Sequence record: OP352608 | Length of the DNA stretch: 64,000 nt | Reading direction: 5' to 3' (one strand) | Origin: Escherichia phage vB_EcoM_SP13 | Shown here: positions 1-64,000 of the stretch, one piece after another | How positions within the stretch are numbered: position 1 is the first letter of the stretch | Layout of the letters: each line of letters starts with the position of its first letter | Notes under the pieces: model-generated | Told to the model about the DNA's origin: nothing | Databases searched by the model: none | The model's input: the letters and a program-made list of their open reading frames with translations, nothing else | Program-made: the position numbers and the translations under genes

Positions 1-131
1 ATTTTAAAAACATTTATATTAATTTTTTTCATATCCTCATACTTATGTTAATTTATATATTTAACGTATCATCCGTAAGATATAAGTAAAAACAAAGACT
101 TGCGGCAATACGGATGATACGTCATGATACG
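1..131. repeat. AT-rich tract (1-60) followed by a perfect 14-bp inverted repeat ACGTATCATCCGTA, built from the same ATCCGTATC unit as the iteron locus near 16.1 kb
   Basis: Read directly: 64-77 acgtatcatccgta and 109-122 tacggatgatacgt (exact reverse complement); 1-60 is strongly A+T rich. Confidence 0.6.
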
Positions 132-360
132 CTTCAACCAGCCAGCAGCGGCTAAGTCGTTGATTTGCATAACAAGCGGCAAAAGGGATGGATTTCTTTT
201 ATACGTATCAAACAGTACACCACGCACCACGGTCCGTTATCCATTCAGCAATATGATTTGTGTACGTTTATAGCCATAATGAACATCAATCTGCACTTGA
301 ATATAATGTCCATCCATTGTATAATTCACACTATTAATTTGCACTATGGGATTTTGCACT

Positions 361-834
361 ATGAGTCAAGATTATGTAGCGATGCCTGAAGACTTTGAAG
401 ACCCGCGATTCGCAGAGCACAATCAGGCTTTATTCGATGAGTTCATTGACCTTGTTATTCAGGGTCATGACATGCGCGCAGCTTTTGCACTAGTATTTGG
501 AATGGAAGTTGCAACGGATAACTACACTGGCCAGCGAATCCTTTGCACGCAACGCAATCCATACTACAAGATGCGCTTCAAAAAGCGTATGGAAGAGATG
601 CCACTCAAGGATTTGTGGAGCGTAAAAGGTGCAATTCACAATTTGGTTAAGCTTGTTCGTGATCCAGAAGTCGCGGCGTCAGCCAAGCTTAATGCTATTC
701 GTGAACTGAATATCATCTACGGCATCACGATGATTGATGAAAACGGCAATAGTAAAATGGGCCGTTCCATGGACGATTTCTACAAGGATTTTGGAGAGGC
801 GGCCAAAGAAGGTGAGCAATTCTCCCGCCACTAG
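361..834 (+). CDS. hypothetical protein (about 158 aa)
   Basis: ORF 346..834 trimmed to the ATG at 361; an AATTTGCACTAT box ends on the start codon; no recognisable motif. Confidence 0.6.
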   Translation: MSQDYVAMPEDFEDPRFAEHNQALFDEFIDLVIQGHDMRAAFALVFGMEVATDNYTGQRILCTQRNPYYKMRFKKRMEEMPLKDLWSVKGAIHNLVKLVRDPEVAASAKLNAIRELNIIYGITMIDENGNSKMGRSMDDFYKDFGEAAKEGEQFSRH

Positions 835-948
835 CCAATTTGCACTATAAAACGGCCCTAGAACACATTTTCTCCAATTCTAGGGCCATCGGTAATACGA
901 CGGGGAAGGTTACAAACATAAACGCGTTAGAAAGTGTATTATTATAAG

Positions 949-1212
949 TCATCTTTTAGTCACCTTACGTAACAATTTACGACCTTCAACCGTCCAATCG
1001 AACGACTCCACCAGCAGATTCGCACTATAACCTAAGACGATGCGTCCCTTCTCGTTATCGACCCGCCAACAAGTCTCGAATAGCATTCGATTTGCACTAT
1101 TAACTATTGCCGCAACTCGCGTAGGATAAGCGCAATTTGAACTATGGTCGTAAAGGGATAAGGTGCGACCACTTCCGATGGACAACGTAGCGATGAGAAT
1201 GAGCGTATTCAT
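949..1212 (-). CDS. hypothetical small protein (coding status uncertain)
   Basis: 87-aa ORF with GGTGG RBS, but three AATTTGCACTAT-type boxes lie inside it on the opposite strand. Confidence 0.3.
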   Translation of the reverse strand: MNTLILIATLSIGSGRTLSLYDHSSNCAYPTRVAAIVNSANRMLFETCWRVDNEKGRIVLGYSANLLVESFDWTVEGRKLLRKVTKR

Positions 1213-1262
1213 AAGCCACCAATTTGCACTATGAAAAGCGACCCCGAAGGGCCGCCATTCGA

Positions 1263-1889
1263 TTAGATAATCTGGAAGGTATAGGATTTGTTGCCGAACT
1301 CAAAGTTCAAGCGCCCAGCTTCCTTAAGCTTCATGCGGAAGCGAATGTGCTTGCTATCCGGCAAGCCCAGCACGGCGAACGCTACGCGGACCGATTTGAA
1401 CTCGCCTACACCCTCGACCATAACGCCGTTACGGGTGAGACGCTTTTGCGCCACTTCCTTATTATCCCAACTTTTTGCAATACCTTCGCTATTCGAACGG
1501 CGATGGGAAGGAGTTCCATTTTGCACTACGCAATTTGCACTATCGTTTAGACCGCTCTTAACGAAGGCTTCATACTCTTCGTCGGTCATCGCGTCGAGTT
1601 CTTCCTGGGTCGGCTCGGCCTTTTTAACGACCGCACGCGCCTTATGCGTTTTTACATCGCTGGACACTTCCTCGCGCGACTTCGCTTCGGGGATGGGCGA
1701 TTCGTTGGACGGCTCATCGAGCGCGTTTAAGGACTCGATTAACGCGATTACGCGAGTCTCGGCGGTACGGCGGTCCGCAAATTTCTTAATCGGCTTCGAA
1801 CCGGAATTTGCATTATAAAATGCAACGAGGTCGGCGGTCTTAGTTGCGATAACGTCGCCGCTAGTCGAGAAACGATTTAAGCTAACCAT
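1263..1889 (-). CDS. hypothetical protein (208 aa)
   Basis: ORF with AGGAG RBS 7 nt before the ATG; GC-richer codon usage than most of the window; overlapping plus-strand ORFs judged less likely. Confidence 0.55.
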   Translation of the reverse strand: MVSLNRFSTSGDVIATKTADLVAFYNANSGSKPIKKFADRRTAETRVIALIESLNALDEPSNESPIPEAKSREEVSSDVKTHKARAVVKKAEPTQEELDAMTDEEYEAFVKSGLNDSANCVVQNGTPSHRRSNSEGIAKSWDNKEVAQKRLTRNGVMVEGVGEFKSVRVAFAVLGLPDSKHIRFRMKLKEAGRLNFEFGNKSYTFQII

Positions 1890-1969
1890 AATGAACTCCT
1901 ATTTGTTAGGGCGCTAGGCGCGAAAGAATTTTATTAAAGCGCCGCGCACGACGCTCTAAAAATCCTCTC

Positions 1970-2254
1970 TTACGCTTCGACGAGGGAGAAGGTCTCAAAT
2001 TCTTCTTCGCCCATAACGAGTAAGATGTTACCGATTTCGACCGCTTCGAAGAAGTATCCGTTAACGTTTACTTCGAAGGCTTCGCGGTCCGATTCCGGTA
2101 ACGCCGCGTAAAGTTTAAAAGCCTCGGCGACCGTTACCCCACCCGCCTCGATGGTCTGGTCTACGTTCGCGGCGTAGACTTCGGATAAAATTTGTTTTAC
2201 GCCGTAGTTCTCGACGATAGCGTTACGGATGGAAGAAACGTTAAGAATAGCCAT
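1970..2254 (-). CDS. small protein, paralog of the 2889..3179 product
   Basis: AGGAG RBS; shares VY-x-NVD-x-IE and VN-x-NG-F-x-E-IG segments with the 2889..3179 protein; preceded by promoter cassette copy A. Confidence 0.7.
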   Translation of the reverse strand: MAILNVSSIRNAIVENYGVKQILSEVYAANVDQTIEAGGVTVAEAFKLYAALPESDREAFEVNVNGYFFEAVEIGNILLVMGEEEFETFSLVEA

Positions 2255-2322
2255 TTTAAACTCCTAGTTGGGAGAGGCGTTAACGACCTATTCGCTAACT
2301 CATCCCGTCCCGATATGAGTAC

Positions 2323-2350
2323 ATTATAATATAGTGTAGAAAAAAGTAAA
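2323..2350 (-). promoter_or_regulatory. sigma70-like promoter (cassette copy A) for gene 1970..2254
   Basis: On minus strand: -35 TTTACT, 16-nt spacer, -10 TATAAT, then the conserved leader ATATCGGGACGGGATGAGTTAGCGAATAGGTCG shared with copies B and C. Confidence 0.55.
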
Positions 2351-2394
2351 GCACTTTTTCGATAAAAATGCGATAAATTATTTTATCTTTTTTC

Positions 2395-2422
2395 TTTACT
2401 TCTTCGTACACTCGCGTATACT
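2395..2422 (+). promoter_or_regulatory. sigma70-like promoter (cassette copy B) for gene 2479..2781
   Basis: -35 TTTACT (2395-2400), 16-nt spacer containing GTACACT, -10 TATACT (2417-2422), followed by TTGTTTATATCGAGACGGG. Confidence 0.55.
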
Positions 2423-2478
2423 TGTTTATATCGAGACGGGCGATGGCCCTTCCTTCTACTAGCATCGGGAGCTTTATT

Positions 2479-2781
2479 ATGACTACTTTAATCTCTTCCA
2501 TCCTTACTTACGACGAAGACCGTTTAACCGTTCGCTCTCTTATCGCCGCCGTTAACGCCGAACTAGAATCTAGCGCCATTAAGGTCCGCGCGGTTGCCTT
2601 CGTCGGTCTTTCCTTCGACGATATCAAGTACGCCGAACGTAGCGCCATCCGCTTCGCGAAGACCGACGACGAAGCCGTTACCCTTATCGAGACGGTTACT
2701 CCGCGCGGCGAAACGTTAATTATCGTCGAGTATATCGACGTAGAAGGCGATAAGGCTTATAAATATTTTATCGCAAAATAA
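2479..2781 (+). CDS. hypothetical small protein (100 aa)
   Basis: ORF 2422..2781 trimmed to ATG 2479 with GGGAG RBS; no recognisable motif. Confidence 0.65.
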   Translation: MTTLISSILTYDEDRLTVRSLIAAVNAELESSAIKVRAVAFVGLSFDDIKYAERSAIRFAKTDDEAVTLIETVTPRGETLIIVEYIDVEGDKAYKYFIAK

Positions 2782-2792
2782 CGAAAAAGTGC

Positions 2793-2821
2793 TTTACTTC
2801 TTAGTACACTAAGACTATAAT
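2793..2821 (+). promoter_or_regulatory. sigma70-like promoter (cassette copy C) with structured leader for gene 2889..3179
   Basis: -35 TTTACT (2793-2798), 17-nt spacer containing GTACACT, -10 TATAAT (2816-2821); leader 2837-2869 GGGATGAGGTAGCGAATAGGTCGCTACCCTCCC can form a stem-loop. Confidence 0.6.
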
Positions 2822-2888
2822 GTTTTATATCGAGAGGGGATGAGGTAGCGAATAGGTCGCTACCCTCCCGACTAACTAGGAGAATATT

Positions 2889-3179
2889 ATGATCACTTTA
2901 TCCGCTATCCGTGCCGCTCGCGTCGAAACTTCCGAAAACTCTAACGTATTTGGCGAAACCTTAGAGAGCGTTTATCTCTCTAACGTTGACGCGATTATCG
3001 AGTCTATTTATGAGCCGATCAACTTCCTCGACCTTTACAAGTATCGCGATGAGGACATCGTGTCCTACCGCGTAACGATTAACGGCTTCGTTTATACGAT
3101 TACCGAAATCGGCGGCGAATATCTCGCTGTACCGCAACTCGGCGGCGAAGTAACTTACTTTAAAATCGTAAGCCTTTAA
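2889..3179 (+). CDS. small protein, paralog of the 1970..2254 product
   Basis: AGGAGA RBS; paralogy visible in the translation. Confidence 0.75.
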   Translation: MITLSAIRAARVETSENSNVFGETLESVYLSNVDAIIESIYEPINFLDLYKYRDEDIVSYRVTINGFVYTITEIGGEYLAVPQLGGEVTYFKIVSL

Positions 3180-3190
3180 GGAGAAGAAAA

Positions 3191-3400
3191 ATGATTAATA
3201 TGAATAACTCTCTTAACGCGCGCGCCCATCGCACCGCCGTCATCGATATGTTCCGTGAGCTTAAGGACTTATGCGATAATATGAACGCGATGTTATCCAT
3301 CGGCGGCTGGGGATACGAAGAAGAAGTTAAATATGCGGTTATGCGTCGCCGTCGCGATAACGTCCTTGGGCAAATTAAACGCGCCGGATTATTCCTTTAA
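3191..3400 (+). CDS. hypothetical small protein (69 aa)
   Basis: AAGGAGAAG RBS; followed by a terminator. Confidence 0.65.
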   Translation: MINMNNSLNARAHRTAVIDMFRELKDLCDNMNAMLSIGGWGYEEEVKYAVMRRRRDNVLGQIKRAGLFL

Positions 3401-3426
3401 TTATAATCAACCACCGTTACTAATAG

Positions 3427-3451
3427 GCCGCGCTTAGTCGCGGCTTTTCTT
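3427..3451 (+). terminator. rho-independent terminator
   Basis: GCCGCG-cttagt-CGCGGC hairpin followed by TTTTCTT. Confidence 0.7.
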
Positions 3452-3570
3452 CGTCCCTATCTCGGTGCGCTCCTACGCGAAAACTCCTTTATCCTTCCCT
3501 TCGTCGTCGCATAATCTTCGTCGATATGCGCCTTAGTTCGCATAACAGGTATTACGTTAAATGGAGAACA

Positions 3571-3832
3571 TCGCGTAAGTCCTTGTTTTATATAGACACC
3601 TATATCGGACCGTTAGGGCGGGTCGCGTAAGTCGTTGTTTTATAAAGGCGCAAAACTTTCCCTTCGTTCCGAACTAAAACGAGGAATATGCCGACCCTTC
3701 GTCCGAAAATAGTACGCATGCGAAATTACATGCATCTAGAATAATCCCCACAGATATTATCCTACACGCAATCATTCGCTTTCGAATCATTATGCTTCAT
3801 ATTATTATGCGTCGAATCATTCGCTTTCGAAT
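3571..3832. repeat. Direct repeats in a roughly 700-bp non-coding stretch
   Basis: TCGCGTAAGTC(C/G)TTGTTTTATA at 3571-3592 and 3623-3644; AATCATTCGCTTTCGAAT at 3770-3787 and 3815-3832; no convincing ORF or tRNA cloverleaf found by eye. Confidence 0.5.
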
Positions 3833-3909
3833 TGTAACGCTGGAAACTGTAACGGCGATTGATTATTGCGTTCGTGTGGTTTTTATGGCATGGGTCTTTT
3901 TGGTGCGTT

Positions 3910-3938
3910 TTGCTACTTGATGGAATTTGCGGTACACT
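3910..3938 (+). promoter_or_regulatory. promoter-like element (-35 TTGCTA, 17 nt, -10 TACACT)
   Basis: Hexamers and spacing read directly; contains AATTTGCGGTACACT, related to the AATTTGCACTAT boxes; points into a minus-strand gene block. Confidence 0.35.
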
Positions 3939-4006
3939 AATCAAAATACGACACATTTAGTCTACTAACTTTTCAAAGAAAAAGTCCTGGACAGTACCGT
4001 ACTATT

Positions 4007-4035
4007 TTGTACCCACAGGAAATTTGCAGTACACT
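4007..4035 (+). promoter_or_regulatory. promoter-like element (-35 TTGTAC, 17 nt, -10 TACACT)
   Basis: Read directly; contains AATTTGCAGTACACT; followed by a short GC hairpin CCTGC-gcgcg-GCAGG at 4036-4050. Confidence 0.35.
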
Positions 4036-4115
4036 CCTGCGCGCGGCAGGCAAAATAAAGGGCCGCACCAAGCGACCCACGATTCACGATTCACGGTTAA
4101 AGCAACATCCACCCA

Positions 4116-4496
4116 CTATTCACTCTTATGGGCATCACCAAATCCATCAGCAATCTGGCTGATCAACGACTCAATGGACACAGTTTTACCAATTGATCGA
4201 GCGGTTATGGCGAGCATATTATCAATCAAACCATGATTGACACAATACTCTGGAGATTTAGAATCATCTTCAGAACAACCAAAAAGCTGGTCGCGCAGAC
4301 TTTCAAGAGAACGCTCAATATTTTCCAACTTCTCTTCTAAATCGGATTGGCGACGTAAAACCCATGTTAAGTCTCGGTTGCCGACTTCCAACCCATCAGA
4401 ATAGCAAGGTGGAGCGTCAATTTTGATGCTGGAACCAAAAGCAGTGCCGCTGCCTTTAGTATAAGTATGGCTCATAGAATCATTTTTATTTGACAT
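4116..4496 (-). CDS. hypothetical protein (about 126 aa)
   Basis: ORF 4116..4562 trimmed to the ATG with AAAGGT RBS. Confidence 0.55.
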   Translation of the reverse strand: MSNKNDSMSHTYTKGSGTAFGSSIKIDAPPCYSDGLEVGNRDLTWVLRRQSDLEEKLENIERSLESLRDQLFGCSEDDSKSPEYCVNHGLIDNMLAITARSIGKTVSIESLISQIADGFGDAHKSE

Positions 4497-4593
4497 ATCA
4501 TTACCTTTAATATTTGGGTGATTAACAATAACTATAATAAAGCCGCATAGCGCGGCATTCAAATCGATTTATTAATTGTGACGATTGGATTCA

Positions 4594-4788
4594 TCAATCG
4601 ATACCAACTGAGCCGATGTGCTGAAAGAACTCTGAATAAACTTCCTTCCAGTACTTACGCGCTGCTTTCTGGGCTTGTCCTTTGCGCTTGAAGCTTTTGC
4701 CTTGAAAGATGAAACGGTCGCTTGTCGCGCGATACTCCACCACACCTTCCAGCCATTGTAAGAATGCTACTGATTCATTTTTATTCAT
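4594..4788 (-). CDS. hypothetical small basic protein (64 aa)
   Basis: GAGGT RBS. Confidence 0.55.
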   Translation of the reverse strand: MNKNESVAFLQWLEGVVEYRATSDRFIFQGKSFKRKGQAQKAARKYWKEVYSEFFQHIGSVGID

Positions 4789-4795
4789 TTCAACC

Positions 4796-5194
4796 TCAAT
4801 ATTTTAATAAGAAAGCACCCAACCAACTTTCCTCAACCTCGCGGCCAGTAGCCACACGGTCGGTCTTGGCTATGGGTCTGGATTCGCCGCAGGGCAACCC
4901 GTCTTGTAGTTGTGTACTATTGCCAATTCTCACCAGAACCTTTCCATCAGGGTCGATATAAGCGCGACAACCCATGATTTCGAGTCGTTGTAGACACTGG
5001 CGAATCGTTTTCAGCTTCTCACCGGACCGGATAGAGCGCGGTCGCGACCGCTGACCGTTCTTATTTACTGTACGCTTGAAGACCGGAATATCATTGGTGC
5101 GTTGCGGCTTGGGTCGGTAGTAGGCTTCTTCGCCAGGAGTCGCACCTGGCGTCAATTCGCGCTTGAGCGCCTTTTCAATATCAATGATCATAAT
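4796..5194 (-). CDS. hypothetical basic protein, possibly nucleic-acid binding
   Basis: ORF trimmed to MIIDIEK start, which overlaps the stop of the upstream peptide gene (TAATG); Arg/Lys-rich centre. Confidence 0.5.
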   Translation of the reverse strand: MMIIDIEKALKRELTPGATPGEEAYYRPKPQRTNDIPVFKRTVNKNGQRSRPRSIRSGEKLKTIRQCLQRLEIMGCRAYIDPDGKVLVRIGNSTQLQDGLPCGESRPIAKTDRVATGREVEESWLGAFLLKY

Positions 5195-5292
5195 TATGCC
5201 GCAGCAGCGTGAATTATTGCGTAAACAATTCCTAACAGGGCGACAACGCAAACAGTGCCCCAAAATGCAAAGCGTCGTGCCTCTTTATCCAT
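5194..5292 (-). CDS. 32-aa single-pass membrane peptide
   Basis: MDKEARRFAFWGTVCVVALLGIVYAIIHAAAA; start overlaps the stop of gene 5285..5572 and stop overlaps the start of gene 4796..5194 (translational coupling). Confidence 0.4.
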   Translation of the reverse strand: MDKEARRFAFWGTVCVVALLGIVYAIIHAAAA

Positions 5293-5572
5293 TGTCCACC
5301 GCCCCAATATCCATGAAATTAAAAACCAATTTCGCCATTTCATCTTGTGAAATGACATTATAGTGCTTAGGCAAATCGCTTTCTGATAATACCTTCTGGG
5401 CTTCTTCTTTTGTCTCAAAGAGAGGGATGCACCAGTTTACTGCTTCACCAGATTCATTACTGTCTACTTGCTTTAAAAAGACCAAGCGGTTATCTTCAGG
5501 ATCAATGCCGCAGATGACGTATTTTGGCAATGCTTTTGCTTTTTGAGTCTTATCAATATCTTCAAATTTCAT
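5285..5572 (-). CDS. hypothetical protein (95 aa)
   Basis: ORF trimmed to MKFEDID with GAGGTG RBS. Confidence 0.6.
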   Translation of the reverse strand: MKFEDIDKTQKAKALPKYVICGIDPEDNRLVFLKQVDSNESGEAVNWCIPLFETKEEAQKVLSESDLPKHYNVISQDEMAKLVFNFMDIGAVDNG

Positions 5573-5653
5573 AATACACCTCACTTGTTAACGTATAATG
5601 AGTATAACTTAATAGCGCATAAAGTAAAGGCGCTTTTCAGCGCCTTGAGTGAA

Positions 5654-7963
5654 TTATTTTGCTGATTTCAGCGCGGCTATCTCTGCCTTGAGTTCACCTA
5701 TCTGATCCATGAGTGCAAGAATAGCCTCGTGGTGCAATGCCGCTGCCACTCCGTAAGTGTCGACTGATTTGACATCCTTGACCACGGTCCCATCAGCCAG
5801 TTCCATATCACCTGAAACAGAAACGGCTTCTGGGAAATCAACCTCAACATCTTGAGCCACGAATCCAAAACCTACTTTCGCGCCGTCAGTTTTCAATCGC
5901 CATGACACGCCATTAATCCTTTTCATCTTGGTCAATGGGTCTTGAATCTTGACAATCTCATCCTTGATTCTGACGTCTGAAGAAGTACCCCAACCGCCAG
6001 CGCAAACAGCATTACCTGCTTGCAGGAATTGGAAATACTTGTTGGTGCCTACACCGCCAGCAGTAGTGGTCATTATGGTCACATCGCCATTACGCTCAGA
6101 ATATACCCGACCATACGTTGCTGTGTTGGCACTGTTCTTAAAATCGATGAACGATTGGTTGTTGGTGTTTCCAATGAACGTCGCTTGACCGCCGCGAGTT
6201 ATCAACTGGCCTTTTGCATCAACGTTCCCAGAGCTGGTGATCAAGTTATTTGGCACAAGCAAGTTGCCGTTGTCGACAAAATCGAATGCCTGGCTGGCGG
6301 CAGTCGTCAAATTGGTAACGGTCAATCGCATGTAATAAGCGCCACCGATAACAGCGCGAATGCGCATGCGACCTTCAGCCTCAACAGCAGTCCCCACTCG
6401 ATACTCCGACATGACGCTGCCGCCGTCAGCGGTCGTGCCTGGACCTGGCATTGCCGTATCGCCGTTTATAACAGACCATTGCGTATTCGCCGCTGTGAAT
6501 CCACCGGATGCACGAATCACCCAAACGCCTGAAAAGTTGCGCGGCAATACTTCATCTGTTGCAAGGTTGTTACGACCGTAAGCTGGGCTTGAGTTAGAAG
6601 CTCTTAGCGCAACGCTTCCCAAAGAGTTCGCACCAGAACTTAAAAGCGAAACACCTCTTACATATCGCGGAATGGTGAATCCTTCTCCATTGATGAATGC
6701 GCCGCCAGCACCTGCGACAACCGTTCCTGATGCTGGTTCACTTGCAGGGCCGGACCCGTGGAAGTTGATGTTGCCAGTGATGTTTGGCAGGAAGGATTCC
6801 ATTATCATTCCGTCATTTGACGAGTTGCCGCCATCGCCACGGGCAAAAAGTGCACGAACACTTCCTGTCTGAACGCCGTTACGGTCTGGAACACGGAATG
6901 TTGTTGTTCCGTTGCCTAAAGAATACTTTCCGCGCTTCAGCGGGTCAGCCAACCAATCTGCATCAGCAATAGGCGTAAGCATTTGCGCATAAGCCCAAAG
7001 CTCAGGCCAGTCTGCACGGTTAAGCAATTGTCCGTCGGCAACAACTTCATACGACTGAATATAGGCGCGACTGTCGCGCAGGTGAAAGTCACCAACGCCA
7101 TAGTTCATTACGCCGTTCATGCTTGGGCCAACGGTGCCAGTATTTACTAAGTTCTCAACCCAACGCTTCGTCGCGGCATCATAATCATTGACGGGGTCGC
7201 CAGCCAGTGGTGTTGAGCCTTGTGGACGAATATTCAACCATGCTTGCGCATTGTCTGCTGATCCTGTGCCGCCCATGGAAGTTGGAACGATGCTCTGATC
7301 AGCAACAGGGCCAAATCCAAAGGCATCTTTCATTCCCTGAATAGTCGTTTGACCTGTGCCGCCGTTTGCAATTGGAATTGTGCTTTGTGAACTATAAATT
7401 TGCGCCCAAGGCGACCATGAAGATGTTTCAGCATTGTACCTTCTTTGGTACAAGTTATTTGAGTTGAATGTGGTGTATCTTTGAATGCAACTTTCCAAAG
7501 ATATGGCAGTCTGCAGGACTTCCAATATCCCAGCTTCCAAGGCTACTGGATAGTTGAGGGATGTCTGCGCAGCAGCATTTGAATATTGGTAATATTGCCC
7601 AAACCAAGTTCCAGTCAAAGAGTTCAGATTTATCCCCGACGGCAAAAGTCCAAAATTCCTGACAGTATTGGTCAAAGATGCGGCAGTTGTTCGAATGGAA
7701 AGCATGTCGCCTGCCGCCCATGCGCGCGCTGCAGTTCCTTCCTGTGCACGCTGCACAGTCAGGACGTTCCCAACCACGGCTGTTACAGTGATGATTTCAA
7801 ATTGGAGGCCTGTTGCAGCGTCGACGATTGTCGCCACTACACGCTCGTTTGCACCCAAGGTCGGAAAGCCCGACCCTGAGCGGATTGTGATTGTGGTGTC
7901 TGAAGTCGTCGCTGGCTGAGCGAGCGCGACCTCAAAGTTGTTTTTGAATATTAGCCTTGGCAT
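5654..7963 (-). CDS. tail fibre/tailspike protein with C-terminal self-cleaving intramolecular chaperone domain (peptidase S74-like)
   Basis: N-terminal TITIRSGSGF...VTAVVGNVLTVQRAQEGT fibre-anchor-like segment; Gly/Ser/Thr-rich repetitive body; C-terminal GGWGTSSDVRIKDEI ... FGFVAQDVE ... LKAEIAALK pattern as in endosialidase-type chaperone domains; CGAGGA RBS. Confidence 0.75.
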   Translation of the reverse strand: MPRLIFKNNFEVALAQPATTSDTTITIRSGSGFPTLGANERVVATIVDAATGLQFEIITVTAVVGNVLTVQRAQEGTAARAWAAGDMLSIRTTAASLTNTVRNFGLLPSGINLNSLTGTWFGQYYQYSNAAAQTSLNYPVALEAGILEVLQTAISLESCIQRYTTFNSNNLYQRRYNAETSSWSPWAQIYSSQSTIPIANGGTGQTTIQGMKDAFGFGPVADQSIVPTSMGGTGSADNAQAWLNIRPQGSTPLAGDPVNDYDAATKRWVENLVNTGTVGPSMNGVMNYGVGDFHLRDSRAYIQSYEVVADGQLLNRADWPELWAYAQMLTPIADADWLADPLKRGKYSLGNGTTTFRVPDRNGVQTGSVRALFARGDGGNSSNDGMIMESFLPNITGNINFHGSGPASEPASGTVVAGAGGAFINGEGFTIPRYVRGVSLLSSGANSLGSVALRASNSSPAYGRNNLATDEVLPRNFSGVWVIRASGGFTAANTQWSVINGDTAMPGPGTTADGGSVMSEYRVGTAVEAEGRMRIRAVIGGAYYMRLTVTNLTTAASQAFDFVDNGNLLVPNNLITSSGNVDAKGQLITRGGQATFIGNTNNQSFIDFKNSANTATYGRVYSERNGDVTIMTTTAGGVGTNKYFQFLQAGNAVCAGGWGTSSDVRIKDEIVKIQDPLTKMKRINGVSWRLKTDGAKVGFGFVAQDVEVDFPEAVSVSGDMELADGTVVKDVKSVDTYGVAAALHHEAILALMDQIGELKAEIAALKSAK

Positions 7964-8001
7964 TTTACGGTCCTCGTTTTGTCGACAACCGTATTATAAC
8001 C

Positions 8002-8343
8002 TTAATTTCTTTTGAGAGGAATATGACGGTGGCTGCCATTATTTGGTTTAATAATGAGCATAAAAACGATTAGAAAGATGATGGCTGATATACTTAATTC
8101 AATCAGCGCGGCTTGAGATATAGATTGATCTTCGTGATACTGCTTTTGCATTTCTGCTTTCTTCTGAGCGCAAACTTCAGGTGATATGTAATCGCCTTTT
8201 GAGTTGCCATAATAAATTTCGCCGTTTTCAGAAATCAGTCTGCCGCAAATATCCGTTTCAGCCTTTGCACTTGACATCATAATAACGGTGCCGATAATAG
8301 CGGCGATAGTCCAGATTAACAGTTGTGATAAAGTGTTGTTCAT
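8002..8343 (-). CDS. membrane or exported protein (signal-peptide-like N-terminus and C-terminal transmembrane helix)
   Basis: ORF trimmed to MNNTLSQ with AAGAGG RBS; hydrophobic LLIWTIAAIIGTVIMMSSAKA and ISAIIFLIVFMLII segments. Confidence 0.55.
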   Translation of the reverse strand: MNNTLSQLLIWTIAAIIGTVIMMSSAKAETDICGRLISENGEIYYGNSKGDYISPEVCAQKKAEMQKQYHEDQSISQAALIELSISAIIFLIVFMLIIKPNNGSHRHIPLKRN

Positions 8344-8539
8344 GATAACCTCTTTAAATTCCCTTCCCATATCGGGAAGGGTGATAATTATTTTACGCGA
8401 AAGAATAGGCGCGTGCCACACAGCGAGTCCCAACGGCCTTCACCATCCCATACCGACCCAACGCCAGCGGTGATGACACCAGCAGAATTGGCGGCATTGG
8501 CCCAGGCGAGTCGTTTCAGCTTCCAACTACACCAACGAT

Positions 8540-8773
8540 TCACAGTTCATCTCCAGATTGCAGAACAAGTCCCGCATAGAGGATTGCCAAGGCCAAAGGT
8601 GCACCACCACCAGCCTCTCTATTCTCTTTGATTTGAAGAGTATCCTTAAGGAATTGCAGCTGAACGTTGAATTCACTTTCAATTCCAAGCACTCTAGCCA
8701 ATTCTTTTACAGAATCTGCATATGCCTTGTCTAGCACTTCTTTTGGTACTGTTAAGGTTAATTCATTTGCCAT
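8540..8773 (-). CDS. hypothetical small protein
   Basis: ATG overlapping the upstream stop; GGAGTGG RBS. Confidence 0.5.
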   Translation of the reverse strand: MANELTLTVPKEVLDKAYADSVKELARVLGIESEFNVQLQFLKDTLQIKENREAGGGAPLALAILYAGLVLQSGDEL

Positions 8774-8984
8774 TTTCTTTCCACTCCACAAATGTGTTGC
8801 CGCTTGTTTCTCTGTTTAGCAGGTATCTGCCGCGCATCCCATGAAGGCTGAACTCAACCGTCGATGGATTAGATTTTGAAAGCCATATAGGCTGCCCGTC
8901 GAATGGACCGCCTACGCATGTATATTTCGCTTTTGGCTCACTCCTTTTGGGCCGTTTTGCCCGCTCTTTGATTGATAGTCTCAT
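8763..8984 (-). CDS. hypothetical small basic protein
   Basis: ATG overlaps the stop of gene 8984..9199 (ATGA). Confidence 0.5.
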   Translation of the reverse strand: MRLSIKERAKRPKRSEPKAKYTCVGGPFDGQPIWLSKSNPSTVEFSLHGMRGRYLLNRETSGNTFVEWKENGK

Positions 8985-9199
8985 CAGTCTTCACCTTGAG
9001 ATTCCAGACAAGTAAGGACAAGCCAAGTCATCGGAAGAATCAAAACCAGAGAAATGAGGGACCAGATAGACCAGCACAGGATGACAGACTTGAATGTGTG
9101 AACGTCGCCAAACGCAGCAGTAAAACAGAATCCCATTACAAATGCAATAGCGGTGGAATGGTTGTCTATGGCTTTGATGGCACGGTCGATGAGTTTCAT
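8984..9199 (-). CDS. small membrane protein with holin-like topology
   Basis: GGAGGT RBS; 71 aa with two or three hydrophobic helices; no adjacent lysin, so a holin role is speculative. Confidence 0.5.
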   Translation of the reverse strand: MKLIDRAIKAIDNHSTAIAFVMGFCFTAAFGDVHTFKSVILCWSIWSLISLVLILPMTWLVLTCLESQGED

Positions 9200-9348
9200 A
9201 TTACCTCCGGTTTTGAGTTAATATGATTATAACGCAGAGTCTCAGAAAGGCAAACTTTTTGTGAATTTTAATCAAAAAAAATGGCCAGAAAAAAATCTGG
9301 CCGAAAGATCACCCTTTATCCACTACTAAGCTGGAATCATAATTTTAC

Positions 9349-9378
9349 TTGATATAGCTTGTACAAGCAAACTATAAT
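9349..9378 (+). promoter_or_regulatory. promoter-like element upstream of the terminase gene
   Basis: -35 TTGATA, 18-nt spacer, -10 TATAAT abutting the ATG at 9379, which would favour the in-frame ATG at 9412 as the real start. Confidence 0.4.
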
Positions 9379-10839
9379 ATGAATAAAATATTAACACATA
9401 ATTGGAAATTCATGTACCAGTTGAATCCTGCTTTAAAAGAAGTCTGGAAGACAAAAGCGCGATACAAAGTAATATACGGCGGTCGTGCATCTTCCAAATC
9501 GCACGATGCCGCTGGTTTTGCTATTTATTTGGCGGCAAACTTCAAATTAAAATTCCTTTGCGTTCGACAATTCCAGAACAAAATTTCTGAATCTGTATAT
9601 ACTCTATTAAAAGACAAAATAGAGATTTCTGATTTCAAAGATGAGTTCAATTTATTAAAGAACTCTATTGAACATAAAAGAACTAAATCTGAATTTCTAT
9701 TTTACGGTATCGCACGTAACGTTGATGAAATTAAATCAACAGAAGGTGTTGACGTCCTTTGGCTGGAAGAAGCGCACGCGCTTACTGAAGAACAGTGGGA
9801 CATTATTGAGCCGACAATCCGTAAAGAAGGGTCCGAAATATGGATCATCTTTAACCCCGATGAAGAGGCCGATTTTGTCTACCAAAACTTTGTTATGCGA
9901 CCGCCGAAGAATGCCATTGTTAAAAAGATAAACTGGCAAGACAATCCATTTTTGTCGCAAACGATGCTGGACGTTATTGCAGGCATGTACGAGCGCGACC
10001 CGAAAAAGGCAGAGCACGTTTATGGCGGCGTGCCGAAGACTGGCGGCGATAAATCTGTAATCAACCGCGCATTCGTTAAGGCCGCGCTTAATCTCCACAA
10101 ACACCCTACGCTGGGATGGAGTTTGTCAGGGTCTAACCGTATAGGCTTTGACGTAGCGGACGATGGCGACGACCTTAACGCCACTGCATTCGTTACAGGA
10201 AACGTATTGCGCGGCATCAAGACATGGGAAGGTCTGGAAGATGAATTGTTAAAATCGGCAAGCGGAGTTTGGAAAGATGCGCTTACATTTGGCGCTTCTA
10301 TAACTTATGACGCCATCGGTGTCGGCGCTTTTGCTGGTTCAAAATTTGATGAACTGAACGAGTATGCAATACATGAAAATCCATCATTTCCAAGAATCGA
10401 ATTTAATGCGTTCAATGCGCAAGGGTCTGTTGATGATCCTGATGACGTTTTTCTTGAATTACCACACGTTGAAATACTCAATAAAGACCATTTCGCAAAC
10501 ATAAAAGCGCAAAAGTGGACTGAAATTGCAGAGAGATTCAGAAAGACATACGAATATGCAACTGGGCAAGCCGTATATCCGACTGATGAGTTGATTTCAA
10601 TCGACACCGATGGCATACCAGAACTTGGAATTCCAGCTTGGACTACTGAAGAGATTGAGACGTTTCTTTTTGAGATGTCAGCGCCGCGCAAAGATACGTC
10701 TGTTCTTGGCAAGTTCAAAGTTGAATCTAAAAAGGATATGGCAAAGCGTGGAGTCAAATCACCTAACAAAGCGGACGCGGCAATCATGGCATTAATGAAA
10801 CCAATCGTTGCAGCATCCGGCTTCTTCTCTAACCTTTAA
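9379..10839 (+). CDS. terminase large subunit
   Basis: N-terminal deviant P-loop RYKVIYGGRASSKSH typical of large terminases, acidic nuclease-type C-terminal half, position upstream of the portal; alternative start at 9412. Confidence 0.85.
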   Translation: MNKILTHNWKFMYQLNPALKEVWKTKARYKVIYGGRASSKSHDAAGFAIYLAANFKLKFLCVRQFQNKISESVYTLLKDKIEISDFKDEFNLLKNSIEHKRTKSEFLFYGIARNVDEIKSTEGVDVLWLEEAHALTEEQWDIIEPTIRKEGSEIWIIFNPDEEADFVYQNFVMRPPKNAIVKKINWQDNPFLSQTMLDVIAGMYERDPKKAEHVYGGVPKTGGDKSVINRAFVKAALNLHKHPTLGWSLSGSNRIGFDVADDGDDLNATAFVTGNVLRGIKTWEGLEDELLKSASGVWKDALTFGASITYDAIGVGAFAGSKFDELNEYAIHENPSFPRIEFNAFNAQGSVDDPDDVFLELPHVEILNKDHFANIKAQKWTEIAERFRKTYEYATGQAVYPTDELISIDTDGIPELGIPAWTTEEIETFLFEMSAPRKDTSVLGKFKVESKKDMAKRGVKSPNKADAAIMALMKPIVAASGFFSNL

Positions 10840-10842
10840 CAA

Positions 10843-11082
10843 TCAAAGCATTCCGTGCTGAAGGTCTAGTTTTCTTGCAGCAAATGACCTGGCACGGAAT
10901 CGCTTACCCGCCCTTACTGCCTGCCGAATCTTCTTTTGCATACACTTACGGTCAAAATCGTTGCGGTCAACGGCTTCGAGTAAATCCCGACGCAAAGCAC
11001 CTAGTGTCGCCTTTTCGGATAATTCTACGCCCAGCGCGGCTGCAACGTCTTTCAAAACATCGAGTTCGGTTAACGTTCTCAT
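10843..11082 (-). CDS. hypothetical small protein with basic C-terminus
   Basis: 79-aa ORF on the opposite strand between terminase and portal. Confidence 0.45.
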   Translation of the reverse strand: MRTLTELDVLKDVAAALGVELSEKATLGALRRDLLEAVDRNDFDRKCMQKKIRQAVRAGKRFRARSFAARKLDLQHGML

Positions 11083-11495
11083 TTGATAATCCCCTTGATG
11101 TCTGATTCTGCCATAAAGATTGGAGTGCCGCCGCCAGGAACAATCGAGCGCGTTACTTTGTCGAACATATCGTTTTCTTCAACTTGAATACGATAAAATT
11201 TATTCTTGGATGAAGATGGGCACAATTCCATAAATTTACCAATGCCGCGAACGCATTCATCTTCAAAGTATACTGTTTCACCTTGAATGGATTCGATGTT
11301 TTCAACCGGATACACCTTGCGACCTAAAAGCCATTCATCCATGGTCGCCTGCAACACGCTTCTCGCATCCAAAATCCAAGGGTCAACTGTGGCACCTTCA
11401 TATCGCGCAGCAGTGGCTTTTGCCAGCTCTTCATATTCGCATACGTTTACTACTTCGCCTTGATGAAGGACGACAAATACAATTGTTGTGCTCAT
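11079..11495 (-). CDS. hypothetical protein (138 aa)
   Basis: ORF on the opposite strand between terminase and portal; 4-nt overlap with the downstream gene. Confidence 0.5.
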   Translation of the reverse strand: MSTTIVFVVLHQGEVVNVCEYEELAKATAARYEGATVDPWILDARSVLQATMDEWLLGRKVYPVENIESIQGETVYFEDECVRGIGKFMELCPSSSKNKFYRIQVEENDMFDKVTRSIVPGGGTPIFMAESDIKGIIK

Positions 11496-11590
11496 TTCAA
11501 TCTCCTTTCGTTTGGTTAACTAAAATATAACTCAAAATGATACAAAAGCAAAATATTTTATGAACTATTTATGATTACTATACATATCAT

Positions 11591-11619
11591 TTGCTTACAA
11601 ACACATGAATATTTATAAT
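11591..11619 (+). promoter_or_regulatory. sigma70-like promoter upstream of the portal gene
   Basis: -35 TTGCTT, 17-nt spacer, -10 TATAAT in an AT-rich divergent intergenic region. Confidence 0.5.
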
Positions 11620-11657
11620 ATAGATTGATTCCCTTTCACTGTCAGGTGGCGTTAACA

Positions 11658-14033
11658 ATGAAAATTCTTGGCATAAAACTCTGGGAGAAGACGCGACCAG
11701 AAGCCGAACCAGCGGAGATGCCGCCAGGCGACCCATTGGCACCGTTTGAACGCCTTGAAAGGCGCGGCAGCGGTCAACGCTGGGAAAAGACTGAAAGCAA
11801 TCGACCGACCTTTAAAACGGTTGATGACTTCCCTTTATATGAGCCTGATATTAACGGGGACGGTGTTGCAATCATCAAAGGTCGCTCAGTAGATTCAGCA
11901 ACCGTATCCAAAAAAGTTATGGATAATGCCTTAAAGAACATCAGTTCAGAAGGGCAGGTGAATCCATACACAGTGCCTATTCAGTTGCAAAACTGGTACT
12001 TATCGCAATCATTTATCGGATATCAAGCTTGCGCCATCATCGCGCAGCACTGGCTAGTGAACAAGGCTTGTTCCATGGTAGGCCGCGATGCGGTCCGTAA
12101 AGGCTGGGAAGTCAAATCCAGTTCTGAGTCGGAATTGTCAGTACAGGCCAGCGAACGCTTAAAGCAAATTGATAAAGAATTTAACATCAAAGAGCACTTA
12201 GTTGAAGCCGAACGATTCAAGAATATTTTTGGCATCCGCGTCATCATATTTGATGTGCGCAGTGATGACCCAGAATATTATAGCAAACCTTTTAACATCG
12301 ATGGTGTGACAAAAGGGTCTTATAAGGGAATCATTCAGGTTGACCCTTATTGGATGATGCCATTCTTGACGTCTGAAAACACTGCAGACCCTGCGTCACA
12401 GCATTTCTATGATCCAGAATACTGGGTGATCAGCGGACAGCGTTATCATCGCAGCCACCTAATCATCTTGCGCAACGATGAGCCAGCTGATATTCTCAAG
12501 CCGACTTATATCTACGGCGGCATTCCTCTGACTCAGCAGATTTATGAACGTATCTATGCCGCTGAACGTACCGCTAACGAAGCGCCATTGCTGGCGATGT
12601 CTAAGCGTACAACCACGCTTCGGACCGACGTTGACAAGGCGATTGCCAATGAGCGGTCGTTTGCCGAACGTCTGATGATGTGGATTAAGTACCGCGACAA
12701 CTATGCAGTCAAAGTGCTTGGTCAGAAAGAAGAGATGGACCAGTTCGACATCAACTTGTCAGACTTCGACAGCATCATCATGAACCAGTACCAGCTGGTG
12801 GCCGCAATCGCAAAAGTTCCGTCGACAAAACTGTTAGGGACGTCACCTAAAGGCTTTAACGCCACTGGTGAGTTCGAAATGGTCAGCTATCACGAAGAAT
12901 TGGAGACTTGTCAACAGCACGATTTGACGAAGATTCTTGACCGCCACTATAAAATCCTTTTGAAGTCTGAAGGCGTGGAAGTCGACGTTAAAGTGGCATG
13001 GGAGCCAGTTGGTTCACTTACTGCTACTCAGCTTGCAGAGATTAACGACAAACGAGCGAATACTGGCAAGACTCTCATTGATGCTGGCGTAATCTCCCCT
13101 GATGAAGAGCGCGACCGCATCAAGGACGACAAAAACAGCGGCTACAACCGTTTGCCGGAAGATGCAGCAGAAGAAACCCCAGGGATGTCTCCAGAGAATA
13201 TGGCACTGCTTGGCAAGTCTGCTGGTGAAGTTCTGCAAGGCAAGGCCGATATTGAACAGGCCAAAGCTGATGTTGTCAAGATGGGCGGCCAGTTCTATAG
13301 CGAGACTGGTATTATGCCGGAAGGTGCCGCGCGTGGTGAGTTGGCGGAAAACCCTGACAGGGCACCAGTTGAGATTAACATGGATGATACCGATGACGAA
13401 TCAAGCCATCACGTTGATGTCCTAACGCAACTGAAAGAAGGTCTGGAGGGTATTGCTGACTATTACCTTAAAGAAGGTCAGGACGTGGATTTTGACCCTC
13501 AAAAAGATGCAAGGTCGGTGCAACCGTCTACGCTTCCAAGCGTAAAAGGAAATGTCGTGAACTTGCGACACAATGTAGGGAAGATGGATGCTGCATCGCT
13601 GCCTAAGATGAAGTTGCACGGGATGATTCTTGGTATTGAGAATCCTCGCAACAGCATTCGCAGGGGTAACAGCCTTGATGGTGAATGGGCAGTTAAGATG
13701 CCGCACCATTACGGATTTATCAAAGGCACCAAGGGCGCTGATGGTGATGAAGTCGACTGCTTTGTTGGACCAAACATGAAGTCGCCTAAAGTATTCATCA
13801 TTAACCAAAATGATAATTATTCTGGCGAATTTGATGAACACAAGTGTATGCTTGGATTTGATTCAGCAGAAGAAGCGAAAGAAGCTTATCAGGCGTCATT
13901 TGGTAACGGTTGGAACGGATTTGACTCAATCCACGAATTGGATGTAAACTCATTCAAGGAGTGGTTGAAGGGTGATTGCTCTCAAGCATATGGAGCACTC
14001 AACAATCCTACTAATTCACCGAAGCAAGGTTGA
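11658..14033 (+). CDS. portal protein (with extended C-terminal region)
   Basis: ORF trimmed to ATG 11658 after AGGTGG RBS; size and position between terminase and head-morphogenesis gene; no portal motif verified. Confidence 0.65.
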   Translation: MKILGIKLWEKTRPEAEPAEMPPGDPLAPFERLERRGSGQRWEKTESNRPTFKTVDDFPLYEPDINGDGVAIIKGRSVDSATVSKKVMDNALKNISSEGQVNPYTVPIQLQNWYLSQSFIGYQACAIIAQHWLVNKACSMVGRDAVRKGWEVKSSSESELSVQASERLKQIDKEFNIKEHLVEAERFKNIFGIRVIIFDVRSDDPEYYSKPFNIDGVTKGSYKGIIQVDPYWMMPFLTSENTADPASQHFYDPEYWVISGQRYHRSHLIILRNDEPADILKPTYIYGGIPLTQQIYERIYAAERTANEAPLLAMSKRTTTLRTDVDKAIANERSFAERLMMWIKYRDNYAVKVLGQKEEMDQFDINLSDFDSIIMNQYQLVAAIAKVPSTKLLGTSPKGFNATGEFEMVSYHEELETCQQHDLTKILDRHYKILLKSEGVEVDVKVAWEPVGSLTATQLAEINDKRANTGKTLIDAGVISPDEERDRIKDDKNSGYNRLPEDAAEETPGMSPENMALLGKSAGEVLQGKADIEQAKADVVKMGGQFYSETGIMPEGAARGELAENPDRAPVEINMDDTDDESSHHVDVLTQLKEGLEGIADYYLKEGQDVDFDPQKDARSVQPSTLPSVKGNVVNLRHNVGKMDAASLPKMKLHGMILGIENPRNSIRRGNSLDGEWAVKMPHHYGFIKGTKGADGDEVDCFVGPNMKSPKVFIINQNDNYSGEFDEHKCMLGFDSAEEAKEAYQASFGNGWNGFDSIHELDVNSFKEWLKGDCSQAYGALNNPTNSPKQG

Positions 14034-14034
14034 T

Positions 14035-14886
14035 ATGGCTTTTAAAGCTTCGAAAAAACGTGAACGCCGCTCACCCGATAGAATCGGGCGCGGCAGTCCG
14101 ATAATCCCATCCAACGCAATCGCGATGGCCTATCGTCGTGAGATGAAAGGTCTTTGCTATGCGATGATTGACGACTATCAAGAAGGAATTGCTGAGTGGC
14201 TTGAAAAGAAGCAGGTGAAAAAATTCTTTGCGCAAGACTCTGCTGATTCAACTTTTCAAACCTTGATGAAGCGACTGCAACTGAAATGGGCAAAAGCTTT
14301 CGCCCGTGTCGGGTCAAAGATTGCCGCAGATTTCATCAAGTCAGTTGAAAAGGGTGCCACTTCTGCTACATTTGCAAGTCTTAAATCTGCAGGAATAGAA
14401 GCGCCAAAAGCCACATATAATAAATTCGTTGAGAACACTCTTAAAACAAGCGAGACGTTCAACACGACTTTAGTGACTAAGGTTGGCGAGGATATTCACA
14501 ACAGGGTGTACGAAGCGGTGATGCTTTCGCTGACTTCGCCAGACCCAGCGCAACAAGGCACGTCCGGTATTCAGGCGGCATTAAGGAATGTAAAACACTT
14601 CTCTGCAAAGCGCGTAGACCTTATTGCAAAAGACCAAACGAGCAAACTTTATTGCGTATTAAGTGATGAAAGGATGCGACAGAATGGAGTCGAGGAATTT
14701 GAGTGGGCGCATTCAGGAGCAGGCAAAGAGCCGCGAATATCGCATGAGCATGTCGATGGAATGAGATTCAAGCTTGATGACAAACGCTTATGGGAAGTAG
14801 GTGGAGAACTTAAGTTCAAAAAGGGTGACATCGGTCCTCCTGGATGGGCGATACACTGCAAGTGCAGGAAAATACCAATTATCTGA
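14035..14886 (+). CDS. head morphogenesis protein (Mu F / SPP1 gp7-like minor head protein)
   Basis: C-terminal HEHVDG ... HCKCR pattern as in Mu F-like proteins; immediately after the portal. Confidence 0.65.
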   Translation: MAFKASKKRERRSPDRIGRGSPIIPSNAIAMAYRREMKGLCYAMIDDYQEGIAEWLEKKQVKKFFAQDSADSTFQTLMKRLQLKWAKAFARVGSKIAADFIKSVEKGATSATFASLKSAGIEAPKATYNKFVENTLKTSETFNTTLVTKVGEDIHNRVYEAVMLSLTSPDPAQQGTSGIQAALRNVKHFSAKRVDLIAKDQTSKLYCVLSDERMRQNGVEEFEWAHSGAGKEPRISHEHVDGMRFKLDDKRLWEVGGELKFKKGDIGPPGWAIHCKCRKIPII

Positions 14887-14893
14887 GGTCATT

Positions 14894-15814
14894 ATGACGA
14901 TACCAATCAACACATTCCCTCTATCTGGACAAACTCCAGTCTTGCCTGCGGTGTATGCTAATGGCTTGGCAATTGTCTCAGAATTCACTTCTGATAAAAA
15001 CTTGATTGTTCCACTGAGCCCGCCGCTTTCATCAGGGTATAACTCAGTAGGCCAGTTCTTTATGATTGGCAATGATGGCGATTCGACCAGCAAGCCTAAT
15101 CTGACATTGTCTGTACCTAAGATGAACATCACCGACGTTCAAACTGGCTTGACTGCATCAACAATCACCATTGCTTTTGGAGAAGCAGTGATTATAGGAA
15201 TGGAGTCTGGAGGGTCCAAGAATGCTGTCGCCGTTAAGGTAGTCAAATCCAGCGACAACCAATACACTTTACCAGCTGCGACGGCTTCCGTTCTCGGCGG
15301 CGTCAAAATAGGAAGCGGAATAAGCGTCGCAGGTGACGGTACAATTAGCGTAACTCAATACTCATTGCCGATTGCGTCAGCATCTACTTTAGGCGGCGTA
15401 AAGGTCGGTACAACTCTATCAATTGATGGTTCCGGTGTGCTTAACGCAGCAGCAAGCACCGTCCAGAATGCCACGAACAGTGTTAGCAATCCTCCAACCA
15501 CTTTGGTTAATCTGGCAACCTTAAACCTTCCTGCAGGAAAGTGGCTTGTGACGGCAAGCCAATTGACCGTTGCAACTGCAGGCATTCAAGCGAATACCGG
15601 AATCACTGTAAAATTATCAACAAGCAATTCAGATATTACGGATGATGCATTTACCATGTCAGCGGGTATTCGGGCTTCAGGACGTTTTGGCGGTAACGTC
15701 CCAACAAAAATGATTACTCTTGCCGCGCCTGGTAATGTGTATCTAAACTATCAGTGCACCGATGCGTTAACATCTACCGTTTACGGACAGATCACCGCAA
15801 TTAAGCTGAACTAA
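14894..15814 (+). CDS. virion protein with phage-fibre-type repeats (head fibre or decoration candidate)
   Basis: Two copies of LP-x-A-(S/T)-AS-x-LGGVK-(I/V)-G; Ser/Thr/Gly/Asn-rich composition; GAGGT RBS. Confidence 0.5.
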   Translation: MTIPINTFPLSGQTPVLPAVYANGLAIVSEFTSDKNLIVPLSPPLSSGYNSVGQFFMIGNDGDSTSKPNLTLSVPKMNITDVQTGLTASTITIAFGEAVIIGMESGGSKNAVAVKVVKSSDNQYTLPAATASVLGGVKIGSGISVAGDGTISVTQYSLPIASASTLGGVKVGTTLSIDGSGVLNAAASTVQNATNSVSNPPTTLVNLATLNLPAGKWLVTASQLTVATAGIQANTGITVKLSTSNSDITDDAFTMSAGIRASGRFGGNVPTKMITLAAPGNVYLNYQCTDALTSTVYGQITAIKLN

Positions 15815-15824
15815 AGAGGAAGTT

Positions 15825-15962
15825 ATGCAAAAGATTATTCAGTCACGTTATGTTAAAGTGCGAAATATTAATTGCAACTCTTTGCTTTCTTGGAAATGGG
15901 CTGTTTATGACTCGATGTTGATTGGCGTTTTAGTGGCAGGAGTGCTATTTAATATTCACTGA
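15825..15962 (+). CDS. 45-aa peptide with C-terminal hydrophobic helix
   Basis: Not in the ORF track (under 60 aa); strong AAGAGGA RBS 5 nt before the ATG; MLIGVLVAGVLF segment. Confidence 0.4.
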   Translation: MQKIIQSRYVKVRNINCNSLLSWKWAVYDSMLIGVLVAGVLFNIH

Positions 15963-16004
15963 ATTCATCGGCAAAGGATTGCCGCGAGTTTTATACGTAT
16001 AATG

Positions 16005-16270
16005 ACGTATCATCCGTATCAAGTAAGTTGTTGTTTTCAAAAGAATCTTACGGATGATACGGATGATACGCGTTGCCGCCGTACTATATAGGAATTCAAA
16101 TAAATTAATTTAAAATTATATATCTAATTTAATTTTATTTTTTTATAAACTCTTATATATATGAAAAGTATCCGTATCATCCGTATCATCCGTAGCACAC
16201 CAGTGATAGCGCGGCTTATACACCGATACGGATAAAAATACGCCTCATTTTATCCGTATCATCCGTATCA
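16005..16270. repeat. Iteron cluster (9-bp unit ATCCGTATC, direct and inverted) flanking an 85-bp AT-rich tract; candidate origin of replication or other protein-binding locus
   Basis: 16005-16020 direct; 16049-16072 inverted 2.5 units; 16081-16165 almost pure A+T; 16169-16194 direct 2.8 units; 16224-16233 inverted; 16251-16270 direct 2.2 units. Confidence 0.7.
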
Positions 16271-16385
16271 CACTAATAAAGGCGCGGCTATATCGGTTGT
16301 TATACATATTCAAACCATAATTATTGTTTGCCTAAGTTTTTTTCATTAGATATAATACACAATACTTATTTGAGGGTGGATGCGA

Positions 16386-17801
16386 ATGCAAACGGCACGC
16401 GAAATTGACAAAAATGGATTCTTGACGATTATGGGTTGTCCGATTTCGTCATTTGGCATTTTTGATTATTCTGCTGGTCAAGTTGGTCTTGATGGTGATC
16501 CGAATCGCATCGTAAAAGTCTATCGCCCTGAGTCAGCGGTGAAAGACCCCGAAGCGATAGATTCATTCAAAAATATCCCTTTCATCGACAATCACGAAAT
16601 GCTTTCTGGATTTGAAGGTGATGAGGATAACACAGCACCCGAAGAGTATGGCGTTGATGGCGTTCTGACTGGCAATGTTTATTATGACAAGCCATGGATG
16701 CGCGGCGACCTTAAAGTGTTTAGCCGTCGTCTGAAGAAGGCCATTGATTCTGGAAAGGTTGACTTGTCTTTGGGCTATGACTGTGAATTCATCATACAGT
16801 CTGGAGAGTTTGACGGGCAGCCGTATGAAGTGGTGCAGACAACTCTTCGCGGCAACCACATTGCTCTCGTGGACGTTGGTCGAGTACCAGGTGCACGGGT
16901 GCTGGATGGTCGTTGCTTTGACCATCTTTGTTTGACGACTGTAACACCATCCAACGAGGATTTAGACATGCCAAAACCGTTAAAAGGTAAAGCGCGTGAT
17001 AATGCTGTTGAACAGCTGAAATCACTGATCCCTGCGCTCGAACAATTTCTGAACGAAGAGAGTACTGAAGCTGCTCATCAGGACGAAGTTGAAGTGAAAG
17101 CAGAAGAGAAGGACTCAACCGAAAATCGTGAAGAAGTAATGGTTGATCCAGAAGTCAAGGCAGAAGCAGAAGAAACCCCAGAAGGTGAAGAGAAGTTTGA
17201 AGTTGAAACTGAATCTCACGCTGGCGGCGAACTTCCGCAATTGATCAGCCAAATCGAAGCACTTATTGCAAAACTGAAAGGTGGCGCGGTAGGTGATGAA
17301 GAAGAAGTTGAAGCCGAAGTCAAAGACGAAGAAGAAGTTGAAGTCAAGGCTGAAGATGTATCACCTTGCGACAAAGCTGAAGATGTGGTTAGCGGCCTGC
17401 AAAACAGCAACGTAAAGGGGGCTTCGGTCGAAAAAGATGACAAACCGACAAAAGCGGCGAAAGCGTCGCCAGGTCCAGCAAAAGGGGAACACTCAATGGC
17501 ATCTGATTCAGCAGTTGCTGCTTTCTACGCTGATTCTGCTCGTAAGAATAGCCTCTACCAGCGCCTGTCTAAAGTTGTTGGTGCCTTTGATCATGCAACT
17601 ATGGACTCCAAGTCCGTAGCGAAATATGGCGCTAAAAAGTTAGGCTTGAAGTGCGTTGATGGTGCTGAGTTTGACGTGGTGGATAATTATCTGCGCGGCG
17701 TTGAGCACGGTCAGAAACAGCGTGTAGTCGCAAAACAAAAGGCCGCTGCGGATTCTGCAGCAACTGACGAAGCATTTGAAGCTTGGTTGAAAGGGGAATA
17801 A
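16386..17801 (+). CDS. capsid scaffolding-like protein (N-terminal domain of unknown function plus acidic coiled-coil-like region)
   Basis: Position before the capsid gene; Glu/Lys/Ala-rich central third with EEVEVK-type repeats; start moved to ATG 16386 after GAGGGTGG. Confidence 0.5.
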   Translation: MQTAREIDKNGFLTIMGCPISSFGIFDYSAGQVGLDGDPNRIVKVYRPESAVKDPEAIDSFKNIPFIDNHEMLSGFEGDEDNTAPEEYGVDGVLTGNVYYDKPWMRGDLKVFSRRLKKAIDSGKVDLSLGYDCEFIIQSGEFDGQPYEVVQTTLRGNHIALVDVGRVPGARVLDGRCFDHLCLTTVTPSNEDLDMPKPLKGKARDNAVEQLKSLIPALEQFLNEESTEAAHQDEVEVKAEEKDSTENREEVMVDPEVKAEAEETPEGEEKFEVETESHAGGELPQLISQIEALIAKLKGGAVGDEEEVEAEVKDEEEVEVKAEDVSPCDKAEDVVSGLQNSNVKGASVEKDDKPTKAAKASPGPAKGEHSMASDSAVAAFYADSARKNSLYQRLSKVVGAFDHATMDSKSVAKYGAKKLGLKCVDGAEFDVVDNYLRGVEHGQKQRVVAKQKAAADSAATDEAFEAWLKGE

Positions 17802-17803
17802 AC

Positions 17804-18421
17804 ATGACTTTCCAAACTAGTGTAGGCCGTCAATATACAACTGGCTTTCCTGGCGACATCGTTCGCGACGGCCCACAGCGTGGGAAGCCAGGCCGAATCG
17901 TTAGCGCCAACGACGGTGCAAACGTAAACGCCATCAGCCGTGTGTTTGGTTTTAAGGCTGACGTGTCATTAATGGGTACTGGCCAGACCAAAACCTTGGG
18001 CGCGCAGGACTTTGAAGTTGAACTGGGCGGCACCAATTACTATGGCATCCTTGGCAACAGCAAGCGTTACGCTCTGTATGGCAACTCTACTGGTCCTTTG
18101 GGTGCCAGCATGGTTCTGCCTCAATATAGCGAAGGCGAGTTCTACGATATGTGCACGGGCCTCGTAGTTGAAGTGTTCAACCCAAGCACCAGTCCGCAGA
18201 CGCTGAACTACGGCGACCTGCTCGCTTATGTACCTAAAGGCATTTCCAGCGGTAACAACCCGAACAACTTGCCTATCGGTGCAATTATCGCCTATACTGG
18301 CTCACTGCCAACTGGCATGGTTGCCATTCCAGGCGGTATCGTGATTGACCCGACTGCTATTGCCCTTTCCGGCCCAAGCGTCCAGTCTTCCACTTATACC
18401 ATTGTACAATTGACTCGTTAA
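17804..18421 (+). CDS. hypothetical head protein
   Basis: ORF trimmed to ATG 17804 with AAAGGGGA RBS; Gly/Thr-rich; between scaffold and major capsid genes. Confidence 0.5.
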   Translation: MTFQTSVGRQYTTGFPGDIVRDGPQRGKPGRIVSANDGANVNAISRVFGFKADVSLMGTGQTKTLGAQDFEVELGGTNYYGILGNSKRYALYGNSTGPLGASMVLPQYSEGEFYDMCTGLVVEVFNPSTSPQTLNYGDLLAYVPKGISSGNNPNNLPIGAIIAYTGSLPTGMVAIPGGIVIDPTAIALSGPSVQSSTYTIVQLTR

Positions 18422-18435
18422 TAGGCAGGTGAATA

Positions 18436-19575
18436 ATGACTCGCATTAGCCAAACACACTCTCGCCTCCCAGCGAGCAAGGTGCGCCCTTTTGATATGCA
18501 ATCTGTTACCGACGCGGCTGTTTCCCAGCTTGCTCGTATCGGTATTGTGTTTGATTCCGCGATTGTGCGTGATCAGATTGAGCACTTAAACCGTGCAGGC
18601 GCTTTCCGCGTAGGTGACGCCGCGTTCACTGCACCGCAGACTACTCCGTCAATCCCGACCCCGCTGCAGTTCCTGCAGCAGTGGCTGCCTGGCTTCGTCA
18701 AAATCATGACCGCTGCTCGTAAAATCGACGAGCTGGTTGGTATTGATACCGTTGGTCAGTGGGAAGATGCAGAAATCGTTCAGGGTATCGTTGAACCAGC
18801 TGGCACCGCAGTTGAATATGGTGATTTCACCTCTATTCCTCTGGCAAGCTGGAACGTAAACTTTGAACGTCGTTCTATCGTTCGTGGCGAAATGGGCATG
18901 GCAGTTGGTATGCTGGAAGAAGGCCGCGCGTCTGCTATGCGTCTGAACTCCGCAGAAACCAAGCGCCAGCAGGCTGCTGTATCTCTGGAAATCATGCGTA
19001 ACGCAATCGGCTTCTATGGCTGGTACAACGGGAACAACCGCACATTCGGCTTCCTGAATGATCCAAACCTGCCAGCGGCGATGACTTCCAACACCACTTC
19101 CGGCTGGGCTACTGCGACTTTCCAACAGGTAACTGCAGACATCCGTTTGATGGTTCGTCAAATTCGTGTGAACTCTCAGGACCAGATTGATCCAGAGAAA
19201 GTTGACATGACTCTGGCGCTGCCGACTAACTCTATCGATTGGCTGTCCAACACCACTGACTTCGGTATTTCTGTACGTGACTGGATCACCCAGACCTATC
19301 CGAAGATGAAGATCAAATCTGCACCGGAACTCAACGGCGCACTTGGCAGTGACCCGACTTTCTTGAACGTGGCATACCTGTACGCTGATCACATCGATTC
19401 CTCAATCGATGGTTCAAGCGATGATGGTTCCGTATTCAGTCAGCTGGTTCAAACCAAGTTCATGACTCTGGGCGTTGAAAAGCGTGCTAAGAGCTACGTT
19501 GAAGACTACGCAAACGCAACAGCAGGCGTTCTGCTCAAGCGTCCGTTCGCAGTCGTCCGTATGACTGGCATTTAA
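18436..19575 (+). CDS. major capsid protein
   Basis: 379 aa; AGGTGA RBS; codon usage biased toward CGT/CTG/GGT/AAC as in highly expressed genes; followed by a strong hairpin; no capsid motif verified. Confidence 0.7.
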
Positions 19576-19600
19576 TTGCTGTGATTACACAGTAAAACAC

Positions 19601-19630
19601 ATGGGGCGTGGTCGAAAGGCTTCGCCCCAT
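19601..19630 (+). terminator. stem-loop after the capsid gene (terminator or RNA-stability element)
   Basis: ATGGGGCG-14 nt-CGCCCCAT perfect 8-bp stem; no T-tract follows. Confidence 0.4.
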
Positions 19631-19690
19631 ATCAATAGACCTCAAGGGCTGTAGGGGCTTATCTGAGGCTTATATAAATAGGACTACAAA

Positions 19691-20155
19691 ATGTCAAAAT
19701 ACATCGTTTCAACTATGTCTATGTCAGTTAACTACACTTTCTATACGGAAGTGAAAGAAAACCCGAATGCAAAAGCTGGTTCAGGCGCTCTTCCAAATAT
19801 TCGCAAACAGATTCTAATCAAGGGCGGCGCTGGTCTTACTTCAGCAACTTCCGGCTTTGGTGAAATGGCAAAAGGCGCTGACGGTGCACCTTTGTGGACT
19901 CCTGAAGGAATCGTCACCGTTGTAAGCGATGCAGATTTTGAGCATCTGAAAGATCATCACGTGTTTAAGCAGCATCTTGAAAAAGGTTTGGTGAAAGTCG
20001 TAAATCACGACATTGTTGGCAATCACAAAGCCGTCGCTAAAGAAGTTCGCAGCATGTCAGACGACCCGTTTGCGCCTATGACGCGCGAAACTGCTGACAA
20101 GCGCATCAAGGTAAAATTGAGCGGCGACCAAGAAGATGATTTGTTCCGCGTTTAA
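19691..20155 (+). CDS. hypothetical virion protein
   Basis: ORF in the head-to-tail joining region. Confidence 0.5.
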   Translation: MSKYIVSTMSMSVNYTFYTEVKENPNAKAGSGALPNIRKQILIKGGAGLTSATSGFGEMAKGADGAPLWTPEGIVTVVSDADFEHLKDHHVFKQHLEKGLVKVVNHDIVGNHKAVAKEVRSMSDDPFAPMTRETADKRIKVKLSGDQEDDLFRV

Positions 20156-20169
20156 ATAAGGTGAATGCC

Positions 20170-20625
20170 ATGTCATTAGATTACGAAAAGTTCAGAATTA
20201 AATTTCCACAGTTTGCTGATCAGGTTAAATTCCCTGACACAACACTTCAAGTATTCTATGACATGGCATGTGAATTTATTGAATCACAAGACAGTCCTTG
20301 TCGTGTTTTAAATGGCAGTAAATTGGAGCTGGCATTGGAATATATGACGGCTCATCTTTTATGCATAGCCGCAGACCAACAAGTGTCTGTGTCTTCTGGT
20401 GACGGAGTTGAACAAGGCGGCTTCGTGACTGGCGCAACAATTGGTGACATCACAGTGAACAAAGTCGCGCCGCCTGCGAGTGATGGCTGGGAATACTGGC
20501 TATCAAGCACTCCATATGGCATGGCGCTGTGGGCGCTTCTTCAAGCACTGGCCGTTGGCGGCTTGTCATTCGGCGGTCTTCCAGAGCGTGAAGGATTCCG
20601 TAAAATTGGTGGGGTATTCTGGTGA
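20170..20625 (+). CDS. hypothetical head-tail joining protein
   Basis: ORF trimmed to ATG 20170 after AAGGTG. Confidence 0.5.
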   Translation: MSLDYEKFRIKFPQFADQVKFPDTTLQVFYDMACEFIESQDSPCRVLNGSKLELALEYMTAHLLCIAADQQVSVSSGDGVEQGGFVTGATIGDITVNKVAPPASDGWEYWLSSTPYGMALWALLQALAVGGLSFGGLPEREGFRKIGGVFW

Positions 20626-21008
20626 GGATTCCTGGCGTAAACTTATATCGAGTTGCGACAAAGGTTATCGGTCGCCAACCGATTCAATATTACATGTACA
20701 AGGGGCGCACCCTTGATAAGATGCGCAACTATGTCACTACATATGAAGAACCAATCACCTTACTTGCTTCGGTGCAGGCTGTACTTCGAAACCAATACGT
20801 TGAGCTTGGTTTAGAGCTTCAAAAGAACTATGTCAAAATCTGGGTGGACAAAGACATTGTTGACCTTGACCGCGACGCTTCCGGCGACTATTTTGTGTTT
20901 GGTGGCAAAACATACAAGATGGAAGATGAAACGACATGGTTTGACCAAGATGGTTGGACGTCTTGCCTTGCCGTGGAAGTAAAACAAAGCTTTCCAGTGT
21001 CTACTTGA
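20622..21008 (+). CDS. hypothetical head-tail joining protein
   Basis: GTG start overlapping the upstream stop (GGTGA). Confidence 0.45.
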   Translation: MRIPGVNLYRVATKVIGRQPIQYYMYKGRTLDKMRNYVTTYEEPITLLASVQAVLRNQYVELGLELQKNYVKIWVDKDIVDLDRDASGDYFVFGGKTYKMEDETTWFDQDGWTSCLAVEVKQSFPVST

Positions 21009-21015
21009 GGTGTAT

Positions 21016-21591
21016 ATGACAGATGTCGACCTGATTGACATGCTGGCAACGCGAATTGAAGAAGGTCTGGCGGCGTATAGTCGTGCAGACCTTTCTGCTG
21101 TTCCGGTCCAGAAAAAATACCAACCGACTCAACAGGGCATTCCGACTGGTGATCAGATTTGGTTTAACCTTTTATTCTCAGTCCCATTCGGTTGGTCAAT
21201 GAGAAAGAATGAATTTGTCAATGATGAATCTCAATTCGTTAATGGCAAATTTAAAGATATTGAAGATCAGATATACGCAACACGTTTTCAAATTAGCGGC
21301 TTATTTCCAGAAGTTCCTGGCAATCCAGAAAAGCCTACGGCTAATGACGTTTTGACTTATTTAGCAAGATTCATAACCCACAAGGCTAATTTGAGGGATT
21401 GGTTTAAAAGGCATCAAGCTTCAGTATATAGAGTCGACATGAACAACAATGAAAAGTTCTATGACGACATGTCTCAGTTTGAATCGTTTCCTTCTTTTGA
21501 TTTGGTAATCCTTCACAGAAACGCAATTTCAATTGACACGCCTGCTGTTGCAAGAGCTGTTAATAACGATTTAGGCGATATTCCGGTGTGA
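21016..21591 (+). CDS. hypothetical neck/tail completion protein
   Basis: GAGGTG RBS; synteny. Confidence 0.5.
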   Translation: MTDVDLIDMLATRIEEGLAAYSRADLSAVPVQKKYQPTQQGIPTGDQIWFNLLFSVPFGWSMRKNEFVNDESQFVNGKFKDIEDQIYATRFQISGLFPEVPGNPEKPTANDVLTYLARFITHKANLRDWFKRHQASVYRVDMNNNEKFYDDMSQFESFPSFDLVILHRNAISIDTPAVARAVNNDLGDIPV

Positions 21592-21592
21592 T

Positions 21593-22078
21593 ATGACAAA
21601 ATCAAAAATGATAGAAAAACAGATAAAGGCGCTTCAATCGATGAAGGGTCTTACTGTTGAAGCAGGATGGTTTGATTCTACCAGATACCCTTCAGAAACT
21701 GGTGGGGAAGGCATGTTGGTGTCAGAAGTCGCGCGACTGAATGAATTTGGTCACATAGCCGTTTTGAACTTTGGGCAAGGGCCAGTCAGGGTAGAAGTGC
21801 CACCCAGACCATTCATGAGATATGCCTATGAATTATTCGTTAGTGAGCGCAGTGAAATAGAGAATAAAATTGCTAAAAAGATTTTTTCCGGTAAAATAGA
21901 CGCTAGACAGGCATTAGGTCAGATTGGGCTTGCGATGGAAGCAAAGATTGTCGAATCAATTAAAAACGGACCTTGGCAAAGAAACGCCAGATATACCGTG
22001 CGTGTGAAAGGATTCGACAAACCTTTAATTCACAGCAGCCTTATGTGGCAATCTGTCAACAGCCAAGTCATTAAATAA
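21593..22078 (+). CDS. hypothetical virion morphogenesis/tail completion protein
   Basis: Synteny immediately upstream of the sheath gene. Confidence 0.45.
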   Translation: MTKSKMIEKQIKALQSMKGLTVEAGWFDSTRYPSETGGEGMLVSEVARLNEFGHIAVLNFGQGPVRVEVPPRPFMRYAYELFVSERSEIENKIAKKIFSGKIDARQALGQIGLAMEAKIVESIKNGPWQRNARYTVRVKGFDKPLIHSSLMWQSVNSQVIK

Positions 22079-22090
22079 GAGGACACCGAC

Positions 22091-23629
22091 GTGATCAGTC
22101 AATCTCGTTATATTAAAATTGTATCAGGGGTCGGAGCAGGCGCGGCTGTTGCAGTTCGCAAACTGTCGCTTCGCATCATGACTTCCAATACAGTTCTGCC
22201 GCCAGGCATTGTAGCAGAATTTTCAACTGCTGATGCCGTTGGATCATATTTCGGTTTTTCTTCCGAAGAATACAAGCGTGCAGCACTGTATTTCGGATTC
22301 ATCAGCAAGCAAATCAACTCGCCTGATTCAATCAGCTTTTCTCGCGTTGTATCCACGGCGATTCCTGCAATGGTTATCGGCGACACTGAGCCTAAAACGC
22401 TTGCTACTTTCCAGGCATTCACTGGCGCTATCTTAAGCATCACTTATGACGGCACAGACTACCTGACTGACGCCATCAACCTTTCAGCGGCAACAAGTCT
22501 TGCCAACGTAGCGGAACTTTTGGAAACGGCAATCAACACCAAGTTTGCAGCAGAAGGTGGCACGTCGGTGCCTGCACTTGCTGATGCAGAAGTGTATTGG
22601 AATGCCAACACCCAGCAGTTCACTTTGGAAGCCGCTCCGTCGACCGCTGGTGCTGGAAACCTTTCGATTAACGTCACAGGTCAACCGACAGACCCATCTC
22701 AGGCGCTTGGTTGGACGACTACTGGCACCGTTACGGTTGCTGGACAGGGTGTAGCAAGTCCGGTAGAAGCCATCGCGGCATCTGTGGAGATTTCCAACAA
22801 CTTTGGCTCATTCCTTTTCGCTGGAGCAGACCGAACGCTGGAAGAAATCACAGCCGTTGCAGCTTGGACTCACTCGCAGAACAACATGTACATGTATCTG
22901 TTCTCGACTGCATTCGCCAACATCGGCTCATACTATACCGCGTTGAAAGGTTACTCAGGCGTTGGTATGATGATCCGTGCAACTAACCTCGCGAATGATT
23001 ACATCGACCAGGCGCCTGCTGAAATTCTTGCGGCGACAAACTATAACACTGTAAATGCAACTCAAAACTACATGTATTATCAGTTTGAAACGCGAAATGT
23101 AACCGTATCGACTGATTCACGCGCAGATACTGCTGATCAAAACCGTGCAAACTATATCGGTGCGACTCAGCAAGCTGGTCAAACTCTCGCGTTCTTCCAG
23201 CGTGGTGTTCTGATGGGCGGGTCTACCGCAGCAGTTGACATGAACACTTATGCCAACGAGATGTGGCTTAAATCTGCTATCACTTCTCAGCTGTTCAGCA
23301 TGTTCTTGAATCTTGGTCGCGTGCCTGCAAACGAAGAAGGCAAAGCGACTGTCCAAGCCATGATTCAAGTTGCTGTTGACAATGCGAAGGTTAACGGCAC
23401 CATCTCTGTCGGTAAGGCGCTGACGGAAATTCAGAAACAGTACATCACGCAAACCTCCGGTGACAACACTGCTTGGCGGCAGGTTGAGACTATCGGTTAT
23501 TGGTTGACTGTCGATTTTGACACTGAAACCACTTCCGATAACCGCACCGAATACTATGCAACATACACGCTAATCTACTCTAAAGATGATGCTGTGCGTC
23601 GCGTTGAAGGTCGTGACGTTCTTATTTAA
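22091..23629 (+). CDS. tail sheath-like protein
   Basis: 512 aa; AAGAGGA RBS with GTG start; placed just before the tube-like genes and tape measure; Ala/Thr/Gly-rich composition. Confidence 0.55.
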   Translation: MISQSRYIKIVSGVGAGAAVAVRKLSLRIMTSNTVLPPGIVAEFSTADAVGSYFGFSSEEYKRAALYFGFISKQINSPDSISFSRVVSTAIPAMVIGDTEPKTLATFQAFTGAILSITYDGTDYLTDAINLSAATSLANVAELLETAINTKFAAEGGTSVPALADAEVYWNANTQQFTLEAAPSTAGAGNLSINVTGQPTDPSQALGWTTTGTVTVAGQGVASPVEAIAASVEISNNFGSFLFAGADRTLEEITAVAAWTHSQNNMYMYLFSTAFANIGSYYTALKGYSGVGMMIRATNLANDYIDQAPAEILAATNYNTVNATQNYMYYQFETRNVTVSTDSRADTADQNRANYIGATQQAGQTLAFFQRGVLMGGSTAAVDMNTYANEMWLKSAITSQLFSMFLNLGRVPANEEGKATVQAMIQVAVDNAKVNGTISVGKALTEIQKQYITQTSGDNTAWRQVETIGYWLTVDFDTETTSDNRTEYYATYTLIYSKDDAVRRVEGRDVLI

Positions 23630-23636
23630 ATAATTG

Positions 23637-23654
23637 CCGCCGTAAATGGCGGCC
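23637..23654 (+). terminator. stem-loop between sheath and tube genes (attenuator candidate)
   Basis: GCCGCC-gtaaat-GGCGGC; no T-tract. Confidence 0.35.
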
Positions 23655-23676
23655 ATCTCTCTGAGAGGAATCTGTA

Positions 23677-24144
23677 ATGATTAACGTTTCCGGTTTTGGC
23701 GCTTCGATTCGTTTGGTAGCATCAAACACTTTTCCGAATGGTGTGACTCTTTCTGATTTTGCAGATGATGCTGATCCGATTGACGCGCCGGACCTGCAAA
23801 TCTCTGAGGCTGCAATGGGCCTTAACGGTGACTTAGTAGTATGGAACCGTGCAAACCCGCTTGAAGTAGGTGTGAACATCATCCCTACTTCTGAAAGTGA
23901 TGTCAACTTGGACGTTCTTGCAGCTGCAAACCGCGTAGGCAAGCGTAAGAACTCTGCAAAAGACGTGATCACACTTGTGCTGACTTATCCTTCTGGAATG
24001 GTTATCACGCTAAACAAAGGCACCTTGACAACTGGTTCAGTAATTCCTGGCATCCAGTCTCAAGGTCGTGTGAAAACACGTCAATATCGCTTCAAGTTTG
24101 AGAACGTAGTCAAAACTGGCGTGAGCAACCAAGAGATTTTATAA
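23677..24144 (+). CDS. tail tube-like protein, paralog 1
   Basis: 155 aa directly after the sheath gene; N-terminus MINVSGFGASIRLVASNTFPNGV mirrors the 25095..25592 product. Confidence 0.5.
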   Translation: MINVSGFGASIRLVASNTFPNGVTLSDFADDADPIDAPDLQISEAAMGLNGDLVVWNRANPLEVGVNIIPTSESDVNLDVLAAANRVGKRKNSAKDVITLVLTYPSGMVITLNKGTLTTGSVIPGIQSQGRVKTRQYRFKFENVVKTGVSNQEIL

Positions 24145-24473
24145 TGTATCAAATACCACTTGACAGCGTACCTAACCAGAATATCAGCTTTAACGTTGAC
24201 GGTGCATATTGGCAGTTGCACATTTTTGCCGCTATCGAGCACATGTGCGCCGACGTATACCGCAACGGTGAACTTTTGATTCAAGGGGTGCGCTGTTTTG
24301 GTGGTATCCCAATGGTGCCTTATAAGTATCTCATGATTGGGTACGGTAATTTCATTTTCGACAGCGTACCTGATTATGAAAGTTTTAACTCTGGCGGCTG
24401 TAATCTATATTACATGTCAGAATCTGAGTTGGCTGAATTCCAGGCAACTGCTGAAGCGGAGTTTGCAATTTGA
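24144..24473 (+). CDS. hypothetical tail protein
   Basis: Start overlaps the upstream stop (TAATG). Confidence 0.5.
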   Translation: MYQIPLDSVPNQNISFNVDGAYWQLHIFAAIEHMCADVYRNGELLIQGVRCFGGIPMVPYKYLMIGYGNFIFDSVPDYESFNSGGCNLYYMSESELAEFQATAEAEFAI

Positions 24474-24826
24474 CAACTCTAACAATTGAAGTTAACGAAA
24501 ATAATGACCTTTTTCTGCCTGATGGAAGAAACTTAAATATTCTTTCAGGAGAAAAAGCGATGGTGCAAGTAATCAAGGCCGCGCACCAGATGCGACTTGG
24601 TGAAGACTTGTACGATATAGAAAACGGTGTCGATTATTTGGGGACCGTTTTCAAGTCGCCCGTTGACGAAGACGGTGCGCGAAAGTCGATTGCAGATGCT
24701 ATTCTGAAGAAAGCAGACGTTGCCGGAATCGACTCGTTGACTGTCACCATCCAAAACGGTATCCTTGGATTCACTGCAGAAGTGGTGACTATTTATGGCG
24801 AACGTATAAAGGTGAGTAATCAATAA
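24470..24826 (+). CDS. hypothetical tail protein
   Basis: ORF with overlapping start. Confidence 0.5.
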   Translation: MTTLTIEVNENNDLFLPDGRNLNILSGEKAMVQVIKAAHQMRLGEDLYDIENGVDYLGTVFKSPVDEDGARKSIADAILKKADVAGIDSLTVTIQNGILGFTAEVVTIYGERIKVSNQ

Positions 24827-25092
24827 TGGCACAAGTAATTCATTTTGCAAATGGCGTCATGAAATTTGGCGAAAAATTTGAAGACGCATCAGAGCTGTTT
24901 AATAAGAAGGTTGATCCTGTTGCAGAAATCAAAGAGCAGGTCGAAGAAAAATCCGTTGAACAAAAACTAGATTTTGATTCCATGAGCGTTTCAGAATTGA
25001 AGTCTTATGCTAAAGAAAATGGCATTGACATCAAGGGTCTTTCTTATAAGGATGAAATTCTTGCTGCAGTTAAATCTGCATCTGCGGAGTAA
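24826..25092 (+). CDS. small protein with C-terminal SAP/Rho-N-like helix-hairpin-helix motif
   Basis: SVSELKSYAKENGIDIKGLSYKDEILAAV resembles SAP-type motifs. Confidence 0.45.
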   Translation: MAQVIHFANGVMKFGEKFEDASELFNKKVDPVAEIKEQVEEKSVEQKLDFDSMSVSELKSYAKENGIDIKGLSYKDEILAAVKSASAE

Positions 25093-25094
25093 AC

Positions 25095-25592
25095 ATGGTC
25101 AATATTAGTGGATTTGGCACAAGCATTAGAATTGTCGCTCTTCAATCTTTTCCTGTTGGGCTGAATATCAGTTCTTTGTCTGATGACCAGGATTCGCTAA
25201 TCATTGAGGAAGTTGAATCAGTAGGTTATCAACTTACTTACGACGGCGGCATTTGCATATACGACAAAGCCGCCGTCGTTCGCGTATCCATTGCGGTCAT
25301 TCCAAACACTGAAGACGACATAAATCTTAAGCTTTTATTATCTGCCCGTAAAGGTGGATTCAAGTGGTTGCCAATTCAGGATGTGACATCGATGCTCATT
25401 ACATATCCTGACGGTGGAAGGGTGGCATTCTCTAACGGAACGATAATCAGCGGTCCGCTTGGTGACTCCATAGAGCAATCAGGCCGTCGCAAGACAAACC
25501 GATACACATTTGTGTTTGCCAGCTACGGTGGCGCACAGAGCACGTCTCAAATTGCCAAGGGCGTGGTGCAGAGCATATTGGGGTCCATTTAA
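25095..25592 (+). CDS. tail tube-like protein, paralog 2
   Basis: N-terminus MVNISGFGTSIRIVALQSFPVGL and central ITYPDGG segment parallel the 23677..24144 product. Confidence 0.45.
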   Translation: MVNISGFGTSIRIVALQSFPVGLNISSLSDDQDSLIIEEVESVGYQLTYDGGICIYDKAAVVRVSIAVIPNTEDDINLKLLLSARKGGFKWLPIQDVTSMLITYPDGGRVAFSNGTIISGPLGDSIEQSGRRKTNRYTFVFASYGGAQSTSQIAKGVVQSILGSI

Positions 25593-26125
25593 TGGCTATC
25601 GATTTACTGTCATATAGTCTATCAAACAGAAGCTTCACGATAAAGAGCTTCAACCTTGGAGAAGTATCCACGCTTGGATGGGCCATAGTCAACGTCAAAA
25701 TAAGACTCCAAGCAAAGATATTCAAAAACCAAAGGGAAGACGGCAGCTATATTGTCGATGGCAGAGTAAAGATGCCGCGAATACTCACTGTCACCGTGAT
25801 AGCTCAGACGAAAAGCGCATCAGATGCAATAGCTAAGATGTTGCAAAACAGGTCGACTATATACACAATTAATTCCCGTGGTCTAATATTCGAACGTATG
25901 GTGCTGCAAAATAACAACTTCAGCCAGGACGCTGACAATATAACGTCTCAGCCCATACAATTGGTCTTCCATGAGATATTAACACAGCAGGATGTGTCTA
26001 TTCAAACAGCGCAGGCAGGCGACTCAACAGTAATAGAGCGCGGCATTGCATACATAAAAGAAACTTCTGCCAGCGTCACCGGCGTCGCTACAAAGGTGAT
26101 GAATGGTATCAAGGGGATGTTCTGA
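25592..26125 (+). CDS. hypothetical tail protein
   Basis: ORF in the tail module. Confidence 0.5.
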   Translation: MAIDLLSYSLSNRSFTIKSFNLGEVSTLGWAIVNVKIRLQAKIFKNQREDGSYIVDGRVKMPRILTVTVIAQTKSASDAIAKMLQNRSTIYTINSRGLIFERMVLQNNNFSQDADNITSQPIQLVFHEILTQQDVSIQTAQAGDSTVIERGIAYIKETSASVTGVATKVMNGIKGMF

Positions 26126-26685
26126 TGGACTTCGTTTCGATTCTGCTTTCTGGTCAATCTTTGACCATAACGAATGAGTCAACAGGTCTTCCTGTCTGGA
26201 CAAGGCTTTCACCTGTTTCTGCAGAAATAACATCCCCAGCAGAAACAACTCAATTCCCTCTTGCTGGCACAGCCATGCAGGTTGTCGAAGTATCAAGCAC
26301 GTCATCAGTAAGCAATTTACAGGCAGCAAAGGTTGTAATGCCAGCCCATATGGCGTTAAACGTAATTTGCAATGACCAGTCTACAATTGAAAATATCATA
26401 AATTCATTTGATGATGACGAAGTCACATTTTCAATAACTTCTCGAAGCATCATTGCCAGTAAAATGTCGATGTCCGACGTTGAAATAACCCAGTCAGAAG
26501 AAAACTTGAATGGAGTCTCAATAGTAATAACTTTCGAGCAAACGTCATTTAGCATTCAAGGAAGCTTCGACCCTAAACAATCTGCAGACGAATCATCAAA
26601 TGGTGTTGCTATTAAAGAACCAGTCAGTTTGACTACAACTGTGAGTTCGTTATATAATAAAATAAAATCAACAGTAGGAATATAA
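26125..26685 (+). CDS. hypothetical tail protein (Ser/Thr-rich)
   Basis: ORF in the tail module. Confidence 0.5.
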   Translation: MDFVSILLSGQSLTITNESTGLPVWTRLSPVSAEITSPAETTQFPLAGTAMQVVEVSSTSSVSNLQAAKVVMPAHMALNVICNDQSTIENIINSFDDDEVTFSITSRSIIASKMSMSDVEITQSEENLNGVSIVITFEQTSFSIQGSFDPKQSADESSNGVAIKEPVSLTTTVSSLYNKIKSTVGI

Positions 26686-26686
26686 A

Positions 26687-27103
26687 ATGAAGATCACCAA
26701 CAAACAAACTGGTCGTACAGTAGAAATTAAAATCAGCAAAATGACTGCGATGGAAGGCTGGAATATTCAGCGTCGCTTTGTCGAATTTGCAATGTCGAAA
26801 GACCCTGCGTTTCGTTCAGAGTATACGATGGAAGTGTTGAGCTTCGCAAAAGTCGAGCTTGATGTGGGTCAAGAAATCCCATTAAGCACTGGTGCACTAA
26901 TTGACAACCATCTTGGTGACTGGGAAAACCTTAAAGAAGTCTTCGAAGCAGTCCTCATGGAGAACGGTATAAACCCAGATACTCACGCCGAGCGTGAAGG
27001 CTACTGGGAACAAGCTGGCGGCGAAATGGCTGCAGCATTCATCGGCGAATCGATGCGATTAATCGCGCCATTCCTCAGCGGCGAGACTCCAAACAAGGGG
27101 TAA
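26687..27103 (+). CDS. tail assembly chaperone candidate
   Basis: Position immediately upstream of the tape measure gene; same reading frame as the tape measure, so no frameshift product is evident. Confidence 0.4.
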   Translation: MKITNKQTGRTVEIKISKMTAMEGWNIQRRFVEFAMSKDPAFRSEYTMEVLSFAKVELDVGQEIPLSTGALIDNHLGDWENLKEVFEAVLMENGINPDTHAEREGYWEQAGGEMAAAFIGESMRLIAPFLSGETPNKG

Positions 27104-27106
27104 ACT

Positions 27107-29287
27107 GTGTCTGACTCATTAGAAAAATTTGTGCTTCAATATACGGTGGACTTGAAAGAGTCCATCAATCGTCTTGAGCAATTGCAAGATAAAGTTGATC
27201 AGACAAACAAAAAGGCGAAATCCGCTGGAAAAGATTTCTCTGGAGCATTCAAAGATGTTTTTGGCGAGCTAAAGCCGCTCACTGGTGAGCTAGGGTCAAT
27301 CGACGGAATACTTGCGCGGCTGACATATCGTTTTGCCGCGCTTGTTCCTGTGGTAGCAGGATTGGCTGTCGTTGTCAAATCCATCGTTGATGTTCGAAAA
27401 GAATACGAAGCGCAAAGAAAGCTTGGTTTTGAAGCCGGACTCTCTCCAATGGGTGTCGAACAACTACAACGACAGTTGAATGAAAGTTCAGGTGGCATCC
27501 TTGGCGCACAGGGGTCGCGCGATTTAATCAGCAAAGCTTCTAATTTGGCATTCAATGCATACACCAACCCTGATGTGATGAACAAGGACAACTTGTTGCT
27601 GAACAAGATGGGGACAAGTCCTTTCAATAGTAACGGCGGCATCAAAGACACGAATCAGCTGCTTGATGAAATTGGAACAAAGCTGAGAAGTGTTAATGAG
27701 CAAACCGCTCGTGCCATTGGTGCTCTGGCAGGATTCACGGCTGATGAAGTCCGCGCCCTTCGTGAGCGCAACCAGTCTGTGAAAGAAAGCACGCGCATAA
27801 GTGACGAAGAAACCGCGAAGCTGCAAAGACAGCAAGCTGCTCTTGAGACTATACGAAATAGTATGGGGCAAATTCAAGAAGATTGGCGGCGTATTGAACT
27901 GGTCATCGGTGAAAACGTTATGCCTGCATTCTCGACGCTTGTCAGCAAAACCGCCGATACAGTCGAAGGATTCCAGATGATGTTCCAAAGAATGTCCGAT
28001 GGGTGGTCTGAATTCGTCGACAATTTCATCGCTGACTTGAAACATCCGTTCGACAAGCAGGCCGCTGTCAACGAGCGTCACGAGCGTGCCGTTGATAGAT
28101 GGATCACGCAGATGGCAGACGGCGATGTGAAACGCCAGAGGAACCAGGAGCAAAACGCTGCTGAACAACGCTCTGCACAGGCTCTTTTTACTCGCGATAT
28201 CAACCTGTTTTCAAGTGCCGTTTCAACCTTTGCTGGCGTGATTGATGAGCGTCAAGCTTGGGCGGCATGGGCAGGTGAAATCGGGCGCAGCGCAGGGCAA
28301 TCCGCGATGCCTGGAACACCAGCATTGAATACTGGCGCGACCGTAGGGAATAATCTTGGGTCAGGGAATCCGACAGCATACGACTCAATATATGAGGAAG
28401 CTTCAAAACGCTATGGTATACCTGTTGCGATGATGAAGGCCGTAACAGAAGTCGAATCTGGATTCAACCCCAATGCCGTAAGCGGAGCAGGTGCGACCGG
28501 ACTGATGCAAATCATGCCTTCCAACTTCAAGGGTCTTGGTATCACAGACGGCAACGACCCTAGACAAAACATTATGGGCGGCGCTCAACTGTTGAAAGAG
28601 TATTTAAACGCTGCCAACGGCGATTGGAATCTTGCGCTGACGATGTATCACGGTGGCTACGACCGCAGCGGCTGGGGCAAGAATACACGCGCTTATCCTG
28701 GAAAGGTCATGGCAGCTCTCGACCGACAATCCAATGGTGAGTATGCCACGGCAGCGCCGCAAGGTGCACCAGTTACTCCAGTACTTAGCGGTAGCGGAGC
28801 GGAAGCACCAAAGGGCCGTTATGCACCAGTACAAGGTCAATCGCGCCAAACGGTGCAATACAGGCAATTGCAAGAAGCCATTGCAGGATACCTGAACGTA
28901 CCAGTTGAGCAGTTGATGCAGGGACAAGTCAACAAAGGTGATATTGACTTTGCTCAAACTTACCTTAAGCTTGGAACGCAAAGGGATTATATTAAAAACA
29001 TGCAACTGGCTTCAACTCCAGGTGTAAGACCGAACATTCAAGCCGAAGCGATGAAAAACGCTCGTCTTGCTGCATTCCAACTTGAAGCATTCCAGAAATA
29101 CGGCGGCGACCTTTCCGCGAATAGTCGACCTGGTGGGCGTGATATTACTATGGGTCAGAAAAACGTTGTCATCAACGTCAACGGCGCTCAAGACCCACGC
29201 AGCACGGCATTCGAAACGAAACGAGTGCTTGAACAAGATGATATCAACGACATAAACAACCTTACTGCTACACCTTTGAAGTGGTGA
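27107..29287 (+). CDS. tail tape measure protein with lytic transglycosylase (SLT) domain
   Basis: 726 aa; coiled-coil-like N-terminal half; AMMKAVTEVESGFNPNAVSGAGATGLMQIMPSNF matches the SLT-domain E-S ... GLMQ pattern. Confidence 0.8.
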   Translation: MSDSLEKFVLQYTVDLKESINRLEQLQDKVDQTNKKAKSAGKDFSGAFKDVFGELKPLTGELGSIDGILARLTYRFAALVPVVAGLAVVVKSIVDVRKEYEAQRKLGFEAGLSPMGVEQLQRQLNESSGGILGAQGSRDLISKASNLAFNAYTNPDVMNKDNLLLNKMGTSPFNSNGGIKDTNQLLDEIGTKLRSVNEQTARAIGALAGFTADEVRALRERNQSVKESTRISDEETAKLQRQQAALETIRNSMGQIQEDWRRIELVIGENVMPAFSTLVSKTADTVEGFQMMFQRMSDGWSEFVDNFIADLKHPFDKQAAVNERHERAVDRWITQMADGDVKRQRNQEQNAAEQRSAQALFTRDINLFSSAVSTFAGVIDERQAWAAWAGEIGRSAGQSAMPGTPALNTGATVGNNLGSGNPTAYDSIYEEASKRYGIPVAMMKAVTEVESGFNPNAVSGAGATGLMQIMPSNFKGLGITDGNDPRQNIMGGAQLLKEYLNAANGDWNLALTMYHGGYDRSGWGKNTRAYPGKVMAALDRQSNGEYATAAPQGAPVTPVLSGSGAEAPKGRYAPVQGQSRQTVQYRQLQEAIAGYLNVPVEQLMQGQVNKGDIDFAQTYLKLGTQRDYIKNMQLASTPGVRPNIQAEAMKNARLAAFQLEAFQKYGGDLSANSRPGGRDITMGQKNVVINVNGAQDPRSTAFETKRVLEQDDINDINNLTATPLKW

Positions 29288-29291
29288 TAAT

Positions 29292-30164
29292 TTGAAAAAG
29301 AGAATCCTTAAAGTCACCTTATCTATGCCGGATGGCACAAGCCAAGTGCTTGATGAAGGATTGATGCTTAGATGCCGAATCAAAAAGGCAGCACTTTCCG
29401 TGCAAAATAAGGCCACAATCGAAGTCGCAGGATTGACAGGGTACTTGAGAGAGTACCTGCTTTCCAACTTCACCGCATTCAACAAACGTCTGCGTGATCA
29501 AGGTCAATTGGCGGCGAATTATGTCAACGTAACAATTGAAGCTGGATATAGAGAAGGCAACGTTGTTAGTAGCAACTTAGTCTACAAGGGGCAAGTCACA
29601 ACGGTCGAGATAACAGCGCCGCCGCCGAACATCGTCATACGCATCACTTGCTACACCAACCAGATAAACAGGACTAAGTTTATCACTCAAGCTGCACCGT
29701 CAAACCCAACATTCAAAGAGTTTGTGGAGTGGTCGGCAAAGCAAATGGATATTGATACTGTTATATGCGATACTTCGATTAACAATCAGCGCCTTGTTAA
29801 CCCAGGCCGCACAACATATGTTGCAGCCGCCTTGTTGCTTGAGATTCAGAACTATCAAAGGAACTCTATTGCGGCATATATCGATGATGATACGCTCATC
29901 GTCAAGGATAAAGACAAAATTCTGAATCCAGAACAGATAACGGTGATTGAGGAATTTGTCGGAATACCGATGTGGAACGAGTGGGGCGCTGACTTCACTT
30001 GCATGTATAACGCGGATTTGAAGCTTGCCCAAGGTGTGAAATTCAAATCAGTCTTAAACCCAAGCTTGAACGACACCACATTCGTCATCATGCAACTTGA
30101 ATATGATTTAGCAAGTCGTGATGACATATTTACGGTGACGGGCGGCGTTGCACCATCGGCCTAA
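29292..30164 (+). CDS. baseplate/distal tail protein candidate
   Basis: Synteny after the tape measure; TTG start as in the ORF track, alternative ATG at 29324. Confidence 0.45.
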   Translation: MKKRILKVTLSMPDGTSQVLDEGLMLRCRIKKAALSVQNKATIEVAGLTGYLREYLLSNFTAFNKRLRDQGQLAANYVNVTIEAGYREGNVVSSNLVYKGQVTTVEITAPPPNIVIRITCYTNQINRTKFITQAAPSNPTFKEFVEWSAKQMDIDTVICDTSINNQRLVNPGRTTYVAAALLLEIQNYQRNSIAAYIDDDTLIVKDKDKILNPEQITVIEEFVGIPMWNEWGADFTCMYNADLKLAQGVKFKSVLNPSLNDTTFVIMQLEYDLASRDDIFTVTGGVAPSA

Positions 30165-30166
30165 AT

Positions 30167-30688
30167 ATGAGAAAGAATAAAGTAATTGATTTGTTTGGAG
30201 TTACTTATGAAATACATCAATTCAGCGCAATAGATGCGTTTGAAATGGTTGATGCGATAAGCATATTAACTCCACTTGAATTATTAAGTGAATGTCATGT
30301 TATTAAATATGACGGAACTAAAGTCAGATTAAATTCTGAGAAGGCCATCAGTGAAGAAGTGAAAAGTGTGCCAAATCACTTGCCGCCCAACCTTGTATTG
30401 AAAGTTCTAATGGAAGCGGTAAAGAAGCACAATTTTGGATTCCTCAGTGATTGGAAAGGCACTAAGATTCCAAATAGATTCTTGGCTGACGTTCCGACCG
30501 TGGAGCCTAATTATCTTGAGCCGATGGTTGCAAGCCTAATAAACAATGGTCTTGCTTCGTTAAAAGAATTGGAAGAATATTATTCATTGCGTGATGCATT
30601 CGCTATGTTTGATGGACTAATAGCAAAATCACTTAATGAAGCCTACTCAAACGAAGCTGCCATTAAAGAATCAAAGTCAAATCGCTAA
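30167..30688 (+). CDS. hypothetical tail protein
   Basis: ORF; lower GC than its neighbours. Confidence 0.45.
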   Translation: MRKNKVIDLFGVTYEIHQFSAIDAFEMVDAISILTPLELLSECHVIKYDGTKVRLNSEKAISEEVKSVPNHLPPNLVLKVLMEAVKKHNFGFLSDWKGTKIPNRFLADVPTVEPNYLEPMVASLINNGLASLKELEEYYSLRDAFAMFDGLIAKSLNEAYSNEAAIKESKSNR

Positions 30689-30745
30689 AATATTGCTTAT
30701 AGACTCCTTATAGATTATAATTTGTTGATCAGATATAAGGAGTCT

Positions 30746-31474
30746 ATGATGGCAGAAAAGTTAACCCAACTTACAAGCCCCAACCAAACTGACAAATCAA
30801 GTATGTTTGCCGCGCTGCAGGGAATGCTGGACCGTGGCAAGTATACCACTGACGGCATGATTCCTGCACAAGTAATATCTTATGACCGCAAACAGAATTT
30901 AGCAGTCATAAAGCCTGTTATTCATTTCGTAAGTCTTGATGATAAACCAGTGGAGCGTCAACCCCTGGTGTCAATTCCTGTGTTGGCAATCGGCGGCGGC
31001 GGCTTTGTAATCAACTTTCCTCTGAAAGAGGGTGATTTGGGCTGGATATTCGCTGGCGACCGCGAGTTGTCGACATTCCTTGAAGAATTGAAGCCGACCG
31101 CGCCTACCAATGGTCGCGCGAAAACTTTCGCTGATGGACTGTTCATACCGGATGTATTTCGAAAATACACCATAAGCGGAGAGGATGCAGGCTCAATGGT
31201 AATCCAGTCACTCAGCGGCGCTGTCCGCATTGCATTAAGTGATGACTCGATAAACATAACTGCATCCGCTGGAGTAAATGTGAAAACACCAATAACCACT
31301 ATCGACCAACAATTGATAGTTAATGGAAAGGCAACGTTCAATGGTGGTATAGAAGGGAAAGAAGGAACGACGGCAACGCTTCCGACTGGCACAACAATCG
31401 GCGGCATAAATGTATCCACTCACGGTCACATAGGTAACGGACCTGGAAACAGAACTGGGGATATGATAGAATGA
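30746..31474 (+). CDS. baseplate central spike/hub protein candidate (gpV / gp138-N-like)
   Basis: ORF trimmed to MMAEK after AAGGAG RBS; synteny before the baseplate J-like gene. Confidence 0.45.
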   Translation: MMAEKLTQLTSPNQTDKSSMFAALQGMLDRGKYTTDGMIPAQVISYDRKQNLAVIKPVIHFVSLDDKPVERQPLVSIPVLAIGGGGFVINFPLKEGDLGWIFAGDRELSTFLEELKPTAPTNGRAKTFADGLFIPDVFRKYTISGEDAGSMVIQSLSGAVRIALSDDSINITASAGVNVKTPITTIDQQLIVNGKATFNGGIEGKEGTTATLPTGTTIGGINVSTHGHIGNGPGNRTGDMIE

Positions 31475-32742
31475 GTGCACAATATTCTTACATAGTAAGC
31501 ACTGGTGTAATAACCATCGACACAGCCGATTTGCTGGCTGACGTTCAAAGTGAATGGATTGAGTCATTAGGGGTCGGGCTTGACGTTGATGCATCGACAC
31601 CGCAAGGCACCCTAATCGCGACAGAGACTTTGGCAAGAACTTCAGTCATGAAGAACAACGCCGAGCTGGGAAGTCTCATCAACCCTAATTATTCATATGG
31701 CGTATACCTTGATGCCATCGCGGCATTGCTTGGTATTGAGCGAACGAAAAACATCAGCACGATGTTGAAAGGAATTACCGCAGAAGGAACGCCGCTGTTG
31801 GAAATTCCTGCTGGAAGTTTGCTGACGGATTCAAACGGCACATACTGGTATGTTCTTGAAGACGTTCAAATCACTTCGACTGGCAAGACAAGCAACATGA
31901 CTCTTGCATCAAAAGATTATGGCTCATTTACTGTTGCCCCTGATGAAGAGTTTACAGTGGTGCAAGGATATGACGTCATCGGATGGTCAAGAACGTATTC
32001 AACATCAGCAACGACGACCGTACCAGGTACGCAATACATGGGCGACGGAGCGTTAAAGGCCGCTCGCGTAAAGCGCCTTTACCAGCAGGGAATTGCATCG
32101 CTTGGTGCTATTCGCGCTCGCGCCATGTCGGTCGACGGCGTGGAATCGGTGATGGTCGTGGAGAACGACACGGGATTGCCTGGAACGGTGCGCGGCATCA
32201 CCTTTTCAACGCCTAACGGTGTCTGGGTGTGCGCAAGCGGAACGTTCGATAAGCAAGTTTTTGCTGAGACTATTTTCAAGGCAAAGATGGGCGGCCAGCC
32301 GTGGGACTTTGGTGCTACCAACCAGGGTGATCCAGTCAACTCGCCTGATGGAATAGAAGTTGTCGACGAAGAATCGCAACTGTCTTATTTCGTAAAGTTC
32401 AACACTGCTGTCATATATGACTTGTATGTCGATATTACTGTTGTAAGAGGCACCGCAACCGCCGATGCCGAATCTATTATTGCCGCTGTGTTGAATTACG
32501 GTAATGGAAATTTTAACGGCGAGCAAGGATATGCAGTGGGCCAATCTCAATCTTCTTTTGAGATTGCTTCAGCAGTGTCTTGCGAGTATCCAGGTCTGTA
32601 CATTAAAGATTGCAAAATTGCAGCAGTAAAAAGCGGACAGGCAGCGCCAAATTATCCATCCGATTACGGCAGCGAGTGGATTGCCAATCCTTGGGATAAG
32701 GCTAATACTATGCGCGGCTTCATCAACGTTAAATTTGTGTGA
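31471..32742 (+). CDS. baseplate J-like wedge protein
   Basis: 423 aa; synteny; N-terminal region pattern resembles baseplate J family proteins (unverified). Confidence 0.5.
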   Translation: MSAQYSYIVSTGVITIDTADLLADVQSEWIESLGVGLDVDASTPQGTLIATETLARTSVMKNNAELGSLINPNYSYGVYLDAIAALLGIERTKNISTMLKGITAEGTPLLEIPAGSLLTDSNGTYWYVLEDVQITSTGKTSNMTLASKDYGSFTVAPDEEFTVVQGYDVIGWSRTYSTSATTTVPGTQYMGDGALKAARVKRLYQQGIASLGAIRARAMSVDGVESVMVVENDTGLPGTVRGITFSTPNGVWVCASGTFDKQVFAETIFKAKMGGQPWDFGATNQGDPVNSPDGIEVVDEESQLSYFVKFNTAVIYDLYVDITVVRGTATADAESIIAAVLNYGNGNFNGEQGYAVGQSQSSFEIASAVSCEYPGLYIKDCKIAAVKSGQAAPNYPSDYGSEWIANPWDKANTMRGFINVKFV

Positions 32743-32748
32743 GGAACT

Positions 32749-35487
32749 ATGCAAAAGTTTGACACAAACCTGTTGCAAAACCTTAAGTGGATGCAGAACA
32801 ATGCGCCAAACATTACATCTTTGGTGCAAAAGAAAAGTGACTGGTATGAAAGATACCAAGATCAGTTTTGGACTGACTGGTACAATAACATTTTTAACAT
32901 TGACACTTGTGATGCAATGGGCATTTATATTTGGTGCGACATTCTTTGCATACCAAGAGACTTTGTGGACTTAAGCAATTATGAGCACAACTGGGCGTTT
33001 GGACCGACGCGCGACAACTTTGAAGGTGCGGACAACATCGGCGGCAACTTCTTTGGTGCTGGCGGGAAGGTTGTAAAGAATATCGAAGAAGCGCGCATAC
33101 TTCTTAAGCTTCGTTATCTGACGCTTACAAGTGATGGCCGCATCGAAAGTATCAATCGCATGCTTAAGTGGATTTTCAACCGTGGAGAGGCTTGGGATTA
33201 CTCTTCATCACGCTACGCATATGTGACCGACAATACTCAAGGCGCAGTGTCTTCGTCTGAATCAACCAATGGCTCATTCCTTCTGTACGACTGGCAAGGG
33301 TCAACTGAGATTCAGCACGATTATAAGCAGATACTTTTAAGCCATGGCAACAACGCCGGACTGACCATCAGCGGAGTATCAGGCACCGTGTCACGGATGG
33401 CGCATCCAGATTGGTACTCATGGGGGAATGGCTCCGGCACAGGTCTTGTCGGCGGCGACACCAGACAGTATGGCGGCCCTGATTACTATGGACAGTTGTG
33501 TGGTGATTACCCAGGCGAGGCCATAGAGAATTTTGCCAACGCAGTAAGGGTAGTCAAGACTGCTTCAAGCGGTGAGCCTGTGTATTCTTTGGCAGATAAT
33601 CCAAGCGCCCAATCCATTGCGCTTCCTTCGCAGGCTGGCGTTAACGTTTGTTATAGCTTCTACATAAAGGTGCTTTCTGAAAATGTCGCTTCTGTTTCGG
33701 TTACAGAGAATAGTGATGCATCTAGTAATGGAAAGTTGTTTGACCCAGTCACTGGGCAGTTCAACTTGGACCCGTATTTGAGCTATTTCATCACAGGCAA
33801 ATTCGATGGAGTAAGAAGGGAATCAAGCCGTGGTGGCATCAAAGCAATCGGCGGCGATTGGTATCGAATCTGGATTGTAGAGCAGACGGCAACCGCTGCG
33901 TCTGGAGTAAGTACCAGCTTTTCAATAGAGTTGAAGGCGACTGCCGCTGGATCAACTCAAACTCGTGAATTGCCTGAAGGGTCTGATGCACTTCTTTTTG
34001 GATACTCGATTTGCGTCTGCGACCCTGTTCAGAATCCAAATGGACCTGAGCCTTATTTTTATGGAACGCAAAACCCTCCTTCTGACGGAACAGCAATACT
34101 GTCTGTAACGGCGGGAACGCTCAACAACATCTCCTGTGCAAACGGACCGCTGACGACAAGAAACGGTGTGGTTGGCGAGTCATTCATGCAACCTGGCTCA
34201 TCACTTGCATACTCTGGCTCAATCGGCGGCTACCCGTACCCAGGGAACGCCACATTGATTGCAGAGACTGACGGCATCAGACGCTCATGGAACGTTAGCA
34301 GGCTTGATGGAGTACCGCCGCCGCCGACCGCTGACTATTACATGGAATACGTCATCGGACCTTATTTCGCCAACAACCTGTCAGACAACTTTAAGACGCT
34401 AGTTGGCGACAGGGATGAAGGATTCTTGCCAGCAAATGCCGGAATACGCTGGCAGCTTTACCAAGAAGTCGCAGACTTATCTGATATTGATTTGACTGTC
34501 AGCAACATAACAGACACGCGAGTAGGATTTGAAACGGAAGGTGTTGCTTGGATTAACACTGACGGTATCATCAGAGTTGGCGGCATTAACGAGTGGCCGC
34601 TGAACAACTTCAACGGTGTGATACGCCAGCTTGAATCTTTGAAAGGTGTAAACCAGGTCATCGACGGCGCGCTTGTCAACGACTATTCAATCTCAAAAGC
34701 ATCAAGAGATGACTTTGGTCGTGAAATCCCACGTGCCGCAATCACTAACTACTGGAGATACACACAGCCCAATGACGGCACATCTTTTGGCAATATCATT
34801 GAGGATGGCGCAAACACGGTCACAGCGACGCCAATCAGCGGTGTACCCAACCAGTTCCCATCATTCAAGCTTTCCGCTACAATAGGGACTGTGCCAGCGT
34901 CCGGTTATGCACGCGCTGTACTTGCTACTAAATACACTGGCACCCTGACTGGTCCTTTATCATTCATTGCGGTAGTCAAAAACAACACGGTTAACGGTCA
35001 AAAACTTTTTGTAACTGTACCGGATGGGATGGGTGGCTATATCCCTAAATTCTACAACATAGGCGCAGGTGATTTGCAACGTATCGAAATTGACCTTGCC
35101 GCTGAGATTGTTGAAGGCGCTACCTGGGATGGATCAACAGGCGGCATCAGCATCGGTTTGATATCAGGGAAAGACTTGCCGACCGAAGTTGGTACGACTC
35201 TTGAACTTGATATTTTAAGCTTGATGCTTGTGTCTGGTAATACGATGAATGCGCTTGCAATTTCAACAAGCGAAGATTTCGCAAAGAAGACTGCGACTTC
35301 TATATACATCAAAAACCCAGGATCACTTGCCACTGGAGTTCAATTGATTGCTTCTAATGGTGATGTTGTAGCAACAGTAAACTTTCCGAGAAGTGCTGCT
35401 GGTGGTTATGTTTCAAGCATGAACATAACTGACTTAACTGGTGATTGGGCATCAACCCTTTTATCAAAAATTAAATACATCGTGTAG
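32749..35487 (+). CDS. tail fibre / baseplate wedge protein
   Basis: 912 aa; Gly/Ser/Thr/Asn-rich; GAGGAA RBS; synteny. Confidence 0.55.
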   Translation: MQKFDTNLLQNLKWMQNNAPNITSLVQKKSDWYERYQDQFWTDWYNNIFNIDTCDAMGIYIWCDILCIPRDFVDLSNYEHNWAFGPTRDNFEGADNIGGNFFGAGGKVVKNIEEARILLKLRYLTLTSDGRIESINRMLKWIFNRGEAWDYSSSRYAYVTDNTQGAVSSSESTNGSFLLYDWQGSTEIQHDYKQILLSHGNNAGLTISGVSGTVSRMAHPDWYSWGNGSGTGLVGGDTRQYGGPDYYGQLCGDYPGEAIENFANAVRVVKTASSGEPVYSLADNPSAQSIALPSQAGVNVCYSFYIKVLSENVASVSVTENSDASSNGKLFDPVTGQFNLDPYLSYFITGKFDGVRRESSRGGIKAIGGDWYRIWIVEQTATAASGVSTSFSIELKATAAGSTQTRELPEGSDALLFGYSICVCDPVQNPNGPEPYFYGTQNPPSDGTAILSVTAGTLNNISCANGPLTTRNGVVGESFMQPGSSLAYSGSIGGYPYPGNATLIAETDGIRRSWNVSRLDGVPPPPTADYYMEYVIGPYFANNLSDNFKTLVGDRDEGFLPANAGIRWQLYQEVADLSDIDLTVSNITDTRVGFETEGVAWINTDGIIRVGGINEWPLNNFNGVIRQLESLKGVNQVIDGALVNDYSISKASRDDFGREIPRAAITNYWRYTQPNDGTSFGNIIEDGANTVTATPISGVPNQFPSFKLSATIGTVPASGYARAVLATKYTGTLTGPLSFIAVVKNNTVNGQKLFVTVPDGMGGYIPKFYNIGAGDLQRIEIDLAAEIVEGATWDGSTGGISIGLISGKDLPTEVGTTLELDILSLMLVSGNTMNALAISTSEDFAKKTATSIYIKNPGSLATGVQLIASNGDVVATVNFPRSAAGGYVSSMNITDLTGDWASTLLSKIKYIV

Positions 35488-35497
35488 AGGAACGGCA

Positions 35498-37282
35498 ATG
35501 CCAACACTTATTAACAGACCTTTCGCGCAAAGCGGTGATGTATCCGTGGTGCCGGATGCAAGTCCAAGCGGTTATGTGAACTTCCAGCGCGGCTACACCC
35601 CTGACTATGCACTTGCGCTGGAAGCCGGAAACGTCGCCGCGAAAGCAGTTGAACGTGAGTCGATGAACTGGTTGCTGAATCTGATCACCGACAACCTTAT
35701 GTTCATCCAGGACCACGGCGCTCAACAGTATTTCTCGTCTGACTTGAAGCCAGATGGATACCCGAAAAATGCCATCGTTGTCAGCAACTCTGGCACCCCT
35801 TCAGCGCCTGAATGGCGCATTTTCCAGAGTGTGGTAGACGGCAACACCAGCGCAGTCCCAGCTAACGGCGAAACGGAATCTTGGCAGGAATTGACGCTGC
35901 CTAGCGAAGCGAGAAAATATATTCCTATGCCTGCTGGCGGCGATGCGCAAAACCCGTATTTTGTTCGCGGACTGATTTCAAACTTTGTGGACTTTGATAA
36001 TATCACGACTTCCACAACTATTGTCATTCAATCTGATGCCGTTGCCGCTCTCTGCTCTAACATCCCGAACGCGGTTGGTGCGACGAAGGTTGCAGGTCGT
36101 CTCCAGGTTTGCGCTTGGCAGGTTGATGCGCAGACTTTCGCCCTGCAACAATACACGTCAATGAACGGATATGTTTTCACCCGCTCTTATACTTCTGGTG
36201 CTTGGAGTGCTTGGATTCAAAATGCAACTGTTCAAGACGTGCAAATCGGCACGCCGAATCTTGCATCAGGTAAAGGCGCACAAGATATAATCCTTACCGT
36301 TCCGGCAGGTTATGCATGGCCGCCGTCAGCAGGTAGTCGCCTGACAATTGTCAATGATGTAACGACTACCGGACCTGTTACCGTGACCATTGGTGCAAAC
36401 AAAGTTGCAGTCCTTGGATTCGACGGCGGCGAGCTGCCAGCAGGGTCCATCGTCGGTCTTCTTCCTTTTACTATTATTTATGACGGCACCGTTTGGCGTC
36501 TTCTTCAAGCATTCGGCGCGGCGCAAATCGGTGTCGATGCTAGTGAGCCGCAACAGTTTGTTACAAAGCGCCAACTCGATGCTTTGGCTGCGAAATTGAT
36601 AACTATGGGTGATGTATTCGAAGTCGGTGAGACTCGATTCTTGACTAATGGCACTAACCCAAATACTAAACTGGGCGCTTATGGACAGGTTTGGACCAGA
36701 TTGCCTGACAACATGGTCATCAGGACATCTGGCACAGCAAGAAACGGCCTTGCCACTGGCGGCGCGGACTCTGTTACTCTTACCGCCGCCATGCTTCCTC
36801 TGCACAATCACAGCGTGAACATAACTACGCGACAGAGCGGTCCATGGTCCAATACCACTGGAGGCGCAGGCAACCATAACCACACAGGCGATACCAGTCA
36901 AAACGGCGCTCACGTGCACGGAATGGATGCTGCTGGTAATCATCATCACGACAGTGGCTGGGGTGAGGCTTATGCAGACCAGGCTAGATACGGGGTGTAT
37001 GATGGCACGCACAATAACCTTGGAAGTGCAAGGTCTGATTATGACAACTACAAATACAACACCTCGACTAACGGTAGCCACGTCCACAATATTCAATCTT
37101 CTGGGTCACACACCCATGGGTTGAATATAAATTTCGCTGGCAATCACAGCCATAGCTATACCCTTCCCGCTCACACTCACGATGTGGTCGGTAACACTGG
37201 CAATGCAGGGCAGTCCGTCCCAACGGCTGTTTCAACTCTGCCGCGATATGTCGTCTTGAACGGCTGGTACAGAAGCGCATAA
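35498..37282 (+). CDS. tail fibre protein with His-x-His repeat-rich C-terminal tip
   Basis: ORF trimmed to MPTLINRP after GAGGAACGG; C-terminal 150 aa carry many HNH / HxH triplets, reminiscent of metal-binding HxH tips of T4-type fibres. Confidence 0.7.
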   Translation: MPTLINRPFAQSGDVSVVPDASPSGYVNFQRGYTPDYALALEAGNVAAKAVERESMNWLLNLITDNLMFIQDHGAQQYFSSDLKPDGYPKNAIVVSNSGTPSAPEWRIFQSVVDGNTSAVPANGETESWQELTLPSEARKYIPMPAGGDAQNPYFVRGLISNFVDFDNITTSTTIVIQSDAVAALCSNIPNAVGATKVAGRLQVCAWQVDAQTFALQQYTSMNGYVFTRSYTSGAWSAWIQNATVQDVQIGTPNLASGKGAQDIILTVPAGYAWPPSAGSRLTIVNDVTTTGPVTVTIGANKVAVLGFDGGELPAGSIVGLLPFTIIYDGTVWRLLQAFGAAQIGVDASEPQQFVTKRQLDALAAKLITMGDVFEVGETRFLTNGTNPNTKLGAYGQVWTRLPDNMVIRTSGTARNGLATGGADSVTLTAAMLPLHNHSVNITTRQSGPWSNTTGGAGNHNHTGDTSQNGAHVHGMDAAGNHHHDSGWGEAYADQARYGVYDGTHNNLGSARSDYDNYKYNTSTNGSHVHNIQSSGSHTHGLNINFAGNHSHSYTLPAHTHDVVGNTGNAGQSVPTAVSTLPRYVVLNGWYRSA

Positions 37283-37290
37283 GGTGATTT

Positions 37291-37935
37291 ATGATTAATG
37301 CAAACGTAATATCTAAAGGGACCGGATGCAGCATGGATGTTGCTGAAAAATGGGTCGACCCCTTCAAGCAGGCTTGTGAGCACTACGGAATCAAAAGCAA
37401 GAATGCCATCGCGGCGTTGCTTGCAAACGTAGGAGTAGAAACAGGCAGTATGAAGACTTTTGTGGAGAACTTGAATTACTCCGCTCAAGGTCTTGCGAAT
37501 ACATGGCCTAGCCGTTACAGCGCCAGCGGTCGTTTCGGTGGCGCACCAAACTCCTTGGCATTGTCTATTGCCCGTAAACCAATGGAAATCGCCAATAATA
37601 CATATGCAAACCGAATGGGCAATGGTTCGGTAGCATCTGGCGACGGTTGGAAGTACCGTGGCCGTGGTGCCATTCAGCTGACTGGAAAGGCTAACTATGC
37701 AGAGTATTCAAAGCAATCAGGGTATGATGCATTGAATAACCCTGACATTTTGACTGAGCCGAAACACATCGCTGACAGCGCGGCATGGTTCTTCAAGAAC
37801 AGCGGTTGCATCCCACTTGCTGATGCTGGCGCATTTGATTCGACTGTGAAGCGGATTAACGGGGCCGCGCCGAATACGGCTAACCATGGAGATTTGCGAC
37901 GGAAGCGTTACAAGGATGCACTAGCAGTTATGTAA
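37291..37935 (+). CDS. endolysin, glycoside hydrolase family 19 (chitinase-like)
   Basis: AALLANVGVETGS and KYRGRGAIQLTGKANY match the two conserved GH19 catalytic-region segments; no transmembrane segment. Confidence 0.85.
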   Translation: MINANVISKGTGCSMDVAEKWVDPFKQACEHYGIKSKNAIAALLANVGVETGSMKTFVENLNYSAQGLANTWPSRYSASGRFGGAPNSLALSIARKPMEIANNTYANRMGNGSVASGDGWKYRGRGAIQLTGKANYAEYSKQSGYDALNNPDILTEPKHIADSAAWFFKNSGCIPLADAGAFDSTVKRINGAAPNTANHGDLRRKRYKDALAVM

Positions 37936-37937
37936 GA

Positions 37938-37967
37938 AAAAGGCCCATATGGGCCTTTGTTTATTTT
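37938..37967. terminator. bidirectional rho-independent terminator
   Basis: AAAGGCCCATATGGGCCTTT perfect hairpin followed by GTTTATTTTA; lies between convergent genes. Confidence 0.8.
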
Positions 37968-38173
37968 ACGGCTTCAACCTGGACGGGCGGCGCGGAACTT
38001 GTATCAATGTCTGGCAAGTCGAAGTAATACCCCGCCATGCCAATCACGCCAACAATCGCGGCCCGTGCCACCTTGTTGCTGATTGACTCCCCAATAAGCT
38101 TTACCAACAGGGACAAGATTTGAGACGTCAAAGCCTTTTTCAGCCTTTTGTTTTCTTCCAAATCTTTCTGCAT
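37961..38173 (-). CDS. small membrane protein (single transmembrane helix)
   Basis: ORF trimmed to MQKDLEEN after GGTGG; hydrophobic AIVGVIGMAGYYF segment. Confidence 0.5.
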   Translation of the reverse strand: MQKDLEENKRLKKALTSQILSLLVKLIGESISNKVARAAIVGVIGMAGYYFDLPDIDTSSAPPVQVEAVK

Positions 38174-38187
38174 AACTACCACCCATG

Positions 38188-38730
38188 TCAACGCACTTCC
38201 TGTGTCTTAACATTACCTGAAGCATCTCTTAAGGGCAGTGGATAGTAGGCCATTTGGTAGTCTGATACGCCTTCAACATGATAAAACACGATTACGTCTT
38301 TGCTGTTGATGAGCATGTTAACGACATCTGATTTATCTTCTGGAGTGAGTATGAGTGCGCCGCCTGTCCTGCTGTCTACTGCAACAGGGTATGTCTTATC
38401 GACAAGGCCGCTGTCCAATGTATTATACCTGACAACGATTTCAGGGGCATCAACTTTTGCAATTGACATTCCGAACACAAACGACACGACTTGGCGACCG
38501 CGATCATTCATTACGCACATCTTTTCCTTATCAAACCTTTCCTTTATCACATCATATTTGTTCCAACAAAATTCGAACGATTGGCCGTTGTTAAAATATC
38601 TCGTTAATACTTTTGCATTGCTGTTTGGCGGCGTAAACATACTTTCAGCCGCTGCACTTTTGGTGAAGAACAAAACTGTCAGCATAGCCATGATGATGAT
38701 CAAAACAATCTTTAAGTTTTTCGATTTCAT
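38188..38730 (-). CDS. secreted/periplasmic protein with N-terminal signal peptide
   Basis: AAAGGTG RBS; MKSKNLKIVLIIIMAMLTVLFFTKSAAAE signal-peptide-like N-terminus. Confidence 0.6.
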   Translation of the reverse strand: MKSKNLKIVLIIIMAMLTVLFFTKSAAAESMFTPPNSNAKVLTRYFNNGQSFEFCWNKYDVIKERFDKEKMCVMNDRGRQVVSFVFGMSIAKVDAPEIVVRYNTLDSGLVDKTYPVAVDSRTGGALILTPEDKSDVVNMLINSKDVIVFYHVEGVSDYQMAYYPLPLRDASGNVKTQEVR

Positions 38731-38813
38731 TATAATTCACCTTTTGATTACGAATATTAATAGTATAGGCCGAAGGTTTTGAAAGTAAATAAGGCGAAAG
38801 GTAAATAAAAGAA

Positions 38814-38833
38814 AAGCCGGAGATTTCCGGCTT
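38814..38833 (-). terminator. rho-independent terminator for the minus-strand unit ending with the ligase gene
   Basis: AAGCCGGAGATTTCCGGCTT hairpin; on the minus strand it is followed by a T-rich run. Confidence 0.65.
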
Positions 38834-38906
38834 TATGTATACACTGTATATTAAATTCTATAAAACGACGAGATAGATTATCCGCACCAATTATTTATCT
38901 AGTGTC

Positions 38907-39884
38907 TTAGAAATACTCCATATCGGTAATATCACGGAAGCATTTATACAAAGCAGAGCGCGGCACGTCAACGATGCCAAAGTTAAAGAATTTATACGTA
39001 AGGTATTTATCGCGATAGTTTTCGCGATTCTCCCAAAGCATTTTACGCTCTGCCATAGGCATTGAACCAGCGGAGACGCGGAAAGGAATCATTTCACCTT
39101 TCTCATCCACATATTTTGGATTGACGACTACGAATGAGCCAAGGTATCCTTTCGCAACTAAACCTTCAGCCTCTTTTGAACGCTTGGTGCGACCCAATTC
39201 GTCAATGAATGCTTCGTTGTTGTTCTCCATCATCTCAACGAAGTCTATGATCAATCCTTCTTCATCGGTCCACGGCTTGTCCTTCCACACATCACGTGAC
39301 TTCGGCGTCGCGCGGCCATGCTTGTATTTGCCCGTCCAAGACTTGCCATACAAGCCTTCATATCCAAGCTGGTCCGCTTCGATTTGCATCGCCGCGTACT
39401 GTTCCATATTTTCGATGTTTCGATATTCGAGAGCGCGAAGGAATGGGCGTCGACCATGGTTGATGAGATGTTGATTAACTTCAGCAACTCTAGCTCGATA
39501 GTTCGCATAACGCTTTTCAAAAGGCAAATCAGGGTCGCTGAAGTCATCAAACACCCACCATGTAAAGTTAGTGATTGCATCAGTATTCATGCACGCAGTA
39601 TAGGCCTGTTGCATGACGTTCTTGTCATTTGGATTGCCGTCGATTAGCTCTCCATCAAGTCCGTGAATTAGTTCACCCAAAAAGAGGAATTCTTTTTTGA
39701 TTTGAACGTTTCTCAGCGCCATGCCGGACGTGCCCATTGGCAAGTTGTCATACGCCATTGCGCGTATTCCATCGACCTTGAATGACAATCCGCAAGGCAG
39801 CGGCACGTCTTCGCCGCGCTCGATTATTTGCTTACGCTGGCAACCCTTCATTGGTTTTAATGCTTTGATTTCTCCTGCCATCAC
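38907..39884 (-). CDS. ATP-dependent DNA ligase
   Basis: Nucleotidyltransferase motif I FKVDGIR (KxDGxR) and motif IV-like EGLVAK; start overlaps the upstream stop. Confidence 0.8.
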   Translation of the reverse strand: MMAGEIKALKPMKGCQRKQIIERGEDVPLPCGLSFKVDGIRAMAYDNLPMGTSGMALRNVQIKKEFLFLGELIHGLDGELIDGNPNDKNVMQQAYTACMNTDAITNFTWWVFDDFSDPDLPFEKRYANYRARVAEVNQHLINHGRRPFLRALEYRNIENMEQYAAMQIEADQLGYEGLYGKSWTGKYKHGRATPKSRDVWKDKPWTDEEGLIIDFVEMMENNNEAFIDELGRTKRSKEAEGLVAKGYLGSFVVVNPKYVDEKGEMIPFRVSAGSMPMAERKMLWENRENYRDKYLTYKFFNFGIVDVPRSALYKCFRDITDMEYF

Positions 39885-40474
39885 TCAAACTCCTTATTCA
39901 TCACTTGTTCCAGCGCATAGGCGTAAGCCTGATCAGTAGATTTGATGAACGTTCCGTTGTACATGACACCTTTGCGGTCCTTGATGTCTTCGTAGGCCGC
40001 TTGCGCACAGTCGGATAAGCGAAGGCCATAATCATGAGCTACGCCGGAAAGGTAATCGACTGCGGCCATGATGGTGACGTCAATATCCATGGTCTGATTC
40101 TTAGCAATAGCATCACCAAGCCGTCCAAGGGTCTTTGCCAGGCGAAGGATGAATGAATGAGGGTGAGCGCCTTTATCAGCACAACCGCCGCCATTAATGT
40201 TTTCGATTTCAGTACCGTTTTGCGCCGCCAGGATGGTCAACACAACAAGACAATCGCCAATGTCGTCCTTGATTGCAGCTTGCAAGTCACAGATGGCCTG
40301 CTCTGTATATCCAATTTCAGGGTCGAAGAACACAAGGTCATGGAGTTGATCAACGTGGTCGGTTAACTCCCCAAACTCGCTGATAAGCTTCGGGTATTGG
40401 TCCTTAAGGTCGCAACCTTGGATGATGTTACGGTCAGAAGCCCACTGGCGAATGTTTGCATAAATCTGTTTCAT
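39881..40474 (-). CDS. MazG-like nucleoside triphosphate pyrophosphohydrolase candidate
   Basis: 197 aa acidic helical protein with EFGEL-type segment; assignment tentative. Confidence 0.35.
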   Translation of the reverse strand: MKQIYANIRQWASDRNIIQGCDLKDQYPKLISEFGELTDHVDQLHDLVFFDPEIGYTEQAICDLQAAIKDDIGDCLVVLTILAAQNGTEIENINGGGCADKGAHPHSFILRLAKTLGRLGDAIAKNQTMDIDVTIMAAVDYLSGVAHDYGLRLSDCAQAAYEDIKDRKGVMYNGTFIKSTDQAYAYALEQVMNKEFE

Positions 40475-40990
40475 TTATTTTTCCTTTGATGCATTGAATT
40501 GATCGATTTTTATTTTAGCCTGATTATAAGTATCAATCAAGCTATTAACTTTCTCTTTTAATCGATTTGTTTCTGCGGCGAACTGAACAAGAAATCTGAC
40601 ATCCTCTTCTGATAGTCCACAGTTTCCTTCTGGGATAGAGAGGCGTCCAGTGGTCGCAGAGTCGGGCACACTCCTGAGTAACTCACGGGAGCAGCTGAGT
40701 TGCTCGCGCAACTTGACATTCCCAGACTTGTAACGAGCAATAGTGTCATCAGCAACCAGTTGCGCTTCCTGGCGACCCTTCTCATATGCCGATGCCGATT
40801 CAACCTGTAAAGTTGCAATTTGCTCTTCGAGTGCATTTATCTTGTCCTTACGCTCATTAAGCGATGTCAGATATTGATTATCCTTGGCCAGTGATGCGTT
40901 GGTTTGCTGCAGGTCTTCAACGTATGATCCAGCGGCAAACGCGCCAACAAGGGCCAGAATCTTCAGGAGCGGTACAATTCTTTCTATCAT
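40475..40990 (-). CDS. i-spanin (Rz-like)
   Basis: N-terminal transmembrane helix IVPLLKILALVGAFAAGSYV followed by coiled-coil-like region; contains an embedded lipoprotein ORF in another frame. Confidence 0.55.
   Translation of the reverse strand: MIERIVPLLKILALVGAFAAGSYVEDLQQTNASLAKDNQYLTSLNERKDKINALEEQIATLQVESASAYEKGRQEAQLVADDTIARYKSGNVKLREQLSCSRELLRSVPDSATTGRLSIPEGNCGLSEEDVRFLVQFAAETNRLKEKVNSLIDTYNQAKIKIDQFNASKEK
40558..40785 (-). CDS. o-spanin (Rz1-like outer-membrane lipoprotein) embedded within the i-spanin gene
   Basis: MRRVARKRNWLLMTLLLVTSLGMSSC: basic n-region, hydrophobic core, lipobox-like MSSC; short Pro-containing mature part with a second Cys. Confidence 0.55.
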   Translation of the reverse strand: MRRVARKRNWLLMTLLLVTSLGMSSCASNSAAPVSYSGVCPTLRPLDASLSQKETVDYQKRMSDFLFSSPQKQID

Positions 40991-41000
40991 GATGCACCAG

Positions 41001-41030
41001 ATAAATAAAAGGCCGCCAATCGGCAGCCTT
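41001..41030 (-). terminator. rho-independent terminator
   Basis: AAGGCCGCC-aatc-GGCAGCCTT hairpin (one mismatch); T-rich on the minus strand after it. Confidence 0.6.
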
Positions 41031-41047
41031 GTTGATTTGATTGTCGA

Positions 41048-41908
41048 TTAAAACTCTTCTGCGTCGGTCGGAGTTTCATTGACAGGGCCAGCGGCACCGC
41101 TTGCTTCTTCCTGCTTGCTGCGGTCAATGTTAACGTTGCCGCCAACTACGTCGTTGTGGAATGCCTTGGCGACTTCGTACAGACCTTTGTCCTGCACCAG
41201 ACCTTCCAGCTCAAACTTCAGAACTGACCATGTATTGCCGTCTTTGGACTGGGATGCAGTGCCCATGCGAACGATGTTCATAAAGGTCGGCGGCGTTTTC
41301 AGACCCTGCGGAGTCTGAACTTTCTTCTGCTGCAGAGCTGTCATCAGCATGCGAGACGGCTTGATCATGGAAGAAGTCAGAGACAGCATTGCGCTACCAA
41401 ATTCACCAGTTTCTTCGTTCAACAGAATTACGAAGTGGTTACGTGTATCTGCGTAGTAAGGCGATTTCTTCTCGTGCACCTTGCCGTTTTCGTCCGGCAC
41501 AAACACTTTACCGTTGATCTCAACAGCGCGCCCTGCCGCGACTTCTGCATCAACGTGCTCTTTGGTGAATTCACCTTTAAAGCCTTTATCGTCGGACTCG
41601 CGACCGCCCCAAAGGATGAAGGTGCGTTTGAATGCACAAGGGATGATCTGCACGCCTTTCTTGCCGTCATACAACTCACCAGTGACGGTGTTGTAAAGCA
41701 TGCCAGCTTTTGCGCCAGGAACGTGTTTCGGATCATCTTCGTCGACCATAGGTGACATCTTCTGCAGGACGACGATAAAAGGAATGGCATACGCATCGGC
41801 ATCGGCACCTTCAAAACCAGCGCCAAAATCGGTCATGTCGACAAAATCGGCCATAGCGGACATCTGGGTGTTTTTCACTGCAACTTCGGTGGTTTCTTTC
41901 TTAGACAT
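41048..41908 (-). CDS. ssDNA-binding protein candidate (T7 gp2.5-like acidic C-terminal tail)
   Basis: C-terminus NETPTDAEEF is acidic and ends in Phe, the hallmark of gp2.5-type SSB tails; otherwise unverified. Confidence 0.35.
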   Translation of the reverse strand: MSKKETTEVAVKNTQMSAMADFVDMTDFGAGFEGADADAYAIPFIVVLQKMSPMVDEDDPKHVPGAKAGMLYNTVTGELYDGKKGVQIIPCAFKRTFILWGGRESDDKGFKGEFTKEHVDAEVAAGRAVEINGKVFVPDENGKVHEKKSPYYADTRNHFVILLNEETGEFGSAMLSLTSSMIKPSRMLMTALQQKKVQTPQGLKTPPTFMNIVRMGTASQSKDGNTWSVLKFELEGLVQDKGLYEVAKAFHNDVVGGNVNIDRSKQEEASGAAGPVNETPTDAEEF

Positions 41909-41967
41909 TTGATATTTTCCTATAGTATCAAGTTTCGTGGCAACCTGATTTCAAGATAAAGGTTAAA

Positions 41968-42525
41968 TTACTTTTTGCTTTTAGGCAAGGTTATTTTAGC
42001 TTCTTTGTATTCAAAAACGCTAATATCTTCACTAACTGGATTGCCTGCTTCCAGCTGTTCTTTTACAAATGACTTCAGTGTAGCAGAATGAACGCCTTGT
42101 TTCAATGTGGCTTCAACGCCATCTTCACGCAGCGCGGCAACAATCTCTTGCGCCTGTTCGATTTCTTCGCGACCGAACTCAGCCGTGACGCTGGACTTGA
42201 TCAAGCCGCCGTAACCGTTGTTGACAAGCCAATCGAAAACTTTTAATTCGTTTTCTTTCTTGATTGAAGCATTCACCTTGGACTCGACCTTGATTTTGGT
42301 CTTGTCCTCAAGCTTGATTTCAGACACACCAAGCTCATCCATTACGCCAGGAAGCAAAACAGTTTTGATTTCACTGATGCGCTGCTTTTGCATATCAGCT
42401 TCATCTTCAAGCTCTGTCAAAGCTTCTTGACGTTCTGCAAGTTCAGATACTAAGCGCGCAAGGCGCTCTTGAATGCTCTCAGGAGCGACCTGCGGCAAAT
42501 CATCTTCCCAATTAATATTGCTCAT
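41968..42525 (-). CDS. hypothetical acidic coiled-coil protein
   Basis: ORF in the replication module. Confidence 0.55.
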   Translation of the reverse strand: MSNINWEDDLPQVAPESIQERLARLVSELAERQEALTELEDEADMQKQRISEIKTVLLPGVMDELGVSEIKLEDKTKIKVESKVNASIKKENELKVFDWLVNNGYGGLIKSSVTAEFGREEIEQAQEIVAALREDGVEATLKQGVHSATLKSFVKEQLEAGNPVSEDISVFEYKEAKITLPKSKK

Positions 42526-42785
42526 ATTTTACCTTCTTGCATTAGCCCTTCAACACGGGTCATTTGATAACGTTCAGGTTTCCAAGCCGCCAAAGCCTTC
42601 TCAGCGCCTTTTAAGGTTTTATATGCCTTGATGCCAGGCACAATAACGGTATTCACCCCAGCGCCGTTGCCATAATCAAACTCTTTAACAACGCGGAACA
42701 TCCCGTCAATTTCTTTGACCAAAAGACGTTTGAAAGCGATTGCGCCAGTAGCTTCATTTTTGTAACGTTCAAGGATGCGTACCAT
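42522..42785 (-). CDS. hypothetical small protein
   Basis: AGAGGA RBS; conserved upstream element at 42805-42830. Confidence 0.55.
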   Translation of the reverse strand: MVRILERYKNEATGAIAFKRLLVKEIDGMFRVVKEFDYGNGAGVNTVIVPGIKAYKTLKGAEKALAAWKPERYQMTRVEGLMQEGKI

Positions 42786-42804
42786 TTTGTGTTCCTCTGT
42801 TTCG

Positions 42805-42830
42805 TTTCGATGAAGTAATTATGACTCATC
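42805..42830 (-). promoter_or_regulatory. conserved element TTTCGATGA(A/G)GTAA(A/T)TAT(A/G)ACTCATC, copy 1
   Basis: Near-identical to the element at 49636-49669; both sit just upstream of a minus-strand gene start. Confidence 0.4.
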
Positions 42831-42859
42831 TTCCATGACAAGTCAAATTATTTTTGATA

Positions 42860-44383
42860 TTAATTCATCTTTTTGCCGTCGAGGATGTGATCAGCAAGCA
42901 TAGATTTCATGCTCAGTGAACGCTGAATTTCTTCATCGATGGTATCAACACCAATAAAATCAACATACAACACACTTGATTTGGTGCCGATGCGGTGATT
43001 TCGGTCTTCGGATTGCTTGCGCAGCTCGTTGTCATAGTTGCAAGAATAATAGATTGCCAAGTCGGCGGCGGTAAGCGTGATTCCGATGCCTGCCGCTGCA
43101 GCGTGGCAAACCAAAACTTGTGTTCCACCGTTCTCGACTGTGTTTTTCTGGAAGTCATCAATCAAGAACTCTCGCTGCTCTTTCGACGTTTCACCGTTGT
43201 ATACACCAGTGACCACGCCTTCAGACTCAAGCCAATCCTTAATCTGGTTCATCTCTTCCTTAAAGATGGCCCACACAATGAATTTGCGCTCTGGGTCGTC
43301 TTCCAGCACCCCTTCCACATAGTCCTTAAAGGCCGTGAATCGTGGGTTGTCTTCCATGTAGACCATCTCATCATACACCTTAACAAAGCCTGATGTCACC
43401 TGCTTCATCTTGGTGCGAGATGCGATCATCTCAAACTTAACGTTTTCTTCTTCGCCTTTGTACTCCATCAGATAGTTGTACTCATTCTTGAGTTCATCAT
43501 ATACATCGCGCTGCTTAGGCGACAACTCGAAGTCGATAAACTTGTACACCTTCTCTGGAAGGTCCGGCAAGTATTCCGCTTTTGTCGCGCGGAAATAGTG
43601 CGGTTCCATCAGCCGGATAAGCTTGTCAAGGTTCTTGTACATCGGTCGGCCAAACTGGTCTTTGCGAGGCACTTGCGGAATGCCATAACCGTTGCCGCCG
43701 ATTTTCTTGAGAATGGCCTGCATCTCTGGGTCGTGCGCTTCAAGCAGGACTGTAAATTCAGAGTTGAATGCACGGAACGATTTGGTGCCAAGCAAGCCAG
43801 CTTCAAGGAAGTGATATTGCATGTAAATATCAGCAGGCGAGCGCGGCAGCGGCGTACCGGAAAGGATTCGACGGGCCTTTGCCAGCCGTCCCAATTCCAC
43901 AACCTTGATGGAGCGTTTGGCTGTGTTATTTTTGATACGCGTCGATTCATCAATGATCATCAAACAGCGGTATTTCTTCAAGACCGACTCAATGTGTTGA
44001 TAACCGACTGGTGTGTTGACGGTATCAATGTTGAATGAGAAGATGCGCGCAGGCACTTCGCCTTCAGGGTAGTGATCAGCAAACATCTTCTCCCAAATCG
44101 CCTTGCCCTTTTTAGTCTTCATCTTGTCATTGCCGCGCCAGTAATGCCCAATCCACTTGATGGAAAGGTGTTCTGGTGCTTCACGACGAATCCAGTTTGA
44201 GTGCACACCGTTAGGAGCGATGACAACCATGGCATCAAATGCGCCAGCGGCGAAGTGTTTTTCAAACTCTGCCAAAGCAGTCCAGGTTTTGCCAAGACCC
44301 TGCTCCATAAAATAAGCAAAGTATTTTCTGCGGCCTGCTTTATCAAGCGCCAATAATTGGTGGCGCATTCCTTGTGTTTTCAT
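42860..44383 (-). CDS. SNF2-family DNA helicase/translocase
   Basis: Motif I MEQGLGKTW and motif II IIDESTRIKN, with C-terminal helicase domain. Confidence 0.8.
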   Translation of the reverse strand: MKTQGMRHQLLALDKAGRRKYFAYFMEQGLGKTWTALAEFEKHFAAGAFDAMVVIAPNGVHSNWIRREAPEHLSIKWIGHYWRGNDKMKTKKGKAIWEKMFADHYPEGEVPARIFSFNIDTVNTPVGYQHIESVLKKYRCLMIIDESTRIKNNTAKRSIKVVELGRLAKARRILSGTPLPRSPADIYMQYHFLEAGLLGTKSFRAFNSEFTVLLEAHDPEMQAILKKIGGNGYGIPQVPRKDQFGRPMYKNLDKLIRLMEPHYFRATKAEYLPDLPEKVYKFIDFELSPKQRDVYDELKNEYNYLMEYKGEEENVKFEMIASRTKMKQVTSGFVKVYDEMVYMEDNPRFTAFKDYVEGVLEDDPERKFIVWAIFKEEMNQIKDWLESEGVVTGVYNGETSKEQREFLIDDFQKNTVENGGTQVLVCHAAAAGIGITLTAADLAIYYSCNYDNELRKQSEDRNHRIGTKSSVLYVDFIGVDTIDEEIQRSLSMKSMLADHILDGKKMN

Positions 44384-44802
44384 GACAATTCCTCTAAATA
44401 CTTGATGATGTGATGAATAGTTCCCTTCACGATTATCTCACGTTGAACGTCTGCAGTATTATAACGCTTTAATTCAATAGAAGGGTGGACTAAATAAAAC
44501 ATCTTCTCAGAATCAACCTTAAGCAGAACAAATGATGGGTATTTCCAATCATTCCACGAAGAAAGAAAGCTGCATTGGCCTTTCTCAAATGCATTTCTGA
44601 AAGGTGCAGTGGTGGCCCTTGCAGGCCACGATTCAAAGAACTTCATTTCAAGCCAAAAGCCGCGCCCTTTCCGGTTGGTGCCGATTACGTCCGGCACGCC
44701 ATCACCAGTCATCGACTCGATTCGTTGAAGCTTCAATACCGATTCTGAATGCTTCTTCAAAGGCACGAATATGTATTTCTGCTCACGGTTATTTGTTGCC
44801 AT
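44380..44802 (-). CDS. VRR-NUC-type PD-(D/E)xK nuclease
   Basis: GVPDVIG ... FWLEMKF fits the PD ... E-x-K signature; typical partner of SNF2 helicases in phages. Confidence 0.6.
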   Translation of the reverse strand: MATNNREQKYIFVPLKKHSESVLKLQRIESMTGDGVPDVIGTNRKGRGFWLEMKFFESWPARATTAPFRNAFEKGQCSFLSSWNDWKYPSFVLLKVDSEKMFYLVHPSIELKRYNTADVQREIIVKGTIHHIIKYLEELS

Positions 44803-47686
44803 CTGGATACACCTGTTTGATCACGTCAACGATGAACATGTCAATGCCTTCAAGCTTACGACCTTTCATCAGGAAGAATGCGCCGTTCCCGACGTTTTCA
44901 GCGATGTACTTCCCGTACTTCTGGAATTTCTCTGGACGAATCCTGAAGCGCATTGGCGAGTCGGTCGAGTCATCCTTGCACATAAGGTCGATGAACTGAG
45001 TCTCAAGCTTGTTCCCGTACTGGTCAAACTCTGCGTAGCGGCCATCAGCTTGAAGACCCTTTTTAAGCTTGCCGTGCTTTGTATAGATGCCGCGCTCAAG
45101 TCGTTTACGGATGCGTGTTGCTTCGTTCTCGTCCGCAAGCACTTTCTTTGTCAACTTGCCGATTACTATTGCGCGCTCGTCATCACCGACTTCCTTCATC
45201 TGGCGTATTGAAGCGCCGGACGTCACGCCAATCAGATAAGGGTCATTATATGCCCATCCGAACTTTGTGTGCATCTCTGTCAGGTCGCCATATTTAACTT
45301 CAGCATTGGCCAATGCATCCTTCTGCTTTTGCGTTAAGGTTCCGGCTTCACGCGCTTCGATATATTTCATCGCCTTCACCATGCCGTACCCTTTCGCGTT
45401 CATGATGCCGCCGATTAGCTTTCCGTTCGCGATGGTCCAGTTCATTGAAGAGTGATCAGGGTCGATTGGCACATAATCCACGCCTTCCTTCGCAAGTTCA
45501 CGTAATATCGCAATCGTCTGGTCTTCGTCCTTAGCAGCGCGTAAGCAGGCTGCGGCAAATTCCAACGGGTAGTGTCGCTTAAGCCACAAGGTCCAGTAGG
45601 TCACGACCGCGTATGACACGGAGTGTGACTTGTTAAAGCCCCATGACCCGAACGTGGCCATCGCTTGCCAAAGCTTTCTTGCATCCGCTTCCGGTACGCC
45701 ATTATTTATTGCGCCTGCAACAAAGTCCTCTCCAAGCTTGTTAAAGTATTCTTCACCCTTACGGCCTGACATTGCCTTACGTACAGCGGATGTTTTCGCC
45801 CAGTCGAATGAACCAATCTCTTTAACCACGGCCATGATTTGCTCTTGGTAAAGAAACACGCCGTAAGTCTCTTTTAGGTACGGCTCAATCTGCGGCACGT
45901 CGTACTCAATCGGCGCACGCCCTGCCGCGCGTTCAATGTATTTCTGGGCCATACCGGATGACAACGGGCCAGGTCGACCCAAAGCCGTCAGGTTGTCGAT
46001 TTTGTTAAAGTTATCGACGTGCACAAAGTTTGTTACTGAGCGTACAGCGTCGCCTTCAAACTGGAAGATGCCTGACATCTTGTTTTCGTTAAGAATGTCA
46101 AGGACGCTTTGATCATCAAGCTTGATGCCGTAGAGCGTTTCAGCATCAATAACGCCTGTATCAGAAATAATTCCGAGAGTACGAAGGCCCAACGCATCAA
46201 GCTTCAAAAGGTTAAGGTATTCGCTGTCAGGCTTATCAATTTGTGCAATCCCTTCTGCAGTTACAGTACAGTAATCAGAGATTGGGTCATTACACACAAT
46301 GATTCCCGCTGCGTGAACACCTGTGTGGGACGGGTGAATCTCAAGGTCGCCCATGCAACGCGCGGCATCAGGATATTTGGCCACGAACTCTTGACCCGTG
46401 GTTGTTGTTGCAAAGGTATCCTCCAGGCCGTGACCATAACGGGCGTCACCGGATGAGTATTCAAGCAGTGCGTTTTTAATGTTGGCCGTTTCGTGGTATC
46501 CAATGTTGAACTTCTTACCAACCTGCGCCATTACTGAGTTGGCCTTAAGCGTGTTGATGTTGCCAAGCTTTGCAACGTTCATTTCGCCGTATTTCTCTTT
46601 AAGGTAATCAAACACCATGTAGCGTTTGGTATCTTCAAAGTCGATGTCGATGTCAGGAAGGTCGGCGCGGCTTACGTCGATGAATCGGGCAAACAGCAGC
46701 TTATACGGGATTGGGTCCACTTCCGTGATGCCAAGGCAATAGCAAACAAGTGAACCAGCCGATGAGCCGCGAGCAGGACCGACGAGCATTTTTGTTTTTG
46801 CGAATCGTACAAGGTCCGCTACTACCAGAAAGTATGAGTCGAAATCTTTCAGCTGAATCTGGTGAATTTCTTCGTTGAAGCGGTCCTCATATTCCTGAGT
46901 CCATTCTTTGATGTGACCTGCTTTGAGACGGTACTCCATCCCCTCACGCGCAAGCTTTACCATATCACCAGCAAGGTGAATAATCGGTGCCTTGCGTAAT
47001 TTCAGGTCAAGTCCGACTATGCCGTTTGCTATGTCAACAGCATTGGCCGTTGCCTGATTCAGCTCATCTTCCGTCAAGATGCCTTTAAGCTGTTTGCGCA
47101 AGTCTTCCGCGTCAACGATGCAGTGCGGCTTGACCGTGTCGCGCACTTCCCAAGCATAAGCAAAGTCAACGTGCTCAGGTGAAGGCATGTGGTTGTATCC
47201 GGTTAAAACCAGCGGCCTTCCGTTGCTGCGGTGAGCCAACACCTGGCGCTTAGCCAAAAGGAACGATGATGGGTTGACGTCTATATAATCGTAGTCCTCT
47301 GGCCGCAGCAACTCCACGGCACCGCCACAGAATTTAACGACGCCATCGAGCGCACCGAACTCTGCACGGGTAAGCCCGCCGCGCTGCGTTGAAAGTGTTG
47401 TAGCGTTGTAAAAAGATTTTAAGTCAAGGGCCAATATCCAAGCCTTCGGTTTGAATCCCTTTTTCGGGTCCGCATCAGGGTCGATGATTGGAATCTCCAT
47501 CCCAAACATAGGCTTAATATCATTTTTCTGGCATTCCTTTTCCCAGCGAACGTGACCCCATGTATTGTTATCAACTAATGCCGCGACTTCGCAGCCCAAC
47601 TCTTTGAGCCGTGCTATAATTTCAGGATGCCGTCCATAAACTTCTTTGAACGTGTAACCGCTGCGAACTCTCAATTGTGGAAACAT
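44789..47686 (-). CDS. DNA polymerase III alpha-like (DnaE/C-family) replicative polymerase
   Basis: 965 aa; catalytic ADLPDIDIDFE segment matching the DnaE PDxDxDF active site; N-terminal PHP-like domain with degenerate histidines (QLRVRSGYTF). Confidence 0.85.
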   Translation of the reverse strand: MFPQLRVRSGYTFKEVYGRHPEIIARLKELGCEVAALVDNNTWGHVRWEKECQKNDIKPMFGMEIPIIDPDADPKKGFKPKAWILALDLKSFYNATTLSTQRGGLTRAEFGALDGVVKFCGGAVELLRPEDYDYIDVNPSSFLLAKRQVLAHRSNGRPLVLTGYNHMPSPEHVDFAYAWEVRDTVKPHCIVDAEDLRKQLKGILTEDELNQATANAVDIANGIVGLDLKLRKAPIIHLAGDMVKLAREGMEYRLKAGHIKEWTQEYEDRFNEEIHQIQLKDFDSYFLVVADLVRFAKTKMLVGPARGSSAGSLVCYCLGITEVDPIPYKLLFARFIDVSRADLPDIDIDFEDTKRYMVFDYLKEKYGEMNVAKLGNINTLKANSVMAQVGKKFNIGYHETANIKNALLEYSSGDARYGHGLEDTFATTTTGQEFVAKYPDAARCMGDLEIHPSHTGVHAAGIIVCNDPISDYCTVTAEGIAQIDKPDSEYLNLLKLDALGLRTLGIISDTGVIDAETLYGIKLDDQSVLDILNENKMSGIFQFEGDAVRSVTNFVHVDNFNKIDNLTALGRPGPLSSGMAQKYIERAAGRAPIEYDVPQIEPYLKETYGVFLYQEQIMAVVKEIGSFDWAKTSAVRKAMSGRKGEEYFNKLGEDFVAGAINNGVPEADARKLWQAMATFGSWGFNKSHSVSYAVVTYWTLWLKRHYPLEFAAACLRAAKDEDQTIAILRELAKEGVDYVPIDPDHSSMNWTIANGKLIGGIMNAKGYGMVKAMKYIEAREAGTLTQKQKDALANAEVKYGDLTEMHTKFGWAYNDPYLIGVTSGASIRQMKEVGDDERAIVIGKLTKKVLADENEATRIRKRLERGIYTKHGKLKKGLQADGRYAEFDQYGNKLETQFIDLMCKDDSTDSPMRFRIRPEKFQKYGKYIAENVGNGAFFLMKGRKLEGIDMFIVDVIKQVYPDGNK

Positions 47687-48228
47687 TATTTACTCCAGAT
47701 GTCATATACGCCAATTTGTTGGCAGACTTTGTGCAGTAATATTACGTCGTCTAATGCACGGTGCTTCTGTTCATATTTTCCGAAATATAATTCATACAAC
47801 TCTTGAAGCTTAACTCTTCGGCCAAAAATAGGCAAGGTTTGCTCAACTGTACATATGTTTATTTCTGGAAAATTAACATCATCAAGCGTAAGTCCTTCGC
47901 GCTGTAGTGCATAATCAAGAATGTTTTTATCGAACGCATGGTTGTGCGCGATAGTTGCATCAGTCTTCTTGAAGATTTCTTTTAGCTGCGGGACGAAATT
48001 GATGAACGGTGGATTGCACTCAAGGTCTTCATTTGTTAATCCGGTAATCTTTGTGATGATTTCTTCGATCACAATTTCAGGATTAATTATGAATTCAAAA
48101 GTTTCAAGAATCTCTTTGCCGTCTGTCAACAGACCTGCAAATTCAATAGGGCGCGGCTGCATCCCAAGCGGCGCTTTCGGGTGCACTGTCAATCCGGTTG
48201 TTTCGAAGTCATAAGGGAGAAATAACAC
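47686..48228 (-). CDS. DnaQ-like 3'-5' proofreading exonuclease (DEDD family)
   Basis: Exo I YDFETTG, Exo II HNHAFD, Exo III HRALDD; AGGAGG RBS. Confidence 0.85.
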   Translation of the reverse strand: MLFLPYDFETTGLTVHPKAPLGMQPRPIEFAGLLTDGKEILETFEFIINPEIVIEEIITKITGLTNEDLECNPPFINFVPQLKEIFKKTDATIAHNHAFDKNILDYALQREGLTLDDVNFPEINICTVEQTLPIFGRRVKLQELYELYFGKYEQKHRALDDVILLHKVCQQIGVYDIWSK

Positions 48229-48240
48229 ATTAGCCTCCTA

Positions 48241-48268
48241 CAAAAAGGCCGCCCATTAGGACGGCCAC
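48241..48268 (-). terminator. rho-independent terminator closing the flavoenzyme operon
   Basis: GGCCGCCC-atta-GGACGGCC hairpin (one mismatch); TTTTTG on the minus strand after it. Confidence 0.65.
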
Positions 48269-48282
48269 AGATTCACGATTCG

Positions 48283-48834
48283 TTATACAGTGTACGGAGT
48301 ACCGTCTTGATTCAAGCGCACGATAAACTTCAAATCAACGCCGATGATTTCACGCGTATCAAAGATCACATAGTTGTAACGACGTTGACCAGCAATGTTC
48401 GGGTTGGTATGAGAGTCAGTTACAACTTCCTGTGCAACCTGAATACCTTCTTCTTTAAAGAACTTACGCCATTCAGCAAGTTCAGCGGCAGTCACGTGCA
48501 TGCCAAGGTGGCTGACCTGATTGTCATGCGCATCGATATATTCGATGTTTTCGTTAATCCAGTTGCAGCCCATTGTGTAGTCAAGGATTTCAAGCTCAAG
48601 AGGCTTACCAGCGCCGCCATCAGTACCGTTGCCAGCCTGATAGTTGAAGCGCAAGTCAGCTTCATTGGTGCAATCGTCGCGACGACCTTTAAAGTCATCA
48701 GCTTCAAATACGCGACCAGTAGCAACAACATGATCATGGAACCATTCTGTCAGGCCGATTTTAGCCAAGAAATCCTGTGCGCGCTGAGCATCTGGAATTG
48801 ACAGGGCGATTTGTTCAATTTTAAAATGTGGCAT
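48283..48834 (-). CDS. VOC-family (glyoxalase/dioxygenase-like) protein candidate
   Basis: Two beta-alpha-beta-type modules starting IEQIALSIPDAQRAQDFLAKIGL and VSHLGMHVTAAELAEWRKFFKEEG resemble VOC repeats; tentative. Confidence 0.35.
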   Translation of the reverse strand: MPHFKIEQIALSIPDAQRAQDFLAKIGLTEWFHDHVVATGRVFEADDFKGRRDDCTNEADLRFNYQAGNGTDGGAGKPLELEILDYTMGCNWINENIEYIDAHDNQVSHLGMHVTAAELAEWRKFFKEEGIQVAQEVVTDSHTNPNIAGQRRYNYVIFDTREIIGVDLKFIVRLNQDGTPYTV

Positions 48835-48930
48835 TTTGTTTCCTTAATTAAATATTATTGATTAATTACTGCGTTGTCTTCGTCCTGTTTCTTTTCAGGA
48901 GCGGGTGTGACAACTTCAAGTGTTCGTGAT

Positions 48931-49614
48931 TTATTTACCAAATGGAATATCAGTGCCAGACATAAAGCGCCATGCGCCCGTAATTAAGATATGGCGAATG
49001 AAGTCAGCAATTACTTGCGGCTCAGTCTCCAATCCATTCATCAGTGCCTTTTTCTGGTATTCAGCGGCGTATTCAGGAGTCCAGCCGCGAGTCGCGCAAA
49101 CGGCATCTTCAATCTGTTTAGACATGCCAGTGCCGCGCAACTTGTTAGGACTAATAGAGAATACCGTGATGCCGTACTTAGGCGTAAGTTCGTGAGCCAT
49201 CTGCTTGCTGATCATAAGCGCAGCGGCCTTGGATGCATTATAACACAAGCTGGACGTCATAGGAATATGCGCAGCATTTGAAACGATGTTGATCACAAAA
49301 CCTTTGTTTTCGATAAGACCTTTCAGCGCGGCCTGAGTCGTGTTAACGAAAGAGAATGCATTGGTGTGCATAACGCGGTTAAACTCTTCATAGTTTACAT
49401 CTTCAAACCAATTGTTAGAGTTGACACCAGCACAGTTGATCAAGCCTTCAACATCATATGGGCTTAAAATTTCTTTCATCTGTTTAGCATCGCGGACGTC
49501 ATATCCGTATGCTGAATCGATGCCAAGCACGTTATGACCGTAAGCGCCAAGGGTGTCAAAAATAGATTTACCAAGACCGGAATTGGAACCTGTTACAACA
49601 ATTACTTTTTTCAT
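48931..49614 (-). CDS. short-chain dehydrogenase/reductase (classical SDR)
   Basis: Cofactor motif VTGSNSGLGKS (TGxxxGxG), NAAH, catalytic YNASK (YxxxK). Confidence 0.8.
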   Translation of the reverse strand: MKKVIVVTGSNSGLGKSIFDTLGAYGHNVLGIDSAYGYDVRDAKQMKEILSPYDVEGLINCAGVNSNNWFEDVNYEEFNRVMHTNAFSFVNTTQAALKGLIENKGFVINIVSNAAHIPMTSSLCYNASKAAALMISKQMAHELTPKYGITVFSISPNKLRGTGMSKQIEDAVCATRGWTPEYAAEYQKKALMNGLETEPQVIADFIRHILITGAWRFMSGTDIPFGK

Positions 49615-49635
49615 TTATTTATCCTTTTTGGACTT

Positions 49636-49669
49636 CGTTTCGATGAGGTAAATATAACTCATCGAAACG
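49636..49669 (-). promoter_or_regulatory. perfect 12-bp palindrome CGTTTCGATGAG-10 nt-CTCATCGAAACG, copy 2 of the conserved element
   Basis: Read directly; lies between the HAD and SDR genes. Confidence 0.45.
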
Positions 49670-49679
49670 AACAAGTAAA

Positions 49680-50552
49680 CTATTTATTGAAATTAATATT
49701 ATGGGTGTTTACAAGACGTTCACACATGGCGCTATAAACACCATCGTCGTGTATTGAGTCTTCGTGCTTCAGGCCGCTGATTGCGAAGCGTGTAAGCTTG
49801 ACAATCTTAAGCTCGAACAGATGCCACATGTGGTAGTCTTCCGGCGTTTTCAACGTTACGCCATTAGGGAAAAGCACCTGCATAACCTGACCTACCATCA
49901 CAGCGTTATCGCCATAGACAGCGTTGCGCTCACGGAAGGTCGCTGCCATTGCATCAAGAATATCGGCGGCAGTTGCCGGAGATTGTTCAACTTCCACAGC
50001 CTTAGTCTCTTCTTGCCCTGTTGCGCTTGGATCAATTGCTAATTGTTGCACCACTTCACCTGCTTTGCAAAGATTAAATGTAAAAGCGATTTTATTTTGA
50101 GCAACGGAGTTATAATACAATGCTTCATCTTGCATCCGCGCGAGTACGTCTTGTCGGTCGTCGAATACATTGATGATTCGATAATCGCCGTGCCGCAAAG
50201 CGTGCGATAGCCATGCAGATTTCATAATAGTTGATGGACGTTTGTCGCCATAGTCTCTCATCTTGATTGTAAATTCATCAAAAGGGAAAACATTGTCCAG
50301 ACGTTCAAAAGTCACTTGTCTGTATTTTTCTGGCCTTGCAGTCCAATATTCAACCGCCTCACCGCGAAGAGATGCCGACTCTACTGCTGATGCAATGTGA
50401 GGATAGAACTGATCATAACCAATACCGCTGTGATAGTCATCATAGTCTGACAACGGACCTGCCACCTTGATGCGGTCTAAGCGCCAACGGTCATCAAACA
50501 GAGTTCCGTCAAGGTCGAATACGTTTAAGATTTGGTTATTTTTGATACTCAT
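49680..50552 (-). CDS. HAD-superfamily phosphatase
   Basis: Motif I FDLDGTLFDD (DxDGT) and a downstream VFDDRQD (DD) motif; no kinase P-loop. Confidence 0.55.
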   Translation of the reverse strand: MSIKNNQILNVFDLDGTLFDDRWRLDRIKVAGPLSDYDDYHSGIGYDQFYPHIASAVESASLRGEAVEYWTARPEKYRQVTFERLDNVFPFDEFTIKMRDYGDKRPSTIMKSAWLSHALRHGDYRIINVFDDRQDVLARMQDEALYYNSVAQNKIAFTFNLCKAGEVVQQLAIDPSATGQEETKAVEVEQSPATAADILDAMAATFRERNAVYGDNAVMVGQVMQVLFPNGVTLKTPEDYHMWHLFELKIVKLTRFAISGLKHEDSIHDDGVYSAMCERLVNTHNINFNK

Positions 50553-51352
50553 CCTTTTGATACTCCATCTTTGGCAACCGGATTATTGGTGATTGGCATC
50601 GCATCCCAAAACTGGATGCGCAACTCTTCTTGCTGTGCAGTGGTATCCATCCAATCACGATACCAAGGGCAATGGGCCTTGCCATGGCGAGGGAATGCGC
50701 ACTTGCCCATACCGATGCATTGCGGCTGTAGTAAAGGATTAGCCCACGGGTGCACCTTGAGGACTTCCGCTACCATCGCACGGAAAACTTCCTGATACTC
50801 GCCTTGAGTACGCGTGCACAAGCGGTTAGAGGCCATTTGTTGTAGAGTGCGCAAGTTGAACTTTGCCATGATATGCGTTTGCATATTAGAAGGCAACACG
50901 GCACGTGCATCTTGAATCTCTGCGCCAGCCGCGCGAAGTTCTTGGTATAGGGCGTCAATGGTTGCCATTGCATCATCCCATTTCTCTGCCAGTTCAGCAG
51001 CCTTCTCGTCATGACGAGTCCATCCCTTTGGATCATCCTCTGGGTAAGTGAATTTGGCAGGACGAATCGCATCAAACGCTGACGACTCCTGAGCGCGGCT
51101 TGTTCGTTCTTGATATGCACCTGTTCGTGTGCGCACCATCTGATGAGTCATATTCTTTGATACATCAGTGATGTCAAAGATATAGTCAACAAAGTCGAAA
51201 GGTGACTTTATGGTGTCAAGCATGTAGCGCCAGTGCTCTTGCTTCTCTGATTCTGTCATCTCAGAGACTGGCTTACCAGCCATGCGCGTATTCTTTGTTT
51301 CCAGCAGAAGGTCAAGTGCATCTTGGGTGTATCGAATTAATTCAACTTTCAT
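50549..51352 (-). CDS. ThyX-family flavin-dependent thymidylate-synthase-like protein with divergent signature motif
   Basis: SPFDFVDYIF ... RTRTGAYQERTSR aligns by eye to the ThyX HETPFEH ... RHR-x7-S region but with His->Thr and Ser->Thr; downstream QDARAVLPSN ... NLRTL retains ThyX-like segments; Cys/His-rich C-terminal extension. Confidence 0.7.
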   Translation of the reverse strand: MKVELIRYTQDALDLLLETKNTRMAGKPVSEMTESEKQEHWRYMLDTIKSPFDFVDYIFDITDVSKNMTHQMVRTRTGAYQERTSRAQESSAFDAIRPAKFTYPEDDPKGWTRHDEKAAELAEKWDDAMATIDALYQELRAAGAEIQDARAVLPSNMQTHIMAKFNLRTLQQMASNRLCTRTQGEYQEVFRAMVAEVLKVHPWANPLLQPQCIGMGKCAFPRHGKAHCPWYRDWMDTTAQQEELRIQFWDAMPITNNPVAKDGVSKG

Positions 51353-51365
51353 TTTAATTATCCTA

Positions 51366-51812
51366 TTAACGGTAGTTAACTAGTTGCTGATCACCAGAGA
51401 AGGTGCAATGATAAACGAATTGTGCGTTATAAAGCAACTGAAAACTTTTCTTTGGTTCATTATTAGAACTCATTGATGTAAAGATTTCTGCACCAGAACG
51501 GTTTTCACCAATCAGGTTGATAAAGCCGCCAGTTGAACGAGGCTGAACGAAAGTGAAACGTTGCATCCACGGAGTGCGGTTGGCACCTTTCCCTGTGAAT
51601 CCTTGAATCTGAATATTCAGGCCTTCTTGCTCGTTCACACCGATGTAAGTGGTAATTGTTGCGCCAGTCGTTGCTGCAGTCTTGCCGTCCATCGCTTCGC
51701 AATCGTAAACAGCGATTGAATCGGAAGTACGGACAGCGGCTTCAGTCGCTTCCATATACATGGTTCCGAGAATAGCAGTTGCGGCAAGCGCGATTCCAGT
51801 GATTCGTTTCAT
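51366..51812 (-). CDS. exported protein of unknown function (signal peptide)
   Basis: MKRITGIALAATAILGTMYMEATEA signal-peptide-like N-terminus. Confidence 0.55.
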   Translation of the reverse strand: MKRITGIALAATAILGTMYMEATEAAVRTSDSIAVYDCEAMDGKTAATTGATITTYIGVNEQEGLNIQIQGFTGKGANRTPWMQRFTFVQPRSTGGFINLIGENRSGAEIFTSMSSNNEPKKSFQLLYNAQFVYHCTFSGDQQLVNYR

Positions 51813-51832
51813 TTTCGTTTCCTCTATGAGTT

Positions 51833-51869
51833 CTGCTTCAATGATTAAAGTATACGCCCATTGAAGCAG
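51833..51869 (-). promoter_or_regulatory. intercistronic stem-loop (10-bp perfect stem, 17-nt loop)
   Basis: CTGCTTCAAT ... ATTGAAGCAG; no T-tract, so more likely a processing or stability element than a terminator. Confidence 0.3.
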
Positions 51870-51877
51870 AAAGCAAA

Positions 51878-52873
51878 TTATTTATTAGCAATATAAGCAA
51901 ATTTTTGATAGTTATTTGCTTTGATGAGTTTTTCAACTTCAACAAGGTCATGAGCAACGTCATCAAGCAAAATGTTTCGCCAAGTAGCAAAGCGACCGAC
52001 ACTAAATACGTTCAAATCCATGGTCAGCTGTAGGAGTAGAGCGTGTCGCAAGTCTTTCGGAATGTCGACAATCTTGCCATACTTCTGGTCGACCTTTTCA
52101 ACTTCTTCGAGATCGATGTCACTCCATGATAGGCCAAAGGCTGTCAATACTTCGTCAACTTCTGCACGCAACTTAATGTCACGGTAACGAGTAATGCCGC
52201 CAGCGGCTTCAACTGCGGCTTCACTTACGCTAACCAAAGGAATTGTTTCAATGATCAGTGTGTCACCAGTGATTGATGCGCGGTAAGTTCTGACGGAGTA
52301 GTCAGGAAAGTAAATGGTTTGATACAGTGCACACTTGCGCTTAATCTTAAAGCGGTAAACACGAATGTTTGCCTTATCGAATGAGAAATCAATCTTTTGA
52401 TCAATCCCAGCAAGCTTCATCATGACTGGCAGCGGCGACGTGTTGATGATTGGCGTCTCGCTATAGCCGCAAAGAGTATCAACAGGAGTATTAAAGAATA
52501 TGCGGTCACCCAGTTTGTCGACAAGCTGATCATAAAAGTCATCAGGCGCAATATAACGCGTTGCAGTTTTAAGCTTCATGATTGAGCGGCTACCGAATTG
52601 ATTAGTGACCTTCATGGAATACATATTGGCAAGGTTGATTGGGCAATGGTCGTGGTAGTAGTTGCCGCGAAAATACACAGCCTTGTCAACTGTCACGGCC
52701 TTAAAAGGGATTCCGGTAATACGGCTTACTTCTTCGCCGCGAAATCGTAGCAAAGCCTTGTGCTGTGGCGCTCGTTCCCCTGCTTCGTACACAATGGAGT
52801 TCGGGAAGTGACACGCGGTAATAAGTCCTGCCAAACCGCCGCCGATAATCATTACAGGTTGTTTCATGTTCAT
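51878..52873 (-). CDS. FAD/NAD(P)-binding oxidoreductase (UDP-galactopyranose-mutase-like flavoenzyme candidate)
   Basis: N-terminal dinucleotide-binding VMIIGGGLAGL; C-terminal FSVGRFATWRNILLDDVAHD resembles the G-R-x-A-x-Y ... D segment of the UGM/amine-oxidase superfamily; subfamily tentative. Confidence 0.55.
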   Translation of the reverse strand: MNMKQPVMIIGGGLAGLITACHFPNSIVYEAGERAPQHKALLRFRGEEVSRITGIPFKAVTVDKAVYFRGNYYHDHCPINLANMYSMKVTNQFGSRSIMKLKTATRYIAPDDFYDQLVDKLGDRIFFNTPVDTLCGYSETPIINTSPLPVMMKLAGIDQKIDFSFDKANIRVYRFKIKRKCALYQTIYFPDYSVRTYRASITGDTLIIETIPLVSVSEAAVEAAGGITRYRDIKLRAEVDEVLTAFGLSWSDIDLEEVEKVDQKYGKIVDIPKDLRHALLLQLTMDLNVFSVGRFATWRNILLDDVAHDLVEVEKLIKANNYQKFAYIANK

Positions 52874-52897
52874 TTGTCCTTTGTGGGTGATATGAGA

Positions 52898-52926
52898 AGT
52901 ATAATAGCTAAATTATTTTACAGCAA
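52898..52926 (-). promoter_or_regulatory. sigma70-like promoter for the flavoenzyme operon
   Basis: On the minus strand: -35 TTGCTG, 17-nt spacer, -10 TATACT, about 25 nt before the ATG at 52873. Confidence 0.5.
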
Positions 52927-52950
52927 CAAGTCATTTCTATTTAGTACAGA

Positions 52951-52978
52951 CGAAAAAGACCCACAACAAGTGTGGGTC
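52951..52978 (-). terminator. rho-independent terminator after the Lys/Ala/Glu-rich gene
   Basis: GACCCACA-acaag-TGTGGGTC perfect hairpin followed on the minus strand by TTTTTCG. Confidence 0.75.
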
Positions 52979-53006
52979 AATTACCGCTATATAACCGTCC
53001 TACAGG

Positions 53007-53852
53007 TTATTCCGCTTGATCACCGTCTTCGGCATTGTCGTTGGATTCAACATCGACAAACTCGATGTGGCCCATCTCTTCCAGCTTGCTCAGGTAGGAG
53101 CGAACGGAAGCGCCAAACAGTTGATCTTTAACTTTTTCGCCCAGCTCATCGATAGACTGCGCCACGCCAACTTCGCCTTCTTTGATCGCCGCCAGAACGC
53201 GTCCACGGGTGGAATGCTCTTGCGGCTGGCTCAGGCCATTGCCGGTGTAGATGAAGTGAGTGGCTTTTGCACGACGCTGACCGTTTGCCTTTTTAGCAGC
53301 CTTGCGCTCTGCGATGGCTTTGCGACGTTCTTCAGCTTCTTTCTTACGCTGTTCTTTCTGCTGTTCTGCAGCTTCTTTAGCCGCAATCTTAGCAGCTTCA
53401 CGCTCTGCCTTGCGTTTCGCTTTAGCTTCTTCTTTGGCCTTCTCTTTTTCGGCCTTCGCTGCAGCACGGGCTTGATCACGCTCTGCTTTCTTGGCCGCAG
53501 CCTGCTCAGCTTTCAGGCGCTTGGCTTCTTCTTTAGCCTTTGCCTTTTCGATTTCTTTTGCTGCTTTAGCGGCTTCACGCTCTGCTTTCTTAGCAGCAGC
53601 CTTTTCTGCACGCTCTTTAGCTTTCTTAGCTGCTTCTTCAGCACGCTTCTGCGCCTTCTCATCAGCAGCCTGCTTGCGTTTCAGCGCAGCTTCTTCACGC
53701 TTGGCTTGTTTTTCCTGCTCACGCTTCTGGCGCTTCTCTTCGGCTTCTTTCTTTTTAGCCAGGCGTTTTTCTTCAGCCACGCGACGACGTTCTGCTGCGG
53801 CTGCTTGTTTTTCTTCTTTAGATAATACTTTGATTGCTTCGGCCATATTCAC
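53007..53852 (-). CDS. Lys/Ala/Glu-rich low-complexity protein with a globular C-terminal domain
   Basis: About 200 aa of KAEEAAKKAKERAEK-type repeats (TolA-, histone-H1- or IF2-like composition) followed by an 80-aa non-repetitive tail. Confidence 0.6.
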   Translation of the reverse strand: MNMAEAIKVLSKEEKQAAAAERRRVAEEKRLAKKKEAEEKRQKREQEKQAKREEAALKRKQAADEKAQKRAEEAAKKAKERAEKAAAKKAEREAAKAAKEIEKAKAKEEAKRLKAEQAAAKKAERDQARAAAKAEKEKAKEEAKAKRKAEREAAKIAAKEAAEQQKEQRKKEAEERRKAIAERKAAKKANGQRRAKATHFIYTGNGLSQPQEHSTRGRVLAAIKEGEVGVAQSIDELGEKVKDQLFGASVRSYLSKLEEMGHIEFVDVESNDNAEDGDQAE

Positions 53853-54005
53853 AGTCCTTAAATAAATTAGTTTATTTTATATTCCCCGTTTGGGATAACT
53901 TAATTATGCCTTCAGTTGCCGCCAGTAGCAACTAAAAACTATGGCGGCAATGCCACTTTAATTAAACTGATTTTCAGTTTTATTTTTCGTAAATTTACGT
54001 CAACA

Positions 54006-55190
54006 TTAACGCGCTTTCAAATCACGGTACACGGTCAGATTCTTCTTAGCACGGGTGATAGCGGTGTACATCATCTTGGAGTACGGAACGCCGCGCAAGA
54101 TTTCTTCCAGCACGCACACATTATCCCACTCGCTGCCTTGCGATTTGTGCACCGTGATGACATAGCCATAGTCCATCCCGCCAACAGCGCGTTGCGCTTC
54201 TTTGCGCACTTCCTGATCAGTAGAGAAGGAAAGAGGATTGATCTTCACCTTTATATCTTTACCATCAGTTAATGAACGCAAGTTGACATACATTATTTCA
54301 TTCGACTCATCTTCATCCCTTTCAAAGTCCGGCACTGGCTCATAGCTAATAACAATCCCTTGCTCGCCATTACAGAATCCTGGACCGTGTTGGTTGAATG
54401 TGCAAATAACCTTCTCGCCGATTCCTGGCATTGGCGTTATACGTCCGCTCACTTGCCGTAATAATGAATTCCATTTATCTTTGGTGCTATTATAGGAGCA
54501 AATAATTTGATCATCTTCGCCCATGAATTTCTTCAATGCAGTAACGCGCGGCGATTCTGCCAATACTTTGACGTCATCGTATTCACGCGGGGGAAGGCGG
54601 TTGCCTTGGCGCACGAAGAAGGAGGCGCGGATTATATTGGACTCTTTCCCTTGCCGCATGATTTCGGTTAACAGCACGTCAACGGCATCTTCAGTAAAGT
54701 AGGCGGCGGCTTTTACCGGAGGGACTTGTCCAATGTCGCCTAATGCCAGGACAGGGATGCGGTGATCAAGAAGGCGCTCTGTGTCCCACTCGCCAACCAT
54801 CGACGCTTCATCGAGTACAACAAGGTGCGGCCTTTCATCCAGCTTTGACTTTCTCGAAAAGATTGGCTCATTGTCGTCATTTACGCCGCGCACGTTATAG
54901 ATGAACTGGTGAAGGGTCTTAGCGCCACGACAGCCTTTTTGCTTTAATCGGCTTGCAGCCTTTCCGGTCGGCGCAATATAGATAGCTCCATACTCACCGA
55001 CACAACGGCGCACAATCTCGCGAGCAATAGAGGTTTTACCAGTCCCTGCATAGCCAGCGATGAAAAACACGCGCTTCGTCGTTTTACCGTCCTGCAATCG
55101 CTTGTACCATGCAACGGCTTTCTCGATGGCGTCGATTTGTTGCGCGTTAAACTGAATCACTGGCTCATCATTAAATTCTGGAATGTTCAT
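54006..55190 (-). CDS. Dda/RecD-like SF1 DNA helicase
   Basis: Walker A AGYAGTGKTS, Walker B VVLDEASMV, and the C-terminal VITVHKSQGSEWDNV motif typical of RecD/Dda/Pif1 helicases. Confidence 0.8.
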   Translation of the reverse strand: MNIPEFNDEPVIQFNAQQIDAIEKAVAWYKRLQDGKTTKRVFFIAGYAGTGKTSIAREIVRRCVGEYGAIYIAPTGKAASRLKQKGCRGAKTLHQFIYNVRGVNDDNEPIFSRKSKLDERPHLVVLDEASMVGEWDTERLLDHRIPVLALGDIGQVPPVKAAAYFTEDAVDVLLTEIMRQGKESNIIRASFFVRQGNRLPPREYDDVKVLAESPRVTALKKFMGEDDQIICSYNSTKDKWNSLLRQVSGRITPMPGIGEKVICTFNQHGPGFCNGEQGIVISYEPVPDFERDEDESNEIMYVNLRSLTDGKDIKVKINPLSFSTDQEVRKEAQRAVGGMDYGYVITVHKSQGSEWDNVCVLEEILRGVPYSKMMYTAITRAKKNLTVYRDLKAR

Positions 55191-55516
55191 TATAACTCCA
55201 CTACGCTTTCAAGGTCCAGATATACTGGAATAAAATGGCAATCTTCTTTTCGTTCAAACATCTCACCATCAACATGGCTGAAGAAAACAGTTGTGTTTGG
55301 TATCTTCCATCCTTTCTCGTCGCGCACTAAGTACGCCATGGATTCAACAGGGATGTACAGCGATACCGGATTTGCGGCAAAAATAAATTTGATTCTGTCT
55401 GGTTGGCCCAGAAATCGCATGATTGTTAGGCTTGAATTCAATCTTGTATTAAGGAAGGACTCAACGATTCCGACGTGTGTTGCACGTTCGCGTTGCTTCG
55501 TCTCTTTTTCGTTCAT
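55190..55516 (-). CDS. hypothetical protein (108 aa), first gene of the minus-strand unit
   Basis: ORF; 1-nt overlap with the helicase gene. Confidence 0.55.
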   Translation of the reverse strand: MNEKETKQRERATHVGIVESFLNTRLNSSLTIMRFLGQPDRIKFIFAANPVSLYIPVESMAYLVRDEKGWKIPNTTVFFSHVDGEMFERKEDCHFIPVYLDLESVVEL

Positions 55517-55554
55517 TTCAGGCGACCTTTGTTAGTGCGGAAATATTTTCTGAT

Positions 55555-55583
55555 AGTATAATTGCAGATATAGTATAAAGCAA
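55555..55583 (-). promoter_or_regulatory. sigma70-like promoter for the minus-strand replication unit
   Basis: On the minus strand: -35 TTGCTT, 17 nt, -10 TATACT; divergent from the primase promoter. Confidence 0.45.
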
Positions 55584-55619
55584 AGTAAATCGAAATTGTG
55601 AACTAAATGGTAAATATTG

Positions 55620-55647
55620 TTGACTTTGTATCACTCAATATTATACT
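55620..55647 (+). promoter_or_regulatory. sigma70-like promoter for the primase unit
   Basis: -35 TTGACT, 16-nt spacer, -10 TATACT, then AAAGGAAAGAAAG RBS and ATG 55677. Confidence 0.55.
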
Positions 55648-55676
55648 GCAGGTATTGATCACCAAAGGAAAGAAAG

Positions 55677-56759
55677 ATGGCTAGTTTAAGAGAAGAAGCA
55701 AAAATAATTGAAGAGTTTTTAACAGAACTCCAGAGAGGCATCCCAGAAGATGAGCGCGTCATGACGGTGTTTGCTCCTGAAGCAACGGTGCAGACTGACG
55801 AGCGCGGAAAGAAGATTAACAGCAGCTTCTGGCCTAAGCCTTGGAAGTTGGGCAAGCCGCTCATGCAGCACCAAAACGGCTATGCTTGCATCAGTTCAAT
55901 GCGTAAGTCTCCCAACCCAAAGACGGGTGAGATGCGATACTGGCGTACAGAGTCGGCCTTTGGTCACGGTATGGCGATGATGGTCGACGACATCGGTCAC
56001 GGTAAAGGGTCCAAAGGCGATTTAGATTTGGAATTCTTTTTTGAGCGACTGAAGCCGACTGTCATCGTCGAGACTTCACCGAACAACCACCAGCTTTGGT
56101 ACTTCTTTAAAGAACCGATTGACCATCTTATTCAGTTCAAAGCGTTCCTTGGGTCTTTCGTTAACATGGTACTCAAGAAGGGCGGCGACAACACGATTAA
56201 AGACGTAACGCGCGTGGGCCGTGTTCCTGGGTGCATCAATAACAAGCGTGTGACTCACGACGGCCCCTATAAATATGTCGATGAGAACGGCGACCCGTTC
56301 CGCTGCCGACTTGTCCATGCAGACTACTCCTTGCGCTACACCATCGAAGACATTTGTCACGCATTTGGCTTTCACGTCGTCATGCCGCAAAAGCGTGAGA
56401 TTCAAATTGACGTCGATGAATACAAGTATGATGCCGTTTGGTATAAAATAGCCCAGCAGATTCTGGCGCGCAACAAGATGGGTGAAGGGTCTGATGGCGA
56501 CGTCATCGAGAATATGTCAGGCAAGTGCCGCATAATCTGTCCTTGGGGTGAAGAGCACACCAACGGCGACCCGTATGGCGCGTACTTTCGCGGCCCTATC
56601 CCTGGTGCAGAACATGAATTTGTGTTCGGTTGCGCCCACGACTGTCACCGGAAAGGGGAAGGCAAGAAAGGTTGGACTGCTTTTGTTGAAGCAATCGTCA
56701 TGCCTTATATTGAGAATCAACTTGACATGATAAATCGTCGTGCAGGTGGCATAAAATAG
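55677..56759 (+). CDS. DNA primase, archaeo-eukaryotic (AEP / prim-pol) type, with C-terminal zinc-binding region
   Basis: AMMVDDIGHG, ETSPNNHQLWYFF (S-x-x-H-x-W motif) and VGRVPGCINNK segments resemble AEP motifs I-III; C-terminal CPWGEEH ... CAHDCH. Confidence 0.6.
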   Translation: MASLREEAKIIEEFLTELQRGIPEDERVMTVFAPEATVQTDERGKKINSSFWPKPWKLGKPLMQHQNGYACISSMRKSPNPKTGEMRYWRTESAFGHGMAMMVDDIGHGKGSKGDLDLEFFFERLKPTVIVETSPNNHQLWYFFKEPIDHLIQFKAFLGSFVNMVLKKGGDNTIKDVTRVGRVPGCINNKRVTHDGPYKYVDENGDPFRCRLVHADYSLRYTIEDICHAFGFHVVMPQKREIQIDVDEYKYDAVWYKIAQQILARNKMGEGSDGDVIENMSGKCRIICPWGEEHTNGDPYGAYFRGPIPGAEHEFVFGCAHDCHRKGEGKKGWTAFVEAIVMPYIENQLDMINRRAGGIK

Positions 56760-56817
56760 TTTGCTTTTATTTTCATAGCAACTATAATCATTTTATGAAC
56801 TGAAGCAGAGGTGATTT

Positions 56818-56964
56818 ATGCAAAGCGAAGAATTGAACATCGAGGTTGAAGGACTGTTAAAGTCGTTAGAACCTAAACCAGTAGAGCTTCCGACCCTTCA
56901 AGGCGTCATGGCTCACCATCAATCGGCTGCGGCCCAACACTACTCTGAATTTGTTAAGGAATAA
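56818..56964 (+). CDS. 48-aa hypothetical protein
   Basis: Not in the ORF track; GCAGAGGTGA RBS 6 nt before the ATG. Confidence 0.4.
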   Translation: MQSEELNIEVEGLLKSLEPKPVELPTLQGVMAHHQSAAAQHYSEFVKE

Positions 56965-56966
56965 AA

Positions 56967-57257
56967 ATGAACGAACCAAAAATGATGACCGTTGAAGAAG
57001 CACAAAAGCTTCGTGTTGAAAACGAGCTTAAGCTTGTCAACCAGATTCTTCCTTTGTTTGCAGGCTACGCAGTGGAGGAAGTTGTTGGGGCAATCCTTAA
57101 CGTATCCACGCATGTCGCTATGAATCTTCAGGCCGAGCGATTCAACACACTGCTGACTATTAAAGACCTTACCGTCAGCGCAACGTTCACTGTTGAGCCA
57201 GTCAATTTTGACGAAGCTTCAGCCGCGATTCAACAGCAAAGAGATCAAGAGGTGTAG
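56967..57257 (+). CDS. hypothetical protein (96 aa)
   Basis: ORF with AAGGAA RBS. Confidence 0.55.
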   Translation: MNEPKMMTVEEAQKLRVENELKLVNQILPLFAGYAVEEVVGAILNVSTHVAMNLQAERFNTLLTIKDLTVSATFTVEPVNFDEASAAIQQQRDQEV

Positions 57258-57258
57258 C

Positions 57259-57522
57259 ATGGGCGCTTTCCGTAACGAGTTCACCTGGAACGTTACCAGC
57301 AATCTCTCGACTTGTCCTAACTGTGCAAGCGATGTTATCAAGGTGCGGCAGCATCGCAACGCGGAGGAAGGTGCCTGGGAAGATGGCGACCTTGTAGAGT
57401 GCCAGTGCTGCTCTCATGAAGGTGTTGTTGAGCTTCAAGCTGGTGAAGGTTGCCCACCAGCAGAGCGCACAGCACGCGTTGAATGGGATGCAACAGACTC
57501 CATTGGTGATCCTCAACAGTAA
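57259..57522 (+). CDS. small zinc-ribbon protein
   Basis: ORF 57193..57522 trimmed to ATG 57259 after AAGAGGTG; CPNCAS and CQCCSHEG cysteine clusters. Confidence 0.5.
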   Translation: MGAFRNEFTWNVTSNLSTCPNCASDVIKVRQHRNAEEGAWEDGDLVECQCCSHEGVVELQAGEGCPPAERTARVEWDATDSIGDPQQ

Positions 57523-57540
57523 ATTTAGGTATAGATACTT

Positions 57541-57645
57541 ATGAAAGCCGTAAAGAAATACACATTAATCATTTCCCTTGTCATCATCCTGGGGCTATTA
57601 TATGTATTGGATATGGCATATTATTTGGCAGGGGTGAGTGGATGA
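57541..57645 (+). CDS. 34-aa hydrophobic membrane peptide
   Basis: MKAVKKYTLIISLVIILGLLYVLDMAYYLAGVSG; stop overlaps the start of the next gene (ATGA). Confidence 0.35.
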   Translation: MKAVKKYTLIISLVIILGLLYVLDMAYYLAGVSG

Positions 57646-57932
57646 ATATTGTAATTCTTTATGGTGAAAATATCAGCGATGACGACATCGAAGTTGCCGT
57701 TGATGTTTACGGTATCGATGAGGTGAAACGTGTTGAAGAAATTAGTGGCGCAAATCTCAATGAGATTGTCAAAGAAGCTTGCTGCCCTTCGGAAGAGATT
57801 CTGGTGGTTACTAACGATGACCTGTCTTCTATGGATCATTTGCGCCGCATCTTCACCGATTGCCAATACCTTCATGCTGTTCAATCAGTAAACAAATTGA
57901 GAAAGGCATACGCCAACCAATTTCCTTGCTGA
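57642..57932 (+). CDS. hypothetical acidic protein (96 aa)
   Basis: ORF. Confidence 0.5.
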   Translation: MNIVILYGENISDDDIEVAVDVYGIDEVKRVEEISGANLNEIVKEACCPSEEILVVTNDDLSSMDHLRRIFTDCQYLHAVQSVNKLRKAYANQFPC

Positions 57933-58068
57933 TAGTTCACCAGTTATATTGCTTTAAATTGAGTTTTACTATATTAATATACAACGCCAGATTTCTGGCG
58001 TTTATTTACCGCACCCTGAAAGGATATATCCATGCAACAATATAACAAAGCCGTATCAGGAGGATTAA

Positions 58069-59739
58069 ATGTCAATTAATAATGACAATCTTCCAGAGGA
58101 TACAGGTGATGAATTTGGTGCAATCTTTGACGAAATTCAAGATGCAGGCGTTTCGGAAGAAATGCAGGCAGCAGAGCAGCAAGGCACCAGAGCTAAAATC
58201 AGCCTTCAACATAAAGCCGTTGAAAAAGATTCAGAGCGCATGGAATGCTACGGTGAAGAAGACTTGGTTGAAAGAGCACGCTTGCTCGCCTCACTTCAGG
58301 TAATCAAGTTCCCTCACTACAAGCCGACCAAAGATGACTTCGTTCTACAGGCAGACCGGACGAGTGACATGAACCGTTATGCGGTTTTCGACGCGTTGTT
58401 TGATAAGGGAAGTGGCGTTGTTCCATTCCCTCACAAAGATACTTTTCGTGGGCGCTTAGTCGACCATCGCGGCGAAACATTCACCGACCGTACTTTGGAA
58501 GTCACAGAGATAGTTGCCGCTGTCGACGCAGCAGGATTGTCCAACCCAAACTCACGTCAGGTCGCTCAATCCTATAAGGAATGGGCCATGCGTTATCAGC
58601 GCGACGACCTGATGGACTTCTTCTACAAGAAGCTGCCTGAATGGGACGGTACTGCGCGCATCGAGAAATACCTTATCGAGCTATTCCGACCGTTCGATAC
58701 AGAGTTAAACCGACAAATCGGTGTGTATTTTTGGCTATCGCTCTACAACCGCCTGACCAACCCTGGCTGTCAAGCGCCAATTTCTATCGCGCTCATCGGC
58801 GGCCAGAACGCAGGGAAGAGTTATTTTAGCAAGCTGCTTTGCGAAGCTATTATGAACGACCGCCACGCAACACCGATTCCGTTGAACTTAGCCGCGCAAA
58901 ACTTCAACCCGTTCTTGCGAGCTATTACGGGTCGCTCAATTATCGCGAACGTTGGCGAGATGACAGGCTTTAAAAAGGCCGACATCGAAAACATGAAAGC
59001 ATTCCTGACTAAGACGGAAGATGACCTGGACTTCAAATTTGAAGATACGCAGGTTAAACCACGCCAGTGGATTGCGATAATGGACGGCAACGAATACGCA
59101 GGTATGCAGCGTGATGACACGGGCAACCGTCGTGTGTATCCTATCTTTGTTGGCCAACTCGCCGACAAGGACGGGCAACCGAACTGGTCGAAAGACTTCC
59201 AAGCTGACCTTTCCACTTTGAAAGAAGACGTTTGGCAATTGATGGCTGAGTGCGCTGCTTGGATGGAGAAGCACGGCGAAGCAGGTTACAACGCGTTTGT
59301 TGGTGAAACATCTCGCATGCTCACTGAGTTTAGTAAGAACGAAATGGAACGTGCACGCGGCGTTATTCGTGATGAGATGGTTGACAACGACCTTGTTGAA
59401 GTCGTCATTACCGCGCCTTATGACCGACATCACAGCGGACGCTGGCACATAACCAGTGGTGCTATTGCTATGGGATTCAGAGCGAAGTGCGGCAAGTCGC
59501 CTTTCTCTCGTACCCTTGCGCCGCACATGTCGAAGCTTGGTTTTGAGCCTGCAACCTATCGCAACCAGCGCGGTTACTTTACGCCGCTGATTAAGAATGA
59601 AGCAGGAGAATACATTTCTGATTTGATGACCATCTTAGCGTATCTTATCCGCGATGAGTCTGACCCTGAAGATATTGAATTCTTGAAGAAGGTTATTGAG
59701 CGTAAACGTTCTTTGGGAAGAGATAAGGATGAATTCTGA
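58069..59739 (+). CDS. P-loop NTPase, VirE/D5-like primase-associated helicase candidate
   Basis: Walker A IALIGGQNAGKSYFSKLL; strong AGGAGG RBS; synteny with the AEP primase. Confidence 0.55.
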   Translation: MSINNDNLPEDTGDEFGAIFDEIQDAGVSEEMQAAEQQGTRAKISLQHKAVEKDSERMECYGEEDLVERARLLASLQVIKFPHYKPTKDDFVLQADRTSDMNRYAVFDALFDKGSGVVPFPHKDTFRGRLVDHRGETFTDRTLEVTEIVAAVDAAGLSNPNSRQVAQSYKEWAMRYQRDDLMDFFYKKLPEWDGTARIEKYLIELFRPFDTELNRQIGVYFWLSLYNRLTNPGCQAPISIALIGGQNAGKSYFSKLLCEAIMNDRHATPIPLNLAAQNFNPFLRAITGRSIIANVGEMTGFKKADIENMKAFLTKTEDDLDFKFEDTQVKPRQWIAIMDGNEYAGMQRDDTGNRRVYPIFVGQLADKDGQPNWSKDFQADLSTLKEDVWQLMAECAAWMEKHGEAGYNAFVGETSRMLTEFSKNEMERARGVIRDEMVDNDLVEVVITAPYDRHHSGRWHITSGAIAMGFRAKCGKSPFSRTLAPHMSKLGFEPATYRNQRGYFTPLIKNEAGEYISDLMTILAYLIRDESDPEDIEFLKKVIERKRSLGRDKDEF

Positions 59740-60386
59740 TGAATAAAGCAATCAACATCGCTAAATTCTTTCAACATCTTGGTGAACTGAACAAAGAAAG
59801 TGACGTTCACGGCGAAGAAATGAACCGGATGATTTCAACCGTGTTGCGTGGCTTTGGTTATGATAAGGACTCCATCACTTGCAAGCGTACAAAACTTGTC
59901 GATGAGTCTTATCTTTACTACGTAGAGCTGCGCATTGGTAAAGATGTAATGATTATTGACCCTAAACTGGAAGGGGCGCACTGTTTTGGCGCTCATCCTC
60001 GTGCGAGTGAATTCAAGGGTCGCGGTCGCAACCGAATCCAGAAGCTTGATGACGCAGGCGACTTGAACATTGCCATGTTCCTCAAAGAGTTCCTTGCGCT
60101 ACCGAAGGTTGCATCATCCACTGGCCGTGATGACCCTTGCAAGATTGGATTCAGAACTAAAGATTTGCGCAATGCGCTACGCAAGAAGGGATTTGTGCCT
60201 TCTTATGACAACGTCGCCGCGCTGATGGCTTCAATGGAGGAAGCTGAAGCGATGGACAAGGTGCGCGGCTATTTCCTGAATACAGGCTTCACCATGTATG
60301 AATGGCACACGAAGGGATTGACTGTCGCCGACTTCATCTATTCATTAGAGCAGAAGTATGTACGCAATATGCAGGCCACAGGATAA
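59739..60386 (+). CDS. hypothetical protein (215 aa)
   Basis: Start overlaps the upstream stop (TGATG). Confidence 0.55.
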   Translation: MNKAINIAKFFQHLGELNKESDVHGEEMNRMISTVLRGFGYDKDSITCKRTKLVDESYLYYVELRIGKDVMIIDPKLEGAHCFGAHPRASEFKGRGRNRIQKLDDAGDLNIAMFLKEFLALPKVASSTGRDDPCKIGFRTKDLRNALRKKGFVPSYDNVAALMASMEEAEAMDKVRGYFLNTGFTMYEWHTKGLTVADFIYSLEQKYVRNMQATG

Positions 60387-60425
60387 TTATCATCAAAATA
60401 TTTGCTTTTCTGACGAGGTGATATT

Positions 60426-60650
60426 ATGATTAATTTAGACAGGATTGAGTTAGCACTTAGTACCTTAATCAAATATTACCAGTTTGCTTTTAAGGCTAGT
60501 TTGTTTGGCTTGTTCAATCCTCATCAAGCAGCAAAGGCGAGAAGCAATGCCAACCGCCTGCGCTGCACTGGTATAGTTATCCACGACCGGATATTGACAG
60601 AGGGTAGATTCAGCCATGAATACACAGGGGAGAATAACAAATCAACGTAG
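60426..60650 (+). CDS. hypothetical small protein
   Basis: GAGGTGA RBS. Confidence 0.45.
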   Translation: MINLDRIELALSTLIKYYQFAFKASLFGLFNPHQAAKARSNANRLRCTGIVIHDRILTEGRFSHEYTGENNKST

Positions 60651-60825
60651 GGCTTTACAAGTCCTCATCCACTACCTGTCACGCCTTTATCCAACGGCGC
60701 ACGAGCAGAATCCAGCGACTGGTAATCTGTTTAAGCGCCGTAACCTTTCGTTAAAAACATTCGCTTTAATCCAATATGACCGCTACCTGGACGGGCGCTA
60801 CTGCGGCCCGAAGGATTCTCTATGA
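60616..60825 (+). CDS. hypothetical small basic protein
   Basis: ORF overlapping the previous one by 35 nt; either may be the real gene. Confidence 0.35.
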   Translation: MNTQGRITNQRRALQVLIHYLSRLYPTAHEQNPATGNLFKRRNLSLKTFALIQYDRYLDGRYCGPKDSL

Positions 60826-61100
60826 TTACTACATACAAAGTATTCTTTGTCAAGTGCACATCATCTATTGATGACCAATTTACTGCTGGCAAGAATTATC
60901 CCGTGATTTCTGAGTCAAAGCTAGATATAATCTTGAACGATCATGAAATCTATGAGCCGATGCCAGCGACTGCGTTTGATGTTATCGGTCACGTTCGGAT
61001 CAAGACGAATGTTGAGACGATGCATGACCCGTTGTTCAAGAAGCAAATCAAGAATGCCATGCAAGACTTTTGCGCGGCCATGTTTAAATATTATAAGTGA
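60822..61100 (+). CDS. hypothetical protein (92 aa)
   Basis: ORF with overlapping start. Confidence 0.5.
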   Translation: MITTYKVFFVKCTSSIDDQFTAGKNYPVISESKLDIILNDHEIYEPMPATAFDVIGHVRIKTNVETMHDPLFKKQIKNAMQDFCAAMFKYYK

Positions 61101-61107
61101 GTTGAAG

Positions 61108-61329
61108 ATGAGCAAGAAAACCCTTAAGGCTGGCGACCGTATCCGTTGGATGTCAGGACAGAATATGCGCGCAGGCACCATCCTTGAGCTGGACCAGTAC
61201 CTTACCGATTCACGCGGTCGCAATCATTACCGCGTTCGAATCGATACAGTAAAAGAAGATGACAAGTCACTGGTTGGTGAAGTCGTCATCGTAACTCCAC
61301 GTCAAATCAAGGCGGCTTGTGAAGCGTGA
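61108..61329 (+). CDS. hypothetical small protein (73 aa)
   Basis: ORF 60943..61329 trimmed to the ATG at 61108 after GAGTTGAAG. Confidence 0.5.
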   Translation: MSKKTLKAGDRIRWMSGQNMRAGTILELDQYLTDSRGRNHYRVRIDTVKEDDKSLVGEVVIVTPRQIKAACEA

Positions 61330-61481
61330 ATAAATATCAATTTAACGATAATAAAATCAGTAAGGCAGACGCAATCAAGCAGCTTCGTCGCGTACTTGAA
61401 GCCAGCGGTCACACGAAAGAGCGTGCACGCGTCCTGGCCAAAGAGCATTATAAACGTTTTGTGTCACAAATCAGAGGTTAA
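61326..61481 (+). CDS. 51-aa hypothetical protein (GTG start)
   Basis: Not in the ORF track; GTG overlapping the upstream stop fills the gap to the next gene. Confidence 0.3.
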   Translation: MNKYQFNDNKISKADAIKQLRRVLEASGHTKERARVLAKEHYKRFVSQIRG

Positions 61482-61483
61482 TT

Positions 61484-61966
61484 ATGATCATCCATCGCCC
61501 TTTAATGTTAAGTAAAACAGAAGCAGCAATTATTTTAGCGGCAGCAAGTCAATGTAACGTTCCAATTCCATTAAGGATGAAAATAAATAAATTCATCGAC
61601 AGCGAGTTTGCAGATGTTGAGTCATTCGATATTTTACCGCCAACCAAAAGGCATGTTGAAAGACTTGTACATCACCAATCACGTTGCGCAAAAGTTCCTA
61701 TTCAAACTTATGTTGATAAAAAGCCGCGCCTTAAACCTGTTCCGGCTGATAAGATAGAAGTTGGTGACGTTATTGTTTGCGTATATTACGGCAGTCAGAT
61801 TTTCAATGCTGTTGTAGTAAGGCGATACAGCATGAACGGTTGCCAATACATGGAAGTGACGAACGCAAAGAAAGAACCTGGCAGCTTGAACGTGGCTTAC
61901 GCATTAAGGGAATTCAGCAGTCCTTCTTGCACTCTTTATAAGGTACTCGACCATGGCTCATGTTAA
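61484..61966 (+). CDS. hypothetical protein (160 aa)
   Basis: CAGAGGT RBS. Confidence 0.55.
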   Translation: MIIHRPLMLSKTEAAIILAAASQCNVPIPLRMKINKFIDSEFADVESFDILPPTKRHVERLVHHQSRCAKVPIQTYVDKKPRLKPVPADKIEVGDVIVCVYYGSQIFNAVVVRRYSMNGCQYMEVTNAKKEPGSLNVAYALREFSSPSCTLYKVLDHGSC

Positions 61967-62300
61967 AGACGAAGTGTTGTTTGGCGCAGAGATTAAGAAA
62001 CGTGTCAGAGAAATGGCAGGAGAAGAAAGAGTGAAGTCGCTGCGAAAAGGTTTTGATCACATCAATGGTGTATCCGGCACGAAGGAGATGGGCGTGTTGG
62101 TAAAAGACATTCGCATTGGCGATGTCATGGTCATCGACCGACAAGCACGAGTCGTTATCCAGGTGCAACCGAACGATGATGAAGGATGTGTCCTATTGAA
62201 GCTGAAGAAGCTTTCATCCAGCCCAGCAAAAGCCGTCATCAAGAAGGTCTGGCCCGAAGGATTACGCAAACTCATTCGTCGACCCGTGGAGAATGTATAA
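61953..62300 (+). CDS. hypothetical protein (115 aa)
   Basis: ORF with overlapping start. Confidence 0.5.
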   Translation: MAHVKDEVLFGAEIKKRVREMAGEERVKSLRKGFDHINGVSGTKEMGVLVKDIRIGDVMVIDRQARVVIQVQPNDDEGCVLLKLKKLSSSPAKAVIKKVWPEGLRKLIRRPVENV

Positions 62301-62536
62301 TGGAAGATTATATCAATGCGATGTACATGGCATTCTATGTCGTGCAACTTCCCAATGGCGCGGTATTTTATGGCGAGTATACCTTTGACGTTCAATATGA
62401 CGTTTCAGAGCGTACAGTGTTAACAAGGGAGTTGATTGCGGACCTTAAGGACGACATAAAACGCGTCGCGCGGCAGCAGTTCAATTTGGATGACACCGTC
62501 ATCGTTCGAATTACCGGAATAACAGAGGTGCAGTGA
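62300..62536 (+). CDS. hypothetical small protein (78 aa)
   Basis: ORF 62186..62536 trimmed to the ATG overlapping the upstream stop (TAATG). Confidence 0.45.
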   Translation: MEDYINAMYMAFYVVQLPNGAVFYGEYTFDVQYDVSERTVLTRELIADLKDDIKRVARQQFNLDDTVIVRITGITEVQ

Positions 62537-62865
62537 TGACCCGTGATCAGATACTCGCCGCGCATGAGCGTGAGAAGGTGAAAGAGATTTGTAAAAGGCA
62601 CGCATTATTTGCTGACTCTTATGTGTTCTTAAAGTCTTGCATCAAACAAAACGCAAGGATGGATAACACTGTATTGACATTCAACCTTTTGTCTAACGGA
62701 GCAAAGCTTGATGCAATATGCGGGTGCAGAATTGCCAGCATGACGTTTGAACGAGGTGCTCACAAAGACTCTTTCTTCTATCAATTCTCCCACCGGACGG
62801 GTGATACAAAGATAACAAGGACAAGGCACGAGATAGAGATTGACCTACTCCACTATGTAAAATGA
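62533..62865 (+). CDS. hypothetical protein (110 aa)
   Basis: ORF with overlapping start. Confidence 0.5.
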   Translation: MMTRDQILAAHEREKVKEICKRHALFADSYVFLKSCIKQNARMDNTVLTFNLLSNGAKLDAICGCRIASMTFERGAHKDSFFYQFSHRTGDTKITRTRHEIEIDLLHYVK

Positions 62866-62881
62866 ATGTCAAAGGTGATTT

Positions 62882-63076
62882 ATGAGTGTTAAACTAGACA
62901 TACAGAAAACTCTTGATAAGGCCGCTGCAATAAAGAACTTCATGGATTGTTATGCCAGTTGCACGCTTTATGGAAGCGTGCCAAACGGCGACGTAAGGCC
63001 GGAAAGCATGCTTGAGTGGCTTGTTGAACATCGTTACATCATCGACATAGTTGATGAATACATAAAGCAGAAATGA
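62882..63076 (+). CDS. hypothetical small protein (64 aa)
   Basis: AAAGGTGA RBS. Confidence 0.5.
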   Translation: MSVKLDIQKTLDKAAAIKNFMDCYASCTLYGSVPNGDVRPESMLEWLVEHRYIIDIVDEYIKQK

Positions 63077-63160
63077 ATATCAAAAAGGTGAGCTAAATGC
63101 TTGCCTTTTCTTTTATCAATACTTATACTCTTTTCATCAAGACGAAAAGTGAGGTGAATT

Positions 63161-63478
63161 ATGATTTACTTAGGCATCGACAAGGAACAAGACGAGCGGT
63201 TAGGAAGCGTGTTAAACGTAGACTTGAACACAGCTGTACACATCAAGCCTTGGCCAGATGGCCACCCCGACGTAGTTGTACCCGTTGCGCCTTGGACGCG
63301 TTACGTTGCCATTGACAATAACGGCCTTGTTCATTGTTATTCAGAAAGGCCAACGTATTTCGAGATGTACCGCGAATGGCTCATGACTGGATGGGCAAAG
63401 GTGCGCTGTTGCGGCGAAGTCGGTCTGGATGGCTGGAGCTTCGAGGCTAGTGAATCGTGTGTCGAGGTGCAATTATGA
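63161..63478 (+). CDS. hypothetical protein (105 aa)
   Basis: GTGAGGTGA RBS. Confidence 0.55.
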   Translation: MIYLGIDKEQDERLGSVLNVDLNTAVHIKPWPDGHPDVVVPVAPWTRYVAIDNNGLVHCYSERPTYFEMYREWLMTGWAKVRCCGEVGLDGWSFEASESCVEVQL

Positions 63479-63693
63479 ATGGCGCGCTGGGTAAGTTGTC
63501 TTTCAACAAGCGTAATGAGCTGCGCATGGTGTCGCGCTTTCAGTTTGTATTGAACGCAATGTCGAATATTGCCATCACGATGCTTCGCGCTGATTGCCCT
63601 GCTGAAAAGCGTGAGACTTTATTTGAACGTCACAACCAATTACGAAAGGCTGCTTATAAGCTGCAGCAATATGCTATGGAGTATGCAAAATGA
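63475..63693 (+). CDS. hypothetical small protein (72 aa)
   Basis: ORF 63457..63693 trimmed to the ATG overlapping the upstream stop. Confidence 0.45.
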   Translation: MNGALGKLSFNKRNELRMVSRFQFVLNAMSNIAITMLRADCPAEKRETLFERHNQLRKAAYKLQQYAMEYAK

Positions 63694-64000
63694 GAATGAA
63701 GCGTTGCCCTTACTGCCACGATGTGATGCACCTTCCACACGAAGAGTTTGTGCAGCACATGACTAACTGTGATAAGAATCCTAATAGCGAAAGCCAGCTT
63801 GAAGAAAGAATGTTCTTGGTGTCATTCAAAGCTTCTGCTTATGAAGTGCAACGTTCTTACGGCGCACCAAGTACGATTTACTGTCCAACAACATTGAGAA
63901 GTGATATCGACTCAATTCAGCTTGCTGCCTGGATTAACGTTAAGGAAGGAATCACGCCGCACTTTATTGCGCGCATCCAATCTCAGATTCTACAAATGAA
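63690..64000 (+). CDS. zinc-ribbon-containing protein, 3'-truncated by the window edge
   Basis: ATG overlapping the upstream stop (ATGA); N-terminal CPYCHD ... H ... C cluster; frame stays open to position 64000. Confidence 0.4.
   Translation, partial: MRMKRCPYCHDVMHLPHEEFVQHMTNCDKNPNSESQLEERMFLVSFKASAYEVQRSYGAPSTIYCPTTLRSDIDSIQLAAWINVKEGITPHFIARIQSQILQM

Follow-up and report, generated by a model that had tools for sequence, protein, structure and literature searches.

Introduction

Thymidine derivatives with masses of 362 Da (F8) and 390 Da (14-1) have been described in the virion DNA of two Pbunavirus phages (Yee et al., bioRxiv 2025.03.31.646159). According to the same study, these adducts are of the sugar type, are located on thymidine and occur at TG, the DNA of F8 is cut by EcoRI, and no known modification genes are present in Pbunavirus. 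For the Wifceviruses Bas98-100, the BASEL data comprise efficiencies of plating of 0.27-0.92 on EcoRI and of about 1 on EcoRV, EcoCFT_I and EcoCFT_II, and no plaques on EcoP1; the recognition sites per genome (S2 table) amount to 36-38 for EcoRI and 82-90 for EcoP1. The BASEL authors state that the protection mechanism of the Wifceviruses is not known.

The phage described here likewise belongs to the genus Wifcevirus. In the window, i.e. the whole analysed stretch of 64,000 nucleotides, a block around an atypical ThyX was found beside the genes for DnaQ and DnaE. With moderate confidence, we consider it most likely that the product of this block is a hypermodified thymidine of a sugar-derived (polyol or pentosyl) type, made via a new biosynthetic route. 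If this is true, the hypermodified thymidine explains the restriction resistance of this phage group.

Organization of the gene block

The features of the block and its surroundings are compiled in Table 1. The ORF list of the window confirmed six co-directional ORFs on the minus strand, and the motifs DLDGT, TGSNSGLG and YNASK were found as quoted in the sequence-only reading, along with GGGLAG. The two terminator hairpins postulated there were recovered as well, the upstream one as GACCCACA-cttgt-TGTGGGTC followed by T5 (52978-52953) and the downstream one as GGCCGTCC-taat-GGGCGGCC followed by T5 (48266-48241). Equivalents of both had already been annotated by others in the phages WFC and Mansfield, and the scan of the region yielded 11 terminator-like sites compared to 9.4 +/- 3.3 in shuffled sequences. 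The claimed promoter of the block did not hold up to the same extent: it matches 8 of 12 positions, lies below the threshold of the scan and is no better than expected by chance, with 15 promoter-like sites in the region compared to 12.7 +/- 4 in shuffles. The upstream hairpin terminates the preceding gene, which encodes a conserved Lys/Ala/Glu-rich protein; this protein was seen by mass spectrometry in phage preparations. Directly after the downstream hairpin follow the dnaQ ribosome-binding site AGGAGG (48239-48234) and its GTG start (48228), leaving no space for a promoter in between. The expression of the replicase therefore needs read-through.

Table 1. Positions of the block, its signals and the adjoining replicase genes in the window
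Feature	Position	Strand	Remarks
Upstream intrinsic-terminator hairpin	52953..52978	-	8-bp stem, 5-nt loop, T5; scan and direct reading
sigma70-like promoter of the sequence-only reading	52898..52926	-	TTGCTG-17-TATACT; weak, putative
g1, FAD-type flavoprotein, UGM/PPOX/amine-oxidase fold, 331 aa	51878..52873	-	phrog_4828
g2, 148 aa, N-terminal signal-peptide-like segment (read by eye)	51366..51812	-	
g3, ThyX-family flavin enzyme, 267 aa	50549..51352	-	Pfam Thy1
g4, whole ORF	49680-50552	-	HAD phosphatase fused to four-helix domain
g4, N-terminal HAD phosphatase, PNKP type, ~aa 1-150	50103..50552	-	PF25109, phrog_4889
g4, C-terminal four-helix bundle, ~aa 191-290	49683..49982	-	highly conserved
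g5, classical short-chain dehydrogenase/reductase (SDR), 227 aa	48931..49614	-	adh_short
g6, VOC/glyoxalase-like protein, 183 aa	48283..48834	-	weak Glyoxalase_4
Downstream terminator hairpin	48241..48266	-	8 pairs, 7 GC, then T5; scan and direct reading
DnaQ-like 3'-5' exonuclease	47686-48228	-	context gene; whole DnaQ/DnaE context 44789..48228
DnaE-type polymerase	44789-47686	-	context gene

Conservation of the block

The description of the block as an autonomous six-gene operon inserted in the replication module has to be revised, since all of the six genes but one keep their synteny with DnaQ-DnaE in a large number of distant phages. In Pantoea, Xanthomonas, Aeromonas and uncultured phages, the genes for the flavoprotein, the variant ThyX, the HAD and four-helix domains, the SDR and the VOC-like protein follow one another as they do here, again next to DnaQ-DnaE. 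This order (g1-ThyX-HAD-(four-helix)-SDR-VOC-DnaQ-DnaE) was observed in Kylevirus, Carpasinavirus, an Aeromonas phage and uncultured phages of 41-58 kb, and DnaQ and DnaE are the invariant downstream neighbours in every lineage examined. Co-conservation in relatives thus holds for a five-gene set, to which g2 is added as a genus-specific filler. Homologues of g2 were found by tblastn in only 28 Wifcevirus records, family searches gave no match, and its slot holds other small ORFs or none in relatives; g2 is a Wifcevirus-specific gene that fills a variable position and probably stands outside the pathway. Altogether, the block belongs to an ancient DnaE/DnaQ replication module of phages, of which it forms the accessory half, conserved and passed on by vertical inheritance.

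Partial sets occur in Pbunavirus and in actinophages. In Pbunavirus, g1 (about 40% identity), the HAD-plus-four-helix protein (27-32%) and the variant-ThyX clade (about 49%) occupy the equivalent position beside DnaQ-DnaE, and the SDR and VOC-like genes are lacking. In actinophages, an FAD protein, HAD and SDR adjoin DnaE, with or without a VOC protein, four-helix protein or methyltransferase, and two of the three that were examined also have ThyX in the neighbourhood; for the actinophage FAD proteins no homology to g1 was demonstrated beyond the GxGxxG motif. In the phage database, g1, ThyX and HAD were found in 361, 395 and 383 records, nearly record for record (Pseudomonas 292/292/293, Escherichia 26/26/26, Serratia 9/9/9). 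The genes of g1 and ThyX overlap in Cronobacter phage Ss1, and g1 is also paired with ThyX variants devoid of the Cys motif described below (Ss1, a Rhizobium phage, L013). Since the conserved synteny comprises the replicase and the helicases as well, linkage alone is no proof of a single pathway.

The encoded proteins

The assumed change in the ThyX signature was verified by alignment to T. maritima ThyX (TM0449, PF02511), whose fold family is matched by g3 over residues 5-203. RHR is replaced by RTR, accompanied by Ser88 to Thr, Tyr91 to Ala, His53 to Ile and H178 to R, and equivalents of His53 and His79 are missing. The signature THQxVR[TQN]R..Y.Q..T.R, compared to the canonical RHR..S..SGRY, is kept across the whole phage clade. 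In the profile searches, g3 reaches 106.9 bits (1.4e-30) against Pfam Thy1, and its value of 83 for the NCBIfam equivalog TIGR02170 lies below the cutoff of 87.9. The residues Q75, R78, R80, E86, R90, R147, N163, R165 and R174 of TM0449 are retained. Among them, Q75, R78, R80, R90, R147 and R174 belong to the catalytic residues of canonical ThyX, which are mostly kept; g3 may just be a producer of dTMP. Adjoining the R174 position, g3 carries a conserved four-Cys motif (RLC ... C-x5-C ... C) in an extra C-terminal extension that TM0449 does not have. It is the sole gene of a thymidylate synthase family annotated in the examined stretches of related genomes.

For g1, the Pfam search gave no family match. 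The best structural neighbour is UDP-galactopyranose mutase (UGM; Glf; 4dsg, 3hdq, 1i8t), the top neighbours including crystal structures of eukaryotic UGMs with NAD(P)H. Common to UGM and g1 are the FAD Rossmann motif (GxGxxG) and a C-terminal GR[LF]A.[YW][KR], present in g1 as GRFATWRNILLDD; many of the invariant residues of g1 are Arg and Lys. In UGM, the flavin N5 acts as the nucleophile on C1 of the sugar, and in ThyX it does the same on the methylene group; a flavin-N5 iminium adduct is common to both chemistries.

The HAD part of g4 matches HAD_PNKP (PF25109) with 33.5 bits (cutoff 27.6; 5e-8) and contains the motifs DLDGT, TARP and DDR; a motif check revealed no P-loop kinase in g4. 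In many phages, the four-helix domain has its own gene (about 98 aa), located after HAD and before SDR, and searches with it gave no functional lead. The compact g5 matches Pfam adh_short (4.5e-31, 108 bits), comprises TGSNSGLG, Ser, YNASK and an Asp33 after beta-strand 2, and has FabG as best PDB relatives (1e-13). The match of g6 to Glyoxalase_4 is below the threshold (2.5e-3), a similar weak match being present in L015 and L016, and the PDB search gave no sequence relative. The alignment of the g6 family showed Q8, E80, E82, H109, H113, H142-T-N144, R151, Y153, Y155, K169 and R173 to be invariant. Homologues were seen by mass spectrometry for g5 in the ECML-117 preparation and for g6 in vB_Eco4M-7.

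Genome signature at TG

All 19 of the 6-bp palindromes that are absent from the genome of the window are devoid of TG/CA (P = 0.0013). Among the GATC sites present, 100 of 101 are TGATC or GATCA, and TG or CA abuts GAATTC in 15 of 18 and GATATC in 6 of 6 cases; of the 90 EcoP1 sites, 44 lie away from any TG/CA. Kyle (21/21), Gekk3-15 (18/19), Cronobacter Ss1 (16/16) and WFC (63/65) likewise follow the GATC rule. Neither this rule (60/116 in lambda, 84/149 in T5) nor the TG-linked avoidance of palindromes was seen in lambda and T5. The signature tracks the replication module across unrelated morphotypes. A pattern specific for TG calls for an enzyme that works on DNA, and no such enzyme can be recognised among the six proteins.

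Proposed pathway and alternatives

The sequence-only reading had assumed a tailoring pathway around an atypical ThyX, directed at DNA base hypermodification or at the cell surface. The former is strengthened by the core shared with Pbunavirus, the resistance to restriction-modification (RM) and the TG signature, and the chemistry of the individual steps stays a proposal. The block would represent the small-molecule arm of the DnaE/DnaQ module, with a product that protects the genome from restriction. At C5 of a deoxyuridine or thymidine nucleotide, a methylene unit may be built or activated by the variant ThyX, giving a 5-hmdU-type or exocyclic-methylene intermediate instead of or besides plain dTMP. 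The sugar partner would be handled by the UGM-fold flavoprotein g1, and the HAD phosphatase with its four-helix partner would take the phosphate off a sugar-phosphate donor, e.g. erythrose-4-phosphate or a pentose-5-phosphate. An oxidation, reduction or isomerisation by the SDR and the VOC-like enzyme could further tailor the sugar in Wifcevirus and closer relatives, and the dedicated DnaE/DnaQ replicase, always found with the cluster, would copy the modified DNA. By association, the genes of the block appear to be the best candidates for the sugar-decorated thymine of the Pbunavirus type, and the DNA of the phage described here would itself be modified. According to PMC11074155, vB_Eco4M-7 was synthesised by in vitro assembly, which suggests that the modification is dispensable for viability.

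The retention of most canonical substrate and flavin residues in g3 and its strong Pfam score could also be explained by a plain dTMP synthase, accompanied by unrelated passengers that are linked to it through inheritance of the DnaE module as a unit. The HAD protein would then be a DNA 3'-phosphatase or a nucleotidase for end healing or salvage, in line with its match to the PNKP phosphatase family, and g1, the SDR and the VOC-like protein would be independent auxiliaries. Synteny reaching to DnaQ, DnaE and helicases, which clearly form no single pathway, fits this explanation, and modification or RM resistance could be encoded elsewhere, e.g. by a virion-packaged DNA-binding protein; the conserved Lys/Ala/Glu-rich protein seen in phage preparations is encoded just upstream. 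However, g1, the ThyX clade and HAD co-occur almost one-to-one in 360-395 phage records, two of their genes overlap in Ss1, the ThyX motif changes are clade-wide with a score under the equivalog cutoff, no other candidate genes are at hand for the thymidine adduct of Pbunavirus, and the TG-linked signature follows the module across morphotypes. We therefore regard unrelated passengers as rather unlikely. A redox or cofactor support of ThyX, with ordinary dTMP as product, is improbable. Here g1 would serve the flavin of ThyX as its NAD(P)H-dependent reductase, possibly via a metal site formed by the four Cys, and the SDR a pterin or folate reductase (FolM/PTR1-like). The tight coupling of g1 and ThyX, the missing His53 and His79 equivalents, the conserved Cys motif next to the R174 position, and the NAD(P)H-bound UGM neighbours of g1 are in agreement with this, but g1 is also found beside ThyX variants without the Cys motif, and no FolM or pteridine-reductase model is among the 25 NCBIfam matches listed for g5. 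Moreover, ThyX yields THF, so that DHFR is not required, and the HAD protein, the four-helix domain, the VOC-like protein, the RM resistance and the TG signature are left unexplained. A sugar-nucleotide pathway of UGM-like mutase, SDR epimerase or reductase and phosphatase, directed at a glycan of the host or virion and not at DNA, is very improbable, no support having emerged for the cell-surface modification considered before.

Comparison with known systems

The hypermodified thymidine proposed here resembles in several respects the 5-hmdU pathways of M6, ViI, PaMx11, SP10 and PhiW-14 (Lee et al., NAR 2021), in which an enzyme of a thymidylate synthase family is likewise encoded beside replication genes together with tailoring enzymes, including a flavoenzyme in PaMx11, and in which T is partly replaced and restriction is resisted. 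In contrast, a ThyA-type dUMP hydroxymethylase, a P-loop 5-hmdU DNA kinase and an aGPT-Pplase amino-acid:DNA transferase are employed there and were not found here, and the appended groups are amino acids or polyamines, not sugars. A sugar on a C5-derivatised pyrimidine, a start from a thymidylate synthase family enzyme and protection from restriction are features that the proposal shares with glucosyl-hmC (T4), arabinosyl-5hoC (RB69/DLP3) and base J. Those systems employ recognisable glycosyltransferases and sugar-nucleotide genes on hmC, hoC and hmU, whereas the cluster described here has no detectable glycosyltransferase.

Pbunavirus, a related myophage lineage, has the same replication module and shares the flavoprotein-ThyX-HAD core. 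By our own calculation, 362 Da corresponds to 5-hmdU (258) plus a tetritol (122) minus 18, or alternatively to dT (242) plus erythrose (120), and 390 Da to 5-hmdU (258) plus a pentose (150) minus 18, which is compatible with sugar-type adducts. The adduct at TG in Pbunavirus can be set beside the TG-linked site avoidance of the window genome. Since F8 is cut by EcoRI and the Wifceviruses are EcoRI-resistant in vivo, the specificity or the chemistry must differ between the two lineages, or effects of the flanking sequence matter.

Gene content and borders of the block

The six co-directional genes proposed by the sequence-only reading were recovered as open reading frames exactly where it had placed them, all on the minus strand. 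The 4.7-kb block is 100% identical to that of Escherichia phage F13 (OP745617.1) of the genus Wifcevirus, to which the window was therefore assigned, and the whole of it is kept at 92-97% identity in 27 further records, comprising 25 Escherichia phages, one Shigella phage and one Wifcevirus WFH.

Coordinates of the six genes of the block in the window
Gene	Position	Strand	Length	Assignment
g1	51878-52873	-	331 aa	Flavoprotein
g2	51366-51812	-	148 aa	Signal-peptide-like protein
g3	50549-51352	-	267 aa	ThyX-family protein
g4	49680-50552	-	290 aa	HAD with predicted four-helix domain
g5	48931-49614	-	227 aa	SDR
g6	48283-48834	-	183 aa	VOC-like protein

Both terminator hairpins described at the borders are genuine and strong, and they are annotated also in the Wifcevirus relatives WFC and Mansfield. 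The sigma70-like promoter assigned to the block could not be upheld, since TTGCTG-17-TATACT matches only 8/12 and the region holds just as many promoter-like sites as expected from shuffling. Furthermore, within 48226-48266 the strong terminator 3' of g6 directly abuts the ribosome-binding AGGAGG and GTG start of dnaQ and overlaps this initiation region (AGGAGG-5 nt-GTG), leaving no space for a promoter. We infer that the expression of dnaQ-dnaE depends on read-through, and therefore the block is not transcriptionally autonomous as had been claimed. The overlap of terminator and dnaQ implies a control of the replicase genes by read-through or attenuation. A search with the PADLOC defence models gave zero matches.

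Conservation beside DnaQ-DnaE

The block had also been described as inserted, which does not agree with the finding that homologs of g1, the ThyX clade and the HAD-plus-four-helix protein together adjoin DnaQ-DnaE in very different phages. This set is found in the Pbunavirus phages JG024, F8 and 14-1, in the Cronobacter podophage Ss1 (42 kb), where the g1 and ThyX genes overlap, and in a Rhizobium phage (206 kb). In the phage collection, the three occur in nearly identical records (361, 395 and 383, respectively) with matching counts per host genus. The SDR and VOC genes are missing from Pbunavirus. The full array g1-ThyX-HAD-(four-helix)-SDR-VOC-DnaQ-DnaE was observed in Pantoea phage Kyle, Xanthomonas phage XcP1 and Aeromonas phage Gekk3-15, as well as in Serratia, Luteibacter and Xylella phages and in uncultured phages of 41-58 kb.

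A six-gene set cannot be maintained either, because g2 occurs only in Wifcevirus, in a slot that is filled by other small ORFs in relatives. Between g1 and ThyX, Wifcevirus carries the 148-aa signal-peptide protein, Pbunavirus five small ORFs and Kyle two unrelated ORFs; XcP1 and Gekk3-15 carry none. Among the relatives compared (L001, L002, L006 and L017, including Mansfield and F8), this slot appears as a hot spot of variable small genes. Mansfield additionally shows an annotated 71-aa ORF between the VOC and SDR genes (L001 4615-4830), at a position where F13 has a 96-nt gap (48835-48930).

In actinophages, related gene sets were found beside DnaE. Microbacterium phage Sparcetus (L005) encodes an FAD protein, a HAD protein, an SDR (35% identity), a VOC protein (33%) and a four-helix protein (49%), with a glycosyltransferase directly after DnaE. 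Gordonia phage Ranch (L011) and Mycobacterium phage WaldoWhy (L012) comprise an FAD protein, HAD, a methyltransferase, SDR, DnaE and ThyX; in Ranch, a MazG-like gene lies close to the cluster. DnaE-type actinophages with such a parallel FAD-HAD-SDR cluster may be modified, too. A MazG-like pyrophosphatase is also conserved in the replication arm of Wifcevirus and Pbunavirus, where it adjoins DNA ligase further down the arm (WFC gp056, L007 9832-10455; F8 gp049, L019 37163-37717), and in another locus (L013) a dCMP deaminase is located nearby.

Encoded proteins

The product of g1 had been read as an FAD oxidoreductase with a UGM-like C-terminal segment. A confident prediction (pLDDT 88.9) gives it the two-domain FAD fold that UGM has in common with protoporphyrinogen oxidase and amine oxidases, the N-terminus IIGGGLAG comprises the FAD-binding Rossmann motif GxGxxG expected of a UGM, and the C-terminal GR..Y/W motif is present (GRFATWRNILLDD compared to GRLAEYKYYDMHQ in Glf), visible as GRFATW..LLDD. 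These parts of the assignment stand, while membership in the UGM family does not: a close resemblance to solved UGMs, in structure and in sequence, was looked for and not found. Since Foldseek cannot separate the UGM, protoporphyrinogen oxidase and amine oxidase families for g1, and the alignment of its profile with E. coli Glf is confined to GxGxxG, the term "UGM-like" is a description of the fold and not of membership. The profile search gave no Pfam match for g1 or g2. In PHROGs, g1 falls into phrog_4828, which has no assigned function there. The family is large (1910 matches; 1134 clusters at 50% identity), and Arg and Lys are abundant among its invariant residues. For the FAD proteins of the actinophages (Sparcetus gp55, Ranch gp69, WaldoWhy gp64), homology to g1 was not established, as hhalign aligns GxGxxG alone and a local iterative HMM search gave no link; a C-terminal GR[FY].xW motif is common to both by eye only.

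The assignment of g3 to the ThyX family with an altered signature was confirmed. Residues 5-203 match Pfam Thy1 (PF02511) with 106.9 bits (1.4e-30, cutoff 24.8), and the score for the NCBIfam equivalog TIGR02170 lies just below its cutoff (83.0 bits vs 87.9). The signature RHR-x7-S followed by xRY is replaced by RTRTGAYQERTSRA, with RTR for RHR (H79 to T), S88 to T, Y91 to A and, in addition, His53 to Ile. As THQxVR[TQN]R, the altered signature is common to the entire phage clade, including one actinophage member. In one ThyX subclade four cysteines are conserved, one in RLC beside the R174 position, two in C-x5-C and the fourth in an extension of the C-terminus. Phages with this motif are Wifcevirus, Pbunavirus, Kyle, XcP1, Gekk3-15, an uncultured phage and the actinophage WaldoWhy (L002, L006, L008, L009, L012, L015); the motif is missing from the ThyX versions of Ss1, the Rhizobium phage and L013. 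These cysteines may bind Zn or Fe-S next to the flavin pocket.

As proposed, g4 is a HAD phosphatase by its sequence. The N-terminal half matches HAD_PNKP (PF25109) with 33.5 bits (5e-8, cutoff 27.6) and contains all HAD motifs I-IV (DLDGT, TARP, Lys and DDR). A kinase P-loop GxxxxGK[ST], as required for a bifunctional PNKP, was found neither in g4 nor in eight homologs. The phosphatase is fused to a further domain (about 100 aa) that shows 55-74% identity to many stand-alone phage proteins and is predicted to be a four-helix bundle, with no informative structural neighbour.

The reading of g5 as a classical SDR holds true as well: the compact protein matches adh_short (PF00106) with 108.3 bits (4.5e-31) and carries TGxxxGxG (TGSNSGLG), the catalytic Ser (TSS segment) and YxxxK (YNASK). 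An identity as FolM/pteridine reductase was dismissed, as the 25 NCBIfam matches listed are all generic FabG or glucose-dehydrogenase models. For g6, the match to Glyoxalase_4 (PF13669) is below threshold (18.5 bits vs 27; 2.5e-3), and the same weak match was obtained for L015 and L016. E82, H109 and H113 are conserved, Gln takes the place of the first His and a fourth Glu was not seen. The protein is VOC-like, has invariant polar residues of its own and lacks a solved relative. PDB sequence and profile searches with g1, g4, g6 and the four-helix domain yielded nothing useful. Homologs of g5 and g6 were present in Wifcevirus preparations analysed by mass spectrometry.

Restriction phenotype and genome signature

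In the BASEL raw data, Wifceviruses show an EOP of 0.27-0.92 on hosts with EcoRI and of about 1 with EcoRV, EcoCFT_I and EcoCFT_II, and no plaques with EcoP1; the S2 table of the BASEL paper gives recognition-site counts of 36-38 for EcoRI and 82-90 for EcoP1 per genome. Site avoidance was rejected as the cause of the EcoRI resistance because the window contains 18 EcoRI sites.

Nineteen of the 64 six-bp palindromes are absent from the window (0-1 copies vs 10-18 expected), and TG/CA is missing from all 19 (hypergeometric P = 0.0013). Palindromes containing TG/CA are not depleted, with a median log2 observed/expected of +0.27 compared to -1.73 for the rest (p = 0.002). The absent ones include the BamHI, KpnI, SacI, XhoI, NheI, SmaI and BglII sites, and XbaI has one copy; CCCGG/CCGGG (CCSGG) is never seen among the 82 CCGG sites, and GCGC is about 2-fold over-represented. 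From the absent palindromes and the missing CCSGG it follows that a heavy RM-driven site avoidance coexists with the presumed modification. In F8, used as positive control, 13 of 14 avoided palindromes lack TG/CA, which is the same direction.

GATC is 2.5-fold depleted in the window (101 sites vs about 250 expected), and 100 of the 101 sites are TGATC and/or GATCA, 49 of them TGATCA. The sole unflanked site lies at 52111, compared to about 50 expected (p = 5e-27). The same TG/CA-flank rule applies to GAATTC (15/18), GACGTC (14/15) and GATATC (6/6). Among the EcoP1 sites, 44/90 have no TG/CA within one base, in agreement with the RM phenotypes. Other module-bearing phages of Dam+ hosts obey the GATC rule, namely WFC (63/65), Kyle (21/21), Gekk3-15 (18/19) and Ss1 (16/16), the last of which holds only the g1-ThyX-HAD core. 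The rule was not seen in lambda (60/116) or T5 (84/149), nor in module-bearing phages of Pseudomonas, Xanthomonas, Rhizobium and actinobacteria, hosts which we take to lack Dam. The TG/CA signature is, as an indirect indication, the outcome expected of a protective modification of T in TG. This signature and the RM resistance in vivo speak indirectly for a thymidine hypermodification of the Pbunavirus type. One possibility for the GATC rule would be a conflict of Dam or MutH with a bulky T adduct.

Interpretation

A TS-family enzyme whose active site is altered, combined with a flavoprotein of the UGM fold and a phosphatase suitable for sugar phosphates, would be expected to yield a sugar-bearing thymidine adduct. 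We consider it rather probable that the products of the block make hypermodified thymidine of the sugar type by a new route. ThyX would provide an activated C5-methylene pyrimidine, the UGM-fold flavoprotein would engage the sugar and the HAD enzyme would take off a sugar phosphate; in lineages similar to Wifcevirus, SDR and VOC-like enzyme would tailor the appendage. Both ThyX and UGM enzymes operate via flavin-N5 iminium adducts. A DNA-acting enzyme that could give the TG specificity was not recognisable. The earlier idea of a tailoring pathway is better grounded now, whereas its wording as an autonomous, inserted block of six genes falls.

In a more detailed version, which is tentative and doubtful as a whole, the ThyX-family protein and the flavoprotein would couple an aldose phosphate (erythrose-4-P or pentose-5-P) by a flavin-N5 iminium to the C5-methylene carbon of a deoxyuridine/thymidine nucleotide, a previously unknown reaction. 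Dephosphorylation by HAD would come next, with tailoring by SDR/VOC or methyltransferase in some lineages, and the polyol- or pentosyl-thymidine product would be placed in DNA by the co-inherited DnaE/DnaQ replicase. The module would be ancient and occur in phages of Actinobacteria as well as of Proteobacteria. Such bases would then be present in many "unmodified" DnaE-type phages, among them the therapeutic Pbunaviruses and the mycobacteriophages of cluster D, and in Dam+ hosts the adduct would force each GATC next to a modified T.

According to the main rival explanation, g3 is a ThyX that makes dTMP in the ordinary way, and the genes next to it are unrelated and merely travel in a replication module inherited as a unit. 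In its favour, g3 keeps most of the ThyX residues for substrate and flavin. We regard this explanation as unlikely. Less likely still are a redox-support role of g1 and the SDR, which appears quite improbable, and a surface-glycan role, which is very improbable.

Another source of RM protection could be a packaged DNA-binding protein. Immediately upstream of the block (53007-53852, minus strand) lies the gene for a Lys/Ala/Glu-rich, Cys-free and basic (pI 9.7) "TolA-like" protein of 281 aa. Its position is conserved in Kyle, JG024, XcP1 and Gekk3-15, it is annotated as structural in JG024, and it was found by mass spectrometry in Wifcevirus preparations.

A sugar-type modification encoded by the block would have several implications. 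In phage therapy against Pseudomonas, Pbunaviruses belong to the phages in widest use. A candidate for the origin of their adduct can now be named, namely the conserved UGM-fold flavoprotein, variant ThyX and HAD-plus-four-helix protein with or without SDR and VOC-like enzyme, and Wifceviruses and several other genera are predicted to be modified, too. This offers a candidate explanation for the unexplained RM resistance of the BASEL Wifceviruses and a sequence-only signature for such phages, consisting of TG/CA-linked palindrome avoidance and GATC sites confined to TGATC/GATCA. If true, this route to hypermodified DNA would be homologous neither to the known kinase/transferase systems nor to the glycosyltransferase ones, and it would represent new flavin chemistry for the ThyX and UGM families.

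Comparison with known systems

Hypermodification of Pbunavirus DNA was first shown in 2025. In F8 and 14-1 DNA, Yee et al. (bioRxiv 2025.03.31.646159) describe new nucleosides derived from thymidine, with masses of 362 and 390 Da, replacing about 1/4 of T, and stress that homologs of known modification genes are missing from Pbunavirus. The literature search retrieved no paper naming the genes behind this adduct, and none with a function for the cluster or the DNA chemistry of a Wifcevirus. With the phages of proven adduct the block shares g1, ThyX and the HAD-plus-four-helix protein, whose genes show synteny in F8, 14-1 and JG024. By our own arithmetic, the masses fit 5-hmdU plus tetritol (258 + 122 - 18 = 362) or dT plus erythrose (242 + 120 = 362), and 5-hmdU plus pentose (258 + 150 - 18 = 390).

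Between F8 (L017) and 14-1 (L018), which differ in their adducts, the HAD-plus-four-helix protein shows 80.8% identity with a repeat-length change in an acidic linker, and the small ORFs 058, 060 and 061 show 78-82%, compared to 96% for the polymerase, 99% for the Dda helicase, 97% for g1 and 94% for ThyX. Although the HAD protein and small ORFs are more divergent than the polymerase, this comparison is not decisive as a pointer to the gene responsible for 362 vs 390 Da. F8 DNA is cleaved by EcoRI, HindIII, XbaI, DraI and BsaI (Yee et al., bioRxiv 2025.03.31.646159). Wifceviruses and F8 differ with respect to EcoRI, which the former resist and F8 does not.

The 5-hmdU system of M6/ViI/PaMx11 employs a P-loop 5-hmdU DNA kinase and an aGPT-Pplase, neither of which is among the cluster proteins by Pfam or PHROG; in WFC, neither appears in the annotation of a 42-kb stretch (30000-72472) that takes in the replication arm, and none of the HAD/PNKP-like proteins has a P-loop. 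While that system relies on a ThyA-family dUMP hydroxymethylase, the only TS-family gene found here is of the ThyX type.

Follow-up and report, generated by a model that had tools for sequence, protein, structure and literature searches.

What is a long, nearly perfect palindrome doing between two genes that are read in the same direction? The original prediction for this locus had proposed a shared operator, an internal promoter or an RNA processing site, and had taken the palindrome itself as the conserved element. We examined these readings in the window, that is, the whole stretch of 64,000 nucleotides analysed here, using as reference relative Escherichia phage F13 (OP745617.1), a PB1-related myovirus of ~68 kb in the genus Wifcevirus, to which the window is 100% identical over the 1.9 kb tested. 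Phages of this genus have been used against E. coli O157 and their replication was reported to be unusually fast; our literature search on Wifcevirus promoters and transcription found nothing relevant.

The palindrome CGTTTCGATGAGGTAAATATAACTCATCGAAACG indeed lies at positions 49636-49669 with perfect 12-bp arms, and in F13 the perfect complementarity reaches 14 bp (49634-49647 / 49658-49671); with one mismatch allowed, the stem measures 17 nt and contains 16 base pairs. Its predicted placement was also correct, since it is found between the stop codon of a HAD/PNK-like gene (49680-50552, minus strand, PF25109) and the ATG (49614) of an SDR gene (PF00106). Both genes are on the minus strand, and the element, which we call site 1, occupies the whole 65-nt gap from the PNK/HAD stop to the SDR ATG. 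The site 1 hairpin folds with -25.7 kcal/mol (z = -6.3). Perfect inverted repeats with arms of at least 12 bp and loops of 3-25 nt gave 10 seed pairs in the window, corresponding to 4 hairpins, against a mean of 0.1 in dinucleotide shuffles. An Rfam search of positions 40000-56000 gave no match at E <= 1.

Read on the coding (minus) strand, the gap at site 1 is TAG-TTTACT-TGTTCGTTTCGATGAGT-TATATT-TACCTCATCGAAACGAA-GTCCAAAAAGGATAAATAA-ATG, and the related sequence upstream of the 87-aa gene, site 2, is TTGACT-TGTCATGGAAGATGAGT-CATAAT-TACTTCATCGAAACGAA-ACAGAGGAACACAAA-ATG on its own coding strand. Taking hexamers near TTGACA and TATAAT at a spacing of 17 +/- 1 nt as the mark of a sigma-70 promoter, both sites were independently scored as sigma-70-type promoters with 17-nt spacing, the consensus being matched at 9 of 12 hexamer positions at site 1 (TTTACT-17-TATATT) and at 10 of 12 at site 2 (TTGACT-17-CATAAT). 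Against an internal promoter at site 1 stands its -35 hexamer TTTACT, which agrees with TTGACA at only four of six positions. In the direction of transcription, the features of the two sites are:

49680..49700, minus strand: AT-rich, UP-element-like tract upstream of the site 1 -35, overlapping the last codons and the stop of the PNK/HAD gene; by sequence comparison, site 2 has a similar counterpart
49674..49679, minus strand: site 1 -35 hexamer TTTACT, directly after the TAG stop (49680-49682); orthologous to TTGACT in MyoSmar and TTGACG in Kyle
49658..49671, minus strand: site 1 left arm TTCGTTTCGATGAG, making up most of the 17-nt promoter spacer; Wifcevirus only
49651..49656, minus strand: site 1 -10 hexamer TATATT, in the hairpin loop
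49634..49647, minus strand: site 1 right arm CTCATCGAAACGAA, the conserved start-site box, beginning 3 nt past the -10
49644, minus strand: predicted transcription start of site 1 (an A), by analogy with T7 A1
49612..49626, minus strand: Shine-Dalgarno (SD) sequence AAGGA (49622-49626) and ATG (49612-49614) of the SDR gene, outside the hairpin pairing
42841..42846, minus strand: site 2 -35 hexamer TTGACT
42818..42830, minus strand: site 2 GATGAGT and -10 hexamer CATAAT (42818-42823), common to site 1
42801..42813, minus strand: site 2 start-site box TCATCGAAACGAA, exact, with its predicted start at A 42811; upstream of the 87-aa ORFan

The second site was originally described as a slightly degenerate copy of the palindrome at 42805-42830. 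A related copy does exist there, at ~42801-42830, but it is not a degenerate palindrome: site 2 keeps one full arm (TCATCGAAACGAA), the loop, and GATGAG alone of the other arm, and since the outer left arm is missing there is no palindrome at this position. The inner repeat is 5/6 only, and the fold of site 2 is without significance (z = -1.8). The similarity between the two sites spans ~65 bp, longer than had been stated, and runs in the order AT-rich tract, TTkACTTGT, a divergent patch of 7-8 nt, and GATGAGTyATAwTTACyTCATCGAAACGAA; judging from this alignment, site 2 (42801-42846) is clearly a paralogous promoter cassette ~65 bp long. The 22-nt pattern GATGAGTYATAWTTACYTCATC had two matches against 0 expected, and a genome-wide search for further copies, which the original prediction had called for, returned the two sites and no third; it allowed up to 3 mismatches and took in the 4.5 kb beyond the window. 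Between the two cassette copies lie 6.8 kb holding essential replication genes, and by their sequence both copies look like products of exchange. The proposed distance of 20-25 nt to a start codon was roughly right, the actual distances to the ATG being 21 nt at site 1 and 19 nt at site 2.

The terminator scan placed the terminators of the region at ~52.96, ~48.25 and ~41.02 kb, and sites 1 and 2, as well as a further site at 51.8 kb described below, are therefore internal to operons. Many TTTGCT/TTTACT/TTGACT-17-TATAAT-like promoters are found in other intergenic regions of the window, so that the phage appears to depend on host RNA polymerase acting at near-consensus promoters.

The PNK-SDR gene pair is kept in the Serratia/Erwinia Myosmarvirus and in the Pantoea Kylevirus. 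The orthologous spacer reads TTGACT-GCAGGCCAAGGATGGCC-GATAAT in MyoSmar, TropicalSun and KKP3709 and TTGACG-CCTCTTCCAAAGGGGCG-TATTCT in Kyle, and an uncultivated relative (IMG/VR locus L151, SDR 47% identical) has TTGACT-17-TATAAT at the same position. All five retain the hexamers and the 17-nt spacing, with spacer sequences that are unrelated; at the PNK-SDR position of the high-GC relatives the promoter is absent. The MyoSmar and Kyle spacers matching site 2 and the 51.8-kb site contain sigma-70-type promoters as well. The left arm is absent in Kyle, MyoSmar, L151 and the other box-bearing promoters. Kyle carries TATCTCATCTTAAACGAA after its -10 at the site 1 position, hence the right-arm box is older than Wifcevirus at this site. 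The unit that is conserved is the promoter with its start-site box rather than the palindrome, which was added at one of the two sites, and by its distribution the hairpin is best described as a Wifcevirus-specific addition. Around its -10, L151 carries a 7-bp inverted repeat of its own (AGTGCGC / GCGCACT).

Variation within the genus was compared in nine Wifcevirus genomes that are 90-97% identical to F13 across the site 1 region. In the flanking genes, 103/291 and 78/228 third codon positions vary (34-35%), and the gap itself varies at two of its 65 positions. None of the 24 positions of the 12-bp core arms varies, the core of the left arm being invariant in all nine genomes. The 17-nt promoter spacer, a stretch whose sequence is normally unconstrained in sigma-70 promoters, varies at one position, which belongs to the outermost pair. 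At site 2, which forms no hairpin, the patch equivalent to the hairpin arm is a polymorphic position (T, C or G). From this pattern of variation we judge the Wifcevirus-specific hairpin to be under selection. As to covariation within the hairpin, variation is confined to the outermost pair and the mismatch position, and the genomes are too similar to show compensatory changes.

The start-site box follows the consensus TAnyTCAwCGAAACGAA directly after the -10. A first IMG/VR scan with 15 specified bases gave mostly chance matches, with the full context in Wifcevirus contigs only. Scanning IMG/VR with TANNNTTANNTCANCGAAACGAA returned 111 stretches, representing 85 distinct contexts (loci L174-L272), in which the box comes directly after a -10 hexamer; 52 of the 85 also have a -35 (at least 4/6 matches) 16-18 nt upstream, where ~9 would be expected by chance, this number being our own binomial estimate for a search pattern that contained no -35 hexamer. 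In most of the 85 contexts the SD and the ATG come next. The phages behind these ~85 box promoters are Wifcevirus, Sashavirus, T1-like and other enterobacterial phages, and many contexts come from T1-like Klebsiella phages; in Klebsiella phage Solomon (L273), the early region contains the box twice, at 41966 and 39079 (minus strand). The T1-like cassettes have the form GCACTTTTTGYTAAA-(stem-loop)-TATAGT/TATTAT-box, in which 22 nt, instead of 17 nt, separate a -35-like TTGYTA from the -10 and the stem-loop sits between them. The box is widespread across enterobacterial phages and apparently undescribed, a literature search for the motif string having matched no paper. The internal promoter named among the original options is well supported by the sigma-70 hexamers, by promoters at the same position in other genera and by the ~85 contexts in which the box accompanies a promoter.

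T7 A1, a strong early coliphage promoter whose initial transcribed region is conserved, reads TTGACT-17-GATACT-TACAGCC-A(+1)TCGAGAGGG with an annotated start, and compares with the -10-TACCTC-ATCGAAACGAA of site 1 in having an equal discriminator length and an ATCGA start. It differs in that its box runs on as GAGGGAC, whereas the Wifcevirus box runs on as AAACGAA, and in that there is no inverted repeat around its -10. From this layout, starts are predicted at the A of ATCGAAACG, i.e. at 49644 for site 1 and 42811 for site 2, within the right arm or box, and the predicted 5'-terminal RNA of box-bearing transcripts is AUCGAAACGAA. A small downstream hairpin, yTCAw-CGAAACGAA-wTGAr, looked covarying by eye but was not supported by a partner-shuffle control, in which the mean was 11 and the maximum 17, compared with 16 in the real data. 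In 26 box contexts (e.g. L258, L266, L203 and L205; contigs of ~47-50 kb) a conserved ACATCGACAGCTGAGCGAAGTTAGCCAGCGGCGGACAG stands in place of the SD and ATG, a candidate structured leader or small non-coding RNA.

Two further promoters of the window are wrapped in long hairpins:

51831..51877, minus strand: promoter TTTGCT-17-TATACT, with perfect 13-bp arms (51859-51871 / 51831-51843) that flank the -10
30692..30748, plus strand: promoter TTGCTT-17-TATAAT, with perfect 14-bp arms (30699-30712 / 30734-30747)

The arms at 51.8 kb (TTCTGCTTCAATG / CATTGAAGCAGAA) and at 30.7 kb (ATAGACTCCTTATA / TATAAGGAGTCTAT) are unrelated to those of site 1. The 51.8-kb hairpin lies upstream of a 148-aa gene that precedes ThyX; its left arm, in the spacer, is common to Kyle and its right arm is found in Wifcevirus only, an arrangement opposite to that of site 1. 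Counting site 1, three of the window's four long perfect inverted repeats bracket the -10 of an internal promoter with arms that are mutually unrelated, and such independent origins of a like geometry argue for selection on structure rather than on sequence. At 30.7 kb the right arm overlies the SD and the ATG of the baseplate-spike gene, and the SD-AUG segment has a mean P(unpaired) of 0.13 in read-through RNA and of 0.61 in promoter-initiated RNA. Hairpins with other arms and the same layout are present at the baseplate-spike gene of MyoSmar (L172, ~190-265) and of Pseudomonas phage F8 (L173, ~190-240), and, going by the folding models, PB1-related phages seem to have conserved at this gene a translational switch resembling that of T4 gene e.

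The explanation of site 1 that we consider probable is that the palindrome is an internal sigma-70 promoter whose spacer turned into the exact complement of the start-site box, so that a hairpin is possible only in read-through RNA. The element would be a cassette for the host sigma-70 RNA polymerase, composed of the AT-rich tract, the -35 TTTACT, the 17-nt spacer, the -10 TATATT and the box TACCTC-ATCGAAACGAA, after which an unstructured leader of ~30 nt would lead to the SD and ATG of the SDR gene; promoter activity, like the start site and the role of the hairpin, is predicted here from sequence. The cassette at site 2 would drive the horizontally acquired 87-aa ORFan. The start-site box may be seen as a module common to many enterobacterial phages, and in the Wifcevirus lineage the spacer at site 1 would have become its exact complement, giving a 12-14-bp hairpin with the -10 in the loop. 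As the left arm is situated upstream of the predicted start, transcripts from the cassette's own promoter could not form the hairpin, which would arise only in read-through RNA from the upstream ThyX/PNK genes; the alternative would be a cruciform extruded in the DNA. In read-through RNA the hairpin could act as does the stem-loop of the PeSL (promoter-early stem-loop) cassettes of T4-like myoviruses, as a barrier that attenuates or insulates upstream transcription or as a protection for the 3' end of the upstream message, and the embedded promoter would re-initiate transcription and set the expression of the downstream genes.

Such a PeSL-like role as barrier, insulator or 3' stabiliser is suggested by analogy, and some observations weigh against parts of it. 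Termination is doubtful, as the stem is followed by GUCCAAAAAGG, a U-tract is absent and the terminator scan made no call, and an intrinsic terminator at site 1 was rejected on these grounds. The accessibility of the SD and AUG is left unchanged by the hairpin (P(unpaired) 0.72 vs 0.71), and the function best documented for hairpins of this kind is therefore not applicable here. The conservation of the spacer at site 1, moreover, fits an RNA hairpin and a DNA-level element alike.

Control at the DNA level, by an operator that binds a dimeric regulator of phage or host origin or by a supercoil-dependent cruciform that switches the promoter, is unlikely in our estimation, even though the repeat straddles the -10 exactly, which is a classic position for repression, its AT-rich centre favours extrusion, the spacer is conserved beyond what promoter function needs, and GATGAG...yTCATC is present at both sites. 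Perfect 14-bp arms far exceed a protein half-site, the outer arm is missing at site 2, the two sister hairpins share the geometry and have unrelated arms, and the ~85 other box promoters are without a matching repeat; the centres of the inner half-sites would, in addition, be ~16 bp apart, on opposite faces of the helix, and a search of the adjacent proteins yielded no DNA-binding domain. The shared operator of the original prediction is improbable for these same reasons, site 2 being a half-palindrome only. We are equally doubtful of a reading that gives the box A(T/A)CGAAACGAA itself a role, as an element that some host or phage factor recognises, either at transcript 5' ends or in the open promoter, with the Wifcevirus hairpin as a switch that hides the box in read-through RNA. 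The box might in that case control promoter escape, 5'-end-dependent decay or translation and, if true, this would define a widespread, undescribed class of phage leader elements with lineage-specific gating.

The third original option, RNA processing, would have the hairpin cut by RNase III or another nuclease, thereby separating the PNK and SDR messages as in the early intercistronic sites of T7. A stable intercistronic hairpin (-25.7 kcal/mol) inside an operon, in a terminator-free stretch between 52.9 kb and 48.3 kb, is what this would call for, but typical RNase III substrates measure roughly two helical turns and the site 1 stem is shorter. An Rfam match is absent, the three hairpins have no sequence feature in common, and the proposal is indistinguishable from a passive stabiliser with nothing specific in its favour, which makes it quite unlikely. 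That the palindrome is without function, an inherited by-product of template switching or gene conversion between promoter cassettes, would account for its perfect arms, since a template switch yields these, and sites 1 and 2 are paralogous, so sequence exchange between cassettes does occur. We hold this to be very unlikely, given that the arms are invariant in nine genomes in which synonymous sites vary at ~35%, that the equivalent patch of site 2 varies freely, and that three independent long hairpins of the same geometry were built by opposite routes. A translational switch of the T4 gene e / soc / 49 type, in which the hairpin would hide the SDR ribosome-binding site in read-through RNA and restrict SDR translation to transcripts from its own promoter, fits the 30.7-kb hairpin with its counterparts in MyoSmar and F8, but is extremely improbable at site 1: the site 1 and 51.8-kb hairpins end 18-19 nt ahead of the ATG (19 nt at site 1), and the P(unpaired) of the SD/AUG at 51.8 kb is 0.73 in both RNAs. 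Masking of the SD at site 1 was accordingly rejected on the near-equal accessibilities given above.

The internal promoter with a hairpin in its read-through RNA is a regulatory cassette of a broadly known type and not a new kind of system. PeSLs combine a sigma-70 promoter with a stem-loop that either overlaps the -10 or sits in the interval from -35 to -10; an AT-rich tract precedes the promoter and an SD/ATG follows it (PMC2839356), and one such stem-loop behaved as a terminator/attenuator in a lacZ assay (Arbiol et al. 2010, PMC2839356; Comeau et al. 2014, PMC4122927). PeSL copies are numerous and conserved, border ORFans of hyperplastic regions and mediate recombination. The site 1 cassette resembles them in being intergenic, from a stop codon to the next ATG, in its AT-rich tract, sigma-70-like promoter and SD/ATG, in 14-bp arms that flank the -10, in the presence of paralogous copies in a genome and in the association with ORFans, site 2 preceding the mobile 87-aa ORFan. 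However, Wifcevirus is PB1-like and not one of the T4-like myoviruses in which the family was defined, and has only two sequence-related copies per genome, between which lie essential replication genes instead of a hyperplastic ORFan region. The arms of site 1, moreover, are AT-moderate and derived from the spacer and the start-site box, whereas PeSL arms are GGGG/CCCC, and site 1 lacks a U-tract, its terminator activity being doubtful.

In the leaders of T4 gene e, soc, 49 and I-TevI, the 5' arm of a hairpin lies upstream of an internal late promoter (PMC3014915). Site 1 has in common with this type a promoter within the hairpin, such that only read-through RNA folds, and the 30.7-kb site of the same genome matches the logic. 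The T4 leaders use a gp55 late promoter, and their 3' arm sequesters the SD/AUG, whereas site 1 is of sigma-70 type with its SD free. A DNA inverted repeat also forms part of the early promoters for the virion RNA polymerase of phage N4. These have stems of 5-7 bp and 3-nt loops, and are used by a phage-encoded RNA polymerase on extruded single-stranded DNA; site 1 differs in having canonical -35 and -10 hexamers.

These cassettes would provide a first promoter-map logic for the replication module, with internal sigma-70 promoters in long operons, three of them wrapped in hairpins, and would extend composite promoter/stem-loop cassettes, previously known only from T4-like phages, to PB1-related and T1-like phages. 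The box that unrelated enterobacterial phages have in common could also be an aid in promoter annotation and a source of phage-derived expression parts.

The 87-aa gene downstream of site 2 (42522-42785, minus strand), which follows the helicase gene, belongs to phrog_27467 with no function assigned. It is missing from MyoSmar and Kyle, in which the helicase directly precedes the orthologue of the F13 185-aa gene (40% identity). Relatives of the protein occur in Seuratvirus-type siphoviruses (88-92% amino-acid identity), in Sashavirus/Bas82 and MM01 (67-72%) and in the T4-like Muldoon and PS2 (55-60%); the ORFan is also common to Drexlerviridae and to T4-like Serratia/Cronobacter phages, within an overall range of 55-92%. 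By this distribution it is most readily regarded as a mobile, horizontally acquired ORFan. The copy in Bas82/Sashavirus is preceded by TTGACG-17-TATCTT-TAACTCAACGAAACGAAC, with the same box at the same position, and in MM01 the box is partly present upstream of the ORFan. In the T4-like Muldoon and VP8, the same ORFan is preceded by a PeSL, TTTACA-17-TATAAT with AGGAGAT/ATCTCCT over the -10.

A box travelling with the ORFan from CAjan-type siphoviruses was considered and rejected, since nucleotide similarity stops at the limits of the ORF, as was the 87-aa protein as an autoregulator, in which a DNA-binding domain was not found. The hairpin as an insertion hotspot was also rejected, because the insertions in kaset, Bas98, ECO71P1 and Bas99 sit downstream of the SDR gene; no indels bounded by the two cassette copies were seen, those of kaset and Bas98 being downstream of the SDR gene. 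In F13 the interval after SDR (window 48835-48930) is a 96-nt gap; kaset, Bas98 and Mansfield have one or two additional small ORFs there (L002 256-471, L003 256-641 and L006 10627-10842), which makes it a small variable region.

The promoter spacers of MyoSmar and Kyle (L129 / L131) contain short GC-rich inverted repeats (GGCCAAGGATGGCC, GCTCAAGGATGAGC, GCCGTC...GACGGC and ATGGCGC...GCGCCAT), which we take from their position to be PeSL-like stem-loops between -35 and -10. Three early-type promoter and leader cassettes (AAAAAGTGCTTTACTT...TATAATG...ATCGAGAGGGGATGAGGTAGCGAATAGGTCGC...) are located at window 2255-2442 (both strands) and 2782-2888 (plus strand), and their transcribed start, ATCGAGAGGG...GCGAATAG, is common to the initial transcribed region of T7 A1 (T7 498-525). 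A 417-bp non-coding region at window 15963-16379 is filled with copies of CGTATCATCCGTA / TACGGATGATACG, in direct as well as inverted orientation, that surround an AT-rich core, and the motif pair is found again at the start of the window (64-122); this repeat region may be an origin, a packaging site or the boundary of a terminal repeat. Finally, the window spans the ends of the linear record OP745617.1, window position 1 being record position 6553 and window position 64000 being record position 2068, and between its two halves the coordinates differ by 302 nt, as might result from a short terminal duplication or from an indel with respect to the deposited record.

Follow-up and report, generated by a model that had tools for sequence, protein, structure and literature searches.

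A divergent ThyX-like protein with an altered active site and a four-cysteine unit in the Wifcevirus phage vB_EcoM_SP13

Background

ThyX, a drug target, is a standard example of methylene transfer by a flavin. The canonical enzyme is a homotetramer with bound FAD and makes dTMP from dUMP with NADPH and CH2-THF. To our knowledge, every enzyme from which its mechanism was derived has His53, Ser88 and Tyr91. The reference for the present comparison is Thermotoga maritima ThyX (TM0449, PDB 1O26/7NDZ). In this enzyme, the conserved His53 stacks on the folate and the reduced flavin (PMC11940539), Tyr91 is located in the active-site loop and its mutants are 100-1000-fold slower (PMC11940539, PMC8316439), and R174 activates the uracil through N3/O4 (PMC8316439). 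Its S-to-A mutant (S88A) is still active (PMC4913046). PolB, which also has the ThyX fold, methylates UMP and dUMP in polyoxin biosynthesis, showing that ThyX paralogs can switch substrate (PMC5954106).

Phages also encode thymidylate synthase homologs of the ThyA family, unrelated in fold to ThyX, in which changes of the active site redirect the reaction, so that it yields a modified pyrimidine nucleotide from which DNA hypermodification starts. These are the dUMP hydroxymethylases and dCMP 5-hydroxylases of SPO1, M6 and ViI and of RB69 (gp48) and DLP3 (gp80); the ThyA-type dCMP 5-hydroxylases are phage homologs with changed chemistry. The known pathway of thymine hypermodification consists of a ThyA-type dUMP hydroxymethylase or a TET/JBP enzyme, a 5-hmdU DNA kinase and an aGPT-Pplase transferase (Lee et al., PMC8989533). 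The known phages that hypermodify thymine need one of these two sources of hmU, first make DNA in which hmU fully replaces T even if the final modification is partial, and also encode a dTMPase and a dTTPase.

Two groups of phages related to this problem have been described. Thymine hypermodification was found in 2025 in therapeutic Pseudomonas phages of the genus Pbunavirus, without proposed biosynthetic genes; in the DNA of F8 and 14-1, nucleosides of 362 and 390 Da take the place of about one quarter of T, in TG context. Wifceviruses, their E. coli relatives, resist the EcoRI, EcoRV, EcoKI and EcoCFT systems by no known mechanism; of six tested restriction-modification systems they resist all bar EcoP1_I, and their genomes contain 36-38 EcoRI sites and about 92 EcoCFT_II sites.

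The ThyX-like gene and its family

The window, by which is meant the whole 64-kb stretch of vB_EcoM_SP13 DNA analysed (record OP352608), contains a single thymidylate-synthase-like gene. Its features are as follows:

50549..51352, minus strand: ThyX-like coding sequence of 267 amino acids with an ATG start (open reading frame and translation)
51361..51364, minus strand: AGGA ribosome-binding site, 8 nt 5' of the thyX ATG (sequence)
50549..50552, minus strand: ATGA overlap of the thyX stop with the start of the downstream phosphatase gene (open reading frame coordinates and sequence)

By the ATGA overlap, thyX is translationally coupled with the phosphatase gene. A tblastn search of the window for ThyA, using an E. 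coli ThyA sequence, returned nothing below an E value of 0.47.

The encoded protein is a true relative of ThyX, from a large and uncharacterised branch of this family in which viral members dominate. A previous reading made from the sequence only had already proposed a ThyX homolog, and profile and structure searches bear this out. Pfam Thy1 (PF02511) matches residues 5-203 with an E value of 1.4e-30 and 106.9 bits (cutoff 24.8), and PHROG 85, 'thymidylate synthase', matches at 2.4e-38. The AF2 model (pLDDT 87.2) retrieved only ThyX proteins among its top 50 Foldseek matches (TMt 0.65-0.75, probability 1.00); the top matches were T. maritima ThyX, with a TMt of 0.73 across some 206 columns. 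The NCBIfam thyX equivalog TIGR02170 gave 83.0 bits, under the 87.9 cutoff for membership. No solved structure from this branch was found, the best PDB identity being about 20%, and the literature searched contained no characterisation of a PB1-type ThyX, of a metal-binding ThyX or of a ThyX-type hydroxymethylase.

The gene is under strong purifying selection (dN/dS 0.057 against Bas99 and 0.011 against WFC). Using phmmer, 362 representative clusters were collected at E<=1e-10; of the 150 closest, nearly all have the active-site deviations described below. Where homologs are long, the extra sequence consists only of inteins or unassigned N-terminal regions, with no fusion partner. Inteins interrupt some members near the RHR-motif region, and insertion at such a place is generally read as the sign of a functionally important enzyme.

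In comparison with T. maritima ThyX, the fold, the dUMP-binding set and the location of the signature are shared, whereas identity is only about 20%, the signature reads RTR-x7-T, His53, Tyr91 and His178 are replaced by Ile, Ala and Arg, respectively, and a C-terminal extension of about 60 residues is present. The Pbunavirus ThyX (PB1 ORF59, 14-1 gp60 and that of F8) is a syntenic ortholog with 49% identity over the full length; RTR, Ile/Phe, Ala87 and the four cysteines all recur in it, and in PB1 it has an insertion of about 36 residues that separates the second tail cysteine from the third.

Signature and active-site residues

Three segments of the protein carry deviations from T. maritima (Tm) ThyX:

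51095..51133, minus strand: variant signature R74-T75-R76-TGAYQER-T84-S85-R86, canonically RHR-x7-S-x-R (alignments to Tm ThyX)
51191..51211, minus strand: segment I48-K-S-P-F-D-F54, with Ile48 at the position of Tm His53 and Phe54 at that of Tm His59 (profile and pairwise alignments)
51092..51094, minus strand: Ala87 at the position of Tm Tyr91 in the active-site loop (alignments)

The signature pairs with Tm R78-H79-R80-IASYNEL-S88-G89-R90, a register on which HMMER against T. maritima ThyX chains, MAFFT and the structural match agreed. The RTR-x7-T in place of RHR-x7-S that had been noticed by eye recurs in every alignment to T. maritima ThyX. A shifted register restoring the histidine and the serine was looked for and not found in the HMMER, MAFFT or pairwise alignments to this enzyme, and the RTR/T register stands. 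Ser85, one position past Thr84, pairs with Tm G89, where the wider subfamily has Q, M or L.

RTR shows no variation in the 120 closest homologs, and the serine position is occupied in the closest homologs by T (108), S (11) or A (2). In the wider subfamily the histidine position varies among T, H, Q, S and N and the serine position among S, T and A, and RHR itself is found in the syntenic ortholog of Aeromonas phage Gekk3-15. Because the histidine position varies in this way, even between orthologs, and Thr84 retains the hydroxyl of the serine, RTR/T is a weak cue to a new activity, contrary to what had first been drawn from it; the activity of the Tm S88A mutant points the same way.

The deeper deviations extend across the subfamily: they are the replacements of His53 by Ile and of Tyr91 by Ala, together with the all-or-none cysteines described below. 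With few exceptions among the 150 representatives, the Ile48 position is I, L or V and the Phe54 position F; Ala87 is without variation in the close clade and is A, T, V or F in the wider subfamily. The 'PF-x-H/F' core cited in the sequence-only reading does correspond to a real position, Tm H59, but is not diagnostic, being Met in T. thermophilus Thy1; His53 is located six residues before it.

The residues that bind and activate dUMP, holding its 5'-phosphate and its uracil, are kept. Tm Q75, R78, R80, R90, R147 and R174 correspond to Q71, R74, R76, R86, R150 and R177, and all six are present in 120 of 120 close homologs and in almost all of the 150 representatives. The motif Q71/H70/K66/N67 is likewise without variation in the close homologs, and Arg181 is found at the position of Tm His178. 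N166, R168, S50 and D53, at positions that contact FAD in T. maritima ThyX, are also kept.

The four-cysteine unit

The cysteines concerned are invariant in the clade and are encoded as follows:

50816..50818, minus strand: Cys179, in the R177-L-C-T-R181 loop with the catalytic Arg (Tm R174)
50669..50719, minus strand: C212-x5-C218-x9-C228, the part of the four-cysteine unit that lies in the tail

The tail CIGMGKCAFPRHGKAHCPW (residues 212-230) had been described as an appended Cys/His-rich extension. It is indeed appended and rich in cysteine; its histidines H223 and H227, however, vary, and the only conserved Cys/His positions are C212, C218 and C228, together with C179 upstream. These four cysteines occur in an all-or-none manner: 76 representatives possess all four, 51 none, and only 3 a partial set. 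The unit is found in no matching solved ThyX sequence examined. The tail is modelled by AF2 at pLDDT 92-95, and C179, C212, C218 and C228 may form a metal-type site, either a structural zinc or an Fe-S centre, as their pattern of conservation suggests.

Genomic neighbourhood

The thyX-like gene is located in the replication module, between the Dda helicase, the primase and DnaE/DnaQ, and this position is kept in Wifcevirus, PB1, 14-1 and the Aeromonas phage. In Rhizobium phage TM40, a ThyX of the same subfamily adjoins dUTPase and RNR. The relevant neighbours in the window are:

49680..50552, minus strand: HAD-family phosphatase of PNKP-phosphatase type with an unassigned C-terminal domain (Pfam HAD_PNKP 5.3e-08, PHROG 4889)
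51878..52873, minus strand: two-domain FAD-type oxidoreductase with a GxGxxG N-terminus, conserved upstream of thyX (no Pfam family)
48931..49614, minus strand: short-chain dehydrogenase/reductase, SDR (Pfam adh_short 4.5e-31)
48283..48834, minus strand: weak glyoxalase/VOC-superfamily protein (Pfam Glyoxalase_4 E 0.0025, below cutoff)
39881..40474, minus strand: putative MazG-like NTP pyrophosphatase, named from the annotation of its WFC ortholog gp056 (cd11540) and not confirmed by Pfam

The HAD phosphatase has no kinase domain, its homologs carry PF25109/PF03767, and it adjoins thyX in PB1, 14-1 and the Aeromonas phage. The flavoprotein, of 331 amino acids, gave no Pfam or PDB match by sequence; the fold search alone was informative, and the protein is termed UGM-like below. 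Both genes flank thyX in Pbunavirus as they do here, the oxidoreductase upstream and the phosphatase downstream. The SDR gene is found in Wifcevirus and the Aeromonas phage; PB1, unlike Wifcevirus, has neither SDR nor VOC gene. The Aeromonas phage homolog of the VOC protein is annotated as a glyoxylase/dioxygenase. The SDR was also considered as a pteridine reductase, of which there was no sign, its PDB matches being only generic FabG-like reductases.

Probable function

The reading we favour, with middling confidence, is that of a functional flavin-dependent dUMP C5 one-carbon transferase whose likeliest product is dTMP for the rapid replication of phage DNA. As in T. maritima ThyX, FADH- would take up a methylene from CH2-THF (or formaldehyde) and pass it on to C5 of dUMP. 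Catalysis would be altered on the folate side of the flavin, where the 'gate' of His53 and Tyr91 is replaced by Ile48 and Ala87; Thr84 could provide the hydroxyl of Ser88, Arg181 could stand in for His178, and the putative four-cysteine metal site could staple the C-terminal tail onto the loop with the catalytic arginine. dTMP synthesis is favoured because of the ThyX fold, the kept residues that hold the mononucleotide, the purifying selection and the coupling into a replication operon, and because this is the sole thymidylate-synthase-like gene, at a conserved position in the replication module, with a dUTPase and RNR context in TM40. The exchange of His and Thr among orthologs, the active Tm S88A mutant, the inteins near the RHR-motif region and the all-or-none cysteines in a confidently modelled tail argue in the same direction. 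It is weakened by the missing His53 and Tyr91, by the TIGR02170 score below cutoff, by the lack of a structure or characterised member found for the branch, and by the thymine adducts of Pbunavirus, whose genomes encode no known source of hmU, and by the restriction resistance of Wifcevirus.

The main rival, a synthase of 5-hydroxymethyl-dUMP type, is a less likely candidate. As a flavin-dependent dUMP hydroxymethylase or other C5-alkylating enzyme, the protein might, again tentatively, be the entry to thymidine hypermodification in PB1-like and Wifcevirus phages. It would follow the ThyX route to an exocyclic-methylene intermediate, and the hydrated (5-hmdUMP) or trapped product would be freed without reduction to dTMP, a release attributed to the missing His53/Tyr91 apparatus. 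Trimming of the dT nucleotide pools would then fall to the phosphatase coupled to thyX and the MazG-like pyrophosphatase, and handling of a sugar moiety to the UGM-like flavoprotein, joined in Wifcevirus by the SDR and VOC proteins; the four-cysteine site might be a redox or structural cofactor.

Several observations are consistent with such a role. The Pbunavirus relatives hypermodify thymine without a known source of hmU, and the masses of their adducts fit derivatives of 5-hydroxymethyl-dU: 362 equals hmdU (258) plus a tetritol (122) minus 18, and 390 equals hmdU (258) plus a pentose (150) minus 18. In the window, G follows 26.7% of all T. Wifceviruses resist restriction despite their EcoRI and EcoCFT_II sites, His53 and Tyr91 are missing, and the ThyA-type dCMP 5-hydroxylases provide a precedent, by functional analogy, for phage homologs that switch chemistry. 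Of the 28 Pfam families matched by 43 non-structural ORFs (E<=1e-3), 25 were listed, and none of these is a TET/JBP, glycosyltransferase or kinase family. Since the window contains neither ThyA nor a listed TET/JBP, ThyX is the only uracil-C5 one-carbon enzyme encoded, and within this phage group no other gene is a candidate for initiating thymine hypermodification.

Against this role, no ThyX-type hydroxymethylase was found in the literature searched. More than 100 representative clusters have the same active-site deviations; they come from many lineages of phages, among them actinophages and Rhizobium phages with ordinary dNTP modules. The modification is known for Pbunavirus DNA and is a prediction for that of Wifcevirus, and because F8 DNA is cut by EcoRI while Wifceviruses resist EcoRI in vivo, the two cannot share exactly the same modification pattern. 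The listed Pfam families include nothing recognisable as an hmU DNA kinase or transferase; the ThyA tblastn and the Pfam listing revealed none of the known pathway genes, of which distant homologs could escape such searches. The HAD domain, being of polynucleotide 3'-phosphatase type, is also compatible with a part in DNA end repair, together with the ligase of the phage. F8 and 14-1 differ in their adducts. Their ThyX proteins share 93.8% identity and do not differ in the active site, and the HAD protein (84%) and ORF58 (78%) are the most divergent, which is too little to assign roles.

The plausibility of a non-canonical activity, as first suggested, rests less on RTR/T, a weak cue, than on the missing His53 and Tyr91 and the hypermodified thymine of Pbunavirus. 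A viral branch without these two residues and with four cysteines beside the catalytic arginine loop implies either that the roles of His53 and Tyr91 are not general or that the chemistry is different. If hydroxymethyl-dUMP synthesis were true, it would account for both the sugar-bearing thymidines of Pbunavirus and the restriction resistance of Wifcevirus, and the thyX-like gene with its conserved neighbours makes up a short list of hypermodification candidates that can be tested directly.

Methylation of another pyrimidine nucleotide, either UMP, as by PolB, or dCMP, is improbable. The altered signature and active-site loop would allow it, and PolB is an example of such a switch. PolB keeps the canonical ThyX signature, and the 4p5a chain, which we take to be PolB, gave an E value of 0.94 with no significant stretch beyond family level; the analogy with UMP methylases of nucleoside-antibiotic pathways drawn in the sequence-only reading is accordingly unsupported, the context here being phage DNA replication and not an antibiotic biosynthetic cluster. 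The invariant R177 (Tm R174) points to a uracil and not a cytosine ring, and in the DNA of the relatives the modified base is T and not C. A protein with the ThyX fold that is catalytically dead and serves a structural, regulatory or nucleotide-binding role is suggested by the absence of three residues considered important in the canonical enzyme, but is very improbable given the invariant substrate-binding arginines and Q71/H70/K66/N67, the very low dN/dS, the huge and conserved subfamily and the inteins that target the active-site region.

Cellular homologs

Cellular members of the variant branch were looked for in two clusters, which consist almost only of metagenomic contigs. One homolog from an archaeal MAG possesses the canonical active-site residues together with the four cysteines.

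The ThyX-like protein

The window is identical (100%) to Escherichia phage F13 and shares 92-96% identity with other Wifcevirus myoviruses (among them WFC, ECML-117 and Bas98-101). The sole open reading frame at 50549-51352 (-), thyX, encodes a protein of 267 amino acids with hits to Pfam Thy1 (E 1.4e-30) and to PHROG 85 ('thymidylate synthase'); it scores 83.0 bits against the NCBIfam thyX equivalog, slightly below the cutoff of 87.9. An AlphaFold2 model built with 53 homologs has a pLDDT of 87.2 and a pTM of 0.81 (C-terminal tail, pLDDT 92-95), and all 50 best Foldseek matches in PDB are ThyX, the top one being Thermotoga maritima TM0449 (TM 0.73, about 20% identity, about 206 aligned columns). 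Purifying selection on the gene is strong (dN/dS 0.057 versus Bas99 and 0.011 versus WFC); a dead enzyme is very improbable. Judged from its sequence, the protein is a selected, functional flavoenzyme-type protein of the ThyX fold, predicted to bind a uracil mononucleotide. It is a member of a large, mostly viral, uncharacterised ThyX branch in which the folate side of the active site is remodelled and a unit of four cysteines (Cys4: C179, C212, C218 and C228) is added. Our literature search found no biochemical test of any ThyX of the type encoded by Pseudomonas phage PB1. Several distant ThyX-like homologs (P0158, P0167, P0268) are interrupted by inteins, inserted in the ThyX domain close to its signature-motif region.

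Signature motif and active-site residues

The sequence-only reading had reported RTR-x7-T in place of the RHR-x7-S signature and proposed a non-canonical activity, such as UMP methylation. The altered signature is confirmed, since phmmer against PDB chains, a clade profile against PDB, MAFFT and structural matching all align R74-T75-R76-TGAYQER-T84-S85-R86 with R78-H79-R80-IASYNEL-S88-G89-R90 of T. maritima, and no shifted register in these alignments brings back the His or the Ser. RTR is invariant among the 120 closest homologs, their 'Ser' position being Thr (108), Ser (11) or Ala (2). A full HMMER scan of 1.84 billion representatives recovered 1622 clusters at a cutoff of E<=1e-3, of which 362 also pass E<=1e-10; in the best 150 the His position is occupied by T, H, Q, S or N, and S, T or A stands at the Ser position. 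The syntenic ortholog of Aeromonas phage Gekk3-15 has RHR, and the actinophage homologs Nova gp68 and Ranch gp84 have RQR. Real as it is, the signature is a poor sole pointer to new chemistry: the His position is variable, Thr84 retains the hydroxyl of the canonical Ser, and T. maritima ThyX remains active when this Ser is mutated to Ala (PMC4913046). The finding is more than a trivial variant, but for other reasons than those first given. Changes drawn from the same alignments and common to nearly the whole subfamily weigh more than RTR/T.

Active-site residues of T. maritima ThyX (Tm), their counterparts in the query and the residues of the subfamily
Tm His53: Ile48; subfamily I/L/V
Tm Tyr91: Ala87; subfamily A/T/V/F
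Tm His178: Arg181; subfamily mostly R, some K/Q
Tm His59: Phe54; subfamily F

The His59 change is not diagnostic, because Thermus thermophilus Thy1 has Met there. Published work on T. maritima ThyX calls His53 conserved and describes it as stacking on the pterin of folate when the ternary complex is oxidised, and also on the reduced flavin; its hydrogen bond to Tyr91 keeps the enzyme in an 'OFF' conformation. Mutation of Tyr91 reduces the relevant rate 100-1000-fold, and it has been proposed that Ser88 and Tyr91 help water leave the flavin carbinolamine (PMC11940539, PMC8316439). The mononucleotide-binding residues Q71, R74, R76, R86, R150 and R177 are all invariant, which argues for a free pyrimidine 5'-mononucleotide with a uracil ring as substrate; a different nucleotide substrate is unlikely. 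N166, R168, S50 and D/E53 are what we take to be the kept counterparts of FAD-contacting residues of T. maritima ThyX.

The four-cysteine unit

The Cys/His-rich C-terminal tail of the sequence-only reading (CIGMGKCAFPRHGKAHCPW, residues 212-230) is present, but its conserved residues are cysteines and not histidines. The loop R-L-C-T-R carries C179, two residues past the catalytic R177; the other three, C212, C218 and C228, lie in the tail. Among 130 representatives spanning both regions, 76 possess all four cysteines, 51 none and 3 a partial set. This all-or-none co-occurrence and the confidently packed tail point to a putative metal-type site that would staple the tail onto the catalytic-arginine loop and may hold either structural zinc or an Fe-S centre. 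The unit is also found in actinophage RQR-type proteins and in archaeal-type sequences keeping His53, His79, Ser88 and Tyr91 (one such cluster has a Methanobacteriota MAG protein), and therefore predates the RTR clade and is independent of RTR. No paper on a metal-binding ThyX was found in the literature search. The interest of the branch lies in this previously undescribed site beside the catalytic loop and in the loss of residues regarded as conserved and catalytic.

Genomic neighbourhood

thyX lies within the replication module, where the gene order is Dda-like helicase, 'TolA-like' protein, 331-aa protein, 148-aa ORF, thyX, HAD phosphatase, SDR, VOC-like protein, DnaQ-type exonuclease and DnaE-type polymerase.

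Features around thyX
53007-53852 (-): 281-aa highly charged Lys/Ala/Glu-rich low-complexity 'TolA-like' protein, PHROG 4765
51878-52873 (-): 331-aa two-domain FAD-type oxidoreductase (UGM-like flavoprotein)
51366-51812 (-): 148-aa ORF, signal-peptide-like hydrophobic N-terminus (MKRITGIALAATAILG...)
8 nt upstream of thyX (-): ribosome-binding site AGGA, read from the sequence
50549-51352 (-): thyX
50549-50552 (-): ATGA stop/start overlap of thyX and the HAD phosphatase gene, translational coupling
49680-50552 (-): HAD phosphatase of PNKP-phosphatase type without the kinase domain, plus a C-terminal domain of about 100 aa
48931-49614 (-): FabG-like SDR
48283-48834 (-): weak VOC/glyoxalase-like protein

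The core (331-aa protein, thyX, HAD phosphatase, DnaQ and DnaE) is syntenic in the Pseudomonas phages PB1 and 14-1 and in an Aeromonas phage. In Wifcevirus, PB1 and the Aeromonas phage alike, the flavoprotein gene is preceded by that of the 'TolA-like' protein, which is conserved there. The 148-aa ORF has no match in Pfam or PHROG, and PB1 has several small unrelated ORFs at its position. The SDR and VOC genes (48283-49614), between phosphatase and DnaQ and labelled 'moron' in databases, are found in Wifcevirus and Gekk3-15 and are missing from PB1, F8 and 14-1. The HAD phosphatases of F8 and 14-1, two Pbunaviruses that carry different thymidine adducts, share 84% identity and are among the module's most divergent proteins.

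Thymine hypermodification and the product of the enzyme

Wifceviruses withstand every RM system tested on them but EcoP1_I, to which their sensitivity is very high, and no protection mechanism is known (PMC11990801). Pbunaviruses, distant relatives with the same thyX locus, carry hypermodified thymine: F8 DNA resists enzymes with TG in their site, and about one T in four gives way to another nucleoside, with a mass of 362 Da in F8 ('erythrose/threose sugar alcohol derivative') and of 390 Da in 14-1 ('circularized aldopentose derivative'). These phages, the authors stress, are without genes earlier implicated in modification (2025 preprint, PMC12191111). By our arithmetic these masses would correspond to 5-hydroxymethyl-dU (258) plus tetritol (122) or pentose (150), respectively, minus water; they would also fit reductive alkylation of dU with a pentose (362) and dU joined to a hexose with loss of water (390).

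That the enzyme is an ordinary dTMP synthase has, in our estimate, about an even chance, its product being deduced from the replication context, the absence of another thymidylate synthase (no ThyA homolog was found in the window), the breadth of the branch, which includes phages with its gene beside those for dUTPase and RNR, and the His/Thr interchange among orthologs.

The main alternative, which we consider less likely, has the whole branch, or the PB1/Wifcevirus clade at the least, releasing 5-hmdUMP or some other C5-substituted dUMP; this would feed the hypermodification that Pbunavirus shows and that is suspected for Wifcevirus. Every thymidine-hypermodifying phage characterised so far obtains its 5-hydroxymethyluracil (hmU) through a ThyA-type dUMP hydroxymethylase or a TET/JBP enzyme. 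T in nascent DNA is at first fully replaced by hmU even where the final modification is partial, and the dT nucleotide pools are run down by phage dTMPase and dTTPase (PMC8989533). On this reading the ThyX-like protein is the sole encoded candidate hmU source. The coupled phosphatase and a MazG-like pyrophosphatase (per the WFC annotation) would be comparable to the enzymes with which hmU phages edit their nucleotide pools, and sugar handling might fall to the UGM-like flavoprotein, the SDR and the VOC protein. Thymidylate synthase homologs do change chemistry, as phage ThyA homologs have turned into flavin-dependent dCMP 5-hydroxylases (PMC13326640); no report of a ThyX-type hydroxymethylase was found in the literature search. 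Several points weigh against 5-hmdUMP release. The active-site deviations are shared very widely. Neither a DNA kinase nor a transferase can be recognised: glycosyltransferases, TET/JBP dioxygenases and nucleotide/DNA kinases are all missing from the 25 Pfam families listed out of 28 matched by 43 non-structural ORFs. EcoRI cuts F8 but Wifceviruses resist it, so that the patterns differ. The branch gives a direct, cheap experimental entry to the question of modified-thymine synthesis in PB1-type phages.

An alternative hmU source, for example oxidation of T at TG sites in DNA by the UGM/amine-oxidase-like flavoprotein, would leave ThyX an ordinary synthase. PaMx11 gp47 sets a precedent for an FAD oxidoreductase that works on modified T within DNA.

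Restriction sites

The published table for Wifceviruses gives 36-38 EcoRI, 6-8 EcoRV, about 92 EcoCFT_II and 82-89 EcoP1_I sites (PMC11990801). Across the whole window GATC is strongly depleted (101 observed versus 283 +/- 16 expected) and no BamHI, KpnI or SacI site occurs where about 6-10 would be expected, while the numbers of EcoRI (18), HindIII (53) and EcoP1 AGACC (90) sites lie close to expectation or above it. Of all T in the window, 26.7% precede a G.
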